Under the pieces are notes generated by a model that was not told the origin of the DNA, ran no database searches, and worked only from the letters and a program-made list of their open reading frames with translations. A stretch of 64,000 bases of DNA from Candidatus Magasanikiibacteriota bacterium (GTDB taxonomy: Bacteria; Patescibacteriota; Patescibacteriia; Magasanikbacterales; UBA922): contig JACQQA010000012.1 of assembly GCA_016207245.1 (NCBI GenBank), forward strand, positions 5,722 to 69,721. The letters are read 5' to 3'. This document shows positions 1 through 64,000 of the stretch, in pieces. Numbering within the stretch: the stretch's first letter is position 1; each line of letters begins with the position of its first letter. Both the position numbers and the translations under genes were made by a program.

Positions 1-2763
1 TGTGCCACCAGCAAATATTCTAGCAGACGGATTGCTGGAAGACAAAGCAACTTCTACCTGACCGCCGGCTGTGCCGACTGTGAGAGGATTGGCGCTCGCG
101 CCGCTGATTACTTCGGTGACCTGATTCTTGGTTGTTTGACCAGTACCAGTCACATCATTAGCAGTGTTTACGTCAATTTGGTGCGTGCCAGCTGTCGCGC
201 CGCCAGCAATGTTAGCGTGGATTTCCACGAGCAATTTTTTGCCGGCTTTGACAACAAATTGGTCATCGCCGCTCAAATTCCAAGTATAATCCTCGTCGTC
301 ACCGGCATCACTGTCAGAACCAGCGACAACTTCGCTTAAAGCGACCATAGTACCTGAACCGTTGTTGCTATCCCCATCCTTATCCACCCACAGACGAATA
401 TTCTGCAAATCAATTGATTTCGCGGTTGTCACCACGTTAGTGGCAATAAACTGAGAAATCTTGATATCTTCGGTGGAAGCGGAAGCATCCAACATCACTT
501 TGCTAAACAAGACATCAGTAGTTCCCGGAGCGTACGTTTTGGCTGCCGGAGTTGACAGAGTGGTCACTGTCAAAGAAGCGGTCTGCACTGTCTTGGTATT
601 AGCAGTTACCAAGGCATTAGGAGTAGCATAAGGAGTGCCGGTGCCTAAAGTGATATCCAATGAGCTGTTGACACCTCTCGCTATAAAGTTTGCAGTGTTA
701 CGCATATCAATAGACACCGAGATAGTATCGCCAGCCGCCGGAGTAGTATCAATCGTACCTTTCAAAGTCAAGACATTATCACCTGGCTGCAAAGTAAAGG
801 TATCGGTGGAAGTGGCATAGCCGGGAGATGCCGCGCCAACGCCGTCAACTCCACCAATCACCGCCTTACCAGCGGCATCATACAAGACCAAACTATCCAA
901 ACCGGTTGGTACGACTGTGCCGGTGGTAGCAATCCTGAAAACCAAAGTCCTTACGTCAATCGGCTCGCCAACGACGTTGAAATTCCAGGAAGCCAATTCA
1001 ACACCAGTCGCGTTCTTTGGAACATTACCGGCTGGAACATTGTTCACTTTAGTAACATTCAATTTACCTTGTGAAACTGTGATAGTGTTTGTCATCGCAG
1101 TCGCGCTATCAGTCGGAGTAATATACACTCCGTTGGTAACATCTTTGACAGCGGCATGAGTGGCATACTGCAAATCAAGATTGATCGTGCGGCCGGAACC
1201 AGCGGTTAAATCAGCATAAACGTCATATGTGCGATCATAACCCTTGTCAAGAATACAATCGTCTCCGCACGCGGAAAGGTCAAAGTTAACATATTTGCCA
1301 ACCATTGACGCGCTCGCAAGCGTGACATTGTTGTATTTCAACTTGAAACTTGCAATGTCGGCATCAGCCACAGTACCAGAATTATAAAGAGTCAATTTTT
1401 CCATCTGAATCTTCTTAGCATCCGAACCAGTGGTACCGTTGGTCAACTTAACGCTGGCTACCAAGACGTTGGTAGCGCCAACCTGCTTGGTAACTGAACC
1501 AACTGCTGAACCCTCGGCAAATGTCGCGCTAGATAAAGTTAAACTCTCATTGGTAGTCAAAGCATTACCTTCAACCGGCAAACCAGAAACTGTACCAGCG
1601 CCAACCAGAGTAACAGAAGTAAGAGACAATTTCGGAACATTACCGGCAACGAATGAAGTGCTTGAACCATCAGCGGCGTCCATGTTGCCTACCAAAGTAT
1701 AGGTCTTGCTGGTGCCGGCAGGAATAGTGATATTCTCAGTGAAAGTCACCTCATGGTCAGAGTTCAATGTTTTACCAGAATCATTTAAGAAATTACCCTC
1801 TGGTGTCAAAACATTAAGTGTTGAGAAATCACCATCGGTTGCTGGTGAATTAGTGCGTTTTACCTTGAATGAATCAATGGTAACATCCGCATCGCCTGCC
1901 TTAAATACAACTTTGGTAAACGGCACGCGTGAAGCGCCGGCCATCGCATAACCACTTGCTGGGGTATCCGCGGCCAAACTCACGGTCAAACTGCCAGCTA
2001 CGGTTGTACCGCCGCCAGTTGTTCCGGTGTCACCCGTCGTTTCGCTGGCTTCTACTTGACCAGCATCTTCAGTCACGCTCGCGGCAGTAACGGTAGTATC
2101 AGATACTTCTAAAGCGTCAACAACGCTCGCTGCCGGCATCTGGACATACTTTGCCACAAAAGCTGGCAAAGAGCCGTCAACCTCATGCAAAGCACCGCCT
2201 TCTACTTTGTAAGTAACTGTGCCTTTCTTCACCAACATGCCTTCGTGCGGTTTGGTGCCGTCAACTTCTCCGCTTACTTCATCGTAGGTATCAAAATAGA
2301 TATCCGGAAGATCACGGACCATTTTTGCCCAATTATTTCCGTATAAAGCTTTGGCCGCGGCCTCGCTGGAAATTTTCTTTACATCGCTATTCGGTAATAC
2401 GGCATAAACATTCGGGGAAATAACGGTCTTGACGAGCAATGAACCAGGCAGATAACTGACGCCGCCGCCTGATGGATAAGCCGCCACGCATGTGTTATCA
2501 ATCGTCACAACTCCTGAAAAGTCCTCATACCAAGTATGATAAACTTCGGAGTTGAAGAAATACATTCTTTCCATGTCAGCATTGACATAATAAACGGCGG
2601 AATTGTCGGGAACCTTAAACAGATCTCCGGCTTCCAATTCCGGGCAATCAGCCGCGACAGCGACGAGCGGTACCAAAGCGGACACGCCCACGCTCCACAG
2701 AATTGTCATGACAACGACGGACACGGTAAAGACTTTTTTACCTATTTTTAATAAGTCTGTCAT
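1..2763 (-). CDS. Very large secreted cell-surface protein, N-terminal ~920 aa present, runs off window start. Not in the ORF track because no stop codon lies in the window.
   Basis: Manual minus-strand translation from ATG at 2761-2763 (MTDLLKIGKKVFTVSVVVMTILWSVGVSALVPLVAVAADCPELEAGDLFKV...) gives an uninterrupted frame to position 1. It has a signal-peptide-like hydrophobic N-terminus, T/S/V/G-rich repetitive beta-rich composition and no enzymatic motifs. Confidence 0.55.
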   Translation of the reverse strand, partial: MTDLLKIGKKVFTVSVVVMTILWSVGVSALVPLVAVAADCPELEAGDLFKVPDNSAVYYVNADMERMYFFNSEVYHTWYEDFSGVVTIDNTCVAAYPSGGGVSYLPGSLLVKTVISPNVYAVLPNSDVKKISSEAAAKALYGNNWAKMVRDLPDIYFDTYDEVSGEVDGTKPHEGMLVKKGTVTYKVEGGALHEVDGSLPAFVAKYVQMPAASVVDALEVSDTTVTAASVTEDAGQVEASETTGDTGTTGGGTTVAGSLTVSLAADTPASGYAMAGASRVPFTKVVFKAGDADVTIDSFKVKRTNSPATDGDFSTLNVLTPEGNFLNDSGKTLNSDHEVTFTENITIPAGTSKTYTLVGNMDAADGSSTSFVAGNVPKLSLTSVTLVGAGTVSGLPVEGNALTTNESLTLSSATFAEGSAVGSVTKQVGATNVLVASVKLTNGTTGSDAKKIQMEKLTLYNSGTVADADIASFKLKYNNVTLASASMVGKYVNFDLSACGDDCILDKGYDRTYDVYADLTAGSGRTINLDLQYATHAAVKDVTNGVYITPTDSATAMTNTITVSQGKLNVTKVNNVPAGNVPKNATGVELASWNFNVVGEPIDVRTLVFRIATTGTVVPTGLDSLVLYDAAGKAVIGGVDGVGAASPGYATSTDTFTLQPGDNVLTLKGTIDTTPAAGDTISVSIDMRNTANFIARGVNSSLDITLGTGTPYATPNALVTANTKTVQTASLTVTTLSTPAAKTYAPGTTDVLFSKVMLDASASTEDIKISQFIATNVVTTAKSIDLQNIRLWVDKDGDSNNGSGTMVALSEVVAGSDSDAGDDEDYTWNLSGDDQFVVKAGKKLLVEIHANIAGGATAGTHQIDVNTANDVTGTGQTTKNQVTEVISGASANPLTVGTAGGQVEVALSSSNPSARIFAGGT

Positions 2764-3103
2764 AATGAATTTATTCACTTATTCCGTAGCGCCCCGACGT
2801 TACGTCGGGATCAACGAAATAAGCAATTTGGTTAAATGTATCTATCGACTCTCGCGAGCCTCGACCTATTTGATAGACACTGCCCTTTTCTCCGCCTTGC
2901 TTTGCCAGCCTTGGGCTGTGGGCGGAGCCAACTGTATGGCTAAATAATTTCCCCCTAGCGGGGAATCACCGGCTTTGATTTATCTAAATTTATCAGAACC
3001 GCTGATCCCCCGCCATGGCGGGACTGACCATACAATTTTTAAAGAGCATTGTTAATAATTTATCCAGCACCTTCCCGGAATACCTCGCAAGAAGGTGCTG
3101 GAT

Positions 3104-4363
3104 TTATTTAATTTCGGTTTTAATCGTTGTTGTTGTGGCAGGAATAGGAGTATTATTTAAAACCCCGCTGTTTACCGCGTCCACGGCTTTTTTAACTTCA
3201 ACCACTGTTCTCTCCGCCTGTTCCGCTGCTTGAGTGGCATCTTTCACTTTACTTATAGCCTCCAACAAATGATTGCCTTCAACCAAAACTTTTGCCTCCT
3301 CTAATGTTTTCTGGCTTTCCTGTCCTTGCGCGATTGCTTGTTTGCTTACATCGCCCAATACATCTTTAATCGTGGAAGTCGGCAAAACAATCGGAGTAGT
3401 GGAACTTACAACAACTTGAATTGAAGAAGTTGAAATCAAAATCGTTGAAGAAACACTGACCACAACATCAGAAGGCAAGTTGTTGGAAGTGACCGGGGCT
3501 GTTTCAAGCACTTTCACCGTATCCTCCGCCTTGCTTTTCATATCACCGGTGTCTTGCATGGCTACATCAATCTGCGTTTTAACAATTGTTTTAGCATCTT
3601 CATCAGAAACAACTCCGCTGTCATCTTTATTTTTTTGCACAACCGTTTGCACAATATCCAAACTGCTATCTTTGACGATTTGCTTTGTCCCGGCGACATC
3701 AACATCTTTTCCGCCCTGTTCCGCCGCCGCAGTTAATGTCTGATTGATATCTTTCGCGGTTTCTTGCATGCCTTTTACAACTTCAACAATTTTTTCCGGC
3801 TCGGTTTCCACCACTTCTTTAATTACTTCATTGGCAGTTTGAATTGACTTTTCCAATTTTACCATTGCTTCCGCCGCTCTTTGCGGAGCATCATCCTCTT
3901 TGTTTTCAACCACTTTTTTTACTTCTTTGGCTCGGCGAGTGGCAAATTCCAAATGCATCTGCGCTTGTTGGTCTTTCGCGCCGGCGACTGATGTTACCAA
4001 TTCTTGAGTTTTTTCCGCAGCCAACTTCACCCCATAACAAACCTCGCCCGGCAAACAATTTTGCGTCGCGCCCACGCTGGCAATCCAACCGCTGGTCGCT
4101 ATCGCGCCGACTAAGATAAAAATCGCCGTTGGACGCACCACGGAATAAGCTAACCGACCCGGCACAAATATATTAATCGCCTGCCAGACATAGTCAAACC
4201 TAAAACGCGGTTTGTCTTCGGAAACCGTATTATTAATTTGCGACATTAATTTCTTCCGATTTTGCGTAACCCAAGCCGAATCTGGATTTAACCGATCATT
4301 TTTTTCTTTGACTGTTTTTAATTGTGCCTTGAGAATTCGCGGCATAGCCAGTGAATTATTCAA
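3104..4363 (-). CDS. Membrane-anchored protein co-transcribed with the ECF sigma factor; putative anti-sigma factor
   Basis: 419-aa ORF overlapping the sigma factor stop by 8 bp. It has a short cytoplasmic N-terminus, a single TM helix (AIFILVGAIATSGWIASV) and a long K/E/V/T-rich extracytoplasmic region. The anti-sigma role is inferred from its position only. Confidence 0.4.
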   Translation of the reverse strand: MNNSLAMPRILKAQLKTVKEKNDRLNPDSAWVTQNRKKLMSQINNTVSEDKPRFRFDYVWQAINIFVPGRLAYSVVRPTAIFILVGAIATSGWIASVGATQNCLPGEVCYGVKLAAEKTQELVTSVAGAKDQQAQMHLEFATRRAKEVKKVVENKEDDAPQRAAEAMVKLEKSIQTANEVIKEVVETEPEKIVEVVKGMQETAKDINQTLTAAAEQGGKDVDVAGTKQIVKDSSLDIVQTVVQKNKDDSGVVSDEDAKTIVKTQIDVAMQDTGDMKSKAEDTVKVLETAPVTSNNLPSDVVVSVSSTILISTSSIQVVVSSTTPIVLPTSTIKDVLGDVSKQAIAQGQESQKTLEEAKVLVEGNHLLEAISKVKDATQAAEQAERTVVEVKKAVDAVNSGVLNNTPIPATTTTIKTEIK

Positions 4364-4970
4364 TTCTATTTTTTTCTAAAAGCTCCTTTAATTTTTTCAG
4401 CGCGCGGTGTAAAGTTACTCTGACATTTATTTGGCTTTTCCCCAAAATCCGCGCCACCTCCCCGGCTGATAATTCTTCTATATAATGCAATAACACCGCT
4501 TCTTGATATTCCAATTTCATTTTTTTTAAAGTCTTCATTATTTTTTCCACTTCTCCGCTAATCATCAGCCGATGTTCACCGCCGGCTTCTTCAACTGCCA
4601 AAGTTTCCACCACTGCGTCTAATGACGACTCCGGCAATCGTTTCGCCCGTTCACGATAAAAATCAACCACTAAATTTCTTGCTATCCGATAAATAAAACT
4701 CGCGAAACTTCTGATCTCTTGTTCGCTGTTTTCCACCAGATAATTCCAAGCTTTTAAAAATACTTCGCTGGTCAAATCCTCCGCTTCCTCACGACTGCTG
4801 ATTTTAAAGAAAATAAAACGATAAATCTTTTTCACGTATAAATCATAAAGTAATCCGTACGCTTCCGGATCTCTCTTAATTCTTACTTTATATAATAGCA
4901 ACTTCTCGTTTATCACGTCCTTCATAATATAAGACGGAGATAAGACAGAAATGTTACACCCCTTTTTCAC
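4356..4970 (-). CDS. ECF-family RNA polymerase sigma-70 factor (sigma-24-like)
   Basis: Region-2 motif LYDLYVKKIYRFIFFKISSREEAEDLTSEVFLKAW and region-4 HTH LSAGEVARILGKSQINVRVTLHRALKKL. The tracked ORF starts with GTG at 4970; the in-frame ATG at 4923-4925 (MKDVINEK...) is the more likely start. Confidence 0.85.
   Translation of the reverse strand: MKKGCNISVLSPSYIMKDVINEKLLLYKVRIKRDPEAYGLLYDLYVKKIYRFIFFKISSREEAEDLTSEVFLKAWNYLVENSEQEIRSFASFIYRIARNLVVDFYRERAKRLPESSLDAVVETLAVEEAGGEHRLMISGEVEKIMKTLKKMKLEYQEAVLLHYIEELSAGEVARILGKSQINVRVTLHRALKKLKELLEKNRIE
4926..4960 (-). promoter_or_regulatory. Possible ECF-type autoregulated promoter (GTAAC-N16-CGTCT) directly upstream of the sigma factor ATG
   Basis: Minus-strand sequence GGTGTAACatttctgtcttatctcCGTCTtatattATG resembles the AAC-N16/17-CGT ECF consensus. 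It would give a near-leaderless transcript. Confidence 0.25.
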
Positions 4971-5264
4971 TGCACCACCTTAATCACTACACCACCGCAC
5001 CACTGCGATGTTTGACTGATTTTCTACTTATCCACAGCTAAATATATAACAAAAACTAACCCCCGCGGGGGAGCCAGACACTGTAGTCAAAATAGTATAG
5101 CATAAGTTAGTGTAAAAGGCAAAAAAATTTTGAAACAGAATGCAAAACACAGATAACAGAATGCAACGAGCGGAGCGCTTGTCAGTAAAGTTAAGAAGAA
5201 AATCACAACTGTATTTTGCTATCCCTGCCTGCCGGCAGGCAGGTGTATTCTGAATTCTAAAAAT

Positions 5265-5284
5265 TGTATACAACACTCTATACT
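5265..5284. promoter_or_regulatory. 20-bp inverted-repeat operator-like site, copy 1 (TGTATACAACACTCTATACT)
   Basis: AGTATA...TATACT inverted repeat with 8-bp spacer. Nearly identical to copy 2 at 5331-5350 and related to copy 3 at 5432-5451. Confidence 0.5.
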
Positions 5285-5330
5285 TTCATAAAACAAGGCT
5301 AATTTTTAGGCTAACCTAAAACACAAAAAT

Positions 5331-5350
5331 AGTATACAACACTCTATACT
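5331..5350. promoter_or_regulatory. 20-bp inverted-repeat operator-like site, copy 2 (AGTATACAACACTCTATACT)
   Basis: 19/20 identical to copy 1. Lies in the divergent intergenic region between the sigma factor and the HTH gene. Confidence 0.5.
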
Positions 5351-5402
5351 ATTTTTTATAATCCTCTTTTAATCGCCTATTTTGAATATCCACACCTAAA
5401 CA

Positions 5403-5451
5403 TTGACATTTTTCTGTAAATAATTTACAATAGTATACACTAGTCTATACT
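5403..5451 (+). promoter_or_regulatory. Sigma70-like promoter (TTGACA-N17-TACAAT) overlapped by operator copy 3 (AGTATACACTAGTCTATACT), directly upstream of the HTH gene
   Basis: TTGACA at 5403-5408, 17-nt spacer, TACAAT at 5426-5431. The near-perfect 20-bp palindrome at 5432-5451 sits between the -10 and the ATG at 5455, as expected for autorepression. Confidence 0.5.
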
Positions 5452-5454
5452 TCT

Positions 5455-5799
5455 ATGACTGAAATACGGACAAAAAACAGCCAAAAACAGATGGTTAGGG
5501 TGTCTATTTCAGAAGCCGCGAAGTTATTTGGCTTAAATCAGCAGACAATCCGCCGCGCCATTGCTAACCAAGAATTAACCTATATTGTCGTTGGCGGACG
5601 CTATAAAGTGAACTTTGAAAGTTTGGTGCGCTGGTCTCAGGCAAAAACAGCATTAAAAAATAAGCTGGACAAACAAGGTATTGGGCAGTATGTGGATAAG
5701 TGGAAAATAAAAAACACTCTTTACTCCCCTAGCCCGAAAGTTATACCAAAGATTGATGATATTGATGGCGAGGCAATACAAAATAAATCCGCTCAATAG
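5455..5799 (+). CDS. Excisionase/MerR-superfamily helix-turn-helix DNA-binding protein (HTH_17-like)
   Basis: VSISEAAKLFGLNQQTIRRAIANQELTYIVVGGRYKV matches the excisionase-family DNA-binding domain pattern; 114 aa. Confidence 0.65.
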   Translation: MTEIRTKNSQKQMVRVSISEAAKLFGLNQQTIRRAIANQELTYIVVGGRYKVNFESLVRWSQAKTALKNKLDKQGIGQYVDKWKIKNTLYSPSPKVIPKIDDIDGEAIQNKSAQ

Positions 5800-5846
5800 G
5801 CGGATTTTGTATGTTTTGTCTTAACGAGATATAATACTAACTGCCT

Positions 5847-7700
5847 ATGCGTTTTGTTGAAACACACCTAACAAAAGATCGTTTATTCCACAAACCCCAC
5901 AAGTGGTTCTTGGCTTTTTTGTTATCGCCAATTCATTTTCTTGAACTGCATTATAAAAATAAATACCATCTCAATTTTCAACATGCCAAAAAACTTTTTG
6001 TATTTGACATGGGACTGCTTCTGTCAGTCGTTATGCTTTTGGCCGCCACTATTTTTTGGTTCACTTACAACCCAACTATTACAAATTTAATTTTTTTATC
6101 AATTAACACATCTTCTCCTGACACCAAAATTATCAGCGGCGACTACCTCACCTACACTATCACCTACCAAAATAAAAGCGATATTAAAATTGTTTCTCCG
6201 TCTTTGACAACTAATTTGCCGTCGGGCTTTGTTATTGAGACGACAGAACCGAAAGAATCTTTTAATCCAATGGAGCGCAAATTTACTCTTGTCGATTTAT
6301 CACCCGAACAACATGGCCAAGCGGTGATCAGCGGCTGGTTTTACGGCACGCCGGGTGTTGAAAACAAAATTACCGCGATTTTAGAATATACGCAAGAAGG
6401 TCGGACAAACAAAGAGATAAAATCAACTCCCTTGTTTCAATTCCAACGCGGATCGGTTTTAAAAACTGAAATCAACGCGCCGGAAAAACTTATCGCCACC
6501 GGATCAACTCCGATCAAAATAACTTTAACTAATAATGGCAAACGGACGTTAAATAATATTACTCTGCCGCTCGCACTCCCTGCCGGGCTATCTCTGGTTG
6601 GACTAAAAACCGACAAAGAGAAAATAGAAAACAAGCGGTGGCAGATAGACGAATTAAAACCAAACGAAATAGTTAATCTTTCGGCCGAGTTAAAAACGAA
6701 TTTGTCGGAACAAACTAAAGCCGCGGCATTAAAGCTGACACCGTCAATAGAAGTAAACGGCGCAAAAATCGCCCAAAACACTGTTGAAAAAAACTTTTTG
6801 GTTTTGCATCCGCGAATTTCCGTCCAGTCTTATTGGACAAATGAATCTGAAAAAACGCAACCCGGACAAACGGTTGAGCTCAATTTATCCCTCGCCAACA
6901 ATGGCGATATTGATTTAAATAATTTGGAAATAACCGTGCCAATCCAAAGCGAAATTATAAACACCGCTAAATTGACAAAGTTAAACACCGGTAATTATAA
7001 AGACAAAATCTTTACCATCAATTCCAGACATAACGCCGGACTATTGATGCTGGCTAAAAATCAGACAAAAGATTTAACAATAAAAATTCCAATTCTTGAA
7101 TCGCCGGCTGACGGCGCTGACTTAATTTTGAAACTCAATCCGGAATTAAAAGCCAATCTTAATGAACTAACTGGCGCTGCTTATCAAACCAAAATTTCGG
7201 CTCCGGAAATAAAAATCGGCACGCAATTGGACTTAACCGGCGAGGTGCGTTATTTCACCGCTGACGGCGACCAGCTGGGCCGCGGTCCGCTCCCGCCAGA
7301 AGCTGGCAAGGAAACCAAATATTGGGCGCTGTTAAAAATCACAAACACCACCAGCAAAGTTACTAATTTGATTCTAACTGGTAAACTTCCCGAATATGTC
7401 GCGTGGACTAACAAAAGCAGTGTGAGCCACGGCAGTAGCGTAAATTTCAATGAAAAAACTAAAATAATTTCCTGGTCGCTTAACTCGCTCGCGCCGCAAC
7501 AAACTGTTGGCATCTATTTTGAATTAGCTTTAACGCCAACCGCCGAACAGGTTGGAACCGCGCCGATTATTTTACAAAATATTAAACTGGAAGCAACCGA
7601 CGACTTTATTAAAGAGAAAACCTCGCATACTCTGCAGGATTTAGATACTTCTTTGACACATGATTTGATTGGGAGAGAGAAAGGGGTGAAAATAAAATAA
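5847..7700 (+). CDS. Membrane-anchored protein with multiple DUF11/CARDB-like repeat domains
   Basis: N-terminal TM helix (LLLSVVMLLAATIFWFTY) followed by repeated ~100-aa units (e.g. TLTNNGKRTLNNITLPLALPAGLSL, LNLSLANNGDIDLNNLEITVPI). The true start may be the internal M near 6007. Confidence 0.5.
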   Translation: MRFVETHLTKDRLFHKPHKWFLAFLLSPIHFLELHYKNKYHLNFQHAKKLFVFDMGLLLSVVMLLAATIFWFTYNPTITNLIFLSINTSSPDTKIISGDYLTYTITYQNKSDIKIVSPSLTTNLPSGFVIETTEPKESFNPMERKFTLVDLSPEQHGQAVISGWFYGTPGVENKITAILEYTQEGRTNKEIKSTPLFQFQRGSVLKTEINAPEKLIATGSTPIKITLTNNGKRTLNNITLPLALPAGLSLVGLKTDKEKIENKRWQIDELKPNEIVNLSAELKTNLSEQTKAAALKLTPSIEVNGAKIAQNTVEKNFLVLHPRISVQSYWTNESEKTQPGQTVELNLSLANNGDIDLNNLEITVPIQSEIINTAKLTKLNTGNYKDKIFTINSRHNAGLLMLAKNQTKDLTIKIPILESPADGADLILKLNPELKANLNELTGAAYQTKISAPEIKIGTQLDLTGEVRYFTADGDQLGRGPLPPEAGKETKYWALLKITNTTSKVTNLILTGKLPEYVAWTNKSSVSHGSSVNFNEKTKIISWSLNSLAPQQTVGIYFELALTPTAEQVGTAPIILQNIKLEATDDFIKEKTSHTLQDLDTSLTHDLIGREKGVKIK

Positions 7701-7770
7701 GAGATAGTGTGAGATAATATAGAGATAAAAGAAACAGATAAGCAGTAATCTAAGCTGAAAAACAGCATTC

Positions 7771-7804
7771 AGCCCTTGACAAGAGGGCTTTTTTGTGGTA
7801 TAAT
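7771..7804 (+). promoter_or_regulatory. Rho-independent terminator hairpin (AGCCCTTGACAAGAGGGCTTTTTT) overlapping a consensus sigma70 promoter (TTGACA-N17-TGTGGTATAAT)
   Basis: TTGACA at 7776-7781, 17-nt spacer, extended -10 TGTGGTATAAT with TATAAT at 7799-7804. The hairpin plus T-run ends the upstream DUF11 gene. Confidence 0.6.
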
Positions 7805-7933
7805 TATCTGTCAATTTATGCCCAAATCGGGTATATTGGCAAGAGGAAGGACCGACGCTCTTTACAATAGATTGGATTCGCCATGTTGGCGAGTCTTGCG
7901 ATTTTCGTAATTTCAAGAAAAGCGAGGTGCGCG

Positions 7934-10399
7934 ATGGAGACTCTGGAAAAGGTCGTGGCGGTCGCAATGCTGTTCCTGTTCGCGATTCTGTTCGTTTCTG
8001 CGGGCTGTTCTACTGGAGTCAAATGGCAGTGCAAGAAGGACTTGGACTGCGACGACGACAATCTCTGCACCAAGGATTCTTGCAGTGCTGGCATCTGCCA
8101 CTTCGCGAAAGTCAAAGGGTGCGACAACCAGCAGGTGTGCGAAGACGACACTTGCGACAAGACTAACGACGGCGAGTCCAAGGTTGACTCGTCCCCGCCT
8201 CCAGACAATCCGTACAATCCACCGCCGGACACTACCACACCTGAACCCAGTCCGGACACAACGGACACTATTGACAGTGGAACGGAGAACGAGGAAGGCG
8301 GGACGACGGAGACGACCGACACCGCCAACCACGATACGGCGGATACGGACGCGACTAATGGAGATGCGGAAGTTGAGAGTGCTGACGAAGAAGTTGCCGG
8401 ACAGGATGCGGAAACGGCGGAAGCGGAGACAACTCAACTGCCGTGTATCACTTGTGACAATGACGTTGAAGCGTCAGATGCTGGTAGTGATACTGCCGGC
8501 AATGGAGCTGAGGCGTCAATCGCTAATCCCGATTCAAGTCCGGACACTACGGACAGCGGAACGGGGAACGATGGGACGGACGGGGACGGAGATGGCGGAA
8601 AAATCGTTCTGCCACTTCAAGATACTGTCGTCGGGACTGATACTCCAACTCCAGATGTTGTGATGACTAACGACAGCAGTGTCGGTCAAAACGACGATGG
8701 CACGGCAGGACTTGTAGAAATCGGAGTTGACAGTGAATCAGAGGTTGGTCAGAACACGGAAACGACGGAAGAGATATCTCAATCGCCGTGCATCTGCGCT
8801 GACGACAACAATCCATGCACCGACGACTTCTGCAACGACGCGAACCAGTGCGTTCACGAATCAATCGTGGACTGTTGCGTCAAGAACGTTGAATGCGACG
8901 ATAGCGATGTCTGCAATGGAGTGGAAACCTGCGACGCGAACAAGTGCGTCGGTGGTGAACCTCTCGTCTGCGACGACTTCAATGTCTGCACCGACGACTA
9001 CTGCGACTCGATGGACGGCTGCGTCTACGAGCCAAACTCAAACCCCTGTGACGATGGCAATGCCTGCACGATTGGCGATGTCTGCGAACAGGGCGAGTGT
9101 GCATACACGGAAACGTGTGAGTGCATCACAAATGCCGAATGCGGAGATGGAAACAAGTGCACCACTGAATCGTGCGTTAGCAACAAATGCAAGTACGATA
9201 ACGTGGGATGCAACGATTCCGACGCTTGCACCACAGACACCTGCGCTCCGGAAATCGGCTGTGTGTTCGCACAGATCGTCGTTGACGACAACGATGCCTG
9301 CACGGACGACAGTTGTAATTCGGACACGGGCGTGGCGCACATCATCAAGGACTGCGATGACAAGAATGCTTGCACTGCGGATTCCTGCGTCGATGGCCAG
9401 TGCGTCCACACTAACACTTGCGAGTGCATCACGAACCTTCAGTGCGATGACGAAGACATTTGCAGTGGAGTGGAAACCTGTGACGACAACAAATGTGTCG
9501 CGGGACAAAAACTCATTTGCAACGACTTCAACGTCTGCACCACCGACACATGCGACCCGGACAAGGGTTGCGTGTACGAACCGGTCAGCGGCTGCTGTAA
9601 GGCAGACGTTGACTGCAACGACCTCAACGAGTGCACCGGCGACGCGTGCGTCAAGTCCAGCGGTGAGTGTGTACACTTCGGCATCATGGGCAACTGTGAT
9701 GATACCAACGAATGCACCACTAACGACGCGTGCAAGGACAGCAAGTGCGTCGGCGGGCCAGCTCCTAGCTGCAATGACAACAATGTCTGCACCGCGGACT
9801 CGTGCGATTCGGCCATCGGCTGTCAGCATTCAGCTGTCAGCGACAACACGTCGTGCGCGGACAGCACAGTCTGCAATGGCGCGGAAACGTGCCAAAGCGG
9901 ACAATGCGAATCTGGCACGCCGCTTGTCTGCGACGACGGAAATCTGTGCACCGACGACTCATGCGACATGGCAGTCGGCTGCCAGCACGCCAACAACTCC
10001 AACCCCTGCGACGATGGCAACGCCTGCACGATTGACGACAGCTGTTCGCAGGGCGCATGTGAATCCGGTGCTCTCAAAAACTGTGGCGACGGGAAGAATT
10101 GCACCCTTGACATGTGCGATGTCAAGCTGGGATGTTTCAATCCTGTCTGGGGTGTTAACCCCAATGATGACTGCGGTAAATGGGACACAGACGGCGACGG
10201 CAAACAGGACAACGGCGCTGACGTGGACTCCGATAACGACGGGGTCTGCGATCCTGGCGAGTCGCAAACCACCGGACAACCTTGCGTCGGGTCGGATAAT
10301 TGCTGGCTAAAAACAAATCCCGCCCAAACCGATACCGACAACGATGGTCTTGGCGACGCCTGCGACCCGGACAAAAATGGAGATGGCATCCCCGACTAA
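7934..10399 (+). CDS. Secreted cysteine-rich repeat protein: CTDC-type (Dictyostelium-repeat / DUF4215 / Myxococcus Cys-rich-repeat-like) repeats followed by thrombospondin-type-3-like calcium-binding repeats
   Basis: At least 13 repeats with CxDxNxCTxDxCxxxxGC spacing (NVCTDDYC, NACTIGDVC, NKCTTESC, DACTTDTC, NACTADSC, NVCTTDTC, NECTGDAC, NVCTADSC, NLCTDDSC, NACTIDDSC, NCTLDMC). The C-terminus DTDGDGKQDNGADVDSDNDGVCDP...DTDNDGLGDACDPDKNGDGIPD has DxDxDG spacing. An acidic T/D/E-rich linker lies between them. Signal peptide METLEKVVAVAMLFLFAILFVSAGC follows an RBS (GAGGTG) before the ATG at 7934; the tracked ORF starts at 7883. GC content is clearly above the window average. Confidence 0.75.
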   Translation: METLEKVVAVAMLFLFAILFVSAGCSTGVKWQCKKDLDCDDDNLCTKDSCSAGICHFAKVKGCDNQQVCEDDTCDKTNDGESKVDSSPPPDNPYNPPPDTTTPEPSPDTTDTIDSGTENEEGGTTETTDTANHDTADTDATNGDAEVESADEEVAGQDAETAEAETTQLPCITCDNDVEASDAGSDTAGNGAEASIANPDSSPDTTDSGTGNDGTDGDGDGGKIVLPLQDTVVGTDTPTPDVVMTNDSSVGQNDDGTAGLVEIGVDSESEVGQNTETTEEISQSPCICADDNNPCTDDFCNDANQCVHESIVDCCVKNVECDDSDVCNGVETCDANKCVGGEPLVCDDFNVCTDDYCDSMDGCVYEPNSNPCDDGNACTIGDVCEQGECAYTETCECITNAECGDGNKCTTESCVSNKCKYDNVGCNDSDACTTDTCAPEIGCVFAQIVVDDNDACTDDSCNSDTGVAHIIKDCDDKNACTADSCVDGQCVHTNTCECITNLQCDDEDICSGVETCDDNKCVAGQKLICNDFNVCTTDTCDPDKGCVYEPVSGCCKADVDCNDLNECTGDACVKSSGECVHFGIMGNCDDTNECTTNDACKDSKCVGGPAPSCNDNNVCTADSCDSAIGCQHSAVSDNTSCADSTVCNGAETCQSGQCESGTPLVCDDGNLCTDDSCDMAVGCQHANNSNPCDDGNACTIDDSCSQGACESGALKNCGDGKNCTLDMCDVKLGCFNPVWGVNPNDDCGKWDTDGDGKQDNGADVDSDNDGVCDPGESQTTGQPCVGSDNCWLKTNPAQTDTDNDGLGDACDPDKNGDGIPD

Positions 10400-10608
10400 A
10401 ACCAACCAGCTCTTTCATAGCCGAAGCAATCCTTCCCGCTTCGGCTCCAATCCCTTTTGTTTATTTTAAAAGTAAACAGAAGAGAACCCCGCCCTGAGCT
10501 TGCCGAAGGACGGGGTTTTATTTATACTTGACTTATTGACCAAATTATTTTATAATTTCCGCAATAAAACAATGACACGCATTCGTCTCGCTTCGCGAGC
10601 CGAAACAA

Positions 10609-10680
10609 GCCGCCATCGTCTAGTGGTTAGGACACGAGGTTTTCAACCTTGTAACAGGGGTTCGATTCCCCTTGGCGGTA
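10609..10680 (+). tRNA. tRNA-Glu (anticodon UUC)
   Basis: GCCGCCATCGTCTAGTGGTTAGGACACGAGGTTTTCAACCTTGTAACAGGGGTTCGATTCCCCTTGGCGGTA. The acceptor stem pairs (G1-U72 wobble), the anticodon loop TTTTCAA gives UUC, and the T-loop GGTTCGATTCC is canonical. CCA is not encoded. Confidence 0.85.
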
Positions 10681-10687
10681 CAACCTT

Positions 10688-11782
10688 ATGCTCATCCTCG
10701 GCATTGAATCTTCCTGCGACGACACTTCAATCGCACTGATTGACGCGTCAGCGCGCGGTTTTAAAATACTGGCGGAAAAAACCGCGAGCCAAATTGAGGT
10801 GCACAAAAAATACGGCGGGGTGGTGCCGGAAATCGCGGGGCGGTGCCATGCGGAGCAAATTTTACCCTTGATTGAGAAAGTAATGAAACCCTTCGACTCC
10901 GCTCAGGGTAAACCGGATATAATCGCTGTGACATCAGGACCTGGTTTAATCACCGGCTTAATGGTGGGAGTGGAAGCGGCGAAGACATTGTCTTATTTGT
11001 GGAATATTCCTGTTGTTGCTGTCAATCATATTGATGGCCATATTCACAGTGTGGAGATTCAAAATTCAAAGAAACAAAAAACAAACAATATCAAATATCC
11101 CTGCCTCGCCGGCAGGCAGGCAATATCAAATATCCAATATCCCGCACTTGCGTTGATTGCGAGCGGCGGGCATACGGAGTTAATTTATATAAAAAAAGAA
11201 AACCATTATAAAAAAATCGGCACGACGTTGGATGATGCGGCCGGAGAATGTTTTGACAAAGTGGCAAAGTTGTTGGGGTTTGATTATCCGGGCGGACCAA
11301 AAATTTCTAAATTTGCTGAAACCGGCAATCCGCAGGCAATTAAATTTCCGCGTCCGATGTTAGACAAAAATAATTTTGATTTCAGCTTTGCAGGATTAAA
11401 AACATCCGCGCTTTATTGGCTTAGCGACAATTCTCCTAAAACCTATCACCTAAAACCTAAAACCTTAACAGACTTCTGCGCCAGTTTTGAACAAGCAATC
11501 ATAGATGTCCTCGTAGGCAAAACTCTCAAGGCAGCGGGAAAATACCAACCAAAAACTATTATCATGGGTGGAGGAGTAGCCGCCAATAAAAAATTACGAG
11601 AAACCTTGAAAGAACAAACCAACACACTTATTCCTAATTCATTATTCCTAATTCCTCAATTCGCCTACGCCATGGACAACGCCGCCATGATCGCTGTCGC
11701 CGGATATTATCACGCTATAAAAAAAGACTTCACGCCGTGGCAAAAACTCAAAGCCGATCCGGAGTGGGAGATAACGCGATAA
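10688..11782 (+). CDS. tsaD: tRNA N6-adenosine threonylcarbamoyltransferase TsaD (Kae1/Gcp family)
   Basis: N-terminal GIESSCDDTSIALI and the metal-binding HIDGHIHS motif. Carries an in-frame insertion encoded by a repeat element at 11087-11142. Confidence 0.85.
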   Translation: MLILGIESSCDDTSIALIDASARGFKILAEKTASQIEVHKKYGGVVPEIAGRCHAEQILPLIEKVMKPFDSAQGKPDIIAVTSGPGLITGLMVGVEAAKTLSYLWNIPVVAVNHIDGHIHSVEIQNSKKQKTNNIKYPCLAGRQAISNIQYPALALIASGGHTELIYIKKENHYKKIGTTLDDAAGECFDKVAKLLGFDYPGGPKISKFAETGNPQAIKFPRPMLDKNNFDFSFAGLKTSALYWLSDNSPKTYHLKPKTLTDFCASFEQAIIDVLVGKTLKAAGKYQPKTIIMGGGVAANKKLRETLKEQTNTLIPNSLFLIPQFAYAMDNAAMIAVAGYYHAIKKDFTPWQKLKADPEWEITR

Positions 11783-11784
11783 TG

Positions 11785-14700
11785 TTACTCGTCCACTTCC
11801 ACCCTCCCCTCTCCCACCACTTTCTTCAACTCATCTTCAACATTACTATTCCAATCAATCATCGCCTGCGCGCGGATGGTGTTGTCAGCGACTTTGACGA
11901 AAACTTGATAATCTCCCGGATGTTTAAGAAAAATATTTTTTAATTCCTGCGCCTTAGTTTTCAGTTCTTCTTTGCTTAAATTTATTACCACCGCCTTATC
12001 TGCCTGATGTTGTCGGACATTGTTGCCTGAAGTCGCGCCCAGAGATAATTCACGGCATACGCGCAAAGCGTTTTCTTTGGTCAGCAACAAAACTTTTTCC
12101 ACAAATACTTTGTTATCGCCCTTTTCTTTCGGGGTTTTGCCGACCACGCAGACGATATTCCCCTCTTGCCACAAGCCTTGTGTTTGTTCATATACCTTCG
12201 GAAACACCAACAGCTCCATCAGCCCGGTAGTATCTTGAATCACGGCGAATATCATCACGCCGCCTTTTTTGGTGATTTTTTTCTTGATGGAATCAACAAT
12301 CCCGCCGATTATCACCCAGCCGTCGCGCGAAGAATCTTCAATCTGATTCAACGGCACGAGCGAGCGCGCCATTATTTTTTGAAAATGCTCAAACGGATGC
12401 GCGGAAACATACAAGCCCAGCAATTCTTTTTCCCACTTTAATTTTTCGTCCAAACTTGCCGGCGACGCTTCTTTTAGTTTAACTTTATTGTCCAACATAA
12501 TCGCTGAACCGGCGAACAAAGAATTCTGCGAAGTATTTTTGTGCTCGCGCCGTTCTCTGACAAAAGCTAAAATATTTTCCACGTTAAAAAGCAAAAGACC
12601 GCGGTCAAAACCAAAACAATCCAGCGCGCCTGACTTGGCCAAACTTTCAACGGATTTTTTATTCAAATCTTTGTCATCGACGCGCTCTAAAAAATTTTCC
12701 AACGACTGATACGGCCCGCGTTCTTTCCGTTCGCGGTAAATCACGCCGCTGATATGTTCGCCTAAATTTTTGACAGCGTTCAAACCAAAACGGATGCGGC
12801 CAGGCTCCCCTGGTTTTGATACCATGGCGAAGTTGCGGTAACTTTCATTGACATCCGGCGGTAGAACCTCAATATTCATCCGCCGACATTCCGGCACAAT
12901 TTCCGATACTTTATCAGTATCGCCGGATTCCGCCTGCAAAATCGCGGTCATATATTGCACCGGATAGTGCGCTTTCAGATAAGCGGTCTGATAGGCCACG
13001 GTGCCGTAACTTGCGGCATGGGATTTATTAAAACCGTAAGCGGCAAACGGCTCTATTGTTTCCCACAACCGATTAATTTTTTCCTCTGATAATTTACCGT
13101 TGTCGCGGCACCCTTGAAAAAATTTAATCTTTTGTTTTTCCATTTCCGCGGGAATTTTCTTGCCAATCGCTTTTCTGAATTTATCCGCTTCCGTCCAACT
13201 GTATCCGGCCAACTCAATGGCGGTTAAAATAACATCGTCCTGATAAACCAGCAGGCCGAATGAAGCGCCCAAATATTTTTCCATTCGCGGATCAAGATAA
13301 TCCACTGATTCCGGATTATGTTTGCGGCGGATATATTCTGGGATTGATTCCATGGGCCCGGGACGATACAGAGCGACCATGGCCATGATATCGTCAATCG
13401 TGGTGGGTTTAAGTTCTTTAAGCCAGCGCGTCATTCCCGAACCGCCAAGCTGAAACGTGCCCATAGTTTCTCCGCGCGCGAGCATTTCAAATGTCTCCCG
13501 GTCATCAAAAGGCAGTTTATAAATATCTATTTTTTCACCGGTAGTTTTTTCCACAAATTCAACCGCTTTCCCTAAAATTGACAGGTTGCGGATACCTAAA
13601 AAATCCATCTTCAACAAACCGGCTGATTCCACCGCGTGCATTTCATATTGAGTGATGGTCTTCTCGCCGCCGGTTTCTTTTTGTATCGGAGTAAAGTCAG
13701 TCAGCGCCGTCGGCGCGATGACCACGCCCGCGGCGTGAATGGAGGTATGACGCGCGCAGCCCTCAACTTTTCGAGCTAAATCCAGCAGACGTTTCACTTC
13801 CGGGTTGGATCCGTAAAGTTTTTTTAAATCAGGTTCTTCAGCCAAAGCGCGGTCAATCGTCATGTGAAAACCCTGCGAACCCATGGGAATCAATTTCGCG
13901 ACTTGATCACAAAAACTGTAAGAATAGCCCAACGCACGGCCAACATCCCGTACGCTCGCCCGCGCCGCCATAGTTCCGAAAGTGATAATCTGCGCCACTT
14001 TTTCTTTTCCGTATTTATTGGTAACATAATCAATCATCTCATCGCGGCGGTCATCGGCAAAATCAGTGTCAATATCCGGCGGACTGGGTCGGAATGGATT
14101 CAAAAATCGTTCAAACGGCAATTTAAATCTAATCGGATCAACGGTTGTGATACCCATCACATAAGAAACGAGGGATCCGGCCGCCGAACCTCTGGTGGTT
14201 TCAACTATTCCATGCGCTTTCGCGTAATTTACGTAATCAGCCACGCAAAGAAAATACGGCGAATATCCTTTTTCGCTGATAATTTTTAATTCGTATTCCA
14301 TCCGCGCCCTGACTTCATCAGTTATTGGCTGATAATAATCGCCGACACGCGCGCTGACGATTTTTTGCATCACTTCCGCCGCGGTTTTCCCCGCAGGCAA
14401 TTCAACCGGCGCAAAATGCCAAGCGTTTAAATCAATTTCTAAGTTTACCCGCTCCGCTATTTTAACGGTGTTTTCAATCGCCTCCGGAACATGGCGAAAA
14501 CGGGAAATAATATCTTTGGCTTTATTTAACGAGCGGTCCACTTGGCGAAAATCTTTCCGATTCATCTGGCCGACTTTCCAGCCTTCGCGAATACAGGTTA
14601 AAATATCCTGCGCTTCCGCGTCATCAGTATCCAAATAATGAACATCGCGCGTTACCACCATCGAAATTCCGGTATCTTTTGACAATTGAATAATTTTTGT

Positions 14701-15267
14701 GTTCACATCCAACTGCCCCTCAATCGCCGGATGATCTTGGAGTTCCAAATAAAAATTGTCTTGACCAAAAATCTCATTATATTCCAAAGCTATTTTTTTC
14801 GCTTTCTCATGCTCCCCTTTTTTGAGCAATGCCGGCACTTCGCCCTCAATACAACCTGTTAAAGCAATGATGCCTCTGAAATGTTTTTTTAAAACTTCTT
14901 TATCAATTCTTGATTTGCCGTTAAAAAATCCTTCCAAATGCCCGATGGACGATAAACTCATTAAATTTTTATAACCCTCGTAATTTTCCGCTAACAAAAT
15001 CAAATGATAAAGTTCTTTGTCAGTCTGCGGATCTTTATCAGTCAATTTCCGCGGCCCCAAATACGCCTCAAATCCAATAATCGGTTTAATGCCTTCCGCG
15101 CGGCAAGCCTCATAAAACTCAATCGCGCCATACAACGAACCGCTGTCAGTCAAAGCCAGCATTAAAAAACCCCGCTCTTTCGCGGCCTTAACTAACGGCT
15201 TGATTTGCGTCAAACCGTCTAAAAGAGAATAGTGGGAGTGAACATGCAAGTGAATGAATTTATCCAT
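11785..15267 (-). CDS. dnaE: DNA polymerase III alpha subunit
   Basis: 1160 aa with the PHP domain HLHVHSHYSLLDG at the N-terminus. Length and motif arrangement are typical of DnaE. Confidence 0.9.
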   Translation of the reverse strand: MDKFIHLHVHSHYSLLDGLTQIKPLVKAAKERGFLMLALTDSGSLYGAIEFYEACRAEGIKPIIGFEAYLGPRKLTDKDPQTDKELYHLILLAENYEGYKNLMSLSSIGHLEGFFNGKSRIDKEVLKKHFRGIIALTGCIEGEVPALLKKGEHEKAKKIALEYNEIFGQDNFYLELQDHPAIEGQLDVNTKIIQLSKDTGISMVVTRDVHYLDTDDAEAQDILTCIREGWKVGQMNRKDFRQVDRSLNKAKDIISRFRHVPEAIENTVKIAERVNLEIDLNAWHFAPVELPAGKTAAEVMQKIVSARVGDYYQPITDEVRARMEYELKIISEKGYSPYFLCVADYVNYAKAHGIVETTRGSAAGSLVSYVMGITTVDPIRFKLPFERFLNPFRPSPPDIDTDFADDRRDEMIDYVTNKYGKEKVAQIITFGTMAARASVRDVGRALGYSYSFCDQVAKLIPMGSQGFHMTIDRALAEEPDLKKLYGSNPEVKRLLDLARKVEGCARHTSIHAAGVVIAPTALTDFTPIQKETGGEKTITQYEMHAVESAGLLKMDFLGIRNLSILGKAVEFVEKTTGEKIDIYKLPFDDRETFEMLARGETMGTFQLGGSGMTRWLKELKPTTIDDIMAMVALYRPGPMESIPEYIRRKHNPESVDYLDPRMEKYLGASFGLLVYQDDVILTAIELAGYSWTEADKFRKAIGKKIPAEMEKQKIKFFQGCRDNGKLSEEKINRLWETIEPFAAYGFNKSHAASYGTVAYQTAYLKAHYPVQYMTAILQAESGDTDKVSEIVPECRRMNIEVLPPDVNESYRNFAMVSKPGEPGRIRFGLNAVKNLGEHISGVIYRERKERGPYQSLENFLERVDDKDLNKKSVESLAKSGALDCFGFDRGLLLFNVENILAFVRERREHKNTSQNSLFAGSAIMLDNKVKLKEASPASLDEKLKWEKELLGLYVSAHPFEHFQKIMARSLVPLNQIEDSSRDGWVIIGGIVDSIKKKITKKGGVMIFAVIQDTTGLMELLVFPKVYEQTQGLWQEGNIVCVVGKTPKEKGDNKVFVEKVLLLTKENALRVCRELSLGATSGNNVRQHQADKAVVINLSKEELKTKAQELKNIFLKHPGDYQVFVKVADNTIRAQAMIDWNSNVEDELKKVVGEGRVEVDE

Positions 15268-15413
15268 AACAGTGCTATATTATAATATCCGGCCTTTTTT
15301 GACAATGCCGCTTATCATAACACAAAATACAGATAACAAAACACAAAAACAACCTGATTATTGTCAAAAACCAACTGTAATGTTAAAATCAATTTATACT
15401 TAACAAACCTGCT

Positions 15414-16163
15414 ATGCCAAAAATAGGTATTATCGGCGGATCTGGATTGGACAGCCCCGATATATTGGAAAAAAGCCAAGAAAAAAATGCGGAAAATAAA
15501 TATGGCAAACTATCTTCCTCGTTGATTGAAGGCAAAATCAACGGCGTTGACGTGATTTTGCTTGCCAGACACGGACGCGAGCACACCATACCGCCGACAC
15601 AGGTGAATTTTCGCGCTAATATCTTGGCGCTAAAAAACGAAGGATGTACCCACATTTTAGCTACCACCGCGGTTGGATCATTGCGTGAGGAAATCGGCCG
15701 CGGGCATTTGGTGATTCTAGACCAATTTATTGATTTTACCAAACATCGCTTCTCTACTTTTTACGAAGAATTCGCTCCGCACCAACCCCAACACACGCCC
15801 ATGGCAGAGCCGTTTTCCGCGGAGCTACGCCAACTGCTTATTGATGGCTGTAAAGATTTAAATTTAACTTTTCATGAGCGAGGCACCGTGGTGACGATTG
15901 AGGGGCCGCGATTTTCCACCAAAGCGGAAAGCAAAATGTTCCGCGCCTGGGGCGCGGATGTGATAAATATGAGCATCGCGCCGGAAGCGACACTGGCAAA
16001 AGAAGCCGGCATACCATACGCCGCGATTGCCATGTCAACAGATTATGACTGCTGGAAAGAAGACGAGGAGCCTGTTTCTTGGCAAGCAATTTTGGAAATC
16101 TTTAAACAGAATGCCGAAAAAGTTACTAACCTCATTTTGCGCGCTATCCCCAACATTAAATAA
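15414..16163 (+). CDS. mtnP: S-methyl-5-prime-thioadenosine phosphorylase / purine nucleoside phosphorylase family
   Basis: [10 protein letters not shown]-terminal phosphate-binding motif; [18 protein letters not shown]; 249 aa. Confidence 0.75.
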
Positions 16164-16164
16164 T

Positions 16165-16698
16165 ATGTCAAACTCATTAAAAGAAAAAATCCGCACCATT
16201 CCCAACTGGCCAAAACAGGGCATTATGTTCCGCGATATTACTACCCTGCTTCAAGACAGCGAAGGATTTAAACATTTGCTTGATCTGCTGTATGAAAGAT
16301 ACAAAAATTTTTCCATCGGCAAGGTGGCGGGAATTGAAGCGCGCGGTTTTATCATCGGCGCCGCTTTGGCTGATCGGCTCGGCGTTGGTTTTGTTCCGGT
16401 GCGCAAAAAAGGCAAACTGCCGGCGGAAACGATTCGGGAAGAATATGAAAAAGAATACGGCCCGGATATTATTGAAATCCACAAAGACGCGATTTGCTCT
16501 GGCGAAAAAATCCTGCTGATTGATGATCTGATAGCAACCGGCGGCACCGCCCTTGCCGCGTGCAAACTGATTAAAAAAACTGGAGCTAATATCATTGAGT
16601 GCGGTTTTGTGGTTGATTTACCGGAATTGGGCGGCAGCAAAAAAATTGAAGACGCGGGATTCAAAACTTTTCATCTGGTTGAGTTTGAAGGAGAATAA
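16165..16698 (+). CDS. apt: Adenine phosphoribosyltransferase
   Basis: [26 protein letters not shown] start and PRPP-binding motif [13 protein letters not shown]. The tracked ORF (16027) is extended upstream; the ATG at 16165 directly follows the mtnP stop. Confidence 0.85.
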
Positions 16699-16702
16699 AA
16701 AA

Positions 16703-16740
16703 CAGCGGCCTTATCGCCGCTGTAATATTTTATTAATATC
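16703..16740. terminator. Bidirectional rho-independent terminator between apt (+) and a DUF948-like gene (-)
   Basis: Hairpin CAGCGGCcttatCGCCGCTG flanked by A-run and T-run. Confidence 0.55.
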
Positions 16741-16754
16741 CTTTAATATTTTCG

Positions 16755-17081
16755 TTATATTCCCATTGTTTTATTTCTTCTTTTTTTCTCTCCCCTCTCA
16801 TCCAACTTACTCGCCAGCTTGTTGACCACAAACTTTTCCACCAAATTCGCCACCATTGTGCTCACCACACCCATGCTACTGGATAGGCCGTCAACTTTCT
16901 TGCGGATAAATTCCACCGCGTCGGTGATCAATTCTAATTTTTGCGTCAGATTTTCTATAATCCGATTGGCATTTCGCAAAACCCGCGCCGCTTGATACAG
17001 GAGCCAGCACAAAAAAACCGTGAACCACAAAATACTAAACGCGGAGACAATATATAAAAGATCCGAACTTGTTTCTAACAT
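16755..17081 (-). CDS. Small membrane protein, DUF948-like (coiled-coil)
   Basis: 108 aa with an N-terminal TM helix (IVSAFSILWFTVFLCWLLY) then a coiled-coil segment. Family assignment is tentative. Confidence 0.4.
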   Translation of the reverse strand: MLETSSDLLYIVSAFSILWFTVFLCWLLYQAARVLRNANRIIENLTQKLELITDAVEFIRKKVDGLSSSMGVVSTMVANLVEKFVVNKLASKLDERGEKKRRNKTMGI

Positions 17082-17111
17082 ATTTTTCCTCCTTAAAAAT
17101 AAGTAAGTGTA

Positions 17112-19667
17112 TTATACCACACTTTTCACAATAGTGGTACGCGTCTCCGCCCCAAACTTCTTCTTCAACACTTCTCCAACTCTCACATGCGCCGCGTCAA
17201 CTTCCGCGGATTCGAGTGTCTTGCTGTCTGAACGATAAGTAATGTGATACGCCAGACTCTTTTTACCGGCCGGTAAATTCTTGCCCTCGTAAACGTCAAA
17301 TATTTCCACGCTAGCAATCAGCCGGTCAACTTTTTTAAGCTCAAAAATAATTCGCGCGTGTTCAACTTTTTTATCAACCACAAAAGCAATGTCGCGAATT
17401 ACTTCCGGATAAACCGGCAATGGTTGATAGCGCAAAGAATTTTTTAAAACCAACAATAATTTTTCTAAATCCACTTCCGCCACTACCACTCGCTCGTTAA
17501 TTCCCAAACGCTCGGAAAATGACGGGCTGATCTCGGTAATCGCACCCACGCCTTCGCCATTTACTAAAATTTGCGCCTGCCTGCCCCTGTGGATAACTTT
17601 TCCGAGTTCATGGATTGCCGGCTTTAAAACCACGACACAACCAAGACGATCCAACACACCTGTCAAAGCCGCGGAAAGCTCATAAAATGGCGTTAAAACG
17701 CCTTTACCGGCAAAAACCAGACCCAAATACAGCGGCTGGCCGGGCAATAATTCATCGCTGTTTCCGGAAACCCGCAAACCGGCGACCTCGGAATTAAACA
17801 CTCTGCCGATCTCAAACATTCTTACCGCGTCAAAACGATGCAAATTCACTTCCGCGTTTTCCAACAGGCCGGGCCACAAACTGCGGCGCAAAAACGGACG
17901 ATCTTTAGCCACCGGATTGTCCAACTCTATTAAATCAGCGGGGTCAATTCCCAATCTCTCCAATAATTGTGGCGATACGAAAGAATAGTTATACACTTCG
18001 CTGAAACTAAATTCCAGCGCCAAAATTTCTTTTATTCTTCTTTCTAAACTTCTCAACTCGTTTTTAGGCGGAGGAACAATTGGAAACTTTGGCAATGATG
18101 TTGGAATATTGCCATAACCGTAAATCCGCGCCACTTCTTCCACCAAATCTTCGGCAATGGAAATATCTTTTGTCGCGCGCCAGGTTGGAATTTTAACCAA
18201 CAAAACATCTTTTTTTTCTTTAACTTCAAAATCAAGATCGGATAAAATTTTAACCGCCTGTTTCTTTTCTATTTCCAAACCGATTTTTTTAGATAAAAAC
18301 TCCAGCGGCAATTCAATCGGGCCTTGCTGTAAATGAAAATCTTTCACGTCAATAATTTTACTGGCGATTTTCGCGCCCGGGCACAATTCCAATGTCAATT
18401 CCAGCGCTTTTCGCAAAGCCAGTTCGCAATTGTTCGGGTCCAAACTCTTTTCAAACCGCGCCGAGCTGTCAGTGCGCAAACCAAGTTTGACGGAAGTCCG
18501 GCGCACATTCGCGGCATTAAAATTCGCTGATTCATAAATTACAGCAGTCGTCTCATCTTCAACTCCGCTTTCCCGCCCGCCCATCACCCCGGCCAACGCT
18601 ATCGCCTTATCATTTGAACTAATCACCAAATTCTCCGGTGTCAACTCAAACTCTTTCCCGTCCAAACTAACAAACCTCTCTCCCCCTTCCGCCCTTCGTA
18701 CAACAATCGTGATTTTTGATTTTTGATTTTTGATTTTTGATTTATCAAATGCGTGCATCGGCTGTCCCAAATCCAACATTACATAATTGGTGATATCCAC
18801 AATATTATTTATCGGCCGCAGACCGACTGCCAGCAATTTTTTTTGCAGCCAATCCGGCGACGGCGCGACTTTAATCCCCTCAATCGCCACCGCCATATAG
18901 CGAGGACATAATTTTTTATCCTCAACTCGTACGGACAGGTCGCGACCTGTCCCTATCTTGCAATCTTTAATTTTATAATTCACTAATTTTTTATTAAACA
19001 ACGCTCCCACTTCTCTCGCCATTCCATAATGTCCCCACAAATCCGGCCGATTGGACAAACTTTTGTTGTCAATTTCAAAAATAATGTCATCCAATCCGAG
19101 GACTGCGGACAACGCCTGCCCGCCGATGAGGTGGGGACTACCGACGATTTTGTCATTCCCGTGTAAACGGGAATCCATCGCGTTCGATTTCTGGATCCCC
19201 GCCTCCGCGGGGACGACAAATGAGAGGTCTAGAATCTCTTTCTCGTCTTTTAAGGGAAACCTGTCTCCCAATCCAATCTCGGTTGACGCGCAAATCATGC
19301 CGAATGATTCCACGCCGCGGATTTTCGCTTTTGCCAATTCAACCAATTCGCCTTCGCCGTGCCAGCGCACTTTCGCGCCAATTCTGCCAAACGCGACTTT
19401 CATCCCCTCTTTCACATTTGAGCCGCCGCAAACCACTTGCCAATCTTGCGCGCCGTCATTAACTATACAAACTTTTAACTTATCCGCGTCAGGATGTTTA
19501 ACAACTTTTTTTACCAAACCAACAACAATGTTATCCAAATCTTTTCCTTGCTTAACAATTTTTTCCACCTCCACCGTGCTCATTGTCAATTTCAACGCCA
19601 ACTCTTCCGGAGTGAGAGAGTTTGGCAGATCAATGTATTGTTTGAGCCAGTTAAAACTTATTAACAT
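17112..19667 (-). CDS. pheT: Phenylalanine--tRNA ligase beta subunit
   Basis: 851 aa; N-terminus MLISFNWLKQYIDL and a B3/B4 region (DDIIFEIDNKSLSNRPDLWGHYG). Contains apparent in-frame repeat-element insertions at 19152-19217, 18950-18969 and 18711-18745. Confidence 0.9.
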   Translation of the reverse strand: MLISFNWLKQYIDLPNSLTPEELALKLTMSTVEVEKIVKQGKDLDNIVVGLVKKVVKHPDADKLKVCIVNDGAQDWQVVCGGSNVKEGMKVAFGRIGAKVRWHGEGELVELAKAKIRGVESFGMICASTEIGLGDRFPLKDEKEILDLSFVVPAEAGIQKSNAMDSRLHGNDKIVGSPHLIGGQALSAVLGLDDIIFEIDNKSLSNRPDLWGHYGMAREVGALFNKKLVNYKIKDCKIGTGRDLSVRVEDKKLCPRYMAVAIEGIKVAPSPDWLQKKLLAVGLRPINNIVDITNYVMLDLGQPMHAFDKSKIKNQKSKITIVVRRAEGGERFVSLDGKEFELTPENLVISSNDKAIALAGVMGGRESGVEDETTAVIYESANFNAANVRRTSVKLGLRTDSSARFEKSLDPNNCELALRKALELTLELCPGAKIASKIIDVKDFHLQQGPIELPLEFLSKKIGLEIEKKQAVKILSDLDFEVKEKKDVLLVKIPTWRATKDISIAEDLVEEVARIYGYGNIPTSLPKFPIVPPPKNELRSLERRIKEILALEFSFSEVYNYSFVSPQLLERLGIDPADLIELDNPVAKDRPFLRRSLWPGLLENAEVNLHRFDAVRMFEIGRVFNSEVAGLRVSGNSDELLPGQPLYLGLVFAGKGVLTPFYELSAALTGVLDRLGCVVVLKPAIHELGKVIHRGRQAQILVNGEGVGAITEISPSFSERLGINERVVVAEVDLEKLLLVLKNSLRYQPLPVYPEVIRDIAFVVDKKVEHARIIFELKKVDRLIASVEIFDVYEGKNLPAGKKSLAYHITYRSDSKTLESAEVDAAHVRVGEVLKKKFGAETRTTIVKSVV

Positions 19668-19668
19668 A

Positions 19669-20733
19669 TCAGAATTGTTTTAAAAAACGCAGATCCCCGC
19701 CCTGTAAATGTCTAATATCATCAATACAATACCTTTGCATCACCAAACGAGTCATGCCTAAGCCAAAAGCGAAACCCGTCCATTCTTTCGGATCCAAACC
19801 GCCGTATGCCAAAACTTTCGGATGCACCAGACCGCACGGCATTGTCTCAATCCAGCCTGAATGTTTGCACGCCCCACAGCCAACACCGCCGCAGATCAAA
19901 CATTTTATATCCAATTCAAAACCGGGTTCAACAAATTGAAAATGCCCGGGACGCAAACGCGTCTCAACATCGCGCTTAAACACTCCTCGCAATAATTCCT
20001 TCATCACGCCGATTAGGTGAGAGACAGAAATATTTTTATCCACAACCAAACCTTCCAATTGACAAAAAGTGTGCTCATGCGCCGCGTCAGTCGCTTCGTT
20101 GCGGAAACAACGCCCAGGCACCACCATCCGAATTGGCGCGCCATACTTCTCCAAAGCGCGCACCTGCATAGACGATGTTTGGGTGCGCATTACCCAATCA
20201 GAATGGCTTTTGATATAAAAAGTGTCTTGGGTATCGCGAGCCGGATCGTCAGATGGCATATTAAGCGTGGTAAAATTATAATACTCGCTCTCCAACTCCG
20301 GCCCATCCAGCACCATAAAACCCATGGAAGTAAATAAATCTTCCAAATTATTCTGAACTAAAGTGTTGGGATGCAAATGTCCGGCCTCTTTTGCCGGTAA
20401 CTTTGGCTGAGTAACGTCAATAGTTTCTTTTTCTAAAATATCTCCCATTTCCGACATTTTAATTTCCTCTTTTTTCTTCGCGAACACTTCTTCCAGTTCA
20501 TGTTTAACTTCATTTGCTAATTTGCCAAACTCCTGCCGCGCTTCAACAGAAAGGTCTTTCAAATTTTTCATCGCCTGCGTCAGCTCGCCGGAACGGCGGG
20601 AAAAAAATCTTTGTTCCAATTCTTCCAACTGCAAGACATTCTTAATCTCCACCAAACTCTTCAAAAAATCCTTTTTAATTTTTTCTAATTGTTCCTTCAT
20701 AAATAAAGATACTAATGCTTTTTTATTTGTCAT
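19669..20733 (-). CDS. pheS: Phenylalanine--tRNA ligase alpha subunit
   Basis: Class II motifs FRNEATDAAHEHTFCQLEG and GFAFGLGMTRL. The tracked start at 20733 lies inside a tandem repeat element; the ATG at 20698-20700 (MKEQLEKIKKDF...) is the more likely start. Confidence 0.9.
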   Translation of the reverse strand: MTNKKALVSLFMKEQLEKIKKDFLKSLVEIKNVLQLEELEQRFFSRRSGELTQAMKNLKDLSVEARQEFGKLANEVKHELEEVFAKKKEEIKMSEMGDILEKETIDVTQPKLPAKEAGHLHPNTLVQNNLEDLFTSMGFMVLDGPELESEYYNFTTLNMPSDDPARDTQDTFYIKSHSDWVMRTQTSSMQVRALEKYGAPIRMVVPGRCFRNEATDAAHEHTFCQLEGLVVDKNISVSHLIGVMKELLRGVFKRDVETRLRPGHFQFVEPGFELDIKCLICGGVGCGACKHSGWIETMPCGLVHPKVLAYGGLDPKEWTGFAFGLGMTRLVMQRYCIDDIRHLQGGDLRFLKQF

Positions 20734-20798
20734 TCCCGCGAAAGCGGGAACCCAGAAATCGCGTTGTCATTCCCGCGAAAGCGGGAACCCAGAAATCG
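20729..20798. repeat. Tandem direct repeat (2 x ~37 bp) of hairpin unit GTCATTCCCGCGAAAGCGGGAACCCAGAAATCGCGTT
   Basis: Two near-identical units, each a GTCAT-led hairpin (TCCCGC-GAAA-GCGGGA). Member of the GTCAT...ATGAC hairpin element family. Confidence 0.8.
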
Positions 20799-20813
20799 TA
20801 AAAATCGCTCTCG

Positions 20814-21110
20814 TCAAATCATCTCCTCCCACAAATCATGCCAATTCAAGTTAAAATTTTCTATTAATTTTATTTTCCAAGCACGGTTCCATTTTTTTAA
20901 TTGTTTTTCTCTTTTGATCGCTTCTTTTATATCATCAAAAACTTCATAATAAACCAGATTGTGAACTTTGTATTTTTGAGTAAAACCGCGTACTATATTG
21001 TTTTTGTGTTCATACACTCTGCGTTGTAAGTCGTTGGTGACGCCGATGTATAATGTGCCGTTTCTTTGGCTGGCCATGATATATACGCAGTAATGCCGCT
21101 CCTTGAACAT
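20814..21110 (-). CDS. GIY-YIG nuclease superfamily protein (UPF0213-like)
   Basis: YCVYIMASQRNGTLYIGVTNDLQRRVYEH contains the GIY...YIG motif; 98 aa. Confidence 0.75.
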   Translation of the reverse strand: MFKERHYCVYIMASQRNGTLYIGVTNDLQRRVYEHKNNIVRGFTQKYKVHNLVYYEVFDDIKEAIKREKQLKKWNRAWKIKLIENFNLNWHDLWEEMI

Positions 21111-21130
21111 ACGATTGTGCGATTTTTTTC

Positions 21131-21162
21131 GATTTTTGGATCCCCTTTTTCAAGGGGATGAC
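21131..21162. repeat. Half-copy of the hairpin element (GATTTTTGGATCCCCTTTTTCAAGGGGATGAC)
   Basis: Reverse complement of the first half of the 29690-29755 element; ends in ATGAC. Confidence 0.7.
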
Positions 21163-21192
21163 AAGCCGCTTACTACAGTATATTTAGTATTA

Positions 21193-22335
21193 TTATTTTA
21201 TCAATCCCCATACATCTCTCCCCGTCACCACGACAATCAAAATCATAAGTAAGACAAAACCAATGGTGTGGGCGAGTTGTTCATATTTCATCGGCAAAGG
21301 CCGGCGGATTATTTTTTCAATTAAAATAAACAAAATGCGGCCGCCGTCCAGAGCCGGAATCGGCAGAATATTGATGGCGGCAAGAGATAGCGAAATCATC
21401 GCCGTCACATTGATTAAATAGCTAATACCCAACCGCGCGCTTTGGCCGACCATTACCGCGATTCCCACCGGACCGGAAACATCAAACATCAAACCCTGAC
21501 CCAAAATTAAATTTTTAATCAACAAATAAAAAGCGATAAAAATATTTATTAACCCGATACCCGCCGCAAAAAAACCTTTATACATGGCGATATACCATGG
21601 GTAGCGCACAATGCCAGCATCAGCGAGCATTACCCCAAAACGCGGACTGCCATCTCCGGGTTTTATCAAGCGCGGCGTCATTTTTAATTCCATCTTTTGC
21701 CCGCTTCTTTCAACCAACAACAACATTTCTTTGGCAAAATTCGCCTGCACATAACCAACCATGCTTTCCGAACTTTTAATTTCCTGCCCGTCTATTTTTA
21801 AAATCCGATCGCCGAATTTAATGCCAGCCTCTTCCGCGGGCGAGGCTTTATCCACTGCCTGCACCATTACCTGCGCCGGTTCAACTATTATCGCGTATTT
21901 CCCCGGATCAACCGACAGGTCAGTCGGCAAACCGATCATAAAACCAACAGACAAAAGCGCGCCGGCCAAAATCACATTCATGGTCACGCCGGCGGCTAAA
22001 ACCACGGCCCGTTTCCAAGCTTTTTGAAAACCAAAACTGTCAGGCTCATTCGCTTGCCCGCCGTCTTCGCCTTTGATACGAACAAACCCGCCCAGTGGCA
22101 ATAAGTTTAAAGAATATATAGTAGCCGGAATTTCTTCCTCATCTTTTTTCTTTCTAAATTTCCAAACCAACTTTTTTGTCGCTTGATCGCGATAGACACC
22201 CAACACTCGCGGCGGAAAACCAAAACCAAACTCAAAAACCCTCATTCCCGACTTGCGGGCAGTGATGAAATGGCCAAACTCATGTGCTAAAACAAGGAGG
22301 CCGAGAATTAATATGAAGATAATGATAGTTACCAT
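21193..22335 (-). CDS. rseP: RIP metalloprotease RseP (site-2 protease, M50 family, with PDZ domain)
   Basis: HEFGHF zinc motif inside the first TM helix; 380 aa with multiple TM segments and a central PDZ-like region. Confidence 0.85.
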   Translation of the reverse strand: MVTIIIFILILGLLVLAHEFGHFITARKSGMRVFEFGFGFPPRVLGVYRDQATKKLVWKFRKKKDEEEIPATIYSLNLLPLGGFVRIKGEDGGQANEPDSFGFQKAWKRAVVLAAGVTMNVILAGALLSVGFMIGLPTDLSVDPGKYAIIVEPAQVMVQAVDKASPAEEAGIKFGDRILKIDGQEIKSSESMVGYVQANFAKEMLLLVERSGQKMELKMTPRLIKPGDGSPRFGVMLADAGIVRYPWYIAMYKGFFAAGIGLINIFIAFYLLIKNLILGQGLMFDVSGPVGIAVMVGQSARLGISYLINVTAMISLSLAAINILPIPALDGGRILFILIEKIIRRPLPMKYEQLAHTIGFVLLMILIVVVTGRDVWGLIK

Positions 22336-22466
22336 AGTATATTGCGTCCAGATAGAATAGTTGGTATAATTATCTCACAATAACACATCTTATTCAATAG
22401 GCCAAACAAAGCTCGCAAAGCCTTTTAAGCTTTTCAAGCCTTTTGAGCCTTTTAAGCCTCTAAAAT

Positions 22467-23030
22467 ATGGCACTCGGATACATCATCCTCATCGTCGTAG
22501 CCGTGCTGGTGATTTGGGTAATCACCCTCTACAACGGTCTCATCCGCCTGCGCAACCGTGTCAAGGAAGCGTGGAGCGACATTGACGTGCAATTAAAACG
22601 CCGCCATGATTTAATCCCGAATTTAATCAACAGCGTCAAGGGATACATGCAACACGAACGAGGATTGCTGGAGGATATCACAAAAGCCCGTTCGCAAGCT
22701 ATGTCAGCGCAAACCGCTGGCAATACGGTCGAATTAGCCAAAGCCGAAAGCATGCTCGGCGGCATGTTGGGCAAACTGCAAATTGCGGTGGAAGCTTATC
22801 CGGATTTGAAAGCCAACCAGAATGTCGGCCAGCTGATGGACGAACTTTCCGACACGGAAAACAAAATTCAAGCCGCCCGCAGATTCTACAATGGCATGGT
22901 GCGCGACTTTAACACCAAAATTGAAGTCTTTCCAAACAGCTTCTTTGCCAATATGTTAAAATTCACCAAGTACGAATTCTTTGAGATAGAAGACGCGAAA
23001 GAGAGGGAGAATGTGGAAGTGAAGTTGTAA
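22467..23030 (+). CDS. lemA: LemA family membrane protein
   Basis: N-terminal TM helix followed by LYNGLIRLRNRVKEAWSDIDVQLKRRHDLIPNLI, typical of LemA; 187 aa. Confidence 0.8.
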   Translation: MALGYIILIVVAVLVIWVITLYNGLIRLRNRVKEAWSDIDVQLKRRHDLIPNLINSVKGYMQHERGLLEDITKARSQAMSAQTAGNTVELAKAESMLGGMLGKLQIAVEAYPDLKANQNVGQLMDELSDTENKIQAARRFYNGMVRDFNTKIEVFPNSFFANMLKFTKYEFFEIEDAKERENVEVKL

Positions 23031-23031
23031 T

Positions 23032-23919
23032 ATGTATAGCCAGATTGACTCTAACAAACGCAAGACTGTTTTGTTAGTCGCCATTTTTCTGGTCTTCATC
23101 ATCGCCCTTGGCTGGTTTATCGGCGTGTATTTGAATTATGGCTATGGTATTTTAGTGTTCGCGGTTGTATTTTCTGTCTTGACATCGTTGACGAGCTATT
23201 ACAAAGGCGACAGTATCGCGCTGTCTTCAACCAAAGCGCAAGCAATAAAAAAAGAAGATAATCCATATGTTTACCGGATGGTGGAAAATCTTTGTATCAC
23301 CGCCGGCGCGCCGACGCCGAAAGTATATATTATTGACTCCCCCGCTTTAAACGCCTTTGCGACAGGCCGAGACCCGCAACACGCTTCCATCGCGCTGACC
23401 ACTGGAATTATCAGCGCTTTGGAAAATGAAGAACTGGAAGGCGTTATCGCGCACGAATTATCGCATATTAAAAATTACGATATTCGTCTAATGACAATCG
23501 TCGTGGTGCTGGTCGGAATGATCGCGTTGATTTCCAATTTTTTCTTCCGCGCCAGATTGTTTGGCGGCAAACGCGATTCTGACAATCGCGGCGGAGGTGG
23601 ACAGCTGGGTGGAATAATTATGATAATCGGTTTAGTCTTATTAATCTTGTCGCCGATAATCGCCGAGTTGATAAAACTCGCCATTTCCCGCAAACGCGAA
23701 TATTTGGCCGACGCTTCTGGCGCGCTATTAACCCGTTATCCGGAAGGTCTTGCGCGCGCGCTGGAAAAAATATCGCAGTCAAAAATTCCGCTCGCGACCG
23801 CTTCCTCGGCCACCGCGCATCTTTTTATTTCCAACCCGCTTAAATCCGGAACTTTTTCTAATTTATTTTCCACCCATCCGCCGATAGAAGAGCGGGTTAA
23901 GAGGTTGAGAGAAACATAA
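23032..23919 (+). CDS. htpX: Zinc metalloprotease HtpX (M48 family)
   Basis: HELSHI (HExxH) motif and multiple TM helices. The adjacent LemA-HtpX pairing is common. Confidence 0.85.
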   Translation: MYSQIDSNKRKTVLLVAIFLVFIIALGWFIGVYLNYGYGILVFAVVFSVLTSLTSYYKGDSIALSSTKAQAIKKEDNPYVYRMVENLCITAGAPTPKVYIIDSPALNAFATGRDPQHASIALTTGIISALENEELEGVIAHELSHIKNYDIRLMTIVVVLVGMIALISNFFFRARLFGGKRDSDNRGGGGQLGGIIMIIGLVLLILSPIIAELIKLAISRKREYLADASGALLTRYPEGLARALEKISQSKIPLATASSATAHLFISNPLKSGTFSNLFSTHPPIEERVKRLRET

Positions 23920-23972
23920 AGATTGAATTGTTAAATTGTAAGAATCGACAGCGTTATTTATACTTCTTAAAG

Positions 23973-24067
23973 TCATTGCGAGCCTTCGCAGGCGAAGCAA
24001 TCCACACCGTTATCGCGTTCCCGTGCGATTGCTGGATTGCTTCGTCGCGCGAGCTCCTCGCAATGAC
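23973..24067. repeat. MITE-like element with terminal inverted repeats GTCATTGCGAG...CTCGCAATGAC (~95 bp)
   Basis: GTCATTGCGAGCCTTCGCAGGCGAAGCAATCCA ... GCTGGATTGCTTCGTCGCGCGAGCTCCTCGCAATGAC. Both halves are themselves hairpins. Related copies lie at 36880-36924 and 47103-47191. Confidence 0.8.
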
Positions 24068-24160
24068 TGTTTTGCCACATAAAGCTCGTAAAAGTATAAA
24101 CAACGCGACTAATTCTTACAGCTAAATTGTTAAAAAAAATCCTTCAAAAAGGATTGATTT

Positions 24161-24195
24161 GTCCCGCCTCTTGAGAGAGGCGGGACTTTTGGTAG
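24161..24195 (+). terminator. Hairpin GTCCCGCCTCTtgagaGAGGCGGGAC followed by a T-run
   Basis: Perfect 11-bp stem plus TTTTGG; sits in the region downstream of htpX. Confidence 0.5.
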
Positions 24196-24244
24196 GACAG
24201 GGCTTGCCCGCCGCCTGCCTGCCGACGAGGCAGGATGAGGAGGG

Positions 24245-24955
24245 CTATGCTGCCTGTTTGAGAGTGAAGTTGTTGGCTGGTTCGGTTCCGAGCAGAAAAA
24301 AACTCACCAATTCGCCCCTTGCGATTTCATCCCAGGATAATAGATAAATTTTATAACCGAACCACCGGTCATAACTGATCAACGCTCTCTTGCTGTTGGG
24401 AAAAAATTCGGTTGACACCCAGCGGTCATAAGGAAGGGCAGACCGGCCCGTGAGACGGTGGTAGCGCAGCAAAAGCAAATACAGGACCAGAACGCGTCCG
24501 CGAGACACCGAATGACTGTCCGGCAGACCCCATTCTTCTTTCAGGACAGATGGGCCACAATCAGTCCGCTCGCTGAAAATCTCCAAAGGGGACCAGAAAA
24601 CGATCGTGGGTTGACTGGGCCAGATGCCGTCGGTCTGCTGACCGAAGATCTTCCGCAGTACCATCGCGTGGCCGAATTCAGCGACGAGCTCCGCGAACGT
24701 CACATTGCCTCGAAAGTACCACGCTATCGGTCCGTGGTAGTTTTTCACCAAGGCAGCTTCACGCCTGATGGTGACGATCGGCTGGAGGTGTTCCGGCACC
24801 TGACTGTCCTCCAGCGGCGTGATGATGTCATCGCCGCCCCTCTTCGCCGGCACGCAGATCCAATCAATGATGTCAAGCGCCAGCGCCGCAATCGTTCCCA
24901 GGACGAATATAGCTAACAGCCACACAGCGCGAACCAGATCCCGCAACTTATTCAT
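24245..24955 (-). CDS. Hypothetical membrane-anchored protein (GC-rich islet)
   Basis: 236-aa ORF with an N-terminal TM helix (LLAIFVLGTIAALALDII). Local GC is clearly higher than the surrounding sequence. No recognisable motif. Confidence 0.45.
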   Translation of the reverse strand: MNKLRDLVRAVWLLAIFVLGTIAALALDIIDWICVPAKRGGDDIITPLEDSQVPEHLQPIVTIRREAALVKNYHGPIAWYFRGNVTFAELVAEFGHAMVLRKIFGQQTDGIWPSQPTIVFWSPLEIFSERTDCGPSVLKEEWGLPDSHSVSRGRVLVLYLLLLRYHRLTGRSALPYDRWVSTEFFPNSKRALISYDRWFGYKIYLLSWDEIARGELVSFFLLGTEPANNFTLKQAA

Positions 24956-25042
24956 CTCTCTCCTCCTTATTAAAAAAGAACAACCCGGCCGAACTTCGGC
25001 ACGATGATTGATATGGTATAATGAACGCTAAACGGTGTCAAT

Positions 25043-25603
25043 ATGATAATTATAAAACAAAAATTACACCACCGAAAAAATAATCGCCTGCGTGGCTACG
25101 ATTATTCATCGAACGGTTTGTATTTCATAACAATTTGCGTCAAACACCGATTAAAACACCTCGGCGGTGTTTGGAACGCAAAAATGTGCGTCAATCGATT
25201 CGGTTCAATCGTTTTGCAACAATGGAATTGGTTGGCCGAACAATATCCGTATATTATATTGCACGAATTCGTCGTCATGCCAAATCACGTACACGGTATT
25301 GTGCAAATTGATTCATCATTGTTATCGTGTAGGGACAGGTCGCGACCTGTCCCTACACCGAATGCCGACACCACAATCAACCATATAACAAATAAAAAAA
25401 CGAAAATAAAACCATTGTCCGAAATCGTCGGCGCGTTCAAAACCACATCATCAAAATCAATCCATCGGAATGGTTTCCCACAATTCCAATGGCAACGATC
25501 ATTTTACGACCATATTATCCTTGACGAAAAATCATATTTTGCCATCACCAATTATATAAAACAAAATCCCGTCATTTGGTGGCGGGATAGAAATAATTTG
25601 TGA
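25043..25603 (+). CDS. REP-associated tyrosine transposase (RAYT)-like / IS200-IS605 TnpA-family HuH Y1 transposase
   Basis: GYDYSSNGLYFITICVKHR (N-terminal RAYT-like block), HuH motif VMPNHVHGIV and catalytic Tyr block YFAITNYIKQNPV. A 28-bp perfect palindrome (25329-25356) sits between the HuH and Tyr motifs. Confidence 0.7.
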   Translation: MIIIKQKLHHRKNNRLRGYDYSSNGLYFITICVKHRLKHLGGVWNAKMCVNRFGSIVLQQWNWLAEQYPYIILHEFVVMPNHVHGIVQIDSSLLSCRDRSRPVPTPNADTTINHITNKKTKIKPLSEIVGAFKTTSSKSIHRNGFPQFQWQRSFYDHIILDEKSYFAITNYIKQNPVIWWRDRNNL

Positions 25604-25609
25604 TTTCAT

Positions 25610-27043
25610 TTATTCCAACGATTCCAAATTCACGCACAATTGATCTTTCCAAATCATTTCCGGATAATATTTTAACATTTTTCTAACGTACGCCTTCCTT
25701 TCATCATACGTTGTCTGATTTTTAGCTTCAAATTTTACGGTGATATACGGACCATTCTGCGAATATCGAAACACCATCATGCCATCAGCAAAATCAATCC
25801 TGGTGCCGTCATCACCGGGAATAACTGATTCATCCGTCACTTCGCCGTTAGGAAAATCTTTCCTAAACCTTATCGCCAAATCTCGAATCACGGCGACTTT
25901 TTTATCGTCAGGACAGCCGATTTTAATTTCCGGAGAAGAAATAAATTTCGGGAAGGTTTCATAAAGTTCACCCAAATTTTTACCAGTCTCAGATAAATAT
26001 TCCAAAACCCGCAGTTCGGCATAACAGCCATCGTCATGCCCGTAAGCATTGTCGGCAAAAAAGAAATGCCCGGATAATTCGCCGCCAAACGCCGCTCGCT
26101 CTTCCGCGATTTTTGCCTTGATAAATGAATGTCCGGTTTTCCAAATTACCGGCACACCGCCGTTCTGTTTAACAACCTCCCTGACTATCTGCGAACATAA
26201 AGTATTATAGATAATTTTAGATTTTGGAAAACGAGTCAAAATTTCTTTGGCAAAAATCGCAATCAAAACATCATTCCACAGGATCCTCCCCTTCTCATCC
26301 ACCGTGCCGATACGATCGCCATCGCCATCAAATGCCACACCCATGTCTGCCTGTTCCGCCAAAACCGCCCTGCTCACCCTATCCATAACTTCTTTAGCGG
26401 TCGGGTCCGGAGTGCCCATCGGAAAATGGCCGTCCACTTTCATGTTTTTTCCGATTACTTTACAACCGGCGCGAGTAAATAATTCTTCCACGTACTTGCC
26501 GGTTGTGCCGCAACCGGAATCAATCACGATCTTAAATTTTTTATTTAATTGCACTCGTTTTAAAACATCCTCAAAATAATCTTCGGTCACGTCCTTTTTG
26601 GTTACCGCGCCTTTTTCTAAAGATTTATAATAGTTTTCTTCTTCAATAATCTTTCTAATCTCTTGAACTTCGTCAGGGCCGGTAGTTTGCGAATAACCTA
26701 CCCCCAACTTAAAACCATTAAAATTCCAAGGATTATGGGAAGCTGTAATCATTACCCCGCCATTTGTCTGATAACGATACTGCGAATAATACATCATCTG
26801 TGTCATTACCATACCCAAATCAAAAATGTTAACCCCGGTTTCCGTCATGCCTTTAATCATGGCCTTTTTATAATCCTCCCCCGTTAAACGACAATCACTA
26901 CCCACGACCGCATGGCGAATCTTGCGCCGACGCAAAAACGTAGCGTAAGCCCGGCCGATTGCTTCTACTTTTTCCGGATCCAAGTCTACGTCAACTATCC
27001 CACGGATATCATAGTTTCTAAAGACGAATGGGTTGATTTTCAT
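25610..27043 (-). CDS. Phosphomannomutase/phosphoglucomutase (alpha-D-phosphohexomutase family)
   Basis: Active-site phosphoserine loop TASHNP; 477 aa. Confidence 0.8.
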   Translation of the reverse strand: MKINPFVFRNYDIRGIVDVDLDPEKVEAIGRAYATFLRRRKIRHAVVGSDCRLTGEDYKKAMIKGMTETGVNIFDLGMVMTQMMYYSQYRYQTNGGVMITASHNPWNFNGFKLGVGYSQTTGPDEVQEIRKIIEEENYYKSLEKGAVTKKDVTEDYFEDVLKRVQLNKKFKIVIDSGCGTTGKYVEELFTRAGCKVIGKNMKVDGHFPMGTPDPTAKEVMDRVSRAVLAEQADMGVAFDGDGDRIGTVDEKGRILWNDVLIAIFAKEILTRFPKSKIIYNTLCSQIVREVVKQNGGVPVIWKTGHSFIKAKIAEERAAFGGELSGHFFFADNAYGHDDGCYAELRVLEYLSETGKNLGELYETFPKFISSPEIKIGCPDDKKVAVIRDLAIRFRKDFPNGEVTDESVIPGDDGTRIDFADGMMVFRYSQNGPYITVKFEAKNQTTYDERKAYVRKMLKYYPEMIWKDQLCVNLESLE

Positions 27044-27120
27044 ATATTGCTTGATTATGTTGCGTAAAAGATAAAAACAGTATATAATATAGACGAAAAA
27101 TACACAAACTGCAATACCGT

Positions 27121-29673
27121 TTGCGGTGTATGGCTATACCTATGTCTACCAACCCAACCCAGCTTCTGGATCGTTTTTCCACGCATTTGCGCAATGTAAT
27201 CGCCAAAGCCATGACGCTGGCAAATTCTCTTGAACATGACGAGGTGTCGCCTCTGCATCTTTTGTTATCTTTAAGCGAGGAAAAAGGCTCGGTCGGCGCG
27301 GAAGTACTAATACGGTTTAACTTTAATCAAAAATACGCCTTAAACCTGCTTTCGGAAAAACCTCAGTTGCGCCGAAATAAGGGCGACATCGCCATCGCTA
27401 ATCTGCCGGAACTTGACGCTAAAGCCAAACAAGCGGTTGAACGCGCGATTTTAATCGCTTACGAGCGCAACCACCATCATATCGGCACTGAACATTTGCT
27501 GTTTGCTTTGGTCGTCGGACATAGCCAAGAAATTGAAACCGCGCTGAAACAAAATAAAATATCTCTTGAGGATGTTAATAATCAGCTTGATGATATTTTC
27601 CAAAGCACCAGCCGCTTTCCGGAAATTGAAGACGTGTCTAGTGTGATGGAACATTTGGAAGAAATGGTGGGAAAAGAAAATATCGGCGCGCTCCCCCGCC
27701 CGCAACCGCTTGCCGCCAACAGTAAAAATAAAAAACCGCAAATCACGGCTTTGGATATTTTTACCAATAATTTAACTGACAAAGACGCGCAAAAAAATAT
27801 TGATCCGGTCATTGGCCGGGAAAATGAAATTGAGCGGGTAATCCACATTCTCTCACGCCGAACAAAAAACAATCCGGTCTTGGTCGGCGAACCGGGCGTA
27901 GGCAAAACCGCGATTGTTGAGGGATTGGCAAAAAGAATCAGCGAGGGTAATGTGCCTGACATTTTAAAAAATAAAAAAATCTTCGCGCTTGACGTTACTC
28001 TGCTTTTGGCCGGAACGATATATCGCGGTGAATTTGAAGCGCGCCTGAAACAAATCGTGGACGAAATCGCCAAATCGCCGGATTATATTCTATTTATTGA
28101 CGAACTGCACAATATTATCGGCGCCGGCTCCAGCCAAGGCGCGATGGACGCGGCGAATATTTTGAAACCGGCCTTAGCGCGCGGCAACCTGCGCTGTATC
28201 GGCGCCACCACGATTGATGAACACAAAAAATATATCGCTTCCGACCCGGCGCTGGAACGGCGTTTTCAATCGGTCATCATTGATGAGCCGACTGAAGCCG
28301 AAGCTAAAATGATAACGCGCGGAATTAAAAAATATTACGAAGATTATCATAACGTGAAAATCAGCGATGACGCCACGGACGCGGCCGTGGAATTAAGCGT
28401 CCGCTATATCCACGATAATTTTCTGCCGGACAAAGCGATAGATCTGCTTGACGAAGCCTGCGCCGCGGCGCGAACCAAACAAAAACACACGCCGATTGAG
28501 GCGCAAAGACAAAGATTTTTGGCGTTAAAAGAGCGGTGCATAAATTTAAAAATAACCGCGATCAAAAAAGAACAACTGGACGCGGCGTTGGAATTAAAAA
28601 ACGAATTGAAAGAAATAGAAGACCAGATCAGTCTTTTAAATCAAAAAACGGCTAACGCGAAAAAAACCGTCGGCAGTAAAATCACGCGCCAAGACATCGC
28701 CCGCGTGCTGGAGCGGCGGCTGAATATTGGTCTGGAAACAATATTGGCGGATGAATGGAAAAAACTGGCAGACCTGTCAGACAGATTGGAAAAACAAATC
28801 ATTGGCCAAGATGAAGTAATAGGATCAATCATCAAACACCTGCGCCAATCTTATTTGGGTTTGCGCGATCGCAAAAAACCTTTAGCATCTTTTCTTTTTG
28901 CCGGACCGAGCGGGGTTGGCAAAACCGAATTGGCAAAATTGCTGGCGCGCGAACTTTATAATGATGAAAAATCGCTGGTCAAACTTGATATGAGCGAATT
29001 TTCCGAACCGCACAGCACCGCGAAGCTCCTCGGCTCCCCGGCCGGATACATCGGCCACAAAGACCGCAATCGATTTTTGGATGATATCAAACAAAAGCCG
29101 TATTGCGTGGTATTGTTTGATGAAATTGATAAAGCCCACCGCGACGTGGTTAAGTTGCTTTTGCAGATTCTTGACGAAGGGCAGTTGACTGACAGCAATG
29201 GCAAAAAAACCTATTTTAATCACGCGATAATTATCTTAACCACCAATCTCGGCTCGGAATTCTTCAAATCCGCCGGCATCGGCTTTGGCCGGGACGCGAA
29301 AGACACAAAAAATCGCGATCAGACTGTCATTGGCAAATTAAAAGACGAATTTTCGCCGGCGTTGATCAACCGCTTGGATTCGGTGGAAATTTTCTCGCCC
29401 CTCACCCAAGCCGCGGTCGCCAAAATCGTGGAAGCAAACTTGAAGCAGGTCAATGAACAGCTGGGTAAAAATCAACAGCTTAATATCAAGTCCGACCAAA
29501 CCGCGATCGCCTCTTTGGCTTCTGAATCTTTCAGCGAAGAATTCGGCGCGCGGCAGGTGGACAAATTCATCAGAGACGTAATGCAGGAGCTGGTGGTTAA
29601 GATTATGGAAAAAGAAAAAAAGAAAAAAAATTACACTCTCAAGAGAGAAAAGACGGGGTATAGTTTGAGATAG
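27121..29673 (+). CDS. clpC: Clp/Hsp100 AAA+ chaperone (ClpC/ClpB family)
   Basis: Clp N-domain repeats at the N-terminus, two nucleotide-binding domains with Walker A GEPGVGKT and GPSGVGKT, and a short coiled-coil middle domain; 850 aa. Confidence 0.85.
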
Positions 29674-29689
29674 AGGCTTGTCATCCCCT

Positions 29690-29755
29690 TGAAAAAGGGG
29701 ATCCAAAAATCACACACGATGGATTCCCGTTTCCACGGGAATGACAATTCATAAA
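29690..29755. repeat. Complete two-hairpin MITE-like element (GTCATCCCCTTGAAAAAGGGGATCCAAAAATC ... GATTCCCGTTTCCACGGGAATGAC)
   Basis: Terminal inverted repeats GTCAT/ATGAC; each half is a GC-stem hairpin. Lies downstream of clpC. Confidence 0.8.
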
Positions 29756-29768
29756 GCATTAGTATTTT

Positions 29769-30110
29769 ATGCCCGATTTTGAGCAAAAATGGCAGTTGGC
29801 GATGCAGAAGGCAAGACAACAGCAGGTGAAACAAAAAACCGGCGCGCCTTTGGCAACGCAGGAGAAGCAAAATAAAGAAGAAATGGATTATTTTAAACAA
29901 AAAATTTTAAAATCATTCCAACGCGGCGATAAAGAAGAAACTAAAAAAACCGCGGCCGCTCTGATTAAATTGCGCGCAAAATCAGCGGCGATTAAAATCC
30001 AAAAAACCCGCGCCGAGTCCGGATTTTTAAGCGAAGCGACAATTAAAAAAATAGTCGCTAAATATACTCTGGATTGCTTAAGATTAGTCCAATCATTAGG
30101 TTATAAATAA
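29769..30110 (+). CDS. Small basic hypothetical protein, first gene of a tightly packed five-gene operon
   Basis: 113 aa, K/Q-rich, no motif. Its stop and the next start are 1 nt apart. Confidence 0.4.
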   Translation: MPDFEQKWQLAMQKARQQQVKQKTGAPLATQEKQNKEEMDYFKQKILKSFQRGDKEETKKTAAALIKLRAKSAAIKIQKTRAESGFLSEATIKKIVAKYTLDCLRLVQSLGYK

Positions 30111-30111
30111 T

Positions 30112-31443
30112 ATGCCGGAGGAAGGAGAAAAAAACGCACCTGACGTAAAAGCACCGCCGGCATCGGAATGGATGACGCAAATTGAAAATGCTTTGGAAAA
30201 AACCTTGCCGGACTTGCCGCCTGACGCGCTTCGGCAAATTAATGATATTATAAAAAAAACTGTTCAGGGAGAATTAGAAAAATTGCGGGACAGTCTTGCG
30301 GAAAATCCGCCCGAACAAAATTTAGAAGACGCGCTTGATGAATTTGAAGAAGAGGAAGAGCCCGTTAATCAAGCCCTTGATTTTGGCGATGAACTGGAAC
30401 AAGATTACGCCGAATTAGGAATAGAAAACACAGCGGAACCGGAGAATAGTCAAAAATCGCCGCCTCAACCGACCAAAAAACACATTGGGAGGAGAACACC
30501 GGAGCAAACTCCGACTGAACCAGTCGAGTCAGCCGGACAACCGTCGTTGGCAAAAGAAGAATCTACCGAACCATCGCCTGCCTATGTTCCCTCGCCGTCA
30601 ACAGAACCGCAAGAACCGACGGAAACACCACTGCAGACTGATTCAGCCGCTCAACCGAAAGAACCAAGCGGGCCGCAAGAAAAAAAATCAGAAGAAGCGC
30701 GACCAGAAGAGCAGGAAGAAAAACCGGCCGAAAAACTAACAAAAACGCCCGCTAAACAAGAGCAGTCGCAAGAAGAGGTGGAGCCAAAAGATGGGGAGGG
30801 GAAAAAACCGCCGGAGCAATCGCCTGAACAGCCGACTGACAAACAACAAAATAAACAGCCGGACGAACAACAGCCGGAAACAACGCCGGCCGAACAGGAA
30901 ACCGCGCCTCAACAGCAAGAACAGGATCAACAACCGCCTCCGCAGCAGCAAGAGCAGATTAAAGATCTGACAGAAAAACTGCAATTGGCGCAAAAAGACA
31001 CGGGAAAAAAAGTTGATAAAGCGATTAAACCGTTTCAAAAAGAAATCGCGGTTTTAAAAAACGAAATTAAATTGCTGGAAGCGAAAAAAGCCGCCGTGTA
31101 TGTTAAAATGACAATTGCCGCCGCGCGTTATTTCGCGATGCTTGTCATTGCCGCTATCGTATTTATCATCGGGGTTATTTTGAGTCTGTTCGGCATCGGC
31201 GAAGTGCTTATGGGCTGGGCCGCCAAACAAGCAATCAGCGAATCTGCGACTTTCAGCAAAAATATGTTAGAATATAATAACGAACTGCAAAAACTAAACG
31301 CGCAGATAAGAGAAAAGACAGCGAGAATTAAAATTTTGGAAAAGCAAATGATGAACATTCAGCGCGCGGCCAATATAAAATTCGCCGCTTTGCAGGGAAA
31401 AATCGCCGCACGAATTCAACAACTCCACCAGCCTAATCAATAA
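30112..31443 (+). CDS. Hypothetical membrane protein with a long acidic P/E/Q-rich disordered N-terminal region, a single TM helix and a C-terminal coiled coil
   Basis: 443 aa. Residues ~60-300 are low complexity (PEQ-rich, e.g. QQQEQDQQPPPQQQEQ), then the TM helix AMLVIAAIVFIIGVILSLFGIG, then heptad-like repeats. Confidence 0.5.
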   Translation: MPEEGEKNAPDVKAPPASEWMTQIENALEKTLPDLPPDALRQINDIIKKTVQGELEKLRDSLAENPPEQNLEDALDEFEEEEEPVNQALDFGDELEQDYAELGIENTAEPENSQKSPPQPTKKHIGRRTPEQTPTEPVESAGQPSLAKEESTEPSPAYVPSPSTEPQEPTETPLQTDSAAQPKEPSGPQEKKSEEARPEEQEEKPAEKLTKTPAKQEQSQEEVEPKDGEGKKPPEQSPEQPTDKQQNKQPDEQQPETTPAEQETAPQQQEQDQQPPPQQQEQIKDLTEKLQLAQKDTGKKVDKAIKPFQKEIAVLKNEIKLLEAKKAAVYVKMTIAAARYFAMLVIAAIVFIIGVILSLFGIGEVLMGWAAKQAISESATFSKNMLEYNNELQKLNAQIREKTARIKILEKQMMNIQRAANIKFAALQGKIAARIQQLHQPNQ

Positions 31444-31450
31444 AAATAAT

Positions 31451-32677
31451 ATGGATAAAAGAAAAATAATTTTCGCGGGCATATTTCTAGTTATCTGCGT
31501 GGCAGTCGGTTTTCTGCTTTATTGGGTATTTTTCGCTAAGAAAATACCGTCAACAACTACGGGTCAGCCGGGAACGGAAGTCCCGGTTGCCGGCCAATTC
31601 CCTACTGCCGGCGTCGGCCAGCCGACTTTGCCGACTACCAAGCCGGGCAAACTGCCGACCGCGGTAAGCAAACCGATTACGCCGAAAACCGTTACTCCAA
31701 CAGTCAAACCATCTTTCCCAATCACAAACAAAGTTGACAGCTCAATTCTTGGTAGTAGCAAAGACACGGTTGGTTCGGCAAAATTTTATAATACCACTGA
31801 CGGCAGATTTTATCGCTTAAACAAAGACGGTTCAATTGCGTCTTTAAGCGACGAAGTATTTTTTAATGTTCAAAAAGCGACCTGGTCGCCGACAAAAAAC
31901 GAATCTATTATTGAATATCCTGACGGTTCAAACATTTATTATAATTTTGACACAAAAAAACAAGTCACTTTGCCAAAACATTGGCAGGATTTTTCTTTCT
32001 CGCCTTTGGGGGATAAAATCGCCAGTAAAAGCATGGGGCTGGCAACGGAAAATCGCTGGCTCGTTACCGCTGATCCGGAAGGAAAAAGCGTTAAATTAAT
32101 CGCGCCGCTTGGGGAAAACGCTGATAAAGTAACCGTCAACTGGTCGCCGAATAAACAAATCGTAGCCACCTCCGCCACCGGAGACCCGCAGGGAGCGGAC
32201 AAACAAGAAATTTTGTTCGTCGGCTTGCAGGGAGAAAATTTCCGCTCCATTGTCGTGGAAGGCCGCGGATTTGAAAGCCAGTGGTCAACCAGCGGGAAAA
32301 AACTGCTTTACAGCGTCTATAGCGCCAGAAGCAACTTCAAACCGGAACTCTGGATCGTTAACGCCGAAGGCGACAGTATCGGCACTGGCAGAAAAATGTT
32401 AAATTTAAATACTTGGTCGGAAAAGTGCGCGTTCAGCGATGATCGCTTTATTTACTGCGCCGTACCAACGCAAATGCAAACCGGCGCCGGCTTCGCGCCC
32501 GGACTGGCAGATGCCACCAATGATAAAATTTATAAAATAGACACGGAAACCGGCATTAAAACCGAGCTGACCACTGACGGTTACCACACGGTTGACAGCA
32601 TGTTCCTCGGCGATAATAACAAAACGATTTATTTCACGGATAAAAACAGCTCCGGACTATTTAGCGTGCCAATATGA
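31451..32677 (+). CDS. Membrane-anchored TolB-like / WD40-like beta-propeller (PD40) protein with proline/threonine-rich linker
   Basis: N-terminal TM helix, PT-rich linker (TTGQPGTEVPVAGQFPTAGVGQPTLPTTKPGKLPT), then repeated ~40-aa units with DG/SP/DG patterns typical of PD40 blades (e.g. WSPTKNESIIEY, FSPLGDKIASKS, WSPNKQIVATSA). Confidence 0.45.
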   Translation: MDKRKIIFAGIFLVICVAVGFLLYWVFFAKKIPSTTTGQPGTEVPVAGQFPTAGVGQPTLPTTKPGKLPTAVSKPITPKTVTPTVKPSFPITNKVDSSILGSSKDTVGSAKFYNTTDGRFYRLNKDGSIASLSDEVFFNVQKATWSPTKNESIIEYPDGSNIYYNFDTKKQVTLPKHWQDFSFSPLGDKIASKSMGLATENRWLVTADPEGKSVKLIAPLGENADKVTVNWSPNKQIVATSATGDPQGADKQEILFVGLQGENFRSIVVEGRGFESQWSTSGKKLLYSVYSARSNFKPELWIVNAEGDSIGTGRKMLNLNTWSEKCAFSDDRFIYCAVPTQMQTGAGFAPGLADATNDKIYKIDTETGIKTELTTDGYHTVDSMFLGDNNKTIYFTDKNSSGLFSVPI

Positions 32678-33327
32678 TAAAAACCAAACTCCTCGCGGTC
32701 GTTTTTATTCCGGCAATTTTGGTTGCCGGCTTGGCGCTGTTTGTCCGCGTTATTCAATATGAACCGCTCTACCCGGAAATAGATAAAAATAAAGAGGCCG
32801 AAGTTAAAAAAGACAGTCTGATTACTATCCCCATTTATCCAACTGATCCGATTATCGGCGAGAAAAAAGCGCCGCGAACGGTCATTGCTTTTGAAGATTT
32901 CGGCTGTGAACACTGCCAAGCGCAGTTTGCGGTGATTGAAGAATTCATGGCCAAACACCCGGGCACGGTTAAAATAATTTGGAAGAGTTTGCCGGTTACT
33001 AAATTCCCCTATGCCAGCGACACGGCGAACGAATATGCTTACTGTTTGAACGAGCAAAATAAATTCATGGACTTCGCGCGGCTGGCGTTTACTAATAGCT
33101 ATCAATTAAAGCAGGATATCTTAGACGCGATTGTTAAAGAGATTAACGCCAATGAAAAAAAACTTAGCGCCTGCGTCCAATCCGGAACCGCGAAACAACA
33201 AATTGAGCGGGTTAAAGAAATCGCGCGATTGTTGAATATTCAAGCCATCCCCGCGATATTTTTAGACAACAAACAAGTCAACCCGCCGGCGACAGTGGAG
33301 GGGTGGGAGGCGATGATGAGGCTGTAA
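32674..33327 (+). CDS. DsbA-like thioredoxin-fold thiol:disulfide oxidoreductase
   Basis: N-terminal TM anchor and CEHC active-site motif (FEDFGCEHCQAQF) in a thioredoxin-like context. Overlaps the upstream gene by 4 bp. Confidence 0.6.
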   Translation: MIKTKLLAVVFIPAILVAGLALFVRVIQYEPLYPEIDKNKEAEVKKDSLITIPIYPTDPIIGEKKAPRTVIAFEDFGCEHCQAQFAVIEEFMAKHPGTVKIIWKSLPVTKFPYASDTANEYAYCLNEQNKFMDFARLAFTNSYQLKQDILDAIVKEINANEKKLSACVQSGTAKQQIERVKEIARLLNIQAIPAIFLDNKQVNPPATVEGWEAMMRL

Positions 33328-33380
33328 CGCCCGTCGCCATGGTGTCATTACTTATTTTAATGCCTCTTTCGGTATGTTAG

Positions 33381-33428
33381 AAAGGGATCCCTCGGCTCTC
33401 CCGCCATGGCGGGATCGCTCGGGATGAC
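33381..33428. repeat. Partial hairpin element containing perfect palindrome CCCGCCATGGCGGG and an ATGAC terminus
   Basis: GGGATCCCTCGGCTCTCCCGCCATGGCGGGATCGCTCGGGATGAC. Same CCCGCCATGGCGGG core as at 3008-3021, 36836-36849 and 47163-47176. Confidence 0.7.
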
Positions 33429-33443
33429 AATGCCAAGAATCTT

Positions 33444-34877
33444 ATGAAAAAAATCTTCCTCGGTATTTTTTTAGCAATGTTTTTCCTGCTCCCATCAAAC
33501 AGCGCTTCTGCCGGGACACTCTCCATTGGCTCTCCATGTGAAGGTAACGGCGAATGCGCGAGCAACCAATGCGAAAACAGCTCTAAAACCGATCCCGAGG
33601 ACAAAAAGCTGGCTTTTTGCGTTTGCGGAGAATTTGACACATCAATAATAAACCCTGCCGGCAGTCCGAACTGCAAAGAAGCTTACGGCGGTTCTGAAGA
33701 TGACTGGACATGCAAAGACGGCGCCAATATGACCTGGGACTTAAATTACTGTTTAAATAAAGATTACAGCAAAACCAAATTTGCCATTCCCGTGAAAGAA
33801 ACCGGCGCCAGCACTGAAACAATTGTTGACATGTTGCTTGATCCATCGGCGGTAACCGCGAATATGTTTAAGGAGATTGATAACATCGTGGCAAAACCGA
33901 CAGTAAAAATTTCCATTCCCGGCCTAAAATTTTCCGAACCAAAAACCGTTGAAGAATCTGGCGGAAAATTCTTATATATCCCCTTTCTCGGCGACTATAT
34001 ATCATCCCTTTATAAATATCTAATCATTGTCGCGAGTATTATCGCGACCGCGATGATAATAAAAGCCGGATTTGATTGGCTGATGTCCGGCGGCGAAGCG
34101 GAAAAAATCACTCATGCCAAAACCCGCATCGGCCAATCGCTCATGGGGCTTTTCATCGCCGTGTCTTCGTATTTTATTTTATACACCATCAACCCGAATC
34201 TGGTGGAATTTAAAAATCTGCGGGTGAGGTACGTAGAGACAATACCTTTAGCGGAAGATTCTATCACTACCGAAGAGGCCGCGGAACAGGCTGGTGGAAC
34301 AATTTCAACGCCTTCCGGGAACATTCCGATTCCCACTACAGTTGTTTGCGATAATCCAACTGCCGCAGGTACCGGATTAGTGCCGCTGGAGCCGTCCGTG
34401 GGACTAAAACTACCTGCTAAATCAACCGCTTTTCTTAACCCCCAAGCGGCTGAAGCGTTAAAAAAAGCAGGGGCGATCGCCGCCAATGAAGGATACCTGT
34501 TGCAAGTCACTTCCGCCTGCCGCACGACAGCCACCCAAGCTAAAAAAGCCGCGGAAAGCCCGAGTAGTGTTGCTGCAGGCACCATCGCGCATCCGGGTAA
34601 TTCTCCGCACGGGTTTGGCATTGCTGTTGATATTCAATTAAAAAAAGATGGCGTAGTATTGGTGCCATCTGGTGGTTCAGAATCCCAGTGTAAAATAAAT
34701 CCCGCGTATGTAAGAAAACTTTCAGAAATTATGTATACCGCGGGGTTTTACCGCTTGGGGATTGAAAATTGGCATTTTGAACTACCGCCGAAAAACAATT
34801 ATTGCCGCGTAAAAAATAAATACGATCCGGCCCCATGCCGCGTTGGCAACAATAAAGTGCCGTGCATTACCAAATAA
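33444..34877 (+). CDS. Secreted chimeric protein: Cys-rich N-domain, pilin-like TM hairpin, C-terminal M15 (VanY-type) D-Ala-D-Ala carboxypeptidase domain
   Basis: Signal peptide MKKIFLGIFLAMFFLLPSNSASA; an 8-Cys segment; two TM helices separated by a short loop (YLIIVASIIATAMIIKAGFDWLMSGGEAEKITHAKTRIGQSLMGLFIAVSSYFILYTI); then the zinc-ligand motifs SPHGFGIAVD (SxHxxGxAxD) and ENWHFE near the C-terminus. Confidence 0.6.
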   Translation: MKKIFLGIFLAMFFLLPSNSASAGTLSIGSPCEGNGECASNQCENSSKTDPEDKKLAFCVCGEFDTSIINPAGSPNCKEAYGGSEDDWTCKDGANMTWDLNYCLNKDYSKTKFAIPVKETGASTETIVDMLLDPSAVTANMFKEIDNIVAKPTVKISIPGLKFSEPKTVEESGGKFLYIPFLGDYISSLYKYLIIVASIIATAMIIKAGFDWLMSGGEAEKITHAKTRIGQSLMGLFIAVSSYFILYTINPNLVEFKNLRVRYVETIPLAEDSITTEEAAEQAGGTISTPSGNIPIPTTVVCDNPTAAGTGLVPLEPSVGLKLPAKSTAFLNPQAAEALKKAGAIAANEGYLLQVTSACRTTATQAKKAAESPSSVAAGTIAHPGNSPHGFGIAVDIQLKKDGVVLVPSGGSESQCKINPAYVRKLSEIMYTAGFYRLGIENWHFELPPKNNYCRVKNKYDPAPCRVGNNKVPCITK

Positions 34878-36247
34878 GCGATATGAAAAGCGGTAATAAT
34901 ACAATCTTCATCTGCTCCAACTGCGGCGCCCAATACCAAAAATGGACGGGTAGATGTTTAGAGTGTGGAAAATGGGGAACCGTCGTTGAACAGAATGCAG
35001 AATACAGCGAACAGAAAGCAAACGAAAAGAATTATGCACCGACTAAAACAATTAAATTATCAGAAATTAAAGGAGAAAATGTAAAAAGACAGCAGACGAA
35101 TTTGGCTGAATTTGATCGGGTGTTGGGCGGCCCTTCGACAAGCTCGGGGCAAGGCGGGATTGTGCCGGGGAGTTTAATTTTGCTGGGCGGAGAACCGGGA
35201 ATCGGCAAATCAACCTTGGCAATTCAATTGGCCGCAATAATACCAAACACGTTATATATTTCCGGCGAAGAATCCGTGGAACAAATAAAATTACGCGCTG
35301 AACGTCTACGGCTTACGGCTTCTAGCTTACGGCTGGCCAATGAAACATTGGTGGAAAAAATCTGCGCCACGATTAAAGAAACAAAATCGCCGTTGGCGAT
35401 AATTGATTCCATCCAAACAATTTATTCCGACGAAGTTCCCGGTGAACAAGGCAACATCAATCAAATTAAAGCCTGCGCGGTAAAACTTTTGGAAACCGCG
35501 AAATCAACCAACACCGCGATAGTCATTGTCGGCCACGTGACCAAAGACGGCGAGGTCGCCGGACCAAAAACCTTGGAACATTTGGTTGATGTTGTTCTTT
35601 ATCTTGAAGGCGAGCGCTATCATCAATATAGAATTTTAAGAACGGTAAAAAACCGATTTGGCCCGACTGATGAAGTGGGTATTTTTGAAATGAAAGAAAA
35701 TGGCTTGCAGGAAGTAAAGAATCCTTCCGCCAGTTTTCTTTCCGAACGCGGAGAAAATATGCCGGGAAGCGTTGTTACTTGTTTGTTGGAAGGAACGCGT
35801 CCGCTGTTGGTGGAAATTCAAGCGCTGGTAAATAAAACATCATTCGGCTATCCGGTGCGCAAAGCCAGCGGGTTTGATTTGAATCGTCTGCATGTTTTAA
35901 CCGCGGTTTTGCAAAAACGCGCCGGCTTGAATCTGGCGCAATATGATATTCATCTCAATGTTGTCGGCGGCATCACTGCCGACGAACCCGCGGCTGACTT
36001 GGCTGTTTGTCTCGCCATCGCCAGCGCTTACAAAGATAAAAAACTCGGCGCGGATTTAGCTGTCTTCGGCGAGGTCGGACTCGGCGGCGAAGTGCGCGGC
36101 GTTACGCAAATTGAAAAAAGAGTGAGAGAGTGCGAGAAGTTAGGAGTGAAGAGGGTGATTACACACCTAAATACGCAAGCACTTAAACACTTAAACATCA
36201 AAGTGACAGATGTGAAGAACATACAGGAGCTGATAAGACAGACGTAA
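34862..36247 (+). CDS. radA: DNA repair protein RadA (Sms)
   Basis: Zinc finger CSNCGAQYQKWTGRCLECGKWG, Walker A GGEPGIGKSTL and a Lon-like C-terminal domain. The probable start is M at ~34883. An in-frame repeat-derived insertion (PSTSSGQG) lies at 35133-35158. Confidence 0.85.
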   Translation: MHYQISDMKSGNNTIFICSNCGAQYQKWTGRCLECGKWGTVVEQNAEYSEQKANEKNYAPTKTIKLSEIKGENVKRQQTNLAEFDRVLGGPSTSSGQGGIVPGSLILLGGEPGIGKSTLAIQLAAIIPNTLYISGEESVEQIKLRAERLRLTASSLRLANETLVEKICATIKETKSPLAIIDSIQTIYSDEVPGEQGNINQIKACAVKLLETAKSTNTAIVIVGHVTKDGEVAGPKTLEHLVDVVLYLEGERYHQYRILRTVKNRFGPTDEVGIFEMKENGLQEVKNPSASFLSERGENMPGSVVTCLLEGTRPLLVEIQALVNKTSFGYPVRKASGFDLNRLHVLTAVLQKRAGLNLAQYDIHLNVVGGITADEPAADLAVCLAIASAYKDKKLGADLAVFGEVGLGGEVRGVTQIEKRVRECEKLGVKRVITHLNTQALKHLNIKVTDVKNIQELIRQT

Positions 36248-36377
36248 AAGTGAAGAGTTGTTAAATTGTTGAACCCCCAAAGAATTAAACCCGCAATCAT
36301 CTCAAAAAAAATTTAAGATAATTGTGGGTGGCAACGCAGTATTTTTTCCTCCTTTCTTCACCACCCACCACTTCACC

Positions 36378-36536
36378 CTACGAGGGCCACACCGGCGACA
36401 ATCCAACGGCCCCCCAGAACCAATTGCCTTCAGTTGGTGTTTGATGACCGGACTTGCCCTCCTGCTGGAAAAGATCCTCCCGGGCCGGCTCCTGCGAACC
36501 GTCCCCGCTCTGACGAACCTGTTCTTCCTGCGTCAT
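36378..36536 (-). CDS. Small acidic hypothetical protein (52 aa), second gene of a two-gene mini-operon in the GC-rich islet
   Basis: SD AAAAAGGAGGG precedes ATG (MTQEEQVRQSGDGSQEPAREDLFQQEG...). The tracked 123-aa ORF is an upstream extension in a frame overlapping the previous gene. Confidence 0.35.
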   Translation of the reverse strand: MTQEEQVRQSGDGSQEPAREDLFQQEGKSGHQTPTEGNWFWGAVGLSPVWPS

Positions 36537-36577
36537 TTCACTTCCCTCCTTTTTCATCTCTCTCTGCCAGATGACCA

Positions 36578-36781
36578 TCATCTGACCTGCTGCATCGACT
36601 TTCCGAGCGTCAGTCTCTCCACCTTCTGTCCGAACCCGTTCAGTCCCGCGAGAATTTTTTTCTGCGCTTCCGGCACGTATTCCGTGCCTTTGCCATCCAA
36701 ATGGCCTTCCTCGCAGAACCGACCGTTTGGCTGCACAGCAGCCCCGCACTTAGCGCATCTCCTCGGCCTCTTCTTTCCCAT
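36578..36781 (-). CDS. Small zinc-ribbon protein (67 aa) in a GC-rich islet
   Basis: Strong SD (AAAGGAGGGG) 5 nt upstream of the ATG. Sequence MGKKRPRRCAKCGAAVQPNGRFCEEGH fits the CxxCG...FCxxxG zinc-ribbon pattern. The tracked 91-aa ORF is an upstream extension. Confidence 0.45.
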   Translation of the reverse strand: MGKKRPRRCAKCGAAVQPNGRFCEEGHLDGKGTEYVPEAQKKILAGLNGFGQKVERLTLGKSMQQVR

Positions 36782-36835
36782 TACCCCTCCTTTTTTGTAA
36801 TTAACATATACTGCGTTGCCTCGCCACGCCGTAGT

Positions 36836-36924
36836 CCCGCCATGGCGGGACAAAAGCGGGCATTGTAAAGAACGAACGACTGGATTGCTTAGTCAACGCC
36901 TCATCGGCGACTCCTCGCAATGAC
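36836..36924. repeat. Hairpin elements: palindrome CCCGCCATGGCGGG (36836-36849) plus half-element CTGGATTGCTTAGTC...CTCCTCGCAATGAC (36880-36924)
   Basis: Related to the right half of the 23973-24067 element. A terminator-like hairpin (AAAACCCCGCTTTTTCAGCGGGGT) follows at ~36931-36958. Confidence 0.7.
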
Positions 36925-37145
36925 AGAATTAAAAACCCCGCTTTTTCAGCGGGGTATTATTCTTGGTATTATTCGCGCTTACGCACGGATATTCCTTGAA
37001 CAATTCGCCCCGCCGGATACAACGTAAAACAAACGAATCCAGTCAATACGCTTTACGGTTGTCGGACAAATTGTTCTTTGTAAGTTTTTCATACTATTTT
37101 TAGTATATCAAAAACTAGTTTTTACGCAAATCCACTTATCCACAC

Positions 37146-37754
37146 CTACTCAAGTATCCCATCCAAATTCACATCATACAAAATCTCCTCTTGCACCAAA
37201 CGATAGCTAATCAACTCTTCCGGCGCGAACCAGTGTTTGATTTCCATTTCCGCTTCAGGAACCGAACCGGAGGCGTGAATCAAATTGCGAATGGCGCGGT
37301 CGTCTACATCGCTCATTTCGTAAGAATCCAAAACATAATCGCCGCGAATTGACCCGACGTCAGACGTCAGCGGTTCTGTCCCGCCGACCAGTTTGCGGAT
37401 AATTTTCACCGCGTGCGCGCCCTCCCAAACCATCGCCACGACCGGTCCGCAAGAAAGATATTTTTTTAAATTAATTAAAAGTTTATCGGTAATTTCAAAC
37501 GGATTTTCGGTCGGCGGAGTTAAGCCTTTATCTTTGTAGCCCTTGATCGTCTTCTCACCCGTCACTTTGCGCCAATTCGAATCTAAAGTATAATGCTGTT
37601 CCACCTGCTCCGGCGTCGGCACTATCATCTTTAACGCGATCAGTTTCAAGCCGATTGATTCAAAACGTTTAATCACCTCGCCGATAAGCGAACGTTGGAT
37701 TCCGTCCGGTTTGATTATCACCAAACTTTTTTCTTTTTTGCCTGTGTAGGACAT
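37146..37754 (-). CDS. ndk: Nucleoside diphosphate kinase (with lineage-specific insertions)
   Basis: LVIIKPDGIQRSLIGEVIKRFE, GPVVAMVWEG, the active-site region NLIHASGS and the C-terminal WF. At 202 aa it is ~50 aa longer than typical Ndk. Confidence 0.8.
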   Translation of the reverse strand: MSYTGKKEKSLVIIKPDGIQRSLIGEVIKRFESIGLKLIALKMIVPTPEQVEQHYTLDSNWRKVTGEKTIKGYKDKGLTPPTENPFEITDKLLINLKKYLSCGPVVAMVWEGAHAVKIIRKLVGGTEPLTSDVGSIRGDYVLDSYEMSDVDDRAIRNLIHASGSVPEAEMEIKHWFAPEELISYRLVQEEILYDVNLDGILE

Positions 37755-37854
37755 ATTCTTAGATTAAATTTAGTTGATGAAATTATAACAAATTGACCTG
37801 AAAAGTCAAGCTGATCGCTTGCCAAACAGCTGAAATAATGTAAAATATGATTAT

Positions 37855-39360
37855 ATGCTGGAGCAAGAGGAAATCATCGGTAAAAACCCCACCATTGGGT
37901 CTTTGCTGAAAAAAGTTAAAACATACGATGCCAAAGCTGATACTGATCTTATTCGGCTTGCTTATGATTTCGCGGAAAAAGCGCATAGCGGCCAAACCAG
38001 AAAATCAGGCGAACCATACATTATTCATCCTTTGGCAACCGCTCACATTTTGGCCAACATGAGAATAGACCCGGTGATTGTTATCGCGGCGCTCCTGCAC
38101 GATGTGCCCGAAGACACCAAAGTAACCTTGGAAGAACTGGAAAAAAATTTCGGCAGCGAAGTCGCTTCAATGGTCAGAGGCATTACGAAATTGGGAAAAT
38201 TAAAATACCGCGGCGTTGAACGATATATTGAAAACCTGCGCAAAATGTTTATTTCCATGGCTGAAGACGTGCGCGTGATGATTATCAAATTCGCGGACAG
38301 AATCCACAATCTCACCACGCTTGACGCCCTTCCAGCGCCGAAACAATATCGCATCGCTTTGGAAAGTTTGGAAATCTACGCGCCGATCGCCGGACGGCTG
38401 GGTATGGATGAAATCAAAGGCTGGCTGGAAGATTTGTCTTTTAAATATGTTTATCCGAAAGAATACGCGCACATCAAACAAATCCGCGATGAACGGATGC
38501 GCGGAAAAGAAAAATTTTTGCAAGACGCGCAGGACCGCGCCTGGGATGAATTAAAAACCGCCGGCATCAAAACCATAGACCTCTACGGACGTAACAAACG
38601 GCTCTATAGTTTATACCAAAAACTACAGCGTAAAGGCAATGAAATCGCCAAAGTCCATGACATCGTCGCTCTGCGCATTATTGTCCCGACTTTAGCGGAT
38701 TGTTACGCGGCTTTGGGGATTTTGCATAAAATCTGGCGGCCAATGCCTGGCCGAATTAAAGATTATATCGCTCAGCCAAAACCAAACGGCTACCAATCTC
38801 TCCATACCACTGTATTTACGGAAACGGGGGAAATGGTTGAGTTTCAAATTAGAACTCTGGAAATGCACGAGGAGGCGGAGTTCGGCGTCGCGGCGCATTG
38901 GCATTATGATGAACGCGGGCACAAACGGCCGGCGAAAGAAATCAGCTGGGTGAAAGAACTGGCGGAAATACAAAAAGACGTATTGAGCCGACTTTCTGAT
39001 TTAGATGAAATAAAGGTTGATTTTTTGAAATCTCGCATCTTCGTTTTCACTCCTAAAGGCGACGTGATTGATCTGCCGGAAGGCGCCACACCGATTGATT
39101 TCGCCTATCACATCCACACCGCGATCGGCAACAAGTGCAACGGCTCTATAGTTAACGAACAAATGACAAGTTTGGATACCGCTTTAAAAAATGGCGATGT
39201 GGTGGAAATTATTACTGACAAAAATCGCAAAGGTCCGAACCGCGATTGGTTAAAATTCACCAAAACCCATACCGCCAGAATGAATATAAAAAATGCCCTT
39301 CGCTTGCAGGAAAAGAGCTTTATCACCGGATGGATCAAGCAGGTGGTAGGGAAGAAATAG
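37855..39360 (+). CDS. relA: (p)ppGpp synthetase/hydrolase RelA/SpoT homolog (HD, synthetase and TGS domains; no ACT domain)
   Basis: HD motif HSGQTRKSGEPYIIHPLATAHIL and LLHDVPEDT; synthetase motif RIIVPTLADCYAALGILHKIW; TGS DVIDLPEGATPIDFAYHIHT. 501 aa. Confidence 0.85.
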   Translation: MLEQEEIIGKNPTIGSLLKKVKTYDAKADTDLIRLAYDFAEKAHSGQTRKSGEPYIIHPLATAHILANMRIDPVIVIAALLHDVPEDTKVTLEELEKNFGSEVASMVRGITKLGKLKYRGVERYIENLRKMFISMAEDVRVMIIKFADRIHNLTTLDALPAPKQYRIALESLEIYAPIAGRLGMDEIKGWLEDLSFKYVYPKEYAHIKQIRDERMRGKEKFLQDAQDRAWDELKTAGIKTIDLYGRNKRLYSLYQKLQRKGNEIAKVHDIVALRIIVPTLADCYAALGILHKIWRPMPGRIKDYIAQPKPNGYQSLHTTVFTETGEMVEFQIRTLEMHEEAEFGVAAHWHYDERGHKRPAKEISWVKELAEIQKDVLSRLSDLDEIKVDFLKSRIFVFTPKGDVIDLPEGATPIDFAYHIHTAIGNKCNGSIVNEQMTSLDTALKNGDVVEIITDKNRKGPNRDWLKFTKTHTARMNIKNALRLQEKSFITGWIKQVVGKK

Positions 39361-39361
39361 T

Positions 39362-39482
39362 CCACTAATACGACGACCACCAATTACACTAATAAATAAA
39401 GATGGTAAACAGAAATTACCATCTTTTGTTTTCCTAATTGGCTTTATTGTATTAATGTCGATTAGTGGTCGCGTATTAGTGG
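39362..39482. repeat. ~121-bp MITE-like element with 18-19-bp terminal inverted repeats (CCACTAATACGACGACCAC ... GTGGTCGCGTATTAGTGG) enclosing a bidirectional terminator
   Basis: Inner hairpin GATGGTAAacagaaaTTACCATC followed by TTTTGTTTT, located between the convergent relA and parB genes. Confidence 0.6.
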
Positions 39483-39485
39483 GCT

Positions 39486-40370
39486 CTACGCCAACTCCTC
39501 TAAAATCCTCTTCAAATCACTGGACGAATAATAATCAATAATAATCCTCCCTCTCTCCCCAACTTTTGTAATCTGGACTTTGGTTCCCAATCTTTCTTCC
39601 AACATTTTTTCCTGCGCCAAGACATTCGGATCGCGGCGGACAGAACCTTTGCGGGATTTTTGCCCGTAATCCGCGACAGTACGCTCAACTTCGCGCACGG
39701 TAATATTCTGCCCGATCATGCTGTGGAATAACTTCATCATTTCTTTTTCATCTTTCAAACTCAACAGCGCACGCGCTTTCCCCGTGCTGATCCGGCCGTC
39801 AATCAGCGCTTTCTGCGCCTCTTCCGGCAAATTAAGCAAACGTAGCATGTTGCTCACGGTCGGACGCTCTTTGCCGACCTGTTCCGCGACCTCCTGGTGC
39901 GACAGGCCAAACTCCTCAATCAGACGTTTGTAAGCAAACGCTTCTTCAATCGGATTCAAATCCTGGCGCTGGATATTCTCTATCAAGGCCAATTCAAGTT
40001 TTTCCTGCTGGGTCGCGGAACGGACAATCGCCGGAATCGTAACCAGGCCGGCGATCTGCGACGCGCGCAATCTCCTTTCGCCGCTTATCAATTCATAACC
40101 GCCGTCAGCTTTTTCCGTTGCGGTAATCGGCTGTAAAATGCCGTGCTTTTTAATTGAAGCGACCAAATCTTCCAAATCCTGATGAGAAAAATTGCGCCGC
40201 GGCTGTTCCGGATTCGGCGCGATTTCCGATAGCGGAATATTCCAAACCCGCGCCCCGTCGCCTTGGCCGTTTTCCTTGTGGATAACTTTCCGCGGCTTAA
40301 TCTGCGGAATCAGCGAACTAAGTCCCTTCCCTAATGGCATAGTAATCAATTTTAATTTCCAATTTAACAA
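39486..40370 (-). CDS. parB: Chromosome partitioning protein ParB (Spo0J)
   Basis: ParB box ISGERRLRAS and an N-terminal GLSSLIP motif; 294 aa. Confidence 0.85.
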   Translation of the reverse strand: MLNWKLKLITMPLGKGLSSLIPQIKPRKVIHKENGQGDGARVWNIPLSEIAPNPEQPRRNFSHQDLEDLVASIKKHGILQPITATEKADGGYELISGERRLRASQIAGLVTIPAIVRSATQQEKLELALIENIQRQDLNPIEEAFAYKRLIEEFGLSHQEVAEQVGKERPTVSNMLRLLNLPEEAQKALIDGRISTGKARALLSLKDEKEMMKLFHSMIGQNITVREVERTVADYGQKSRKGSVRRDPNVLAQEKMLEERLGTKVQITKVGERGRIIIDYYSSSDLKRILEELA

Positions 40371-40393
40371 TTTTATAATTTAACCATAACTCA

Positions 40394-41167
40394 TCAATCC
40401 ACTCGCTGATGTTTTTCCAAAACTTCTTTCGCCAGTCGCTCGTACGCTCGTCCGCCCTTGCCATACGGGTCATAGTGCAAAATTGACTTTCCAAAACTCG
40501 GCGCTTCCGCCAAACGCACAGTGCGCGGAATAACCGTGCGGAAAATCGCGTCAGGAAAATATTTATATAATTCATTCATCACATCTTCCGATAATCTGGT
40601 GCGCTGGTCAAACATAGTTAACACCGCGCCCAAAACTTTCAACTCCGGCTTGATATGCGTTTGCACTAAATTGATTGTTTCCAAAAGCTGGCCCAATCCC
40701 TCAAGCGCGTAATATTCCGCTTGCACGGGAATTAATAATTCATCCGCCGCCACCAAACTATTAACTGTCAAAAGCCCTAACGATGGCGGACAATCAACGA
40801 TAATATAATCATAAGCGTGATTCGCTTCTGCCAATAAATCCGCCAGTTGATGCTCTCGACGCTCAACATCAATCAATTCGATATTCGCGCCAGCTAGATT
40901 CGGCGTGCTGGGAGCCAGCCGCAGTCCTTCGTGAGCGGTATTCCTCACAATATCATGCAAGCGTCTTTGCTTTGCCAGCGCTTCGTAAATTCCCTGCTCA
41001 ACTTTATCTTTACCAAAACCCAAACCACTGGAAGCGTTGCCTTGCGGGTCCATATCAACTAACAATACAAAACGACCCAGCTCTGACAAATAAGCCGCCA
41101 AATTCATCGCTGTCGTGGTCTTTCCCACCCCGCCCTTTTGATTGACAATGGAAATTATTTTCGCCAT
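40394..41167 (-). CDS. parA: Chromosome partitioning ATPase ParA (Soj)
   Basis: Deviant Walker A KGGVGKTTT beginning MAKIISIVNQKGGVGKTTTA. The tracked ORF extends to 41185. Confidence 0.85.
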   Translation of the reverse strand: MAKIISIVNQKGGVGKTTTAMNLAAYLSELGRFVLLVDMDPQGNASSGLGFGKDKVEQGIYEALAKQRRLHDIVRNTAHEGLRLAPSTPNLAGANIELIDVERREHQLADLLAEANHAYDYIIVDCPPSLGLLTVNSLVAADELLIPVQAEYYALEGLGQLLETINLVQTHIKPELKVLGAVLTMFDQRTRLSEDVMNELYKYFPDAIFRTVIPRTVRLAEAPSFGKSILHYDPYGKGGRAYERLAKEVLEKHQRVD

Positions 41168-41230
41168 GCTCACATTATACACCAAATTGACAAAAAAAAG
41201 AATATCCTATATGATATTATCAGCAAAAAT

Positions 41231-41314
41231 GCCCGAGTGGCGGAATTGGTAGACGCGCACGACTCAAAATCGTGTGGCCGTAAGGTCATGAGAGTTCGAT
41301 TCTCTCCCCGGGCA
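41231..41314 (+). tRNA. tRNA-Leu (anticodon CAA), long variable arm
   Basis: GCCCGAGTGGCGGAATTGGTAGACGC D-arm. The anticodon stem-loop CACGA-CTCAAAA-TCGTG gives CAA. Variable arm TGGCCGTAAGGTCATG; T-arm GAGAGTTCGATTCTCTC. The acceptor stem has one A6-C67 mismatch. Confidence 0.75.
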
Positions 41315-41333
41315 CTTTAACACTTACTAACAT

Positions 41334-42371
41334 TTACTCTAGCCATTTATAATTATTGAACGCCCATTCGGAGATTTTTTTTGCTTCATTAAATCTGGCC
41401 TCGTGGCTCTCCGCGCCTAAAATAACAACATCAACCACATGTCCGACACCGTCGCCAACCCGCATGGTGAAATTATAACCGGAAGCGGCAATATAACCGG
41501 TTTTTCCGCCATAAAATTCCTTAAATTGATGCGGAATCCAGCCTAAAAGCAGCCAGTCCGTATTCCACATGTGATGATTTTTTTCTCTCTCTTTTGAATA
41601 TAAATTATATTCGGTTGTCAACAGCGCCTTAGTAATTTTTTCTTTTTTCATTACTTCATTCAACAAAATCGCCGTGTCTGACGCGCTTGCCATATCTCCG
41701 GCATCCAATCCGGTGGGATCAACAAACACTGAATCAGCCATACCTAATTCGCGCGCTTTCTGATTCATGCGCTCTACAAACGCGGTTTCTGTCCAACCCA
41801 AAGCGCTCACTAATGATATGATGGCTTTGTTTGAAGAACCAATTAGACCCGCCTGCCACAATTCATCAAGCGTATACACATCACCGGCATACATATGCGC
41901 GTCTAAAGCGTCCTCTCCTATCACAATAGTTGAGGTAGCCCAGTCAGGATTATTTTCTAAAATAACCAGCGCGCTCATCAGTTTGGTGATACTGGCCAAC
42001 GGCCACTTGTCATATTCATTTTTGCGATACAACAATGCGCCAGTCTCGCGATCTTTTACCATTACGCTGTGCGCGGTAAAACTCTCCGGCGGCAAAATTT
42101 CTCCAATCAATTCCGGCAGTTGGGGTTTAACAATCGGCGGCGGAACTTCAATATCTCCGCCGATTTTAAATTTTTGCATTACTTTATTCGGTGTCAATGA
42201 TTCAATTTTTTCTAAAACCATTTGATTACCAACACCTAACTGCCTCAACAGTCCTCCGGCGCCAACCAAAACCAAAACTAATACGGCCACGACAGCGCGC
42301 CAGCGCTCGCCCTGAGCGAACGAAGTGAGTCGAAAGGGATTATTATTGTTTTCCAAAAAATTTAATGCCAT
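41334..42371 (-). CDS. D-alanyl-D-alanine carboxypeptidase (serine peptidase S11 / PBP5 family)
   Basis: SxxK (ASITKLM), SxN (GSSNKA) and KTG (GGKTGY) motifs in canonical order; N-terminal TM anchor. Confidence 0.7.
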   Translation of the reverse strand: MALNFLENNNNPFRLTSFAQGERWRAVVAVLVLVLVGAGGLLRQLGVGNQMVLEKIESLTPNKVMQKFKIGGDIEVPPPIVKPQLPELIGEILPPESFTAHSVMVKDRETGALLYRKNEYDKWPLASITKLMSALVILENNPDWATSTIVIGEDALDAHMYAGDVYTLDELWQAGLIGSSNKAIISLVSALGWTETAFVERMNQKARELGMADSVFVDPTGLDAGDMASASDTAILLNEVMKKEKITKALLTTEYNLYSKEREKNHHMWNTDWLLLGWIPHQFKEFYGGKTGYIAASGYNFTMRVGDGVGHVVDVVILGAESHEARFNEAKKISEWAFNNYKWLE

Positions 42372-42374
42372 AAG

Positions 42375-42923
42375 TCAACTCTGCTGTTCAGTGATATTAA
42401 GCGTGTTTTCCAAATGTTCGTGTTTATGCAGAGTTGAGTAATCTGGCAACTCTGACGCTGAACTGACGCCCAGATGCCGCAATGCTTCCATCGATAAACT
42501 ATAAACCGGCAGGGGTTTCTCTTGATCCTCATTCTCATCAATCAAACCACGCATTAATAAATTGCGCAAAATAATCGCGCAATTAACACCGCGGATCTGC
42601 TCCAATTCCGGCCGGGTAATCGGCCCGCGGTAAGCGATAACGGTTAGAGTTTCCAATTGCGGTTTGGTCAACTCCCCGGCCGCTTCATCTTTGATAAATA
42701 AATCGACTGCCGCGCTGTTGTCCGGATCAGTAGCCATTTGATAATTTTCGCCTTCATGCAAAATACGCAAACCGGATGCCGTTTGATTGTATCTTGCTTT
42801 CAAATCCTCCAGCGCCGATTCCACATCAACAGTTTTTTGCCCCAAGGCCTTGGCAATCTGCCGAGCGGACAGCGGCTTGGAAGCGACAAAGAGGATCGAT
42901 TCAATTTGAGAGGTCAGTGACAT
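42375..42923 (-). CDS. scpB: Segregation and condensation protein B
   Basis: SQIESILFVASKPLSARQIAKAL winged-helix N-terminus; 182 aa, immediately downstream of scpA. Confidence 0.75.
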   Translation of the reverse strand: MSLTSQIESILFVASKPLSARQIAKALGQKTVDVESALEDLKARYNQTASGLRILHEGENYQMATDPDNSAAVDLFIKDEAAGELTKPQLETLTVIAYRGPITRPELEQIRGVNCAIILRNLLMRGLIDENEDQEKPLPVYSLSMEALRHLGVSSASELPDYSTLHKHEHLENTLNITEQQS

Positions 42924-42935
42924 AAAAATAAAATG

Positions 42936-43634
42936 CTAACATGCTTTCACCCTTTCCATCATAATATCTTCAAAATTCCCCCCCTGTTTCAAAAAAATCC
43001 CTTCCTGTTTAACCAATTCCAGCAAAGCCAAAAAACTCACAATCAGTTCCGTCCGGCTTCTGCTACCCTTGAGAATGCCGAACAAACTTGCCTGCTTCGC
43101 CCTTGCCAATATTTTTTTAATCTCTTCAATTTTTTCTTTCACGGAAACAGTTTTATCAATCTGCGTCTGCGGCAATGGCGGCAGTGGCTTCAACTTCCTA
43201 ATTAGTTTCTCCAAACTTGACCGCAGATTTTCAGCGGAAAAATTTTTCGGCGGGATAAATTCAGCTGGACGGCGGGGCGGTTCCACCCTAAATACCGAAC
43301 GCCGCGGCTCGTTCCAGCGCCGATTAAACTTCTTGCTTGCTGAAATAAACGCCTGATAAAGCCGTAGTTGATCTGCCAAAGATGGTCCGTCTTCCTCATC
43401 CTTGCCCAATTGCGGCAATAATTCTCTGGATTTAATAAACAACAACCGAGTGGCCACCACTAAAAAATCGGCCAAGTCTTCCGGCCGCTTATCCTCTATT
43501 TTGGAAAGATGATCCAAAAACTGTTCCGTAACTTCCGACAGCGCCAGTTCGCTCACGCTCATTTGCTTTTCTTCTATCAAGTTAAGCAGAACATCCAATG
43601 GACCGGAAAACTTGTCTAGTTTGAAATGCATAAC
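42936..43634 (-). CDS. scpA: Segregation and condensation protein A
   Basis: Starts MHFKLDKFSGPLDVLLNLIEEKQMSV (ScpA N-terminal signature). The tracked ORF extends upstream to 43790, overlapping aspS. Confidence 0.7.
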   Translation of the reverse strand, partial: VMHFKLDKFSGPLDVLLNLIEEKQMSVSELALSEVTEQFLDHLSKIEDKRPEDLADFLVVATRLLFIKSRELLPQLGKDEEDGPSLADQLRLYQAFISASKKFNRRWNEPRRSVFRVEPPRRPAEFIPPKNFSAENLRSSLEKLIRKLKPLPPLPQTQIDKTVSVKEKIEEIKKILARAKQASLFGILKGSRSRTELIVSFLALLELVKQEGIFLKQGGNFEDIMMERVKAC

Positions 43635-43743
43635 GACAAAAAACAGAATACCGATAGCAGAATGCCACGAGTTGGCGATAGCAGTTAAAAATTCTTCGCA
43701 AATGTATTCTGTTATCTGATTTCTGTATTCTGAAAACCAATTT

Positions 43744-45108
43744 TCAATCCTTTTTTTGTTTATATTCCGGCGGAGAAATCTGCAAATCAATCCGGTTTAA
43801 GTCGCGCGGGAACAGCGTGGCGTATTTGATATTATCAATATCCAGCAGTTTGGCGGTCATGCGCTCCAAACCGATTGCCAGCCCGCCTTCCGGAGGCATG
43901 CCATATTTAAACGCCTCCAAATAAAACTCAAATTTTTCCGGCTTTAAGCCCCACTTTTTAATATTGGCAACCAACTGATCATAATCATTAATACGCTGAC
44001 CGCCGGTGGTCACCTCTACCCCGCGGAAAAGCAGATCAAAACTCTTGGTAAATTCCGGATCGGTTTCATCAGGATAAGTATACATTGGACGTTTGACGGT
44101 TGGATAATGCGTTACAAAAACAAAATCCGACTGAAATTTTTTCTTTGCATACTCACAGATCCATTTTTCTTCATTCGGTTCTAAATCAGGCTCTTTGGTG
44201 TGGTCAATTTTTGTTTCTTGTTTAATTATTTCCTGCGCCTCGCGTAATTTGAAAACCGGTATTTTTTCCGGCAATTCCGGACGAATATAATTTAATAATT
44301 TTAATTCCCGCGCGACTGTTTTATCCAGATGATCCAACAAAAAGCGCAAAAATTTTGTTTCCAATTCCATGACATCGGTATGGTCTTTTATCATGCCAAA
44401 TTCCAAATCCAAACTGGTATATTCATTTATATGACGCGTAGTGGCATGCTCCTCGGCGCGGTAAACATTGCCGACCGTGAACACGCGCTCAAACGCGCCA
44501 ACCATTATTTGCTTATAAAACTGCGGACTTTGCGCCAAATATGCTTTGGTATCAAAATATTTAATTTCAAAAACATTGGAGCCACCCTCGGTGGAATCAC
44601 CAACGATTTTTGGACACTGAAATTCAGTAAAACTTTCACCGCGCAAAAATGCCCGAAACGCTTCCACGATTTCGCTCTGCACCTTAAACACTGCACGCCA
44701 CTTTTCAGAGCGCAATGTGAGCGGTAAATTATCCAAATGCACGTCTAAACCGATTTTCTCGTCCTCTAAATCCAACGGCAGTGGCTCGGCTTTTGCCAAC
44801 ACTTTAAATCCTTTTGCCAACACCTCAATTTCGCCGGTGGCCAAATTCGGATTAATATTTTTTACCCCGCGTTTATTTACCAGACCCTTGATTTCAACTA
44901 CATACTCGCTATGAACGTCTTTAAGTAAATCATAATCCACGCCCAAATCATTTGGCACGCAAACTACCTGGACTAAACCGGCGCGGTCGCGCACATCCAA
45001 AAACACAATTTTGCCCAAATTGCGTCTAGTCTGCACCCAGCCGGCGATAGTTACTTCTTGGCCGACATGATTGACATTAAGTTCTCCGCAAGTGTTTGTA
45101 CGATTCAT
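43744..45108 (-). CDS. aspS: Aspartate--tRNA ligase, short archaeal/eukaryal-type (class IIb)
   Basis: Anticodon-binding OB fold (FLDVRDRAG), the AspRS-specific QSPQFYKQ motif and motif 3 GGLAIGLERMTAKLL. 454 aa rather than ~590. Confidence 0.8.
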   Translation of the reverse strand: MNRTNTCGELNVNHVGQEVTIAGWVQTRRNLGKIVFLDVRDRAGLVQVVCVPNDLGVDYDLLKDVHSEYVVEIKGLVNKRGVKNINPNLATGEIEVLAKGFKVLAKAEPLPLDLEDEKIGLDVHLDNLPLTLRSEKWRAVFKVQSEIVEAFRAFLRGESFTEFQCPKIVGDSTEGGSNVFEIKYFDTKAYLAQSPQFYKQIMVGAFERVFTVGNVYRAEEHATTRHINEYTSLDLEFGMIKDHTDVMELETKFLRFLLDHLDKTVARELKLLNYIRPELPEKIPVFKLREAQEIIKQETKIDHTKEPDLEPNEEKWICEYAKKKFQSDFVFVTHYPTVKRPMYTYPDETDPEFTKSFDLLFRGVEVTTGGQRINDYDQLVANIKKWGLKPEKFEFYLEAFKYGMPPEGGLAIGLERMTAKLLDIDNIKYATLFPRDLNRIDLQISPPEYKQKKD

Positions 45109-45235
45109 AACATCGATTAAAATAAACTAAAAAACAGATTCAGACAGACAACATTCAGTTTTAATCATCATCTTTATCAGTCTAAATCAATGCTTATATT
45201 CTACCAATTCTTGGCTTTTTTGGCAAGACTAAAAC

Positions 45236-45270
45236 AAAAACCCCCCGACGTAAAGTCAGGGGTCGCTCTT
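45236..45270 (-). terminator. Rho-independent terminator downstream of the Cys-rich lipoprotein gene
   Basis: On the minus strand: GACCCCTGACtttacGTCGGGGGG followed by TTTTTGTTTT. Confidence 0.5.
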
Positions 45271-45343
45271 AATATTCATCAAAAAAATAAATATTCAGAG
45301 GGATTTTGCGCGCTGGGTGTCACAGCGCGCGAGGTGGGGTAGA

Positions 45344-46399
45344 TTAATCATCGTACCAGCACAACGAATAGACATTATCGTCACTATCGTAGACTTTTTG
45401 ACAGGAGGTGTGCGGGAAGATGTTAGTTGGGCAGTCGGCGTCCGACTCGCAGTTGCAGAATGATGGATCGCCGTCATCACACCCCAGCGGGCAGATAGTT
45501 TGCGCCTTAAAGGGGTAAGTGCAGATGCTGTCCACGCACTTGCGATCTTTCATACCCGTGACGTACCAAACACCATCTTTGCATGAAGGAAGGTACGCGA
45601 CGTTCAAGTCACAGTCCTCATCGGACTCACACGGGCCCCATCCCGATGCGCAACCTCCAGTTTGGTAGTCGCACACATCGATGGTATCAGGGTCTCCATC
45701 GTTGCAGTCCGGCACATGCTCACACTGTTGGGAGACAGTACTGAAAAAGTCTACTGTGCAAGCGATGCTGTCATCGCAGTTTCCGTAGGGGTATTTCTGG
45801 CATTTAGCCGGAAAGAAGCTATCATCGTAACAATACCCATCCGGACCCAAAGCATCCTTACAGTCTTCGTACTCCACTAAATGTTCGCATTTGCCGTACA
45901 CGCATATGAACGTGTCCGACGATTCGTATGCCAGGTTGTCGCCCTGGCACCATGTAAGGTTGTTCCAGAATATATCTAACGTTCCGTTCGAATACGCAAG
46001 TTGGCAGTCGAACCCATCTTTGCACAACGTGCAGTAGGGTTCCTTGATTTTCGCGCACCCGCCCCCCTCCCATGTAGAGTGTACGCAGGCGTTGTCTTTG
46101 TACTCCTCCCCTTCTTCGCACGACCCAATGCAGTGTGGAATGGTAGCATGAGCGCAGTGTCTGTCTTGCGGATAGTATTTTTCCACAGTGCACGGATCAC
46201 CATCGTCGTCGCAGTCTTCATCAATTGTGCGTAGCCCGACATTGCTGTCAGCGTCGATGGAGGACGTCGTGTCCACATCACCGCTGTCCTCCGACGTGGA
46301 CTGGTAGGCGGTATCAACCGAGAGACTGGAACCGGAATCGGGACAGGCGGTCAGAAACAAAAACGAGAACAGGAACATGGTCGTCACGAAACGGTACAT
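45344..46399 (-). CDS. Cysteine-rich secreted lipoprotein
   Basis: Signal peptide with lipobox LFLTAC (MYRFVTTMFLFSFLFLTAC) after RBS GGGAG. An acidic S/D-rich linker, then >40 Cys in CDDGDPC / CxDxDxD-type repeats. GC content is above the window average. The tracked ORF starts upstream at 46426. Confidence 0.65.
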   Translation of the reverse strand: MYRFVTTMFLFSFLFLTACPDSGSSLSVDTAYQSTSEDSGDVDTTSSIDADSNVGLRTIDEDCDDDGDPCTVEKYYPQDRHCAHATIPHCIGSCEEGEEYKDNACVHSTWEGGGCAKIKEPYCTLCKDGFDCQLAYSNGTLDIFWNNLTWCQGDNLAYESSDTFICVYGKCEHLVEYEDCKDALGPDGYCYDDSFFPAKCQKYPYGNCDDSIACTVDFFSTVSQQCEHVPDCNDGDPDTIDVCDYQTGGCASGWGPCESDEDCDLNVAYLPSCKDGVWYVTGMKDRKCVDSICTYPFKAQTICPLGCDDGDPSFCNCESDADCPTNIFPHTSCQKVYDSDDNVYSLCWYDD

Positions 46400-46416
46400 G
46401 GTAATCTCCCTTGCGC

Positions 46417-46434
46417 GATTGCGCAATTATTGTA
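46417..46434. promoter_or_regulatory. Near-palindromic 16-bp operator-like site TTGCGCGATTGCGCAA between the putative -10 (TACAAT) and RBS of the Cys-rich lipoprotein gene
   Basis: TTGCGC..GCGCAA inverted repeat. A second inverted repeat, GGGACAccatTGTCCC (46443-46458), lies just upstream in the -35 to -10 spacer. Confidence 0.4.
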
Positions 46435-46625
46435 AAGTATGCCCGGGACACCATTGTCCCAAACACTCCATCCAACAGATCACCATATATTTACTTGATC
46501 TTCTAGATGGAATGTTTAGGAATTCCGGACTATTGTAAAAGAGCTGTTTCACTGTAAAAGTGAATAAATTATCTTAACAAAAAAATTAACTCTTGTCAAT
46601 CTTGAATTGTGGATAAACGTTCCGC

Positions 46626-47705
46626 CTAATTTTGTGCGGATTTCCTCAACTTACACACAAAAAACCCCTCAATCTCCTTTGTCGGCATTATCCGCAGGGC
46701 TTTTTTGACAACATCTGGATTTACCACCTTATTTTTCCACAACTTCACACACGACAATCGCCGAATATCTAATACTCCAATATCCAATATCTCGCCATCG
46801 CCATTCCGTTCCAAAAATTTCGTCATCTGCAATTCGTTCTCCTCCGGCGCGAAGGTGCAAGTGGAATAAACTAAAATCCCGCCGGGTTTTAGCGCGCTCC
46901 AGGCGGCGAGCAAAAGCCCCCATTGCTTATACGTCATTTCTTTTATTTTTTGCTCTTTCCAATAACCGTGGGTTTTCGGCTCGCCGGCGATAAACCGCGC
47001 TTCGGCGCTGCAGGGGGCGTCAAGCAATATCTTGTCAAAATATTCCGGATACTCGCGGCACAGAGCGCCGCCGTGCTCCATCCTCAACGAAAACCGCCAA
47101 CTGTCATTGCGAGCGACCGAAGGGAGCGCGGCAATCCAGTATCCGTCCTGGATTGCTTCGTCCCCCGCCATGGCGGGGTCCTCGCAATGACAGACGATAC
47201 CGAGCGCCTCCATATTATGCTTTAACTTAAAAAATCTAATTTTGTTATTATCATTCGCCACTAATTCACCTCTTAGCCCTCCGCCCAAGGCGGATCCGTC
47301 TGGGTCGGACATCAACGCCGCGATCTGCGAAGTTTTGCTTCCGGGCGCGGCGGTCAAATCCAAAACTTTTTCTCCGGGTTGGGGATCCAAAACCAACGGC
47401 GGAATCATACTCGCCAAACTTTGGATATAAATTTTTCCCTCATTATAAATATCCAAATCCGTTAATTCTCTTTTGCTTTTGTTTAACAAAATAAACGCGT
47501 CTTTATACCACGAAACTTGTCTGATCTTAAATCCTCGCTCAACGAGTGATGTAGTGATGATGTGATGCGGTGATTTAAGTGTATTAACGCGAAAAGTAGT
47601 AGAACGTTCAACAAAAGTTTTCTCAATCTCGCGAAACAAAGAAACGCCAAACATCTCTGTCAGGCGCTCTAAAAATTTTTCCGGCAGACTACGATCATGG
47701 AACAT
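46626..47705 (-). CDS. rRNA (cytosine-C5) methyltransferase, RsmB/RsmF (NOL1/NOP2/Sun) family
   Basis: SAM-binding DLTAAPGSKTSQIA, catalytic DAPCS and YSTCT motifs. Contains three apparent in-frame repeat-derived insertions (46764-46791, 47103-47191, 47283-47297). Confidence 0.8.
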   Translation of the reverse strand: MFHDRSLPEKFLERLTEMFGVSLFREIEKTFVERSTTFRVNTLKSPHHIITTSLVERGFKIRQVSWYKDAFILLNKSKRELTDLDIYNEGKIYIQSLASMIPPLVLDPQPGEKVLDLTAAPGSKTSQIAALMSDPDGSALGGGLRGELVANDNNKIRFFKLKHNMEALGIVCHCEDPAMAGDEAIQDGYWIAALPSVARNDSWRFSLRMEHGGALCREYPEYFDKILLDAPCSAEARFIAGEPKTHGYWKEQKIKEMTYKQWGLLLAAWSALKPGGILVYSTCTFAPEENELQMTKFLERNGDGEILDIGVLDIRRLSCVKLWKNKVVNPDVVKKALRIMPTKEIEGFFVCKLRKSAQN

Positions 47706-47719
47706 AGAACATGGAACAA

Positions 47720-48088
47720 CTACCGCCCGAGCTTCCTTCTAATACCTTCATTGGTACTATAAAGCATAGCGCTGATTTCGTTTTCTAAAGTTTTTGCCTT
47801 TTTGTATTCTTCTTCAGTGATATGTCCTAAATTCTTTGCTAAAAATTTAACATAAATTGACTCTTTCAAAGAGCCAAAAGATGTTTCGTAAAAATTCAAT
47901 TTTACCGCGTCCCGCATTCTTGCATAACCTTCCAAATAATTCAACATCACCGAGACTGACGCTCGCCGATCTTGCGAAATCAAACCGAACCGTTCATCAG
48001 GTGGATACTTCGCGCTTAATCTATAACTTAACAAAACATATTCATGAATCAAAACTTTCAATCTATCATGAAAATAATGCTCCTCCAT
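47720..48088 (-). CDS. Four-helix-bundle protein (family often encoded in 23S rRNA intervening sequences)
   Basis: LSAKYPPDERFGLISQDRRASVSVMLNYLEGYAR resembles the conserved core of the four-helix-bundle family (TIGR02436-like); 122 aa. Confidence 0.5.
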   Translation of the reverse strand: MEEHYFHDRLKVLIHEYVLLSYRLSAKYPPDERFGLISQDRRASVSVMLNYLEGYARMRDAVKLNFYETSFGSLKESIYVKFLAKNLGHITEEEYKKAKTLENEISAMLYSTNEGIRRKLGR

Positions 48089-48132
48089 AAATTTGTTAAA
48101 TGCTCAATGTTCCATTCTCCATGTTCCATCCG

Positions 48133-49452
48133 TCATGGTCTCAAACGATTAATCGTCCGCGGAAAGGGAACACACTCTCTGATGTGCTCGGCGCCGGAAA
48201 TCCAACGCACGACGCGCTCCACGCCAATACCAAAGCCGGAATGCGGCACCGAACCATATTTGCGCAAGTCTAAGTACCATTCATAATCTTTCTCGCTCAA
48301 ACCTTCGTGACCGATTCTCTCTATCAACAAATCATAATCATCCTCGCGCTGGGACCCGCCGATTAGCTCACCCGCGCCCTCAATCCCGATTAAATCATCA
48401 TTCAAAACCAAATCTGAATTTCCCGGATCTATTTTCATATAAAACGGCTTAATATTTTTAGGCCATTTTTCTATAAACACCGGCACGTCAGAATCTTTTG
48501 TTAAAAGCCCCTCGTCATCATTACCCAAATCCTCGCCATGTTTTATATCACTGCCTAATTTATTTAACTTTTTAATCGCCTCATCATAAGTATAACGAAC
48601 AAAAGGTTTATCAACCATCACCCTCAAAGCAGTCACATCGCGTTCCAAAATTTTAAATTCTTGTTGGCAATCTTCCAAACATTTTTTTACTATCGCCTTA
48701 ACTAAATTTTCTTGAATTTTCAAGTTTTCGTCATGTTCCACAAACGCGGCTTCAGCATCCATCATCCAAAACTCGGTCAAATGGCGTTTAGTCGCTGATT
48801 TTTCCGCGCGAAAAACCGGGCCAAAATCATAACACCGCCCGACTGACGCGATCGCGGCTTCAATATATAACTGGCCGGATTGAGATAAATAAGCTGTGCC
48901 TAAATCAAAATATGGCACGGGGAAAAGCGTGGTCGTGCCTTCGCAGGCATTTGGAGTAAAAATCGGCGAGTCAGTACGGATAAAATTCTCGCTGTGCAGA
49001 TATTTGTTAATCGCGGTCTCCACCGTGTCTCTAATCCGCAAAATCGCCCATTGTTTTTTTGACCGCAACCACAAATGCCGATTATCCATCAAAAATTCCG
49101 GCCCATGGTCTTTTTTGCTTATTGGGTATTCTTGCGCGAGTTGTATAATCTTGAAACTTGCTTGCCCTGAGCTTGCCGAAGGGATAATTTGCAACTCATA
49201 CACCCCTTCCTGCTTCGGATGCTTTGTGACTTTCCCCGTCACTTCAACCGATGACTCCTGCGTCGTCTTATCAATCGCTTCCCAAACTTCCGCCGGTAAA
49301 CCTTCTTTCACTGCCACGGCCTGCGCAAAACCAGAACCATCGCGGATTTCCAAAAACGCAATCTTGCCGGACGAACGTTTGTTGTTCAGCCAGCCTTTAA
49401 TTGTTACCTCCTCACCGACTTCGGTTGATAAATCTTTGATAAATGTTTGCAT
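48133..49452 (-). CDS. asnS: Asparagine--tRNA ligase (class IIb)
   Basis: OB fold FLEIRDGSG, the AsnRS-type LSQSGQLY motif (versus QSPQ in AspRS) and motif 3 GFGIGVERVVRWI; 439 aa. An in-frame repeat-derived insertion (PSASSGQAS) lies at 49168-49192. Confidence 0.65.
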   Translation of the reverse strand: MQTFIKDLSTEVGEEVTIKGWLNNKRSSGKIAFLEIRDGSGFAQAVAVKEGLPAEVWEAIDKTTQESSVEVTGKVTKHPKQEGVYELQIIPSASSGQASFKIIQLAQEYPISKKDHGPEFLMDNRHLWLRSKKQWAILRIRDTVETAINKYLHSENFIRTDSPIFTPNACEGTTTLFPVPYFDLGTAYLSQSGQLYIEAAIASVGRCYDFGPVFRAEKSATKRHLTEFWMMDAEAAFVEHDENLKIQENLVKAIVKKCLEDCQQEFKILERDVTALRVMVDKPFVRYTYDEAIKKLNKLGSDIKHGEDLGNDDEGLLTKDSDVPVFIEKWPKNIKPFYMKIDPGNSDLVLNDDLIGIEGAGELIGGSQREDDYDLLIERIGHEGLSEKDYEWYLDLRKYGSVPHSGFGIGVERVVRWISGAEHIRECVPFPRTINRLRP

Positions 49453-49690
49453 ATTTTCCAGACTTAAGACATAAGGCGTATGACGTAAGACGATAGATAA
49501 GAAAATCGTCCTAAACCCTATGCCCTACACCCTACGTCAGATTTTACCATTTTCCGCTTAAATAAGCAAGATTAAAAATGATGAAGCCCGATCGGATGAC
49601 CGGGCGAAGGTGGGTATCCGCCCAAGGCGGACAAGTTCGCGCGAGGCGAATAAGAAAAAAGAGCAACGGAGGAAGTGGCTGGCGTCGTTT

Positions 49691-50170
49691 TTATTGATCC
49701 TTCAAGACCAGAAATGCCGGATAAGAGTATCGCCATTGAATGTTGCGCCGTTCGACAAAGAGATCCCGGGTGTGGGGGCTGAACACCAACACATTCGCCC
49801 CATCGTCTTGGCCCAATGCGATTATATTGGCACTGCGCGCCATGAAATCCGTATCGCGCGGAAGGTGCGGATTAAGCGCATATCGCAACATGGCGAATGT
49901 CCCTCCCGGCGTCTGATGCCGTTTGCGCATTTCCGCCAACACTTGCATTCTCGTGACCGGCGGCTCAAAGAACACGGCGACGACATCGTCGGCAGACAGA
50001 TCGGCCTGCAGTGCCGGCAAGCGGCGCAGTAACGCTATCACCTTCTCGTCTATTGAAGGAAGATGGAGCGTCTTGAGCAGAGCGTCTAGTAGCGAATCCC
50101 ACTGCACAGCGACCACGCTGGCAGGTTCAGCGGAACTTTTCCGCTTTGTTCTGGGTACCATGACCACCAT
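49691..50170 (-). CDS. Hypothetical protein in a GC-rich islet
   Basis: 159-aa ORF with no recognisable motif. Local GC is clearly above the window average. Flanked at 49623-49637 by a TCCGCCCAAGGCGGA hairpin. Confidence 0.4.
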   Translation of the reverse strand: MVVMVPRTKRKSSAEPASVVAVQWDSLLDALLKTLHLPSIDEKVIALLRRLPALQADLSADDVVAVFFEPPVTRMQVLAEMRKRHQTPGGTFAMLRYALNPHLPRDTDFMARSANIIALGQDDGANVLVFSPHTRDLFVERRNIQWRYSYPAFLVLKDQ

Positions 50171-50221
50171 CCTTTCTATTTGTTTGTGTGGTTATATTAA
50201 AATACTAACACTAAATGTTTT

Positions 50222-50683
50222 TTATTTCAAGATAATCCCCTTTCGCAATTCTCTCCGAGATTCCCGACATTTCGGCACGGCCACCGCCAACAAATTCCAA
50301 AAATCGCGCGAGTGGTTGAATTCCCGCAAATGGCACAATTCATGCGCGATAATATACTCGGCTAATCTTTCCGGTAAAAAAATAATTTTATAATTAAAAT
50401 TCAGATTCCCCTTTTTGGAACAACTGCCCCAACGGGTCTTTTGATTCCTGATTGATATTTTTTTAAAAGAAAAATTATAAATTTTATTCATATTTTCTAC
50501 TTTCTTAAGAACAAACTCGCGCGCTTGCTCGCGGCGTTTTTTATACTCACGCTTGCCGCCGCCAATCCGCACGATTTTACCCATCACCCGCGCGTCGCAA
50601 TGCACCGCCACCCGCAACCGCTGAGCGCGGAGGCTTTTTTTAATTTGATACTCAATTTCGCGATTGTTTAGAAGCGTTTTCAT
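50222..50683 (-). CDS. YgjP-like metal-dependent hydrolase (DUF45 / M48-like)
   Basis: WGSCS...N followed by HELCHL (HExxH) and NHSRDFW, the DUF45 signature arrangement; 153 aa. Confidence 0.7.
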   Translation of the reverse strand: MKTLLNNREIEYQIKKSLRAQRLRVAVHCDARVMGKIVRIGGGKREYKKRREQAREFVLKKVENMNKIYNFSFKKISIRNQKTRWGSCSKKGNLNFNYKIIFLPERLAEYIIAHELCHLREFNHSRDFWNLLAVAVPKCRESRRELRKGIILK

Positions 50684-50705
50684 TTGATAATTATAACATA
50701 CAATT

Positions 50706-50780
50706 TGGCTCCCGGGGCTGGATTCGGACCAGCGATATCCACGTTAACAGCGTGGCGTTGTACCACTCAACTACCCGGGA
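50706..50780 (-). tRNA. tRNA-Asn (anticodon GUU), CCA encoded
   Basis: Minus strand TCCCGGGTAGTTGAGTGGTACAACGCCACGCTGTTAACGTGGATATCGCTGGTCCGAATCCAGCCCCGGGAGCCA. Perfect 7-bp acceptor stem; the anticodon loop CTGTTAA gives GUU; T-arm GCTGG-TCCGAAT-CCAGC. Confidence 0.85.
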
Positions 50781-50993
50781 TTAATTTAAACACCCACCTA
50801 TTCGGCGGGTGTAATCGGTTTTTCAATATGGAAAGCTACACTCCGCCGGCGGGTGAATTATTGTTATTATTATTTAATCGCGTAGTTTTCATATGGACAT
50901 AGTATAGCACAGAAAGAGAGCTTTGTCAAACTTTACCTTGACACCCGCCTCCCAAACCCATATAATTCTAATGTTAATTCTTAACCAACTTCT

Positions 50994-52406
50994 ATGTCAT
51001 TAATCAAAGACTCGGCGCGTAACTCGGTAATTTTACGGTTAATTTTAATTGGTGTGCTGTCGCTTTTACTCCTAATTCCTACCGGCATGATCAGCTCTAT
51101 AGTTTATGAGCGGGAATCTCGAAGCCAGGAAGCGATTAATGAGGTGAGTTCAAAATGGAGCAACGAACAAACTGTCGCCGGCCCGATTTTAACTATTCCC
51201 TACAAAAAGTATCTTAAAGACAAAGATAACCCAACCAAAGTAATTGAAACTGTTTCTTACGCGCATTTTTTGCCGGAACGTTTGGACATCAGCGGAAACA
51301 TAGAACCGAAAATGCTCAATCGCGGAATGTATGATGTCGTGGTATATAATTCCAAACTTGATTTAAGCGGCGGATTCAAAGCGCCGGATTGGGACAAATT
51401 GAATATCAACCCGACTGACACGTTTTTGGATCAAGCCACCGTATCTGTTAATATTCCGGACATGCGCGGAATAAAAGAAAAAATCGCCTTTGCCTGGAAT
51501 GGCGTGGCGATTAATTTAGAACCGGGAGTTCAGGGAGATATCGCCAAGTATTTAGATTTGACCGTGCCGATTCAATATAACGACACCGAACGATTCGACG
51601 AAGCGATGCCGACAAAAATAATGCCGCCGGACGCTGTTTCCAGGGGCGGATCCGGAGTCAGCGCCAAAGTTCCGGTTGGCAGTGATGGCGCGTATAATTT
51701 CAAATTAGTATTGGATCTAAACGGCAGCCAAAGATTAAATTTCCTGCCATTAGGCAGTGAGACTAATGTGGAAGTAAAATCAAGCTGGAATAATCCGAGT
51801 TTTGATGGAACATTTTTACCGGATGAACGTAATGTTACTAGCTCCGGCTTTACCGCGAAATGGAAAGTCCTGCAATTCAACCGAAATTATCCGCAAAGTT
51901 TCTCGGAATTATCCAACTCCAATTTAATTGGCTCGGCATTTGGCGTAAAACTGATGGTGCCGGTGGATCAATATCAAAAAACCTCCCGCGCGGTAAAATA
52001 CGCTATTTTGACCATCGCGCTGACTTTCCTGATATTTTTCTTTGTGGAAATATTCAACCGCACCCGCATTCATCCTTTCCAATATATTTTGGTTGGTCTG
52101 GCGCTGGTGCTGTTTTTCACTCTCCTGCTTTCCATTTCCGAACATTTGGGATTCAACTACGCTTATCTGACTTCCGCCGCGTCAATTTTGCTGATGACAT
52201 CTCTCTATACAAAAACCGTATTCAAAAACACCCGCGCGACAGTAATTTTATCTCTAATTCTTGTCGCTATTTACACCTTTATCTACACCATTCTGCAACT
52301 GCAAGATTACGCGCTCTTAATCGGCAGTATCGGCCTATTCTTCATCTTGGCCGCGGTGATGTTCATCTCGCGGAAGATTAATTGGTACGAAGTGGCAAAT
52401 CAGTAG
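50994..52406 (+). CDS. creD: Cell-envelope integrity inner-membrane protein CreD family
   Basis: N-terminal TM plus IVYERESRSQEAINEVSSKWSNEQTVAGPILTIPY resembles the CreD N-terminal signature. A large periplasmic region is followed by several C-terminal TM helices; 470 aa. Confidence 0.55.
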   Translation: MSLIKDSARNSVILRLILIGVLSLLLLIPTGMISSIVYERESRSQEAINEVSSKWSNEQTVAGPILTIPYKKYLKDKDNPTKVIETVSYAHFLPERLDISGNIEPKMLNRGMYDVVVYNSKLDLSGGFKAPDWDKLNINPTDTFLDQATVSVNIPDMRGIKEKIAFAWNGVAINLEPGVQGDIAKYLDLTVPIQYNDTERFDEAMPTKIMPPDAVSRGGSGVSAKVPVGSDGAYNFKLVLDLNGSQRLNFLPLGSETNVEVKSSWNNPSFDGTFLPDERNVTSSGFTAKWKVLQFNRNYPQSFSELSNSNLIGSAFGVKLMVPVDQYQKTSRAVKYAILTIALTFLIFFFVEIFNRTRIHPFQYILVGLALVLFFTLLLSISEHLGFNYAYLTSAASILLMTSLYTKTVFKNTRATVILSLILVAIYTFIYTILQLQDYALLIGSIGLFFILAAVMFISRKINWYEVANQ

Positions 52407-53023
52407 ATTGCCTCCACACCCCAATCAACCACTTTCCTTTCCAACCTCTCAACTAAAAAATTATAAATAAAATTATGTAATTCTCTGTGTTCTGTTAACT
52501 GTGTTATGTGTTTTGAAATAACCGGCCAATCTTGATTCTTCATAATTTCCAAATCACGCAAAAAGCGGAACTCAACGCCAGACGCAGTTATATCATACCC
52601 TAAACAATTTAACAATTTGACAATGAAACCATCTAATAACTTAAGATTTAAGATTGAAGATTTAAGATTGACGAACTCTAACCACGATTTTAATAAATCA
52701 AAAATTCTCTCATCCTTCTCACCAACATGCAGAATTTTATCTAAAAGCGAAACCACATAACCGGCGGCTAAACTTTTTTGCAAATCTTGTCTGATATTAA
52801 CAAAGTAATTTATCGGCTGGACTTTGGTGAGGTGGTCAATCCCCTTTCCGGGCGCGATTTCAATATCAACCAAAGAAAACGGCTCCAAATGAGCCGAGTT
52901 TTTAGAAATAATTTTTTTAACCCCGCGAGCCATCAGCTCTACTTTGCCTCTTTCTTTGGTGTAGCAACTTATGATCTGGTCGGATTCGCGGAAGTCTCGC
53001 CTAGTCAAGACAATAGCTTGCAT
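52400..53023 (-). CDS. recO: DNA repair protein RecO
   Basis: MQAIVLTRRDFRESDQIISCYTKERGKVELMARGVKK (RecO N-terminal OB-fold signature); 207 aa. Confidence 0.7.
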   Translation of the reverse strand: MQAIVLTRRDFRESDQIISCYTKERGKVELMARGVKKIISKNSAHLEPFSLVDIEIAPGKGIDHLTKVQPINYFVNIRQDLQKSLAAGYVVSLLDKILHVGEKDERIFDLLKSWLEFVNLKSSILNLKLLDGFIVKLLNCLGYDITASGVEFRFLRDLEIMKNQDWPVISKHITQLTEHRELHNFIYNFLVERLERKVVDWGVEAIY

Positions 53024-53025
53024 AA

Positions 53026-54273
53026 CTAAAATTTATAGAAGAATGAAGAAACCACCAACACCGCTGTCGCCGCAATTATCCCAACAACCGTCAGCCACGC
53101 GATAACATTCCCGATAGGTTTATTAACATGCTCACCCATGATATTTTTATTATTTATAATCTTCAAAACAAAAATTAAAATAATCGGCAGTAAAATTCCG
53201 TTGACGTCTTGCGACAACAACATTACCCTGACTAATGGCAAGCCGGGAATGAGAACCAGCAGAGCCGGCAAGGCGATTGACAACAAAATTATGCCGTAAA
53301 AAATCCGCGCTTCCCGCCATTTGCGGTCAAAACCATATTCCCAGCCGAACGCCTCGCAAATGGCATAGCCGGTGGCGACCGGCAGAATAAACGCGCCGAG
53401 CATTGACGCCACGAATAATCCGAAGCCGAATAAAAATTTAGCAAACTGGCCGGCGATTGGCGCCAAGGCCATGGCCGCGTCTTTCGCGTCAGTGATTCTA
53501 ATGCCGGCTTTATATAATGTGTAAGCAGTGCTGATAATGATAAAAAAACTGACAATATCAGTGATAAAAGCGCCAATAAATACCTCTGCCTTTTCAATTT
53601 TATAATGCCTAAGATTAAGACCCTTGTCAACCACGTATGATTGAATAAAAAACTGGCCCCAAGGTGTGATCGTGGTGCCGATTAAAGCGATCATGGTGAG
53701 CAAAAACGGAGCGCTGAATTCCAAAGTCGGCTTGATTAAAGCCAGCGCGGCCTCGCTAAAGTCCGGCTTGATGATAAAGCCGTTGATAATATACACGAGA
53801 TAAAACGCGGAAAAAACCAAAAATATTTTTTGCGTGGTTTTAAACGAACCCTTGTACAGAATAAACCACACCGCGATCGCCGACATCGGCACCGCTATAT
53901 ATTTGCTGACGCTGAAAATTGAAAAAGCCGAACCAATGCCGGCAAATTCCGCGGTCATAGTGCCGAGATTGGCGATTAGCATCACCAGCATGGCAAAAGT
54001 AGTCCAACGTACGCCAAAATTTTCGCGAATCACTCCACCCAGCCCCTGACGAGTAACCAAGCCGATGCGCACGCCCATTTCCTGCGTTACCGCCAGAGCG
54101 AAAGTAATCAAAAACAGCACCCACAGCATTTTAACGCCAAAATGCGCGCCCACGACAGAATAAGTGCTGATCCCGCCGGCGTCATTGTCCGCGTTCGCGG
54201 CAATAATGCCCGGTCCGATAACCGAGAAAAAAAACAACAACTTTAACCAAAAATGTTGTAATCTTTTCCCCAT
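53026..54273 (-). CDS. mntH: NRAMP-family divalent metal cation transporter (MntH-like)
   Basis: GPGIIAANADNDAGGISTYS near the N-terminus (NRAMP DPGN-type motif) and ~11 predicted TM helices; 415 aa. Confidence 0.65.
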   Translation of the reverse strand: MGKRLQHFWLKLLFFFSVIGPGIIAANADNDAGGISTYSVVGAHFGVKMLWVLFLITFALAVTQEMGVRIGLVTRQGLGGVIRENFGVRWTTFAMLVMLIANLGTMTAEFAGIGSAFSIFSVSKYIAVPMSAIAVWFILYKGSFKTTQKIFLVFSAFYLVYIINGFIIKPDFSEAALALIKPTLEFSAPFLLTMIALIGTTITPWGQFFIQSYVVDKGLNLRHYKIEKAEVFIGAFITDIVSFFIIISTAYTLYKAGIRITDAKDAAMALAPIAGQFAKFLFGFGLFVASMLGAFILPVATGYAICEAFGWEYGFDRKWREARIFYGIILLSIALPALLVLIPGLPLVRVMLLSQDVNGILLPIILIFVLKIINNKNIMGEHVNKPIGNVIAWLTVVGIIAATAVLVVSSFFYKF

Positions 54274-54279
54274 AATAAA

Positions 54280-55500
54280 TTACGCGTTTGGCACCAAGTG
54301 CCTCATAATATCATCAACCGTAACCACGCCCAGCAATTTTTGCTTATTGTCAACCACCGCGACTGACAGCAAATTATATTTTGTCATAATCGCCGCGACT
54401 TCCGTCACTTTTTGCGTCACATTCACAACCGGCGTGCGCCGCGAACGTTTCATAATCGATTTGATGGTCTGCGCGGGTTCGGCGATTATCAAACGCCGCA
54501 AAGACGCTACGCCTAAATAATGTTTTTTATCATCCACCACATAGACAAAGTGTATCGCCCGGTGTTGATGTGAATCCCGCTTTATTTTCTCCGCCACCTC
54601 TGACACCGTGGTGTGTGGCTGGGCGGCGATAAATTCCGTGGTCATCAAACCGCCGGCCTCGTCTTCATCATAAGACAGAATTTTTTTTACCTTGCCGATG
54701 TCTTTTTGCGGCGGCAGTTTTTCTATAATCTCCTGCGATTCGCGTGAGGGCAAGAGCTGAATCAAATCCACCAGTTCATCCATTGACATTTTTTCCAAAA
54801 TCACGGCCGCTCGTTCCGAACCCAAATGCTCAATCAGCATTTTTTGAATCCGCGGGCTGACTTCTTCCATAACTTTCGCGGCAGTTGATTTATCCAATGA
54901 ACGCAACAGCGAACTTCCTTGTTTAATGTTCAGCTTTTCCACGATGTTGGCGATATCAGCCGGATGCAGGCGGACCAGATCTTCCCGGCCGGTGCTTAAC
55001 TGCAATCTATCACCGATTAAATGCGCCTGATTCCACTCCAAGAGATGGGGCTTAAGCCAACCATCCGCCGGCGTCCGCAAACCAACGCGACGCAAAAGCC
55101 CGCTGGTGCTGACATCAATCGCCAAAAGGCAAAGATGATTTTGCACCGGTCCGAATTGCAGATCATTCACGCGCACCACTCTGATTCCGGCCAAGTCAAC
55201 AATTTGCCGGTCAACGATGTTTTTCCGCAAAAACAAAATACCCTCATTCGGCTGAACGCTTTCCGCTTCCGCGACCGAGGTGTTTAACACCAAACCATCA
55301 TGGCTCCAGGCCGCGACTTTATCAGCGCTGATATAGATATCTTGTTTTTTCTTGCGATTGCGCACCATAAGACCGACTACGGAAGGAAATTTTTTTCCTT
55401 TAGCCAGTTCAATCGCCACATCTTTCAATTTTCCGACTGGCTCGTCATTCTTGTCCTGCACCGGCGCGTTGATTATAGTGCTAAGAAAAAACATACTCAA
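54280..55500 (-). CDS. Soluble MgtE-N plus tandem CBS-domain protein (no transporter TM domain), possibly preceded by a PRC-barrel-like segment
   Basis: MgtE N-terminal helical region (DELVDLIQLLPSRESQEIIEKLP) followed by two CBS domains (ending ...GVVTVDDIMRHL). The ORF ends 6 bp before the NRAMP gene. No hydrophobic helices. Confidence 0.6.
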   Translation of the reverse strand: MSMFFLSTIINAPVQDKNDEPVGKLKDVAIELAKGKKFPSVVGLMVRNRKKKQDIYISADKVAAWSHDGLVLNTSVAEAESVQPNEGILFLRKNIVDRQIVDLAGIRVVRVNDLQFGPVQNHLCLLAIDVSTSGLLRRVGLRTPADGWLKPHLLEWNQAHLIGDRLQLSTGREDLVRLHPADIANIVEKLNIKQGSSLLRSLDKSTAAKVMEEVSPRIQKMLIEHLGSERAAVILEKMSMDELVDLIQLLPSRESQEIIEKLPPQKDIGKVKKILSYDEDEAGGLMTTEFIAAQPHTTVSEVAEKIKRDSHQHRAIHFVYVVDDKKHYLGVASLRRLIIAEPAQTIKSIMKRSRRTPVVNVTQKVTEVAAIMTKYNLLSVAVVDNKQKLLGVVTVDDIMRHLVPNA

Positions 55501-55575
55501 TTAAAAGTGTGCAAGTTAATAGGTGTATAAGTTTATAAGTTACAAAACTTACCCACTTATACACTCATATACCTA

Positions 55576-55968
55576 CTAACTTGACTTTGCCAAATAAGCT
55601 TCTAATATAATCATAGCAGACTTTTCATCTCTACTTGCCCCCACTACTCCACTATCCGTCCTATCCGCTTGCACGGAAGTGAAACGCTCGTCAACAAAAT
55701 CTACGGAAATTTTTATTTCTTTTTTCAATTCATCAGCAAATTTTCTAACCCGCCTGGTATTATCATTCTCTTTTCCATCCAACCCCAGCGGCAATCCCAC
55801 CACCAGTTTATCAATTTTTTCTTTTTTTATCAATTCCGCAACTTGGTCTTTTAATCTTCCGTTCCTTTGATCTCCAACCACTCCAAACGGCAAAACAACC
55901 TTAAGCGCTGTGTCCACCCACGCTAAGCCAATTTTCTTTGATCCATAATCCACTCCTAGTATGTTCAT
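55576..55968 (-). CDS. ruvX: Holliday junction resolvase-like RuvX/YqgF
   Basis: Starts MNILGVDYGSKKIGLAWVD (YqgF signature). The tracked ORF extends to 56046; the ATG at 55968 overlaps the map stop by 4 bp. Confidence 0.75.
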   Translation of the reverse strand: MNILGVDYGSKKIGLAWVDTALKVVLPFGVVGDQRNGRLKDQVAELIKKEKIDKLVVGLPLGLDGKENDNTRRVRKFADELKKEIKISVDFVDERFTSVQADRTDSGVVGASRDEKSAMIILEAYLAKSS

Positions 55969-56795
55969 AATTTTTCTGATGGCCGGCGAGTTACAACTAT
56001 CGGTTCTTTTTCTGTAATCACGATGGTATGTTCCTGGTGTGCGCACAAGCTGTTGTCCGCGGTTTTGACACTCCAGCCGTCATCGGCAGTAACAATATGC
56101 CAATCTCCCATTGTTATCATCGGCTCAATCGCGATAACTACACCGGGCTGTAAGACCCATTTCTCACCCTCTTTATCATAGTAATTCGGCACCCGCGGTT
56201 CTTCATGCACCGCGTGGCCAACGCCATGGCCGACTAAATCTCGCACAATGCCGTAACCCTGCGGCTCAACATATTTCTGAATCGTCCGACCTATGTCCGC
56301 CACGGTATTTCCAACTACACATTGTTTAATTCCGATTTCCAGCGCTTTTCTCGTCACATTCAACAACTGCTTCGTCCTATCCGGAATCTTCCCCACCGCC
56401 AATGTAATCGCCGTATCAGTAAAATATCCTCGCTCAGATTTGATATTGGATATTGGATATTTGATATTCTTTGTGGGATATTCCATTCCAATATCAATAC
56501 TAAAAATATCACCGTCTTTCAAAACTTTATTTTTGCTGGCAATACCATGCACCAGCTCATCATTCACGCACGCACAAATTGTGGTTGGAAACGGCGGGTC
56601 ATTTTTTTTGCCCTTATAACCCTTAAAAGCCGGTTTTCCACCAGCTTCGCGAATCAAACGCTCGGCTTCTTGATCGATTTCCAAAGCGCAAACACCAGGC
56701 TTAACCATTTTGCTTAATTTTTCTAAAATCTCACCCAAAATCAACCCGCCCTCTTGGATGAATTTGATTTCGTCGGTGGTTTTAGTGTAGGACAT
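55965..56795 (-). CDS. map: Methionine aminopeptidase type I
   Basis: Metal-binding residues in DGDIFSIDIG, GHGVGHAVHEEP and ITEKEP. Contains a ~15-aa in-frame insertion (PTKNIKYPISNIKSE) encoded by AATATC-type repeats at 56442-56469. Confidence 0.85.
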   Translation of the reverse strand: MSYTKTTDEIKFIQEGGLILGEILEKLSKMVKPGVCALEIDQEAERLIREAGGKPAFKGYKGKKNDPPFPTTICACVNDELVHGIASKNKVLKDGDIFSIDIGMEYPTKNIKYPISNIKSERGYFTDTAITLAVGKIPDRTKQLLNVTRKALEIGIKQCVVGNTVADIGRTIQKYVEPQGYGIVRDLVGHGVGHAVHEEPRVPNYYDKEGEKWVLQPGVVIAIEPMITMGDWHIVTADDGWSVKTADNSLCAHQEHTIVITEKEPIVVTRRPSEKL

Positions 56796-56830
56796 AAAAA
56801 GTTTAAAAGTGATCAGTCGGTCAGCGTTTA

Positions 56831-58042
56831 TTAGATTGAGTGGGACAAAAAATCTCTGATATTTTCTTGACGAACACCTTTATACCCGCCCTTAACCAAC
56901 AACTCGTCCATAGAAACTACTATTTTAGGATAATTATCGCGAATCGCCAGTAAATTGCCAAACTCTCTTTCTTTATTTTCTTCAGTAATCAAATAAGCCA
57001 CTTGGACATATAATCTTTGTCCGGCTTTTTCACAAACAAAGTCAACCTCCCGCCCGCCTTCCTGCTGTCCAACGGTTACTGTGTATCCGGCTACCAAAAG
57101 ATGCAAAAAAACTAAATTTTCCAGCACCTTATTAATATCCGGCTGATGGTAGCTAACTATCGCGTGGCGCAAGCCTAAATCGCCAAAATAATATTTCTCG
57201 TTGATTTCAAAAACCTTTTTTCCCTGAATATCCGAACGCCGCACTTGAAAGATAAAAAATGCTTGAGCCAGAAAAGAAAGATAATCTAAAACCACACCTG
57301 GAGAAATTTTAATTTTTTGAGATTTCAAAAAATCGCTGATTTTCTTGGCCGACACCAAACTACCCAGATTGTCAGCAAGATATTCCACTAGCCGCCCTAA
57401 AAACGCCAAATTGCGAATTTTGTGCACTGACACGACATCTTTAAACAAAATGGTGTTGTAAATATTACGCAGATAATCATAAACCACAGCGTCTTCTTTG
57501 GCCAGATGCATCAAATAAGGCAAACCGCCATATTTAATATATTGAATAAAAGCGTCATGGCTTTCTTTTAACTTATGGAATTCTAAAAATTCGGCGTAAG
57601 ATAAGCCAAACACCGGAATTTCCACTGCCCGACCGCTTAGATGGGTGGCTAATTCGCTGGAGAGAAAATAAGCGTTGCTACCTGTGCAATACAAATCATA
57701 ACCACCTTTGGCTTGCAAACCGCGCAAGGCCTTTTCAAATTTTTCTATTTCTTGTATCTCATCAATAAAAACATAATGTTTGCCGCTTTGACTGCGGGTT
57801 TTCTGCTTGATGTAAGCGAGCAAATCCCGATAATTTTTTATTCCATCAAATTCGTTTAATTCTTTATTGATGTAAATGAGATTGGGATTTTTATGGAGTC
57901 CCTTGATAATATCCATGATCTGAAACAGCAGATAGCTTTTGCCCACTCGTCTCTGACCAATAATAACCTTAATAACCTCTTTATCAATAAAGGGCGTGAT
58001 CCGTTCCAGATAGATTTTGCGTGGAATGTAGGTTTTAATCAT
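56831..58042 (-). CDS. AAA+ ATPase of the AAA_14/DUF4143 family
   Basis: Walker A IIGQRRVGKSYLL near the N-terminus, with a C-terminal DUF4143-like region; 403 aa. Confidence 0.65.
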   Translation of the reverse strand: MIKTYIPRKIYLERITPFIDKEVIKVIIGQRRVGKSYLLFQIMDIIKGLHKNPNLIYINKELNEFDGIKNYRDLLAYIKQKTRSQSGKHYVFIDEIQEIEKFEKALRGLQAKGGYDLYCTGSNAYFLSSELATHLSGRAVEIPVFGLSYAEFLEFHKLKESHDAFIQYIKYGGLPYLMHLAKEDAVVYDYLRNIYNTILFKDVVSVHKIRNLAFLGRLVEYLADNLGSLVSAKKISDFLKSQKIKISPGVVLDYLSFLAQAFFIFQVRRSDIQGKKVFEINEKYYFGDLGLRHAIVSYHQPDINKVLENLVFLHLLVAGYTVTVGQQEGGREVDFVCEKAGQRLYVQVAYLITEENKEREFGNLLAIRDNYPKIVVSMDELLVKGGYKGVRQENIRDFLSHSI

Positions 58043-58172
58043 ACTTAAAACTTTTTAGAAATTTGTTAATGTTTTAAGTATACTGAAATGATTAATTACT
58101 GTCAAGCGCCGGCTGTTTTCCTTACCCAGGCAATGTGGGGGCGGCGGTTTCAGTTAGAAATTTTAAAAAATA

Positions 58173-58225
58173 AAAACTGCGGTCGCCTCTGGTAAACCAG
58201 AGAGGACCGCAGTGGGGTTAACTGT
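58173..58225 (-). terminator. Rho-independent terminator of the radical-SAM-like gene
   Basis: Minus strand CTGCGGTCCTCTCTGGtttaCCAGAGGCGACCGCAG followed by TTTTTATTTTTT. Confidence 0.6.
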
Positions 58226-58287
58226 CTTAAGTATAACAAGCCCGCAGATGCTTGTCAAGTGCGTCAAATGCCTTGCGTGGATAAGCA

Positions 58288-58326
58288 AAATTTTTATGAG
58301 TTTGATTTCGTCGGTGGTTTTGATAT
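58288..58326 (-). pseudogene. Duplicated 5-prime fragment of map (MAYIKTTDEIKLI...)
   Basis: Minus-strand ATGGCTTATATCAAAACCACCGACGAAATCAAACTCATA matches the real map start (ATGTCCTACACTAAAACCACCGACGAAATCAAATTCATC), including a 20-nt identical core (56764-56783 vs 58295-58314). Downstream it reads into the terminator with no further map similarity. Confidence 0.55.
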
Positions 58327-58387
58327 AAGCCATATGCGGCTATTTTACCAAAACTAACCGATAAGTTCAAATTTGCTGGATAAAAAT

Positions 58388-59398
58388 TTAATTGTCTTTG
58401 CCCTTACATTCACACCTCAGTCCTTCAAATTCTTTTAAATCTTGAGTGCCATTATACCTTATAATCGCCTCAGCCACCTTTTTATCACATTTTCCGCAAT
58501 TATGAGTAAACCTATCACTCGATAAATTTTCATCATACATTCCCACCCAAATTGAATTTGGCTGGTATTCTTTCAATTTCGTTATCTTCTTAACAATCTC
58601 TATAACATTCCACAAAGTAGGAAGCTGATATTTTCCTTCTTCAAATTGTTTCTCAATCCCTGTGCCTTTGGGTATAAACATCGGTTTTATAGCAAGAAAG
58701 GCTTCTATGCCTCTGGCATTCGCGACTTCATAAGCATATCTTGCAGTTTCCACTGTATCTTCAATCACTTCCGATTCCGTCAAAGTGGGAGAACCAATCA
58801 AAATGTAAGATCTCATCCTTGAACCTGTTTCCTGGCAAATATCAGCGAAGTGTTCGTATCCAGTCTTAGTAAGGCCTTTATGCAAAACGATGTTTCTAAC
58901 TTTATCATTCGCGCTTTCCAAACCTATTGCTAATTCAAGTTTCTGATCACTTCTCAACAATTTTTGTGAATCTATTACTTTTTCTAAAGTCAAATAATCT
59001 ACTCTTGTTTCAACCATCACGTGTTTAACTTCCGGAAGTTTAGCCGCCTCCTTAAACAAGTACGCTCTTGATTTTGATGACATTTCGTTATCATTATAAA
59101 ATGATCCGGCGGTGGGAAAATCCAATTTTTTTACCCCTTTCAAATCAACGGTTTTTATACCATCCTGATATTGTTTTACAATATTTTCGTGTATGACACT
59201 ACAGCTGGCATTATTATCAAATCCGCACATGGTGCATTTATTATAAGCGCAGGGAGGTGTCCTAAATATGAACGTTAGCATCTTTGTTTCTTCGCCATAA
59301 ATATTAGCCGGCCCGCGCGCGATAAATGCCGGCTTGTTGTCCAAGCTTGTTTCTTTGGTTAACTCTGGAGCGCCACCCTTTTTGTTTTCAGTTTTCAT
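58388..59398 (-). CDS. Elp3-like radical SAM superfamily protein (TIGR01210-like, archaeal-type)
   Basis: Cx4Cx2C cluster CAYNKCTMCG as in the Elp3-type radical SAM motif, a TIM-barrel-like core with GLES, and a C-terminal Cys cluster HNCGKCDKK; 336 aa. Confidence 0.45.
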   Translation of the reverse strand: MKTENKKGGAPELTKETSLDNKPAFIARGPANIYGEETKMLTFIFRTPPCAYNKCTMCGFDNNASCSVIHENIVKQYQDGIKTVDLKGVKKLDFPTAGSFYNDNEMSSKSRAYLFKEAAKLPEVKHVMVETRVDYLTLEKVIDSQKLLRSDQKLELAIGLESANDKVRNIVLHKGLTKTGYEHFADICQETGSRMRSYILIGSPTLTESEVIEDTVETARYAYEVANARGIEAFLAIKPMFIPKGTGIEKQFEEGKYQLPTLWNVIEIVKKITKLKEYQPNSIWVGMYDENLSSDRFTHNCGKCDKKVAEAIIRYNGTQDLKEFEGLRCECKGKDN

Positions 59399-59555
59399 AG
59401 ATTTGTTCTTATTGAACCACCAAAAATCGTTTTATTTATATCTCCTATAACAATGCATTATACTTGATTTTGATAAATAAATCAATGGTTTTATAATATA
59501 AACACATATAAATTAAGCTAAAATTAACCTATTTTATATACTGCTGTCAAAAAAC

Positions 59556-59584
59556 TTGACAAATGGTGGTTTTTGTGGTATAAT
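59556..59584 (+). promoter_or_regulatory. Consensus sigma70 promoter TTGACA-N17-TGTGGTATAAT upstream of the TrmB-like gene
   Basis: TTGACA 59556-59561, 17-nt spacer ending TTTTTGTGG, TATAAT 59579-59584, ATG at 59593. Same architecture as the promoter at 7776-7804. Confidence 0.6.
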
Positions 59585-59592
59585 GGTATTAT

Positions 59593-60396
59593 ATGTTTTT
59601 AGAAGAGCACCTCAAAAAATTAGGCCTAACAGAAAAAGAGGCTAAAATATATTTAGCCGCTTTGGAGTTGGGCGCGGATACGATTCAAAATATCGCTAAA
59701 AAGGCCGAACTGAAAAGACCGACTGTGTATGTGTTAGTAGATGAATTAATCCGAAAGGGCCTCCTTTCACGCAAGCCGATGCCGAGAGGCGATATTTTTA
59801 TTCCGGAGAATCCGGAAAATCTAAAAAATATTTTAAAAGAAAAGGAGCTGGCTTTAAGCGACGCTCTCCCCTTTTTGCGGGCTATTTATAATGTGGAAAA
59901 AGGCAAACCGCAAGTGCAAGTTTATGAGGGCATAGATAATATGCGCCGCATTTATTTAGATATGATTTGGAAAAGTAAAACCGAGATTTTATTTTTCTCG
60001 TCAATCAAAAAAATCTACGAAGCGATACCGGATCTGCTGGAATCTTGGCTGGCAAATTTCAACGCGCGAAAAGACAAGCCGCTAACCGCCCGAGAATTCA
60101 TCAACCCTGATCCGACTGATATTGAGTACGGTTTGAAAGTCATTAAAACCGGATTCGCGCAAGTGCGAGTAATTCCAAAGGAATTTAAACACTTTTTTGT
60201 GGGAACAGATAATGCTATTTTTGAAGATAAACTGATAGTAGTCTCTTTTGAACAAAAATTATTCACCACTATCATCCAAAGCCGAGCCATTGCCGACACG
60301 ATGCGAGCGTTATATGAACTAGCGTGGGAAAAAGGAACACCGGTTGAAGAATTTGTTAAACAACATCCGAAAATAAAACCGAAAAACTCCCGGTAG
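59593..60396 (+). CDS. TrmB-family (archaeal-type sugar-responsive) transcriptional regulator
   Basis: N-terminal winged HTH LTEKEAKIYLAALELGADTIQNIAKKAELKRPTVYVLVDELIRKGLL typical of TrmB; a C-terminal effector-binding-like domain; 267 aa. Confidence 0.65.
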   Translation: MFLEEHLKKLGLTEKEAKIYLAALELGADTIQNIAKKAELKRPTVYVLVDELIRKGLLSRKPMPRGDIFIPENPENLKNILKEKELALSDALPFLRAIYNVEKGKPQVQVYEGIDNMRRIYLDMIWKSKTEILFFSSIKKIYEAIPDLLESWLANFNARKDKPLTAREFINPDPTDIEYGLKVIKTGFAQVRVIPKEFKHFFVGTDNAIFEDKLIVVSFEQKLFTTIIQSRAIADTMRALYELAWEKGTPVEEFVKQHPKIKPKNSR

Positions 60397-60447
60397 GGGA
60401 ATTTTACAATAGAACAATTTAACAACCTGTCTGCCGGCGAGGCAGAT

Positions 60448-61110
60448 TCAACAATTCAACACTTTCTCTATCTCTCTCTCAACATCCCCGATCTCCGGTT
60501 CGCCATCAACTCTTTTCAAAACACCCAAATTATTATAATAATCCAAAATCGGTTTAATCGCCTGATTGCCCTGCTCCACAATCCGTTTTTTGATTGTTTC
60601 CGGATTATCATCGGCGCGGACGACTAATTTACCGTTACACTCTGGACAATCCATTTTTAATTCGTTTTCCGGCGAATAAGGCAGGATGAAACCACAAATC
60701 GGACACACCTTGCGTTTGGTCAAACGGTTATAACTTGATTCATCAGATAACACGACTTCAATTACCAATACTTCATTTTCTAATTTCTTGCCAACAAAAT
60801 ATTCCTGATATTTTTTTGCTTGTTCAACATTTCTAATCGCGCCGTCCAAAACAACGCCTTTATCAGTATCAAAATATCTGTCCATTTCCGCGAAAGCAAG
60901 TTTATAAATCAATTCATCAGCGACTAATCTGCCCGCTTTCATTTCCGCCAGCTTTTTTTTATCTTCCGGATCAGCGTTCCGGTCATTATCCAGCGCGCGC
61001 AACAAATCGCCGGTGGAAATATGGCCGTAATTGTATTTTTTAGCGATTTTTTTGGCTTGCGTGCCCTTGCCGCTGCCGGGAACGCCCATCAGGATGATGA
61101 TTTTTTTCAT
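60448..61110 (-). CDS. adk: Adenylate kinase (long form with zinc-binding lid)
   Basis: P-loop GVPGSGKGTQA and lid Cys pairs CPICG...CPECNG. The likely start is MKKIIILMG at 61110; the tracked ORF extends to 61170. Confidence 0.85.
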   Translation of the reverse strand: MKKIIILMGVPGSGKGTQAKKIAKKYNYGHISTGDLLRALDNDRNADPEDKKKLAEMKAGRLVADELIYKLAFAEMDRYFDTDKGVVLDGAIRNVEQAKKYQEYFVGKKLENEVLVIEVVLSDESSYNRLTKRKVCPICGFILPYSPENELKMDCPECNGKLVVRADDNPETIKKRIVEQGNQAIKPILDYYNNLGVLKRVDGEPEIGDVEREIEKVLNC

Positions 61111-61111
61111 A

Positions 61112-62383
61112 TCACATCCGATCATACTCATACACTTCCAACTGCGCGTCAATTTGTTTGGCGGTTTCAATCGCGACCGAGACGACGATTAAGAGCGAGG
61201 TGCCGCCGATGGCGAGCGATTGGGTGCCGGTGAATGCCCGAAGTAATAAAGGCAGAATGGCAATAAGAGCGAGAAATAACGCGCCGACAAATATCAATCT
61301 GCTCATGGTGTGCGCTAAATATTTTTCGGTTTCTTTGCCCGGACGAATGCCCGGGATAAAACCGCCTTGGCGCTGTAAATTCTCGGCGATTTTTTGCGGA
61401 TGGAAAATTACCGCGGTGTAAAAATATGTGAAACCGAATACCAAGACAAAATACATGCCCGCGTAAACCGCTTGATTATTGAAAAATCCCACCACTTGGC
61501 GCGCGATTGACGCTGACAAGCCGGTGCCATTGACAAAAAACTGCGCGATCATTGACGGGAACAAAATGATTGAAATCGCGAAAATGATTGGAATCACGCC
61601 GGCCATATTCACGCGCAATGGCAAATGGGTGTTGGCCCCGCCATACACGCGATTGCCGCGAATTTGCTTAGCGTAACTCACCGGCACATTTCTCTGTCCT
61701 TCGCTGATCACCACCACGCCGACAACTGTCGCCACCGCGATTGCCGCGAATAAAACATAAGTATAAAGATCAGCCGGTGTGTAGTTTACCGCCGCTTTCT
61801 GCACCGCTTGCGGCAAGCCCGCCATAATGCCGGCAAAAATCAATAATGAAACGCCGTTGCCGATCTTGCGTTCGGTAATCAGTTCGCCAATCCACATTAA
61901 AAAAACCGTGCCCGCGGTAATCGTTAGCATCATTGCCAATAAATGATACATGTTCAAATCCGGCAAGATCCGATACTGCGACCGGTTTAATAATTGAATC
62001 ATGCCGTAGGCCTGCAATAATGCCAATGGTATCGTCGCCCAACGAGTATACATGTTAATCTTTTGCTGGCCCGCCTCGCCTTCTTTTGATAATTCTTCCA
62101 AACTCGGAACCACCATTGCCAAAAGCTGAAAGATAATGGAAGCGGTGATATACGGCGCCACGCCCAACATGATTACGGAAAAATTTTCCATGGTGCCGCC
62201 GGAAAACACATTCAATAATCCCAAAATCTGATTGCCGGCTAAAAACTTACGCAAATTTTCCGCGTCAATACCCGGCACTGGAATATGAGCCGCCAGCCGG
62301 ACAATAACCAGCATCGCCAAAACAAAAAGAACGCTGTTGCGCAGACTTTTTATTTTCCAAATTTGTCTGAATTTATCCCACAT
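61112..62383 (-). CDS. secY: Preprotein translocase subunit SecY
   Basis: 423 aa with 10 TM helices; conserved plug/TM2 region and a C-terminal cytoplasmic loop. Position between rplO and adk is canonical. Confidence 0.9.
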   Translation of the reverse strand: MWDKFRQIWKIKSLRNSVLFVLAMLVIVRLAAHIPVPGIDAENLRKFLAGNQILGLLNVFSGGTMENFSVIMLGVAPYITASIIFQLLAMVVPSLEELSKEGEAGQQKINMYTRWATIPLALLQAYGMIQLLNRSQYRILPDLNMYHLLAMMLTITAGTVFLMWIGELITERKIGNGVSLLIFAGIMAGLPQAVQKAAVNYTPADLYTYVLFAAIAVATVVGVVVISEGQRNVPVSYAKQIRGNRVYGGANTHLPLRVNMAGVIPIIFAISIILFPSMIAQFFVNGTGLSASIARQVVGFFNNQAVYAGMYFVLVFGFTYFYTAVIFHPQKIAENLQRQGGFIPGIRPGKETEKYLAHTMSRLIFVGALFLALIAILPLLLRAFTGTQSLAIGGTSLLIVVSVAIETAKQIDAQLEVYEYDRM

Positions 62384-62476
62384 AACAATTCACGGTGCAA
62401 GACACAAGTAACAAGATACAAACAAATTACAAATTTTAATTTCCAAAATACAAATTTGTAAATTTTGATTTGATTA

Positions 62477-62944
62477 TTATTTGTTTCTTGTTTCTTGATT
62501 ATTATCAATCACTTTTCCCCCCGCTTTCTCTATCAATTCTACCGCCTTTTTGCTGGCAAGACAATCTTGCAAAGTAATTGGTTTTTTAATTTCACCGGTG
62601 GCGACAACTTTAACGCCAAATTTGACATTGCCAATCAAACCGCGTGTTTTCAAAAATTTCGGCGTTATAATTTGGTTCTTTTCCGCAATCCGTTCAATGT
62701 CGCTTAAAGTGACGGTGGCTTTTTTTATTTGCAAACTTTTAAATCCGCGCAATTTTGGCACTCTAAGCAAAGCCGCTTTGAAAGCGCGAATACGGCGCCG
62801 GCTCTTGCCGCCGGAACGAGCGGTTTGGCCTTTACCGCCGCGGCCTGAATAAGTTCCCCGGCCGGAGGCATTGCCGCGTCCAACACGTTTGGTATAGCGA
62901 TGTGAACTACGGGCTGGTTTAATTGTTGCGGGTGTTAGCGTCAT
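62477..62944 (-). CDS. rplO: 50S ribosomal protein L15
   Basis: GRGNASGRGTYSGRGGKGQTARSG glycine/arginine-rich N-terminus; 155 aa. Confidence 0.85.
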   Translation of the reverse strand: MTLTPATIKPARSSHRYTKRVGRGNASGRGTYSGRGGKGQTARSGGKSRRRIRAFKAALLRVPKLRGFKSLQIKKATVTLSDIERIAEKNQIITPKFLKTRGLIGNVKFGVKVVATGEIKKPITLQDCLASKKAVELIEKAGGKVIDNNQETRNK

Positions 62945-63480
62945 ACAATTGCAGGTTCTTTTTTCTCTACCGGCTTTTCCGCCGGTTTAAACACTTTGGC
63001 CTTCACCTTAAAACAATGCAGGGCGTCAAAAGTTGCTTTTATATTATTCATTTTGTTTCCGGTGCGGCCCAATATTTTTGCTGACGCGTTTGGCACGCCG
63101 GCGATTTCCAACACCACGCGAACTGCGCCGCCAGCGATAATGCCGGAACCGCGCGGAGCGGGTTGGATGAGCACTTTGGCCGCTCCATATTTCGCCATTA
63201 CCGCGTGAGGAACAGTGTCACGGATGATGGGCACGGTAAACAAGGTTTTGTGCGCTTGATTAACCGCCTTATTAACCGCCATTTGCACGTCTTTGCCTTT
63301 ATCAACGCCAAAACCAACGCGTCCGCGATGATCGCCAATCAGGACTGTGGCGCGGAAACTCATTTGCTTGCCGCCTTTCGTAACGCGAGTAACCCGCGCT
63401 AAATCCAAAATTTGCTGATCAAATTCCGGCTTTTCCGCTTTTGGCTTGTTAGATCGATTTTTATCTTTACCTTTTGCCAT
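62941..63480 (-). CDS. rpsE: 30S ribosomal protein S5
   Basis: [37 protein letters not shown] (S5 dsRBD signature); 179 aa. Overlaps the rplO start by 4 bp, so there is no L30 gene between them. Confidence 0.85.
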   Translation of the reverse strand: [179 protein letters not shown]

Positions 63481-63494
63481 AGATTTAATAATTA

Positions 63495-63866
63495 TTAAAA
63501 TTCCAACCCGCCATCGCGCACACCGTCAGCCACTGCCGCCACTCGTCCGTGATATTTATAACCGCCGCGATCAAAAACCGCTTTGCTGACACCTGATTTC
63601 TTTGCCTTTTCCGCGATCATTTTACCGGCTAAAAAAGCTAGTGCGACTTTGCCTTTTCTATCTTTGATATCCGACTTTTTAATATCGATCTCTTTGCCAT
63701 GAACAGAAACCAGAGTCTTGCCGGCTGAATCGTCAATCAGCTGGACATATAAGCCGCGTAAACTGCGAAACACGTTCAGCCTCGGCTTTTCCGCGGTGCC
63801 AAAAACTTTCGCGCGCACGCGTTTTTGCCTTTTTGCTCTATTTTTATTTCTGATAGAATTTTTCAT
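63495..63866 (-). CDS. rplR: 50S ribosomal protein L18
   Basis: RLNVFRSLRGLYVQLIDDSAGKTLVSVHGKE plus the C-terminal GGYKYHGRVAAVADGVRDGGLEF; 123 aa. Confidence 0.85.
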   Translation of the reverse strand: MKNSIRNKNRAKRQKRVRAKVFGTAEKPRLNVFRSLRGLYVQLIDDSAGKTLVSVHGKEIDIKKSDIKDRKGKVALAFLAGKMIAEKAKKSGVSKAVFDRGGYKYHGRVAAVADGVRDGGLEF

Positions 63867-63888
63867 AAAACTTTTCTCAACTTTCTAC

Positions 63889-64000
63889 TTACGCCGCGGC
63901 TTTAGCCGCGGCTTTGCCGGCTTTATGGCGGACAACCTCGCCGACATATCTTATTCCCTTGCCTTTATACGGCTCCGGACATTTGGTATCGCGAATTTCC
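63889..64000 (-). CDS. rplF: 50S ribosomal protein L6, C-terminal end (partial; runs off the window end)
   Basis: The minus-strand translation ends ...[36 protein letters not shown]-stop, matching the L6 C-terminus ([11 protein letters not shown]). Confidence 0.7.

Follow-up and report, generated by a model that had tools for sequence, protein, structure and literature searches.

Background

In REPIN/RAYT systems, GTAG-tagged REP doublets are mobilised by IS200/IS605-like Y1 transposases. Another superfamily, the CGTC-tagged REPs, takes in Rickettsia RPE-4 and RPE-6 and Neisseria dRS3/NTS; CGTC REP dimers encode 20-30 amino acids inside genes, RPE-4 and RPE-6 included (PMC3733652), and different REPs can strike the same recB site (Di Nocera, De Gregorio, and Rocco 2013, PMC3733652). 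The Ssn proteins, GIY-YIG nucleases of the cd10448 type, act site-specifically on single-stranded DNA (ssDNA), binding such hairpins in that form and cleaving them; in Neisseria, cleavage and binding by SsnA depend above all on the GTC that precedes the palindrome and on the C that directly follows it, and Ssn-driven spread of the repeats is a hypothesis, undemonstrated, of Chenal et al. 2025 (PMC11893778). The published pattern for Ssn-related motifs (SRMs) reads HGTCWYN(0-2)YYVSBRHN(0-5)WNVSBRGN(0-2)RNCYNB (PMC11893778).

The locus described here belongs beside these systems. We estimate at roughly 0.8 the probability that a non-autonomous palindromic doublet related to the CGTC REPs and SRMs inserted in frame into a methyltransferase gene of a Patescibacterium and that the enzyme now bears it as a disordered loop of 31 residues.

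Host gene and structure of the 93-nt element

Positions are those of the window, by which we mean the whole 64,000-nt stretch of DNA analysed. The methyltransferase locus comprises:

46626..47705, minus strand: gene for an RsmB/NOP-family class I SAM-dependent m5C RNA methyltransferase, 359 aa
47101..47193, no strand assigned: 93-nt palindromic element, a doublet of two inverted hairpin units, 31 codons CHCE...ARNDS
47101..47139, plus strand: unit A, with C-TGTC tag, ATTGC basal stem, GAG internal loop, apical hairpin, GCAAT, and CCAG tail
47148..47193, minus strand: unit B, inverted, with TGTC, ATTGC, GAGGA, apical hairpin CCCCGCCATGGCGGGG, GACGAA, GCAAT, and CCAG (ssDNA fold)
47163..47178 (core 47164-47177), no strand assigned: nested 14-16-nt palindrome CCCGCCATGGCGGG, a separate dispersed module that forms an apical hairpin in the element
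47271..47309, minus strand: first insertion site, 13 codons SDPDGSALGGGLR, 67% GC, in the alphaA-beta2 loop

The host protein, 100% identical to a Candidatus Magasanikbacteria MAG protein (NCBI), joins an RsmF_N ferredoxin-like domain to a methyltransferase domain. In Pfam it matches PF01189 at 2e-37 (129 bits against a cutoff of 27) in two separate stretches, and PF17125 also matches; the PDB sequence matches (1ixk, 3m6u, and 2yxl) each fall into two stretches as well, skipping the inserts. The AF2 (AlphaFold) model (pLDDT 85, pTM 0.87) keeps the fold, with Nop2, RsmF, and 1ixk as best Foldseek matches, and confidence is low only at the two inserted loops, residues 137-140 and 174-193 (pLDDT <50). 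The protein has the features of its class (PF01189, SAM motif I, and the catalytic cysteines of the motif IV PC and motif VI TC), and the catalytic and SAM-binding motifs DLTAAPGSKT (D116-K124), DAPC(232)S, and TC(283)T are invariant in 34 orthologs; reading frame and catalytic motifs are all intact, as a preliminary description of this DNA had held for the motifs. The same description spoke of an rRNA methyltransferase, a designation we do not retain: the protein falls under the cutoff of each of the NCBIfam equivalogs for RsmB, RsmF, and tRNA m5C49, scoring 153 against 319 for RsmB (NF011494) and 168 against 550 for the tRNA m5C49 model. We therefore call it an RsmB/F-family m5C RNA methyltransferase and assign it to no particular substrate.

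A dispersed palindromic repeat of about 89 bp had been reported as translated within this gene; it is indeed there, with a full extent of 93 nt, and the GTCATTGCGAG termini lie exactly where they had been placed, at 47103-47113 and, as reverse complement, at 47181-47191 (5 sites in the window, 1.12 expected). The terminal inverted repeat extends to 13 nt and is perfect (CTGTCATTGCGAG/CTCGCAATGACAG, at 47101-47113 and 47181-47193). On the minus strand the element is translated in frame as CHCEDPAMAGDEAIQDGYWIAALPSVARNDS, preceded by LKHNMEALGIV and followed by WRFSLRMEHG...FDKILLDAPCS, in the loop that connects helix alphaB to strand beta3. The element has 63% GC, compared with 44% for the remainder of the host gene, and its fold on the gene strand (-57.7 kcal/mol, z = -7.4, 0/200 shuffles) is part of a very stable folding on both strands. 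The two units are separated by a spacer of 8 nt; as ssDNA, unit A folds into a CTG/CAG clamp, an ATTGC/GCAAT stem, and an apical hairpin, and within unit B GGATTGCTTCG occupies 47150-47160 and recurs in both arms of the intergenic copy at 23972-24067. The nested CCCGCCATGGCGGG palindrome has four sites in all against 0.01 expected; copies previously noted at 33400-33413 and 36836-36849 are where they were said to be, while a third, given as 3008-3021, is really at 3009-3022. At 33380-33432, CCCGCCATGGCGGG is the apical hairpin of another TGTC-tagged unit.

Palindromic repeats are a classic source of misassembly, and a segment of this kind could in principle be absent from the mature product because the gene is a pseudogene, because the segment is removed in the manner of an intron or intein, or because it is an assembly artefact. 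We consider this very improbable: the ORF runs through uninterrupted and every motif is invariant; we found no intron, intein, or homing-endonuclease features at 47101-47193, and Rfam returned no family for the 93-nt element at either the gathering threshold or permissive E-values; two JGI assemblies made independently for a related organism (L001 and L002) contain the same insert with the same junctions, and two ENA assemblies a related insert; and the insert lengths in three lineages (90, 93, and 96 nt, in frame in each) are all multiples of three. The segment would probably be retained in mRNA and protein, and the AF2 model predicts that the 31-residue insert forms a disordered surface loop. 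A role for the intragenic element as terminator or promoter was considered separately; intrinsic terminator and promoter signals were sought and did not support one.

Other copies of the repeat

Two further copies in the window carry the same kind of unit:

23972..24067, no strand assigned: complete doublet of this family, intergenic and flanked by convergent genes
36880..36926, minus strand: half copy, a single unit TGTC-ATTGC...GCAAT-CCAG, intergenic, with a CCCGCCATGGCGGG palindrome 30 nt off

The full copy lies between an M48 peptidase gene (23032-23919, plus strand) and an ORF (24245-24955, minus strand), has the termini of the 47101-47193 element and the same sub-terminal arms GAAGCAATCC/GGATTGCTTC, and folds with -57.2 kcal/mol (z = -8.3); the preliminary description had seen the shared termini and arms correctly but began this twin at 23973. 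Since it shares its termini and sub-terminal arms letter for letter with intergenic copies, the 47101-47193 element is a copy of a dispersed repeat. The arms of 23972-24067 are identical also to those of an L001 copy at a non-orthologous site, in genomes whose flanking genes differ by ~20%. Window copies other than the one in the methyltransferase are located between convergent genes.

A common architecture, GTCATTGCGAG-(GC hairpin)-GAAGCAATCC-loop-GGATTGCTTC-..-CTCGCAATGAC, recurs at no fewer than 120 loci from about ten phyla. In a set of 129 copies drawn from other genomes, GTC is preceded by C 87 times and by T 35 times (CGTC or TGTC in 122/129); the tail after GCAAT is CCA in 58/103 and otherwise CTC, CCC, or CTT; and of the four positions beyond GCAAT/ATTGC, three or four are paired in 98/103 copies, their sequence being variable. 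In gammaproteobacterial MAGs, members of the doublet family are also found in frame within UvrA and GuaA. No target-site duplication was found at the three window copies (flanks, for example, CCAA/ACGA and TAAA/TGTT) or at the 129 copies, and no recurrent protein family that could represent an adjacent transposase was found within 2.5 kb of the 129 copies, except generic ABC ATPases; ORF clusters in that range consisted only of these ATPases and of spurious repeat-spanning ORFs, and just one member of a 'UvrA' cluster truly contains the element. The insert peptide used as a tandem protein query retrieved 15 tiny hypothetical ORFs from 125 candidates, which is unusable as a census, and a literature string search for GTCATTGCGAG and CTCGCAATGAC returned unrelated primers only. 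We also rejected the MgtE-Nramp junction, compared between L001 and the window, as a clean empty site, for ~90 nt of extra AT-rich spacer accompanies the element there.

Orthologs and evolution of the insert

Alignment with orthologs shows that the element is an insertion. The alphaB-beta3 loop is at most 13 residues long in 49/120 orthologs, and the other 71 carry longer, repeat-like inserts in the same loop, of at least five peptide-signature families and with boundaries that shift by 0-8 residues; the syntenic ortholog L003 is a short allele and reads LGVNAKLRMEHG. The sister ortholog L001 (80% amino acid identity) and L002 have the same element at the same site with the same junctions, so that the insertion is older than the split from the ortholog with 80% identity. 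Homologs sharing the insert in a genome devoid of the repeat had been named as evidence that would speak against a repeat origin; the L001 genome has a further copy, at L001 2893-2986. We were unable to find an empty allele at the species level that would point to recent mobility of the methyltransferase copy.

Outside one swapped module, the element differs between the orthologs at only 4/77 nt, compared with 26/86 (30%) at four-fold sites in the remainder of the gene (Fisher p = 3e-5). Not one of 44 stem nucleotides has changed, and 8/8 changed codons are nonsynonymous; insert peptide identity is 73% as against 85% for the remainder of the protein, whereas the insert DNA is the more conserved. 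Since the split, the nucleotides of the element have been kept and the peptide has not. Such strong nucleotide conservation in a coding insert is not predicted for a purely neutral passenger. The swapped module lies in unit B, where L001 has GAGCGAGGAACGAGC in place of the CCCGCCATGGCGGG palindrome; one apical hairpin module has been exchanged for another dispersed palindrome.

Could the segment instead be a native, lineage-specific loop with a function in the enzyme, in RNA binding or in metal binding through a CHC motif, whose likeness to the repeat is secondary? It is in frame in three lineages, and CHCE does contain Cys-His-Cys. CHCE, however, is merely the translation of the terminal repeat TGTCATTGCGAG, and varies to RHCE and LHCE; it is the DNA and not the peptide that exceeds the remainder of the gene in conservation; the loop is of low confidence in AF2; and the same DNA element is intergenic here and in many phyla. 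We find a native loop scarcely credible, and return to an inserted repeat as the preferred reading.

A second insertion site in the same gene

The loop between helix alphaA and strand beta2 has only three residues, its native state, in L001, L003, and 104/120 orthologs altogether, and by this comparison the TCCGCCCAAGGCGGA segment of the window protein is a genuine insertion of 10 codons, palindromic like the alphaB-beta3 element and younger than it. Its core palindrome TCCGCCCAAGGCGGA lies at 47280-47294 with a second copy at 49617-49631 (2 sites against 0.04 expected; 1/100 shuffles reached 2); the preliminary description was right about a repeat-derived segment but had put the two copies at 47283-97 and 49623-37. 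Inserts of the DGSA(L/S)GG type occupy this loop in 10 orthologs scattered over the tree, and in other orthologs several unrelated repeat families have settled in both loops.

An AATATC repeat had likewise been reported at 46764-46791. A period-7 array (AATATCC x3.9) is present there, but we rejected it as an inserted repeat, as it encodes a conserved native motif, ILDIxILxDI, whose codons GAT ATT / ATA TTR are the same in 4/4 orthologs examined and at which the window protein is one residue shorter than orthologs, not longer. The count of three repeat types absorbed by the gene can stand with a different list, namely i) the CGTC-type doublet, ii) the nested CCCGCCATGGCGGG, and iii) the 15-nt palindrome of the first insertion. 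The NDK gene, with a split Pfam match, was rejected as a further example; its extra segment has no repeat signature.

A GIY-YIG nuclease and its flanking units

The window also encodes an Ssn homolog, 26 kb from the methyltransferase element:

20814..21110, minus strand: ssnA-like GIY-YIG nuclease gene, 98 aa (PF01541, 7e-20)
21130..21164, minus strand: CGTC-1/NTS-like unit just upstream of the GIY-YIG gene, TTGTC ATCCCCTT GAAAA AGGGGAT CCA AAAATCG
20727..20798, plus strand: two tandem CGTC-1/NTS-like units just downstream of the gene, inverted relative to the upstream unit
19150-19184 and 29678-29712: solo CGTC-1/NTS-like units

Homologs of the GIY-YIG protein are 64-74% identical across many phyla, and at 73/80 homolog loci CGTC-tagged hairpins lie within 200 nt of the gene. 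The 20814-21110 product is a candidate trans-acting partner of CGTC/SRM hairpin repeats. The SRM pattern matches the window only at 19151, 20728, and 20765 (3 matches, compared with 0.18 in shuffles), and does not match the ATTGCGAG-type units at 47101-47193, 23972-24067, and 36880-36926. No Ssn gene was found by tblastn beside ~125 ATTGCGAG-type copies, and ATTGCGAG-type units flank 0/80 Ssn homolog loci, so that the ATTGCGAG-type units are linked to Ssn by resemblance only. (A GIY-YIG regex run around the 129 copies missed the window's own gene and is therefore uninformative.)

The nuclease bears on whether the palindrome is kept for a role as nucleic acid, either as an ssDNA recognition and cleavage site for Ssn or as a structured mRNA element, the peptide being a by-product; recombination or transformation of the locus might then be affected, or translation or decay of the methyltransferase message tuned. 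Pointing in this direction are the unchanged stems and the excess of four-fold changes outside the element, the fact that every codon change alters the peptide, the very stable fold of both strands, the retention of the two flanks of the palindrome, GTC in front and C directly behind, that are critical for SsnA in Neisseria (PMC11893778), the Ssn homolog 26 kb off, and the intergenic arms that are identical in two genomes ~20% apart in flanking genes. Gene conversion among copies or hairpin-templated correction could nevertheless give the same pattern; the arms of the related element in L004 are decayed (GAAATCC, ATCGC, CGATGAC); 49/120 orthologs manage without an insert; the element has no detected terminator or promoter signal; and its unit fails the published SRM pattern. 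On balance we regard a retained nucleic-acid role as unlikely.

A more far-reaching proposal, that ATTGCGAG-type doublets are an undescribed pan-bacterial fifth Ssn-related (CGTC-tagged) family with exchangeable apical modules, whose stems are selected as functional intragenic targets, seems to us improbable. If it were true, intragenic copies would be Ssn sites shaping recombination and transformation of their host genes, or structured mRNA elements, and not inert passengers.

Proposed course of events and significance

Under the preferred reading of an in-frame insertion carried as a loop, the repeat would have landed in frame and without stop codons in the alphaB-beta3 surface loop of the Rossmann fold, which is on the side of the sheet away from SAM and the catalytic pocket. 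The two loops may be hot spots mainly through a selection filter, there being few places in a gene-dense genome that tolerate an in-frame insertion, and existing palindromes may also attract or seed more. The units could spread as ssDNA hairpins aided by an Ssn-type GIY-YIG nuclease such as that at 20814-21110, and for the enzyme the insert would probably be selfish or neutral.

We wish to emphasise that, even in coding sequence, this repeat evolves as a nucleic-acid palindrome and not as a peptide. The locus adds CPR/Patescibacteria, for which we found no earlier account in the searchable literature, to the lineages in which palindromic repeats are translated within housekeeping genes as in Rickettsia, and offers a natural experiment in which two surface loops of one methyltransferase can be compared across at least five repeat families and 120 orthologs. 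The partner nuclease of the CGTC/SRM superfamily, Ssn, was characterised only in 2025, and a small CPR genome that combines intragenic doublets with canonical units and an Ssn gene offers a compact setting in which to ask how far Ssn drives the spread. Annotation of CPR genomes is affected as well, such inserts lengthening proteins, splitting domain matches, and yielding spurious gene starts.

Comparison with known repeat systems

Intragenic MITEs (ERIC, Correia, Nezha, and others; PMC10969869) are likewise small non-autonomous elements with terminal inverted repeats and the possibility of in-frame fusions, but the element described here lacks a target-site duplication and a related IS transposase, and its termini are conserved across phyla. 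With REPINs it shares inverted REP doublets that form a long hairpin, non-autonomy, a proposed movement as ssDNA hairpins, and the lack of target duplication; it differs in having a CGTC/TGTC tag rather than GTAG and no RAYT, the candidate partner being a GIY-YIG nuclease. As for NTS/SRM and Ssn (PMC11893778), the window's Ssn gene between inverted NTS-like units reproduces the NTS-ssnA-NTS arrangement, and in the methyltransferase element the palindrome still has GTC in front of it and C behind it, whereas ATTGCGAG units fail the SRM pattern and were not found to flank any Ssn gene.

The 47101-47193 element is probably most closely understood as a doublet related, by its sequence hallmarks, to the CGTC-tagged REPs and Ssn-related motifs. 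Like the CGTC REPs (PMC3733652), i) it has an unpaired CGTC/TGTC tag (a CCTC variant has been described; both units here have TGTC); ii) its stem starts with AT and its tail with CCA, here ATTGC.../...GCAAT followed by CCAG; iii) its inverted dimers with spacer fold into one large hairpin; iv) copies are mostly downstream of ORFs, between convergent or co-directional genes; and v) there is no adjacent transposase gene. CGTC-3 (VIAGLDPAIH = GTC ATT GCC GGG ... GCA ATC CA) comes close in having GTC-ATTGC...GCAAT-CCA. The described CGTC-1 to CGTC-4, by contrast, have simple 8-9-bp stems and 4-5-nt loops (PMC3733652), while in the ATTGCGAG-type unit a 5-bp basal stem leads through a GAG.../...GAA internal loop to an apical hairpin of 12-30 nt that is GC-rich and variable; there are no ATTGCGAG-type entries in the supplements to PMC3733652, and the CGTC host phyla described there do not include Patescibacteria, Chloroflexota, Planctomycetota, or Cyanobacteria.

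The nearest precedent is found in the Rickettsia RPEs (Ogata et al. 2000 Science 290:347), which, as recounted in PMC10969869 and PMC3733652, are in-frame palindromes in unrelated housekeeping genes, translated as extra segments compatible with the protein fold, and belong to families that are also intergenic. The methyltransferase insert is just such an in-frame palindrome, at a place on the surface that the fold can accommodate. Both RPE-4 and RPE-6 carry the CGTC tag, and their dimers start GTC ATT... and end ...RGND/RRND, compared with ...ARND here; their peptide signatures (SFLRKQES..., VIPWLDHGI), the only level at which they were compared, differ from the insert. The host is Patescibacteria (Candidatus Magasanikbacteria) rather than Rickettsia, the unit is ATTGCGAG...GAAGCAAT with a modular apical hairpin, and some RPE proteins are, in those accounts, expressed in vivo, whereas the present one is known from sequence alone. 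With these differences, the methyltransferase insert is a case of Rickettsia-type 'selfish DNA in a gene' in a new lineage, drawn from an already described repeat superfamily and calling for no new biology.

The element in the methyltransferase gene

The gene at 46626-47705 (minus strand) encodes a 359-aa protein with Pfam matches to Methyltr_RsmB-F (2e-37, in two separate stretches) and Methyltr_RsmF_N; PDB sequence matches (1ixk, T. thermophilus RsmF 3m6u, and 2yxl) each align in two stretches and skip the inserts, and since no NCBIfam equivalog reaches its cutoff for this protein, no RNA target can be assigned. A preliminary description had recognized here a translated inverted-repeat element of ~89 bp, and the sequence is as it described; because the inverted repeat is perfect over 13 nt, the element is 93 nt long, a doublet of two inverted hairpin units read as 31 codons (CHCEDPAMAGDEAIQDGYWIAALPSVARNDS) between ...LKHNMEALGIV and WRFSLRMEHG...FDKILLDAPCS. 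It is 63% GC vs 44% in the remainder of the gene, folds on the gene strand at -57.7 kcal/mol (z = -7.4), and contains a palindrome, CCCGCCATGGCGGG, found 4 times in the window where 0.01 copies are expected.

Repeat features of the gene and related copies in the window
47101-47113 and 47181-47193: perfect 13-nt inverted repeat CTGTCATTGCGAG/CTCGCAATGACAG
47103-47113: GTCATTGCGAG; reverse complement at 47181-47191
47164-47177: internal palindrome CCCGCCATGGCGGG; further copies at 3009, 33400, and 36836
23972-24067: second full copy of the element, intergenic, convergent genes on either side
36880-36926: single unit of the family, intergenic, convergent genes on either side
47271-47309: insert of 13 codons (SDPDGSALGGGLR) in the first loop, 67% GC, containing TCCGCCCAAGGCGGA
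47280-47294 and 49617-49631: TCCGCCCAAGGCGGA palindrome

The apical part of the element is modular. The orthologous element of the related locus L001 has GAGCGAGGAACGAGC in place of the nested CCCGCCATGGCGGG, demonstrating exchange of an apical module, and a different TGTC-tagged unit at 33380-33432 (minus strand; basal stem ATCCC/GGGAT) carries CCCGCCATGGCGGG as its apical hairpin; this palindrome is therefore an exchangeable apical module of two different unit types. A patescibacterial copy (L063) has CCCCGAGCTTGTCGAGGGG at the apical position, resembling a 20-mer inserted in the AsnRS-like gene of the window. The intergenic copy at 23972-24067 is enclosed by a 29-nt imperfect inverted repeat (23937-23965/24092-24120; 79% complementary), and may have inserted into an older palindrome or terminator.

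The preliminary description had counted three repeat types in this gene. The number was right, but one member was not: the AATATC array (46764-46791) codes for a conserved ILDIxILxDI motif, specified by the same GAT ATT / ATA TTR codons in 4/4 orthologs examined and adding no length relative to orthologs, and is ruled out as an insertion; the third type is instead the nested CCCGCCATGGCGGG palindrome. The TCCGCCCAAGGCGGA-containing segment was correctly taken as repeat-derived; the sister ortholog and 104/120 orthologs have three residues in place of its 13 codons. DGSA(L/S)GG-type inserts occupy the same site in ten orthologs scattered over the tree, and SQALLRQGYGGQ in two; SDPDGSALGGGLR is a real, younger insertion. 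The secondary repeats also exist, at positions 1-6 nt from those first assigned.

Short tandem arrays that repeat every 7 nt, with 3-5 copies of units that differ between arrays, are frequent between genes of the window and at the starts of genes, the methyltransferase among them (for example 18710-18743, 11435-11465, 49460-49492, 52641-52669, 47696-47718, and 48107-48129). AATATCC-type arrays lie at 11121-11142 and 56438-56468, besides the native ILDI-coding stretch.

Two loops are hot spots for insertion

Among 120 orthologs (56-83% identity), the loop holding the element, measured between LGV and LRMEHG, has at most 13 residues in 49 (mode 11, e.g. VADEREGWKFT; VNAK or similar in six) and more than 13, up to 66, in 71. 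A short allele, LGVNAKLRMEHG, is present at L003, a locus syntenic for AsnRS, the 23S-IVP protein, and the methyltransferase; the sister ortholog P0002, recovered in two independent JGI assemblies (L001 and L002), has the same element (90 nt) with the same junctions as the window (GTC/TGTCATTGCGAG...CAATGACAG/TTGGCG); and P0003, the ortholog of L004, has a decayed 96-nt relative. In other orthologs the same loop holds different peptide signatures of GC-rich repeats, for example PHPNPPLKGEG (12), HPSQEGN/TPRP (4), and RH(P/S)EQ...QDD. We conclude that the element is a dispersed repeat inserted in frame, that this insertion is old, and that the same two loops have been colonized repeatedly. That the segment is a native functional protein loop is extremely improbable. 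Insert boundaries vary by 0-8 residues across orthologs, some inserts being composite or nested. Boundaries this variable speak for loop tolerance, and hence for selection, as the explanation of insert position, and against one fixed target in the nucleotide sequence.

P0003 clusters with short VNAK/VDAK-loop orthologs, yet has a CHCE...PRDD element (L004 1940-2040) followed by 23 nt (TGGCGGTTTTCGTTGAGGATGGA) identical to the window, which suggests recombination, or repeated loop deletion among its relatives.

As the preliminary description held, the catalytic motifs are retained: motifs I (DLTAAPGSKT), IV (DAPC232S), and VI (TC283T) are invariant in 34 orthologs. The host protein is also 100% identical to an NCBI protein of a Candidatus Magasanikbacteria MAG. 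Given the independent assemblies and invariant motifs, an assembly artefact, a pseudogene, or a segment that is removed is very unlikely. The homolog alignment and fold mapping which that description had proposed place the inserts in two low-confidence loops of an AlphaFold2 model built with the ortholog alignment (pLDDT 85, pTM 0.87; best Foldseek matches Nop2, RsmF, and PH1374), where pLDDT falls below 50 only at the first three residues, 137-140, and 174-193, the latter two being the inserts. From the secondary-structure order of the model and standard class I methyltransferase topology, we take these to be the alphaA-to-beta2 and alphaB-to-beta3 loops; both are predicted to lie along the sheet's N-terminal edge, on the other side from the SAM and catalytic pocket. 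Both inserts are thus modeled as disordered surface loops that leave the motifs and predicted fold intact. In a genome that is ~89% coding, such inserts would owe their survival to the tolerance of these loops for added residues, and the element would be neutral for the enzyme. The reader's interpretation was largely right, and the finding is real.

Neighboring genes

The AsnRS-like class II aminoacyl-tRNA synthetase gene (48133-49452, minus strand) has an 8-residue in-frame insert, IPSASSGQ (49162-49185), missing from orthologs 88-90% identical; its 24 nt are a copy of a dispersed 20-mer, GCCCTGAGCTTGCCGAAGGG, which recurs at 10491-10510, within a terminator-like hairpin, and at 35131-35150. 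Between this gene and the methyltransferase lies, at 47720-48088, a 23S rRNA-intervening-sequence protein gene (PF05635), present in the window and L003; L001 (9474-10029) and L004 (892-1433) have in its place a RelB/YafQ-ParE-like toxin-antitoxin pair overlapping the methyltransferase start. Two Cys- and Asp-rich, secreted-looking proteins are encoded at 7883-10399 (838 aa, Dicty_CTDC repeats; repeat family D2 in the DNA) and, directly downstream of the methyltransferase, at 45344-46426 (360 aa); the latter has no Pfam match and is missing from the syntenic L001 locus.

Nucleotide-level conservation of the element

Identity between the window and L001 differs between the element and the rest of the gene: 73% vs 85% for amino acids, 87% vs 81% for nucleotides, 87% vs 66% at third positions, and 9/9 vs 70% at four-fold sites. 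All 8 changed codons of the element are nonsynonymous, 0/44 stem nucleotides have changed, and differences outside the swapped apical module number 4/77 nt, vs 26/86 four-fold sites elsewhere in the gene (Fisher p = 3e-5). The arms of a second L001 copy (2893-2986) are identical to those of the window copy at 23972-24067. The element is conserved at the nucleotide level, and, with unchanged stems and identical copy arms, arm conservation therefore goes far beyond neutral expectation. The hairpin may be under purifying selection, or its copies may be subject to gene conversion or to hairpin-templated correction. A function of the element at the nucleic-acid level could account for such arms; we consider it unlikely, and prefer a dispersed repeat that would be neutral for the enzyme. 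The hot-spot loops and this nucleotide-level conservation within coding sequence most deserve attention.

The ~180-nt MgtE-Nramp spacer of L001 (2860-3035) holds the full element copy at 2893-2986; the corresponding window junction (54274-54279) is only 6 nt; copy locations therefore differ between related genomes. The JGI Nramp call in L001 begins within that element (2897; 463 aa vs 415 aa), and the extra N-terminus is probably a spurious extension.

Distribution of the family

Scanning one genome per species with the pattern GTCATTGCGAG-N50-80-CTCGCAATGAC gave at least 120 loci; hosts among the matches listed include Alpha- and Gammaproteobacteria, Bacteroidota, Chloroflexota, Planctomycetota, Cyanobacteria, Desulfobacterota, and Patescibacteria. 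All matches listed share a unit plan, (C/T)GTC – ATTGC – GAG – variable GC-rich hairpin – GAA/GTG – GCAAT – CC(A), and a doublet plan, unit – variable spacer – mirror-image unit. Among these matches, the base 5' of GTC is C in 87/129 copies and T in 35/129, the tail is CCA in 58/103, and the four bases beyond GCAAT/ATTGC are variable (CCA, CTC, CCC, CTT, CGC) yet pair at 4/4 positions in 67/103 copies and at 3/4 in 31/103; no adjoining gene recurs. The window's four units, each folded alone as ssDNA, share one architecture with differing apical stems, and the element matched no Rfam family. In two gammaproteobacterial MAGs, ATTGCGAG-type doublets lie in frame in UvrA (VIASKAKQSH...APRND; L053 1761-4490) and GuaA/GMP synthase (VIARPRSGAAIS...APRND; L046 4073-5743), and in-frame insertion is therefore not CPR-specific. 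An HSEQSEES-type (ATTCTGAG) unit is also present upstream of the UvrA ORF in L053.

A candidate partner nuclease

Scanning window ORFs revealed an ssnA-like GIY-YIG gene flanked by NTS/CGTC-1-like units.

The GIY-YIG gene and its flanking units
20814-21110, minus strand: GIY-YIG (ssnA-like) gene, 98 aa
21130-21164: unit TGTC-ATCCCCTT-GAAAA-AGGGGAT-CCA, upstream of the gene
20727-20761 and 20764-20798: two inverted units TGTC-ATTCCCGC-GAAA-GCGGGAAC-CCA, downstream of the gene

The protein belongs to the Ssn family of ssDNA nucleases (Chenal et al. 2025, PMC11893778), and homologs in very distant phyla are 64-74% identical. At 80 metagenomic homolog loci, a CGTC-tagged hairpin lies within 200 nt of the gene in 73 and on both sides in 50, typically inverted with tags outward; such hairpins number 4.67 per kb close to the gene vs 0.42 per kb farther off. 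SsnA binds the NTS hairpin (CGTCATTCCCGCGMAVGCGGGAATCYRG) solely in single-stranded form and makes its cut a few nucleotides upstream; binding depends critically on the C that follows the palindrome, and cleavage on the three nucleotides that precede it. NTS-ssnA-NTS is IS-like in arrangement, and Ssn-driven repeat spread has been proposed (PMC11893778). Window 20727-21164 has the same layout, here in Candidatus Magasanikbacteria.

The published SRM pattern matches three window units (19151, 20728, and 20765) but not the ATTGCGAG-type units, and no Ssn gene flanked by ATTGCGAG units was found at the copies' loci or the Ssn homolog loci. The methyltransferase element does retain both SsnA-critical features, GTC and the post-palindrome C. 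By reasoning from these we infer a link to Ssn, the likely partner nuclease: an Ssn-type nuclease would act in trans, and the element would move in the form of an ssDNA hairpin.

Relation to CGTC-tagged REPs

CGTC-tagged REPs carry a CGTC/TGTC tag and a CCA tail and fold with an AT-starting 8-9-bp stem around a loop of 4-5 nt; they are mostly inverted dimers with spacers of 20-100 bp, lack a dedicated transposase, and include Neisseria dRS3 and Rickettsia RPE-6 and RPE-4 (Di Nocera et al. 2013, PMC3733652); intragenic dimers code for 20-30 aa, often within repair genes (PMC3733652), and the RPE precedent is summarized in PMC10969869. As tabulated in PMC3733652, CGTC-3 dimers are translated VIAGLDPAIH...VKPGHD (GTC ATT GCC GGG...GCA ATC CA) and RPE-6 dimers end ...RFRGND; both share with the element outward tags and a GTC-ATTGC...GCAAT-CCA frame. 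The element has the tag, AT-stem, tail, and dimeric form, and likewise no transposase, but its hairpin is not the simple one of 8-9-bp stem and 4-5-nt loop. The most fitting description is a relative of the CGTC-tagged REP superfamily, probably an uncatalogued sub-family; the phenomenon is known (since 2000, catalogued 2013), now in a new lineage with a somewhat aberrant unit type.

Follow-up and report, generated by a model that had tools for sequence, protein, structure and literature searches.

How did an ATPase gene come to lie between two copies of the start of map, the gene for type I methionine aminopeptidase? In the window (the whole 64,000-nt stretch of DNA analysed here), the repeat search found one 39-nt direct repeat, at 56758-56796 and 58296-58334 of the plus strand, with 33 of the 39 positions identical (85%). 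On the minus strand, the ATG codons of the truncated and the intact map copies (58333 and 56795) are 1,538 nt apart. The preliminary description had thus correctly reported a 39-nt copy of the map start about 1.5 kb upstream of the real one, and its translations, MAYIKTTDEIKLI and MSYTKTTDEIKFI, were also right; it had placed the start of the copy 7 nt off, at 58326, and had counted 20 nt in the identical core, which has 21 (AAAACCACCGACGAAATCAAA). Even with up to three mismatches allowed, this core occurs at two sites only in the 64-kb window, and 100 dinucleotide-preserving shuffles gave 0 matches.

Which of the two copies is the original? Upstream of the truncated copy, approximately 45 nt show homology to the region of the native map promoter in a related locus (L001; comparison loci are cited by number), which identifies the truncated copy as the original map start and places the insertion after codon 13. 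The native promoter (TTGAAC, a 17-nt spacer and a TG-extended TAAAAT) now drives the truncated start only; the distance from the end of its -10 box to the ATG is 8 nt, suggesting a leaderless mRNA. The 56-aa open reading frame opened by the truncated copy (58163-58333) is probably meaningless. The intact map gene downstream has homologues in Candidatus Magasanikbacteria that are 83-88% identical. The features of the locus are collected in Table 1.

Table 1. Features of the adk-map region, in window coordinates.
Feature	Position	Strand	Details
Intact map, type I methionine aminopeptidase, 276 aa	55965..56795	-	Pfam Peptidase_M24, E 7e-41
Right repeat (RR), start of intact map	56757..56796	-	ATG 56795
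Tail of cassette E1, from ATPase stop to map-start copy	56797..56830	-	Homologous, with indels, to the L099 tail
ATPase gene, 403 aa	56831..58042	-	Pfam AAA_14, E 4e-30; DUF4143, E 1e-15
Left end of cassette E1	58043..58110	-	GCGC, promoter P2, 5' UTR
Promoter P2 in E1	58105-58077	-	TTGACA-17-TATACT; near-consensus (promoter scan)
Spacer between E2 remnant and ATPase cassette	58111..58162	-	Contains CCGCCGCCCCCAC
Remnant of cassette E2 (NYN cassette)	58163..58294	-	90.7% identity over 172 nt to L099 5246-5417
Hairpin in E2 remnant, strong terminator type	58213-58176	-	RNA fold -28 kcal/mol, z -6.65
Promoter P1 in E2 remnant	58258-58230	-	TTGACA-17-TATACT; near-consensus
Left repeat (LR), original map start	58295..58334	-	ATG 58333 and 13 codons, truncated at CTCATA/AAAATTTT
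Native map promoter	58335..58370	-	Promoter scan; aligned with the intergenic region between adk and map in L001/L093
Separate 2-kb insertion, adk terminator to map promoter	58371..60331		Break points from L001/L093 intergenic alignment
RaSEA-like radical SAM gene in 2-kb insertion	58388-59398	-	TIGR01210, E 9e-60, below curated cutoff; Elp3, E 0.004
TrmB-like HTH gene in 2-kb insertion	59593-60396	+	Pfam/NCBIfam

At Least Two Cassettes Lie between the Copies

The preliminary description held that the two copies exactly bracket the ATPase gene and proposed one or more insertions into the 5' end of map with duplication or re-creation of its start. The ATPase gene is indeed enclosed and the insertion is supported, but the copies also enclose about 250 nt upstream of the gene, with a second promoter and a hairpin, and the insert comprises at least two cassettes rather than one: the remnant of an NYN cassette, reduced to a promoter and a terminator hairpin, and a complete AAA_14/DUF4143 ATPase cassette. 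The remnant (E2) holds a DnaA-box-like TTATCCACG, promoter P1, the hairpin and a T-run. In L099 (Pfam E 1e-20), L106 and L107, this leader is followed by an NYN gene, which is missing from the window. The CCGCCGCCCCCAC of the adjoining spacer resembles, by eye, sequence that the ATPase cassettes of L004, L106 and L107 have at their left end.

In the ATPase cassette (E1), the 5' UTR carries a motif found across the family, TATACTTAAAACAT...AAAAAGTTTTAAGT-ATG, and about 76 nt upstream of the ATPase are conserved in many loci; the block that is 93% identical to L099 begins at 58110. An inverted repeat in this 5' UTR gave no stable RNA fold and was therefore dropped as an RNA structure. Since the tail of the cassette has no terminator, map is probably transcribed by read-through from P2. 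Three unrelated tails, namely that of the window and L099 ATPase cassettes, that of the L087 ATPase cassette and that of the NYN cassettes, join the map copy 1-2 nt from the ATG. We also considered the tails as decayed native sequence from upstream of map; the similarity was not significant (P at least 0.1), although fast divergence of spacers could hide it.

Could the cassettes carry the means of their own integration? The preliminary description had suggested a search for integrase or recombinase remnants, and none exists at the locus: no recombinase domain was found in the ATPase, in the window's two adjacent genes or in the tested cassette ORFs of L099 and L042. There is no transposase, and no terminal inverted repeats or fixed-length target duplication were found; the cassette ends are not inverted repeats conserved between loci, and a search for inverted repeats gave no attC-like structure there. 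There was no tRNA at the map insertion site, and an Rfam scan of 55500-60500 gave nothing relevant.

The Same Site Is Empty, Occupied or Rearranged in Related Genomes

The ancestral secY-adk-map order, which the preliminary description had proposed to look for in relatives, is present in L001 and L093-L098, where the map start is intact and unduplicated. As adk and map are directly adjacent there, these are empty sites; further empty map sites are found in L102-L105. Four other loci (L099, L087, L106 and L107) have cassettes at the same map site, each bounded by map-start copies. In L099, another Magasanikbacteria genome, the order is native promoter, copy A, ATPase cassette, copy B, P1/hairpin/NYN cassette and copy C, which is the intact map; the cassette order of the window is the reverse of this. 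L087 has a second ATPase lineage (84% amino acid identity), with an exact repeat inferred at about 36 nt, and L106 and L107 have an NYN cassette together with decayed remnants of the ATPase cassette.

Between the window and L099, DNA identity is 93.2% across 1,353 nt of the ATPase cassette and 90.7% across 172 nt of the P1/hairpin module, compared with 84% for secY, 81% for adk, 83% for map, 69% for the MgtE-like/Nramp genes and 79% for recO. Judged by this excess over the core genes (69-84%), the ATPase cassette is a horizontal acquisition.

Could the arrangement be a product of assembly, in which strain variants, or a small plasmid and the chromosome, were joined into a chimera? All of the data are metagenome assemblies, and several contigs end inside repeats (L002, L087). 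On the other hand, the same arrangement is seen in an 89-kb NCBI MAG contig and, over the whole locus, in L089, the ATPase-map junction recurs in three shorter contigs (L090-L092), and comparable structures are present in data from other projects, put together with other assemblers. The 21-nt exact core is also shorter than the usual final k-mers and so could not cause a false join. We therefore put the chance of an artefact close to negligible.

The left part of each map-start copy tracks its left neighbour and the right part its right neighbour. The first 12 nt of RR (ATGTCCTACACT) are unlike those of LR but similar to the copy located after the same cassette in L099 and L087, and the right part of LR (CAAGAAG) is constant where it adjoins the ATPase cassette, though the host map sequences differ (L106, L107). 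The junction at which CTCATA passes into AAAATTTT is identical in the window and in copy B of L099. The copies are 39-47 nt long, a truncation that several genomes share; only about 9-21 nt are common to all copies, and all crossovers that can be inferred are compatible with one short stretch, AAAACCACC. The repeated segment is non-palindromic coding sequence and, by inspection, has no dyad symmetry.

Duplicated Gene Ends Recur around the ATPase Family

Are other genes of this family flanked in the same way? Flanking repeats of at least 40 bits were present at 17 of 75 ATPase loci and at 1 of 68 control ORFs (Fisher P 7e-5). With redundancy removed, 13 of 57 CPR ATPase cassette loci had flanking diverged repeats, against 1-2 of 68 controls, so that duplicated gene ends beside DUF4143 ATPase genes, raised as a possibility from this one locus, do occur elsewhere; about three quarters of the ATPase loci have no flanking repeat. 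Low-complexity repeats of the GTTTTGAGTT type (L061, L063, L071) were excluded as generic genome repeats. The strongest remaining control matches are a 31-mer in L027 and the TR/VR repeats of a diversity-generating retroelement in L078. The "repeats" of L043 and L011 are paralogous zinc-ribbon protein domains on either side of the ATPase rather than clear duplications, and a tRNA-gene integration at L013 is doubtful because no tRNA is predicted there by ARAGORN and the locus contains the 19-mer four times.

What is repeated is the 5' or the 3' end of a gene, or non-coding sequence next to it, from a promoter or terminator region. The repeats are 22-185 nt long and often diverged, and in some loci exact or nearly so (L045 185/185, L037 59/62, L052 50/51). 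Among the differences between copies, 37 of 55 fall at third codon positions (P 3e-7 against a uniform distribution; P 7e-4 against the approximately 45% expected if one copy had drifted neutrally), and 31 codons differ synonymously and 17 non-synonymously. Given this bias, one copy probably comes from another lineage.

The third-position bias bears on whether map was simply duplicated in tandem in situ (or as a long target-site duplication), with later divergence and with a cassette that landed between the copies or created them and had no map sequence of its own. Such an origin would suit the exact and near-exact repeats listed above and the inferred repeat of L087, and a synonymous bias could also arise if both copies were functional for a time. 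However, the bias itself, the 93% identity of cassette plus adjoining copy between genomes with an 83% identical map, the constant right part of LR beside the ATPase cassette and the shared truncation point all speak against it, and the duplication would have to recur at many unrelated loci, always next to this cargo. In situ duplication is therefore, in our judgement, very improbable.

Near-identical cargo is found at unrelated targets: at map, a glycosyltransferase gene, a ParA-like gene, a hemerythrin-like gene and the 3' ends of other genes, and beside infB and mazG. The cassettes at the infB and mazG sites (L004-L007, L088) had no flanking duplication. A second array, with three copies and two different cargos, one of them a 279-aa ORF without a Pfam match, lies at the start of the glycosyltransferase gene in L042. 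Two short contigs, L034 (1,746 nt, 55-nt exact terminal overlap) and L009 (1,761 nt, 65-nt exact terminal overlap), consist only of the cassette, a host promoter and a 5' gene fragment, and their ends may reflect circular forms of the cassette.

The ATPase Resembles a Phage-Defence Candidate

What does the cassette encode? The ATPase joins an AAA_14 P-loop domain and DUF4143 (both matches above the Pfam gathering score) to a C-terminal PD-(D/E)XK-like domain. It has approximately 8,000 homologues, mostly annotated Patescibacteria, and is 55-88% identical across CPR lineages. E332, D334 and Q347 are invariant in 38 homologues, and the ExK expected of the nuclease motif is QxA in this subfamily. 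In the AlphaFold model, the C-terminal fold resembles the Can2/Card1 nucleases (Foldseek); the Foldseek matches of the protein are generic AAA+ proteins and CARF-associated nucleases, with recombinases absent. A sequence search of the PDB gave no match, and no relatives of the cassette were found in the viral contigs searched.

The protein is a full-length match to the PADLOC profile PDC-S01 (PDLC04787; E 3.9e-143, residues 1-401), with which it also shares the described architecture of ATPase plus PD-(D/E)XK domain; DUF4143 has been listed as PD-(D/E)XK (PMC3424549). PDC-S01 (AAA_14 + DUF4143, COG1373) is a phage-defence candidate, reported as the fourth commonest defence candidate across all prokaryotes, for which a survey noted multiple inter-domain transfers (PMC12988326), and COG1373 has been listed among genes shared between genera (PMC10782964). 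The papers on PDC-S01 that we found cover abundance and inter-domain transfer, and cassette structure and flanking gene-end duplications are absent from them. In kind, the cargo (a PDC-S01 ATPase-nuclease and a protein resembling NYN RNases) suggests genes for defence or toxins rather than recombination enzymes, with defence or toxicity as a candidate function.

Could the ATPase nevertheless be the mobilizing enzyme of an autonomous element of a new kind, in which its AAA+/PD-(D/E)XK-like protein would cleave either target or element and so stimulate homology-guided insertion in a homing-like or transposase-like manner? The strong enrichment of flanking repeats around this gene family, the combination of an ORC/MuB/STAND-like AAA+ module with a nuclease fold, the very wide distribution of the family and the published transfers cited above would fit. 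We consider it quite unlikely, as other cargo at the same sites is similarly flanked (NYN in L099, L106 and L107; the 279-aa ORF in L042), which means that the activity is not ATPase-specific. Furthermore, the replacement of ExK by QxA throughout the subfamily, the lack of terminal inverted repeats and of a fixed-length target duplication, and the Foldseek matches argue against such a role.

Proposed Insertion by Recombination with a Carried Gene End

The duplication, the empty sites, the three-copy arrays, the hybrid repeats, the excess of cassette over core identity and the family-wide signature support a model in which single-gene cassettes without an integrase recombine, through a gene-end copy that they carry, with the chromosomal gene (Campbell-type insertion-duplication). 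We give this model a probability of roughly 0.55. According to it, the 5' end of map would be a recombination hotspot for small, promoter-equipped, single-gene cassettes. A cassette with a 39-47-nt copy of the map start would insert by recombination with the chromosomal map start, stranding the original promoter and the first 13-16 codons upstream (LR) and rebuilding an intact map downstream (RR) that would be read through from the cassette promoter. Repeated events would build tandem arrays, and recombination between copies may excise or reorder cassettes. The reaction would be ordinary homologous ("ends-in") recombination, acting on a short piece of a gene end that had been captured from another lineage, and the transferred form a small circle or a repeat-ended fragment. 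The survivors would be those integrations that retain one intact copy of the gene, which would account for the repeats being gene ends.

Several observations weigh against this model. A homology of 39-47 nt, of which only about 9-21 nt are common to all copies, is marginal for RecA-dependent recombination; approximately three quarters of the ATPase loci lack a flanking repeat; a single crossover stretch (AAAACCACC) is equally expected from a site-specific recombinase; and random capture does not predict tails that join 1-2 nt from the ATG without detectable upstream homology, although non-coding divergence could hide such homology. How the fragment of a new target is first captured lies beyond what the model explains. 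In L059, the terminators suggest that rapid non-coding divergence can hide homology.

Might the cassettes instead be att-flanked satellites without an integrase, moved by a site-specific recombinase of the tyrosine or serine type whose gene lies elsewhere in the genome or on a larger element also targeting the map start, the 39-47-nt block being the attP identity segment that restores the gene? The left and right composition of the copies matches the logic of attL and attR, the crossovers fit a short core, the cassettes accrete in tandem, and the identity block stops at the ATG in three unrelated cassettes. In elements that target tRNA genes or gene ends, the identity block likewise ends at the gene boundary. 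However, precomputed Pfam neighbour tags gave no recombinase in or beside about 100 loci, except the Y1 transposase of L100/L101, a site without a duplicate, and at least 20 related loci showed no element with an integrase at the map start. The near-identical cargo at many unrelated targets, with repeats of 22-185 nt, would need a recombinase of its own for each target, and the map segment has no dyad symmetry. A satellite origin is thus possible, if on the doubtful side.

Several known systems are instructive. Integrative elements with a replacement gene end include phage 21 and e14 at icd, islands at tRNA 3' ends and streptococcal integrative mobilizable elements at the 5' or 3' ends of housekeeping genes. 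As in these, the repeats described here derive from the end of the target gene, an intact gene is rebuilt, empty sites exist and elements accrete in tandem; unlike these, the cassettes have no integrase or excisionase, span approximately 0.8-1.5 kb with one gene and use many unrelated targets with repeats of variable length. Cis-mobilizable elements (CIMEs), which derive from integrative elements, and other integrase-less satellites are bounded by att sites. They share with the cassettes att-like repeat bounds, the lack of recombination genes and arrays with other elements at one site, whereas here the targets vary widely and the loci examined contain no cognate integrase-encoding element at the map start.

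Campbell-type insertion-duplication of non-replicating circles is used in insertion-duplication mutagenesis, and the translocatable units of IS26 are comparable. There too, a single crossover on a short carried homology duplicates the segment on both sides, and the gene survives unbroken only when a gene end is part of that segment; gene ends and adjacent non-coding sequence are what is seen here. The cassettes differ in that their spread is natural, recurrent and apparently horizontal, with 20-185 nt of diverged homology and no IS. Transposons and insertion sequences differ from them by their transposase, and the repeats here are variable in length and often diverged. Free-standing homing endonuclease genes occupy one fixed site without duplication, whereas closely related cassettes occupy several sites, map, infB and mazG among them, with flanking duplications at loci such as map. 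The gene cassettes of integrons, some of which encode defence systems (10.1101/2024.07.02.601686), are likewise compact, single-gene, often defence-like and stacked in arrays with a repeated recombination sequence between them; the cassettes described here have no attC palindrome, attI or IntI, possess a strong promoter of their own and use the copy of a housekeeping gene end as the repeat.

How would a lone PDC-S01 gene without a recombinase be transferred? The papers that we found offer no explanation, and the loci suggest one route, at least in CPR: the gene rides along with a short stretch copied from the end of a conserved gene, and this stretch provides the integration site and keeps an essential gene intact. 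If this is general, diverged duplicated gene ends would be a simple signature for recent cassettes and for new defence genes in genomes without recognisable mobile elements, conserved gene starts such as that of map would be exchange hotspots, and short-homology recombination as a driver of gene flow would be testable in these reduced, probably naturally competent organisms. In the farthest-reaching interpretation, which we regard as unlikely, CPR would swap defence-type genes as minimal integrase-free units, each made of a promoter, a single gene and a gene-end mimic, at which the unit would enter by homology. In its boldest version, the PDC-S01 ATPase-nuclease itself would stimulate or catalyse homology-guided insertion, and this abundant prokaryotic "defence candidate" would be at least in part a new kind of self-mobilising element.

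A Separate Insertion between adk and map

The preliminary description had counted the TrmB-like and radical SAM genes between adk and map in the same insertion pattern. Our alignments show instead that they belong to a 2-kb insertion of their own, located upstream of the native map promoter, for which no flanking repeat was found; this block is either older than the map cassettes or independent of them. In L100/L101, CAP and Y1 transposase genes lie between adk and map, and there is no map-start copy. The radical SAM gene of the window, which had been called Elp3-like, fits better as RaSEA-like (E-values in Table 1).

The Duplicated map Start and the Empty Site

A repeat search of the window found a single 39-nt direct repeat, identical at 33 of its 39 positions, whose 21-nt exact core occurred twice in the window with three mismatches allowed and 0 times in 100 shuffles. 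The preliminary description of an ATPase gene bracketed by copies of the map start was correct as to the duplication, with two minor corrections: the upstream ATG lies at 58333, and the exact core spans 21 nt. On the minus strand, map is followed on its 3′ side by ruvX, an MgtE-N/CBS-domain (MgtE-like) gene, an Nramp gene and recO.

Features of the locus (window positions)
Feature	Position	Strand	Remark
ruvX–MgtE-like spacer palindrome	55505–55582
map	55965–56795	−
Tandem repeat within map	56438–56472
39-nt repeat, downstream copy	56758–56796		+ strand coordinates
AAA_14/DUF4143 ATPase gene	56831–58042	−
ATPase inverted repeat	58036–58088
Remnant of the NYN module	58163–58258
DnaA-box-like sequence	58275–58283
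39-nt repeat, upstream copy	58296–58334		+ strand coordinates
Short map-like start (LR)	ATG at 58333	−
Native map −10 box	58342–58347
TrmB-like/RaSEA-like block	58371–60331
Radical SAM gene, RaSEA-like	58388–59398	−	TIGR01210, E 9e-60, just under cutoff
TrmB-like gene, HTH	59593–60396	opposite to secY, adk and map
adk	60448–61170	−
secY	61112–62383	−

Which of the two starts is the original one? The close relative Candidatus Magasanikbacteria RIFCSPLOWO2_12_FULL_43_12 (L001; map 85% identical to that of the window in amino acids) has the gene order secY-adk-map-ruvX-MgtE-like-Nramp with one map start only. This arrangement recurs in six more contigs (L093–L098; map 85% identical) and in the more distant L102–L105, so the secY-adk-map order expected as ancestral is indeed present in relatives. 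The right-hand 45 nt of the L001 adk-map spacer align immediately upstream of LR, the truncated upstream copy; they contain a TG-extended −10 box at a distance of 8 nt from the ATG. The left-hand part of the spacer aligns just past adk. LR is therefore the original map start with its own promoter, and all of the sequence between it and the intact map is inserted. Given the empty sites in relatives and the native promoter at LR, the earlier interpretation of an insertion at the map start holds.

The native −10 box ends 7–10 nt before the ATG in the window and likewise in L001, L100, L106 and L107, which suggests a leaderless map mRNA in these lineages. The presumed map transcription start is also where the duplicated segment has its left boundary. 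Within map, a 14-nt tandem repeat encodes a lineage-variable insert (KNIKYPISNIKSE here versus SPKSLKSIKSVKTMSE in L001). The long imperfect palindrome between ruvX and the MgtE-like gene has 37-nt arms, 70% complementary, and a 4-nt loop; its sole Rfam match was a chance-level miRNA.

Two Cassettes in the Insert

Upstream of the ATPase gene, conservation among homologous loci extends over only ~76 nt, a stretch made up of a promoter close to consensus and a 5′ UTR bearing the motif TATACTTAAAACAT...AAAAAGTTTTAAGT-ATG. The interval from LR to this promoter is 176 nt long and contains a second near-consensus promoter, P1; an 18-bp hairpin (RNA folding, −28 kcal/mol, z −6.65) and a T-run come ~20 nt beyond it. 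The key comparison is L099 (GCA_016212615.1; map 86% identical in amino acids), in which adk is followed by the native promoter and a 47-nt map-start copy (A) that runs into GCGC-TTGACA. An ATPase cassette comes next, its protein 95.8% identical to that of the window, and then a 39-nt copy (B) that abuts AAAATTTTACTTATCCAC. P1 with the same hairpin and an NYN-domain gene (Pfam E 1e-20) follow, and copy C opens the intact map. By this comparison, the window insert holds two cassettes: what is left of the NYN cassette (E2), which has lost its NYN gene, and then the ATPase cassette (E1). The E2-E1 order is the reverse of that in L099, no map-start copy lies between the two, and the left junction of E2 (CTCATA/AAAATTTT) is identical in both genomes.

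In L099 (5290–5417), L106 and L107, a P1-type consensus promoter leads within ~20 nt to the 18-bp hairpin terminator and then to the NYN gene; in the window, only the promoter and the terminator are left. The stem shows one compensatory change between genomes, T-A to G-C, and the unit resembles either an attenuator or a module of a small RNA and a toxin-like RNase. At the ATPase gene, a 9-nt inverted repeat, ACTTAAAAC...GTTTTAAGT, covers the −10 box to the start codon and is conserved family-wide in most ATPase loci. Since no stable RNA fold was found for it, it may serve as an autoregulatory operator in the DNA. P1 has TATACTTAA(A/G)A..TTAAC in common with this repeat. DnaA-box-like sequences lie at cassette edges in the window (TTATCCACG), at the flank of copy B in L099 (a perfect TTATCCACA) and in the flanks of L008–L010; GTTATCCACA adjoins the ATPase promoter in L009, a circular-looking contig, and in L010.

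A Shared Site for Different Cassettes

Alignment of the window with L099 gives 93.2% identity across 1,353 nt for E1 together with the adjacent map copy and 90.7% across 172 nt for the E2 leader, compared with 84% for secY, 81% for adk, 83% for map, 69% for the MgtE-like/Nramp genes and 79% for recO. This higher identity of the cassettes indicates that they were exchanged after the two genomes diverged. At the same site, L087 carries an ATPase of a different lineage (84% amino acid identity) between map-start copies, and cassettes at a mazG site (L006 and L007; 88–89%) are nearer to the window ATPase. Both ends of the L087 contig fall inside the map-start copies, implying, with k = 31, an exact repeat of ~36 nt. 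In L106 and L107, the NYN cassette lies 5–6 nt upstream of the intact map and decayed ATPase-cassette remnants follow LR, that of L106 retaining the ATPase-cassette 5′ UTR and ATGATTAAAAC. The right part of LR (…CTCATCCAAGAAG) is constant where it adjoins an ATPase cassette (L099, L106 and L107), even though the hosts' own map genes read TTAGAAGG or CAAGCCGG at this position; the copies thus behave as attL/attR hybrids of host and element-borne map-like sequence. The map start is a hotspot that stacks integrase-less single-gene cassettes. One more assembly, L089, spans the locus completely and has the window arrangement, and three shorter contigs (L090–L092) contain the ATPase-map junction, which excludes a one-off assembly error.

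The 2-kb TrmB-like/RaSEA-like block, which has the adk terminator on one side and the map promoter on the other, is missing from L001 and L093 and is, by this comparison, a separate insertion upstream of the map promoter; no flanking repeat of the block was found. L107 also has the radical SAM gene of this block upstream of map, and the 3′ end of the TrmB-like ORF extends into ancestral intergenic sequence. In the Magasanikbacteria contigs L100/L101 (4642–6502; map 74% identical), a CAP-domain gene and a Y1 (IS200/IS605-type) transposase gene lie between adk and map with no map-start duplicate, so the spacer varies in further ways.

Gene-End Repeats Across the ATPase Family

The ATPase has ~8,000 homologues at E < 1e-10, the best 120 of which are 64–88% identical and mostly annotated Patescibacteria. 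At the 75 loci with enough flank, and for 68 control ORFs of similar size from the same loci, we matched the 800 nt preceding each ORF against the 600 nt following it. Direct repeats of at least 40 bits flanked 17 of 75 ATPase genes versus 1 of 68 controls (Fisher P 7e-5), a positive result for the proposed check on DUF4143 ATPase genes elsewhere. The lone control match was a low-complexity genome repeat; the strongest sub-threshold ones were a 31-mer in L027 and a diversity-generating retroelement with TR/VR repeats. With near-identical loci collapsed and low-complexity cases removed, 13 of 57 cassette clusters were positive. The repeat is the 5′ end of the downstream gene at map, a ParA-like gene with its promoter (L052), a secreted-protein gene (L024), a GT2 glycosyltransferase (L042) and a hemerythrin-like gene (L034); the 3′ end of the adjacent gene in L037, L055 and L059; and adjacent non-coding DNA in L045 (promoter region of a second ATPase) and L040 (terminator region). 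L042 provides a second array of three copies, in which the two cargos differ and the ATPase gene is oppositely oriented. The flanking gene-end signature thus recurs around an abundant ATPase family in CPR genomes.

The exact 185-nt repeat around the L045 cassette (1245–3714) stops at the first start-codon base of the second, distantly related AAA_14-type ATPase gene. In L078 (+ strand, 2500–3696 and flanks), a diversity-generating retroelement (RT motif IGNLTSQ), flanked by TR/VR-like repeats, adjoins the cassette. In L011 and L043, cassettes of two subgroups each have the C-terminal part of a zinc-ribbon protein (FYxK..P.P..CP.CR) on one side and the N-terminal start of such a protein on the other, a setting that may reflect either a further recurrent target or paralogues in tandem.

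Origin of the Copies and Mechanism of Insertion

Across eight coding repeat pairs, differences at codon positions 1, 2 and 3 numbered 11, 7 and 37 (31 synonymous versus 17 non-synonymous codon differences), a distribution that departs from uniform (P 3e-7) and from the ~45% third-position share estimated for a pair in which selection acts on one copy and the other drifts freely (P 7e-4). Owing to this third-position excess, the truncated copies look like fragments of alleles that were functional in other lineages rather than decayed local duplicates. In L059, a terminator follows each copy, both ending in GCTTTTGTGTT, which suggests that the duplicated segment reaches into non-coding DNA diverged past detection; such divergence may be why similarity often stops at a start or stop codon.

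The best-supported mechanism is recombination of a cassette-borne gene-end copy with the chromosomal gene. Such a crossover (Campbell-type or "ends-in" insertion-duplication) would duplicate the segment, which would have to contain a gene end for viability, as one intact gene is then left. Recombination between copies would release a circle with one copy or reorder the array. L034 (1,746 nt) and L009 (1,761 nt) have exact terminal overlaps of 55 and 65 nt; besides the ATPase cassette they carry just a host promoter and the 5′ fragment of a truncated gene (in L034, hemerythrin-like MPKYIWAEKYSVGVAEIDK, ending at a stop), fitting a circle or tandem form of the cassette. A serious rival is a site-specific recombinase acting in trans, as the homology is very short, one 9-nt stretch is compatible with all crossovers, and three unrelated cassette tails meet the map copy within 1–2 nt of the ATG. 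However, the targets are varied, the repeats range from 22 to 185 nt and no recombinase was found in the loci examined, which favours host homologous recombination. In kind, the map-start cassettes are a variant of the known integrative elements that restore the targeted gene end.

The ATPase Cargo

Could the ATPase itself drive insertion? Its protein showed no likeness to a known recombinase, and other cargo (NYN; a 279-aa ORF) has the same flanks, so the mechanism is probably not ATPase-encoded. Along its full length, the protein fits the PADLOC candidate PDC-S01 (E 4e-143). Published work portrays PDC-S01 as an unvalidated defence candidate that consists of one gene, is very abundant and has often been transferred between domains (PMC12988326, PMC13356809); we found no description of cassette structure or flanking gene-end duplications in the literature. 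COG1373 is among the genes common to different gut genera (PMC10782964), and DUF4143 has been placed in the PD-(D/E)XK superfamily (PMC3424549). In the AlphaFold model (pLDDT 75), the N-terminal part resembles STAND/ORC/MuB/RFC-type AAA+ modules and the C-terminal part Can2/Card1-type PD-(D/E)XK nucleases; residues E332, D334 and Q347 are invariant, with QxA in place of the usual ExK.
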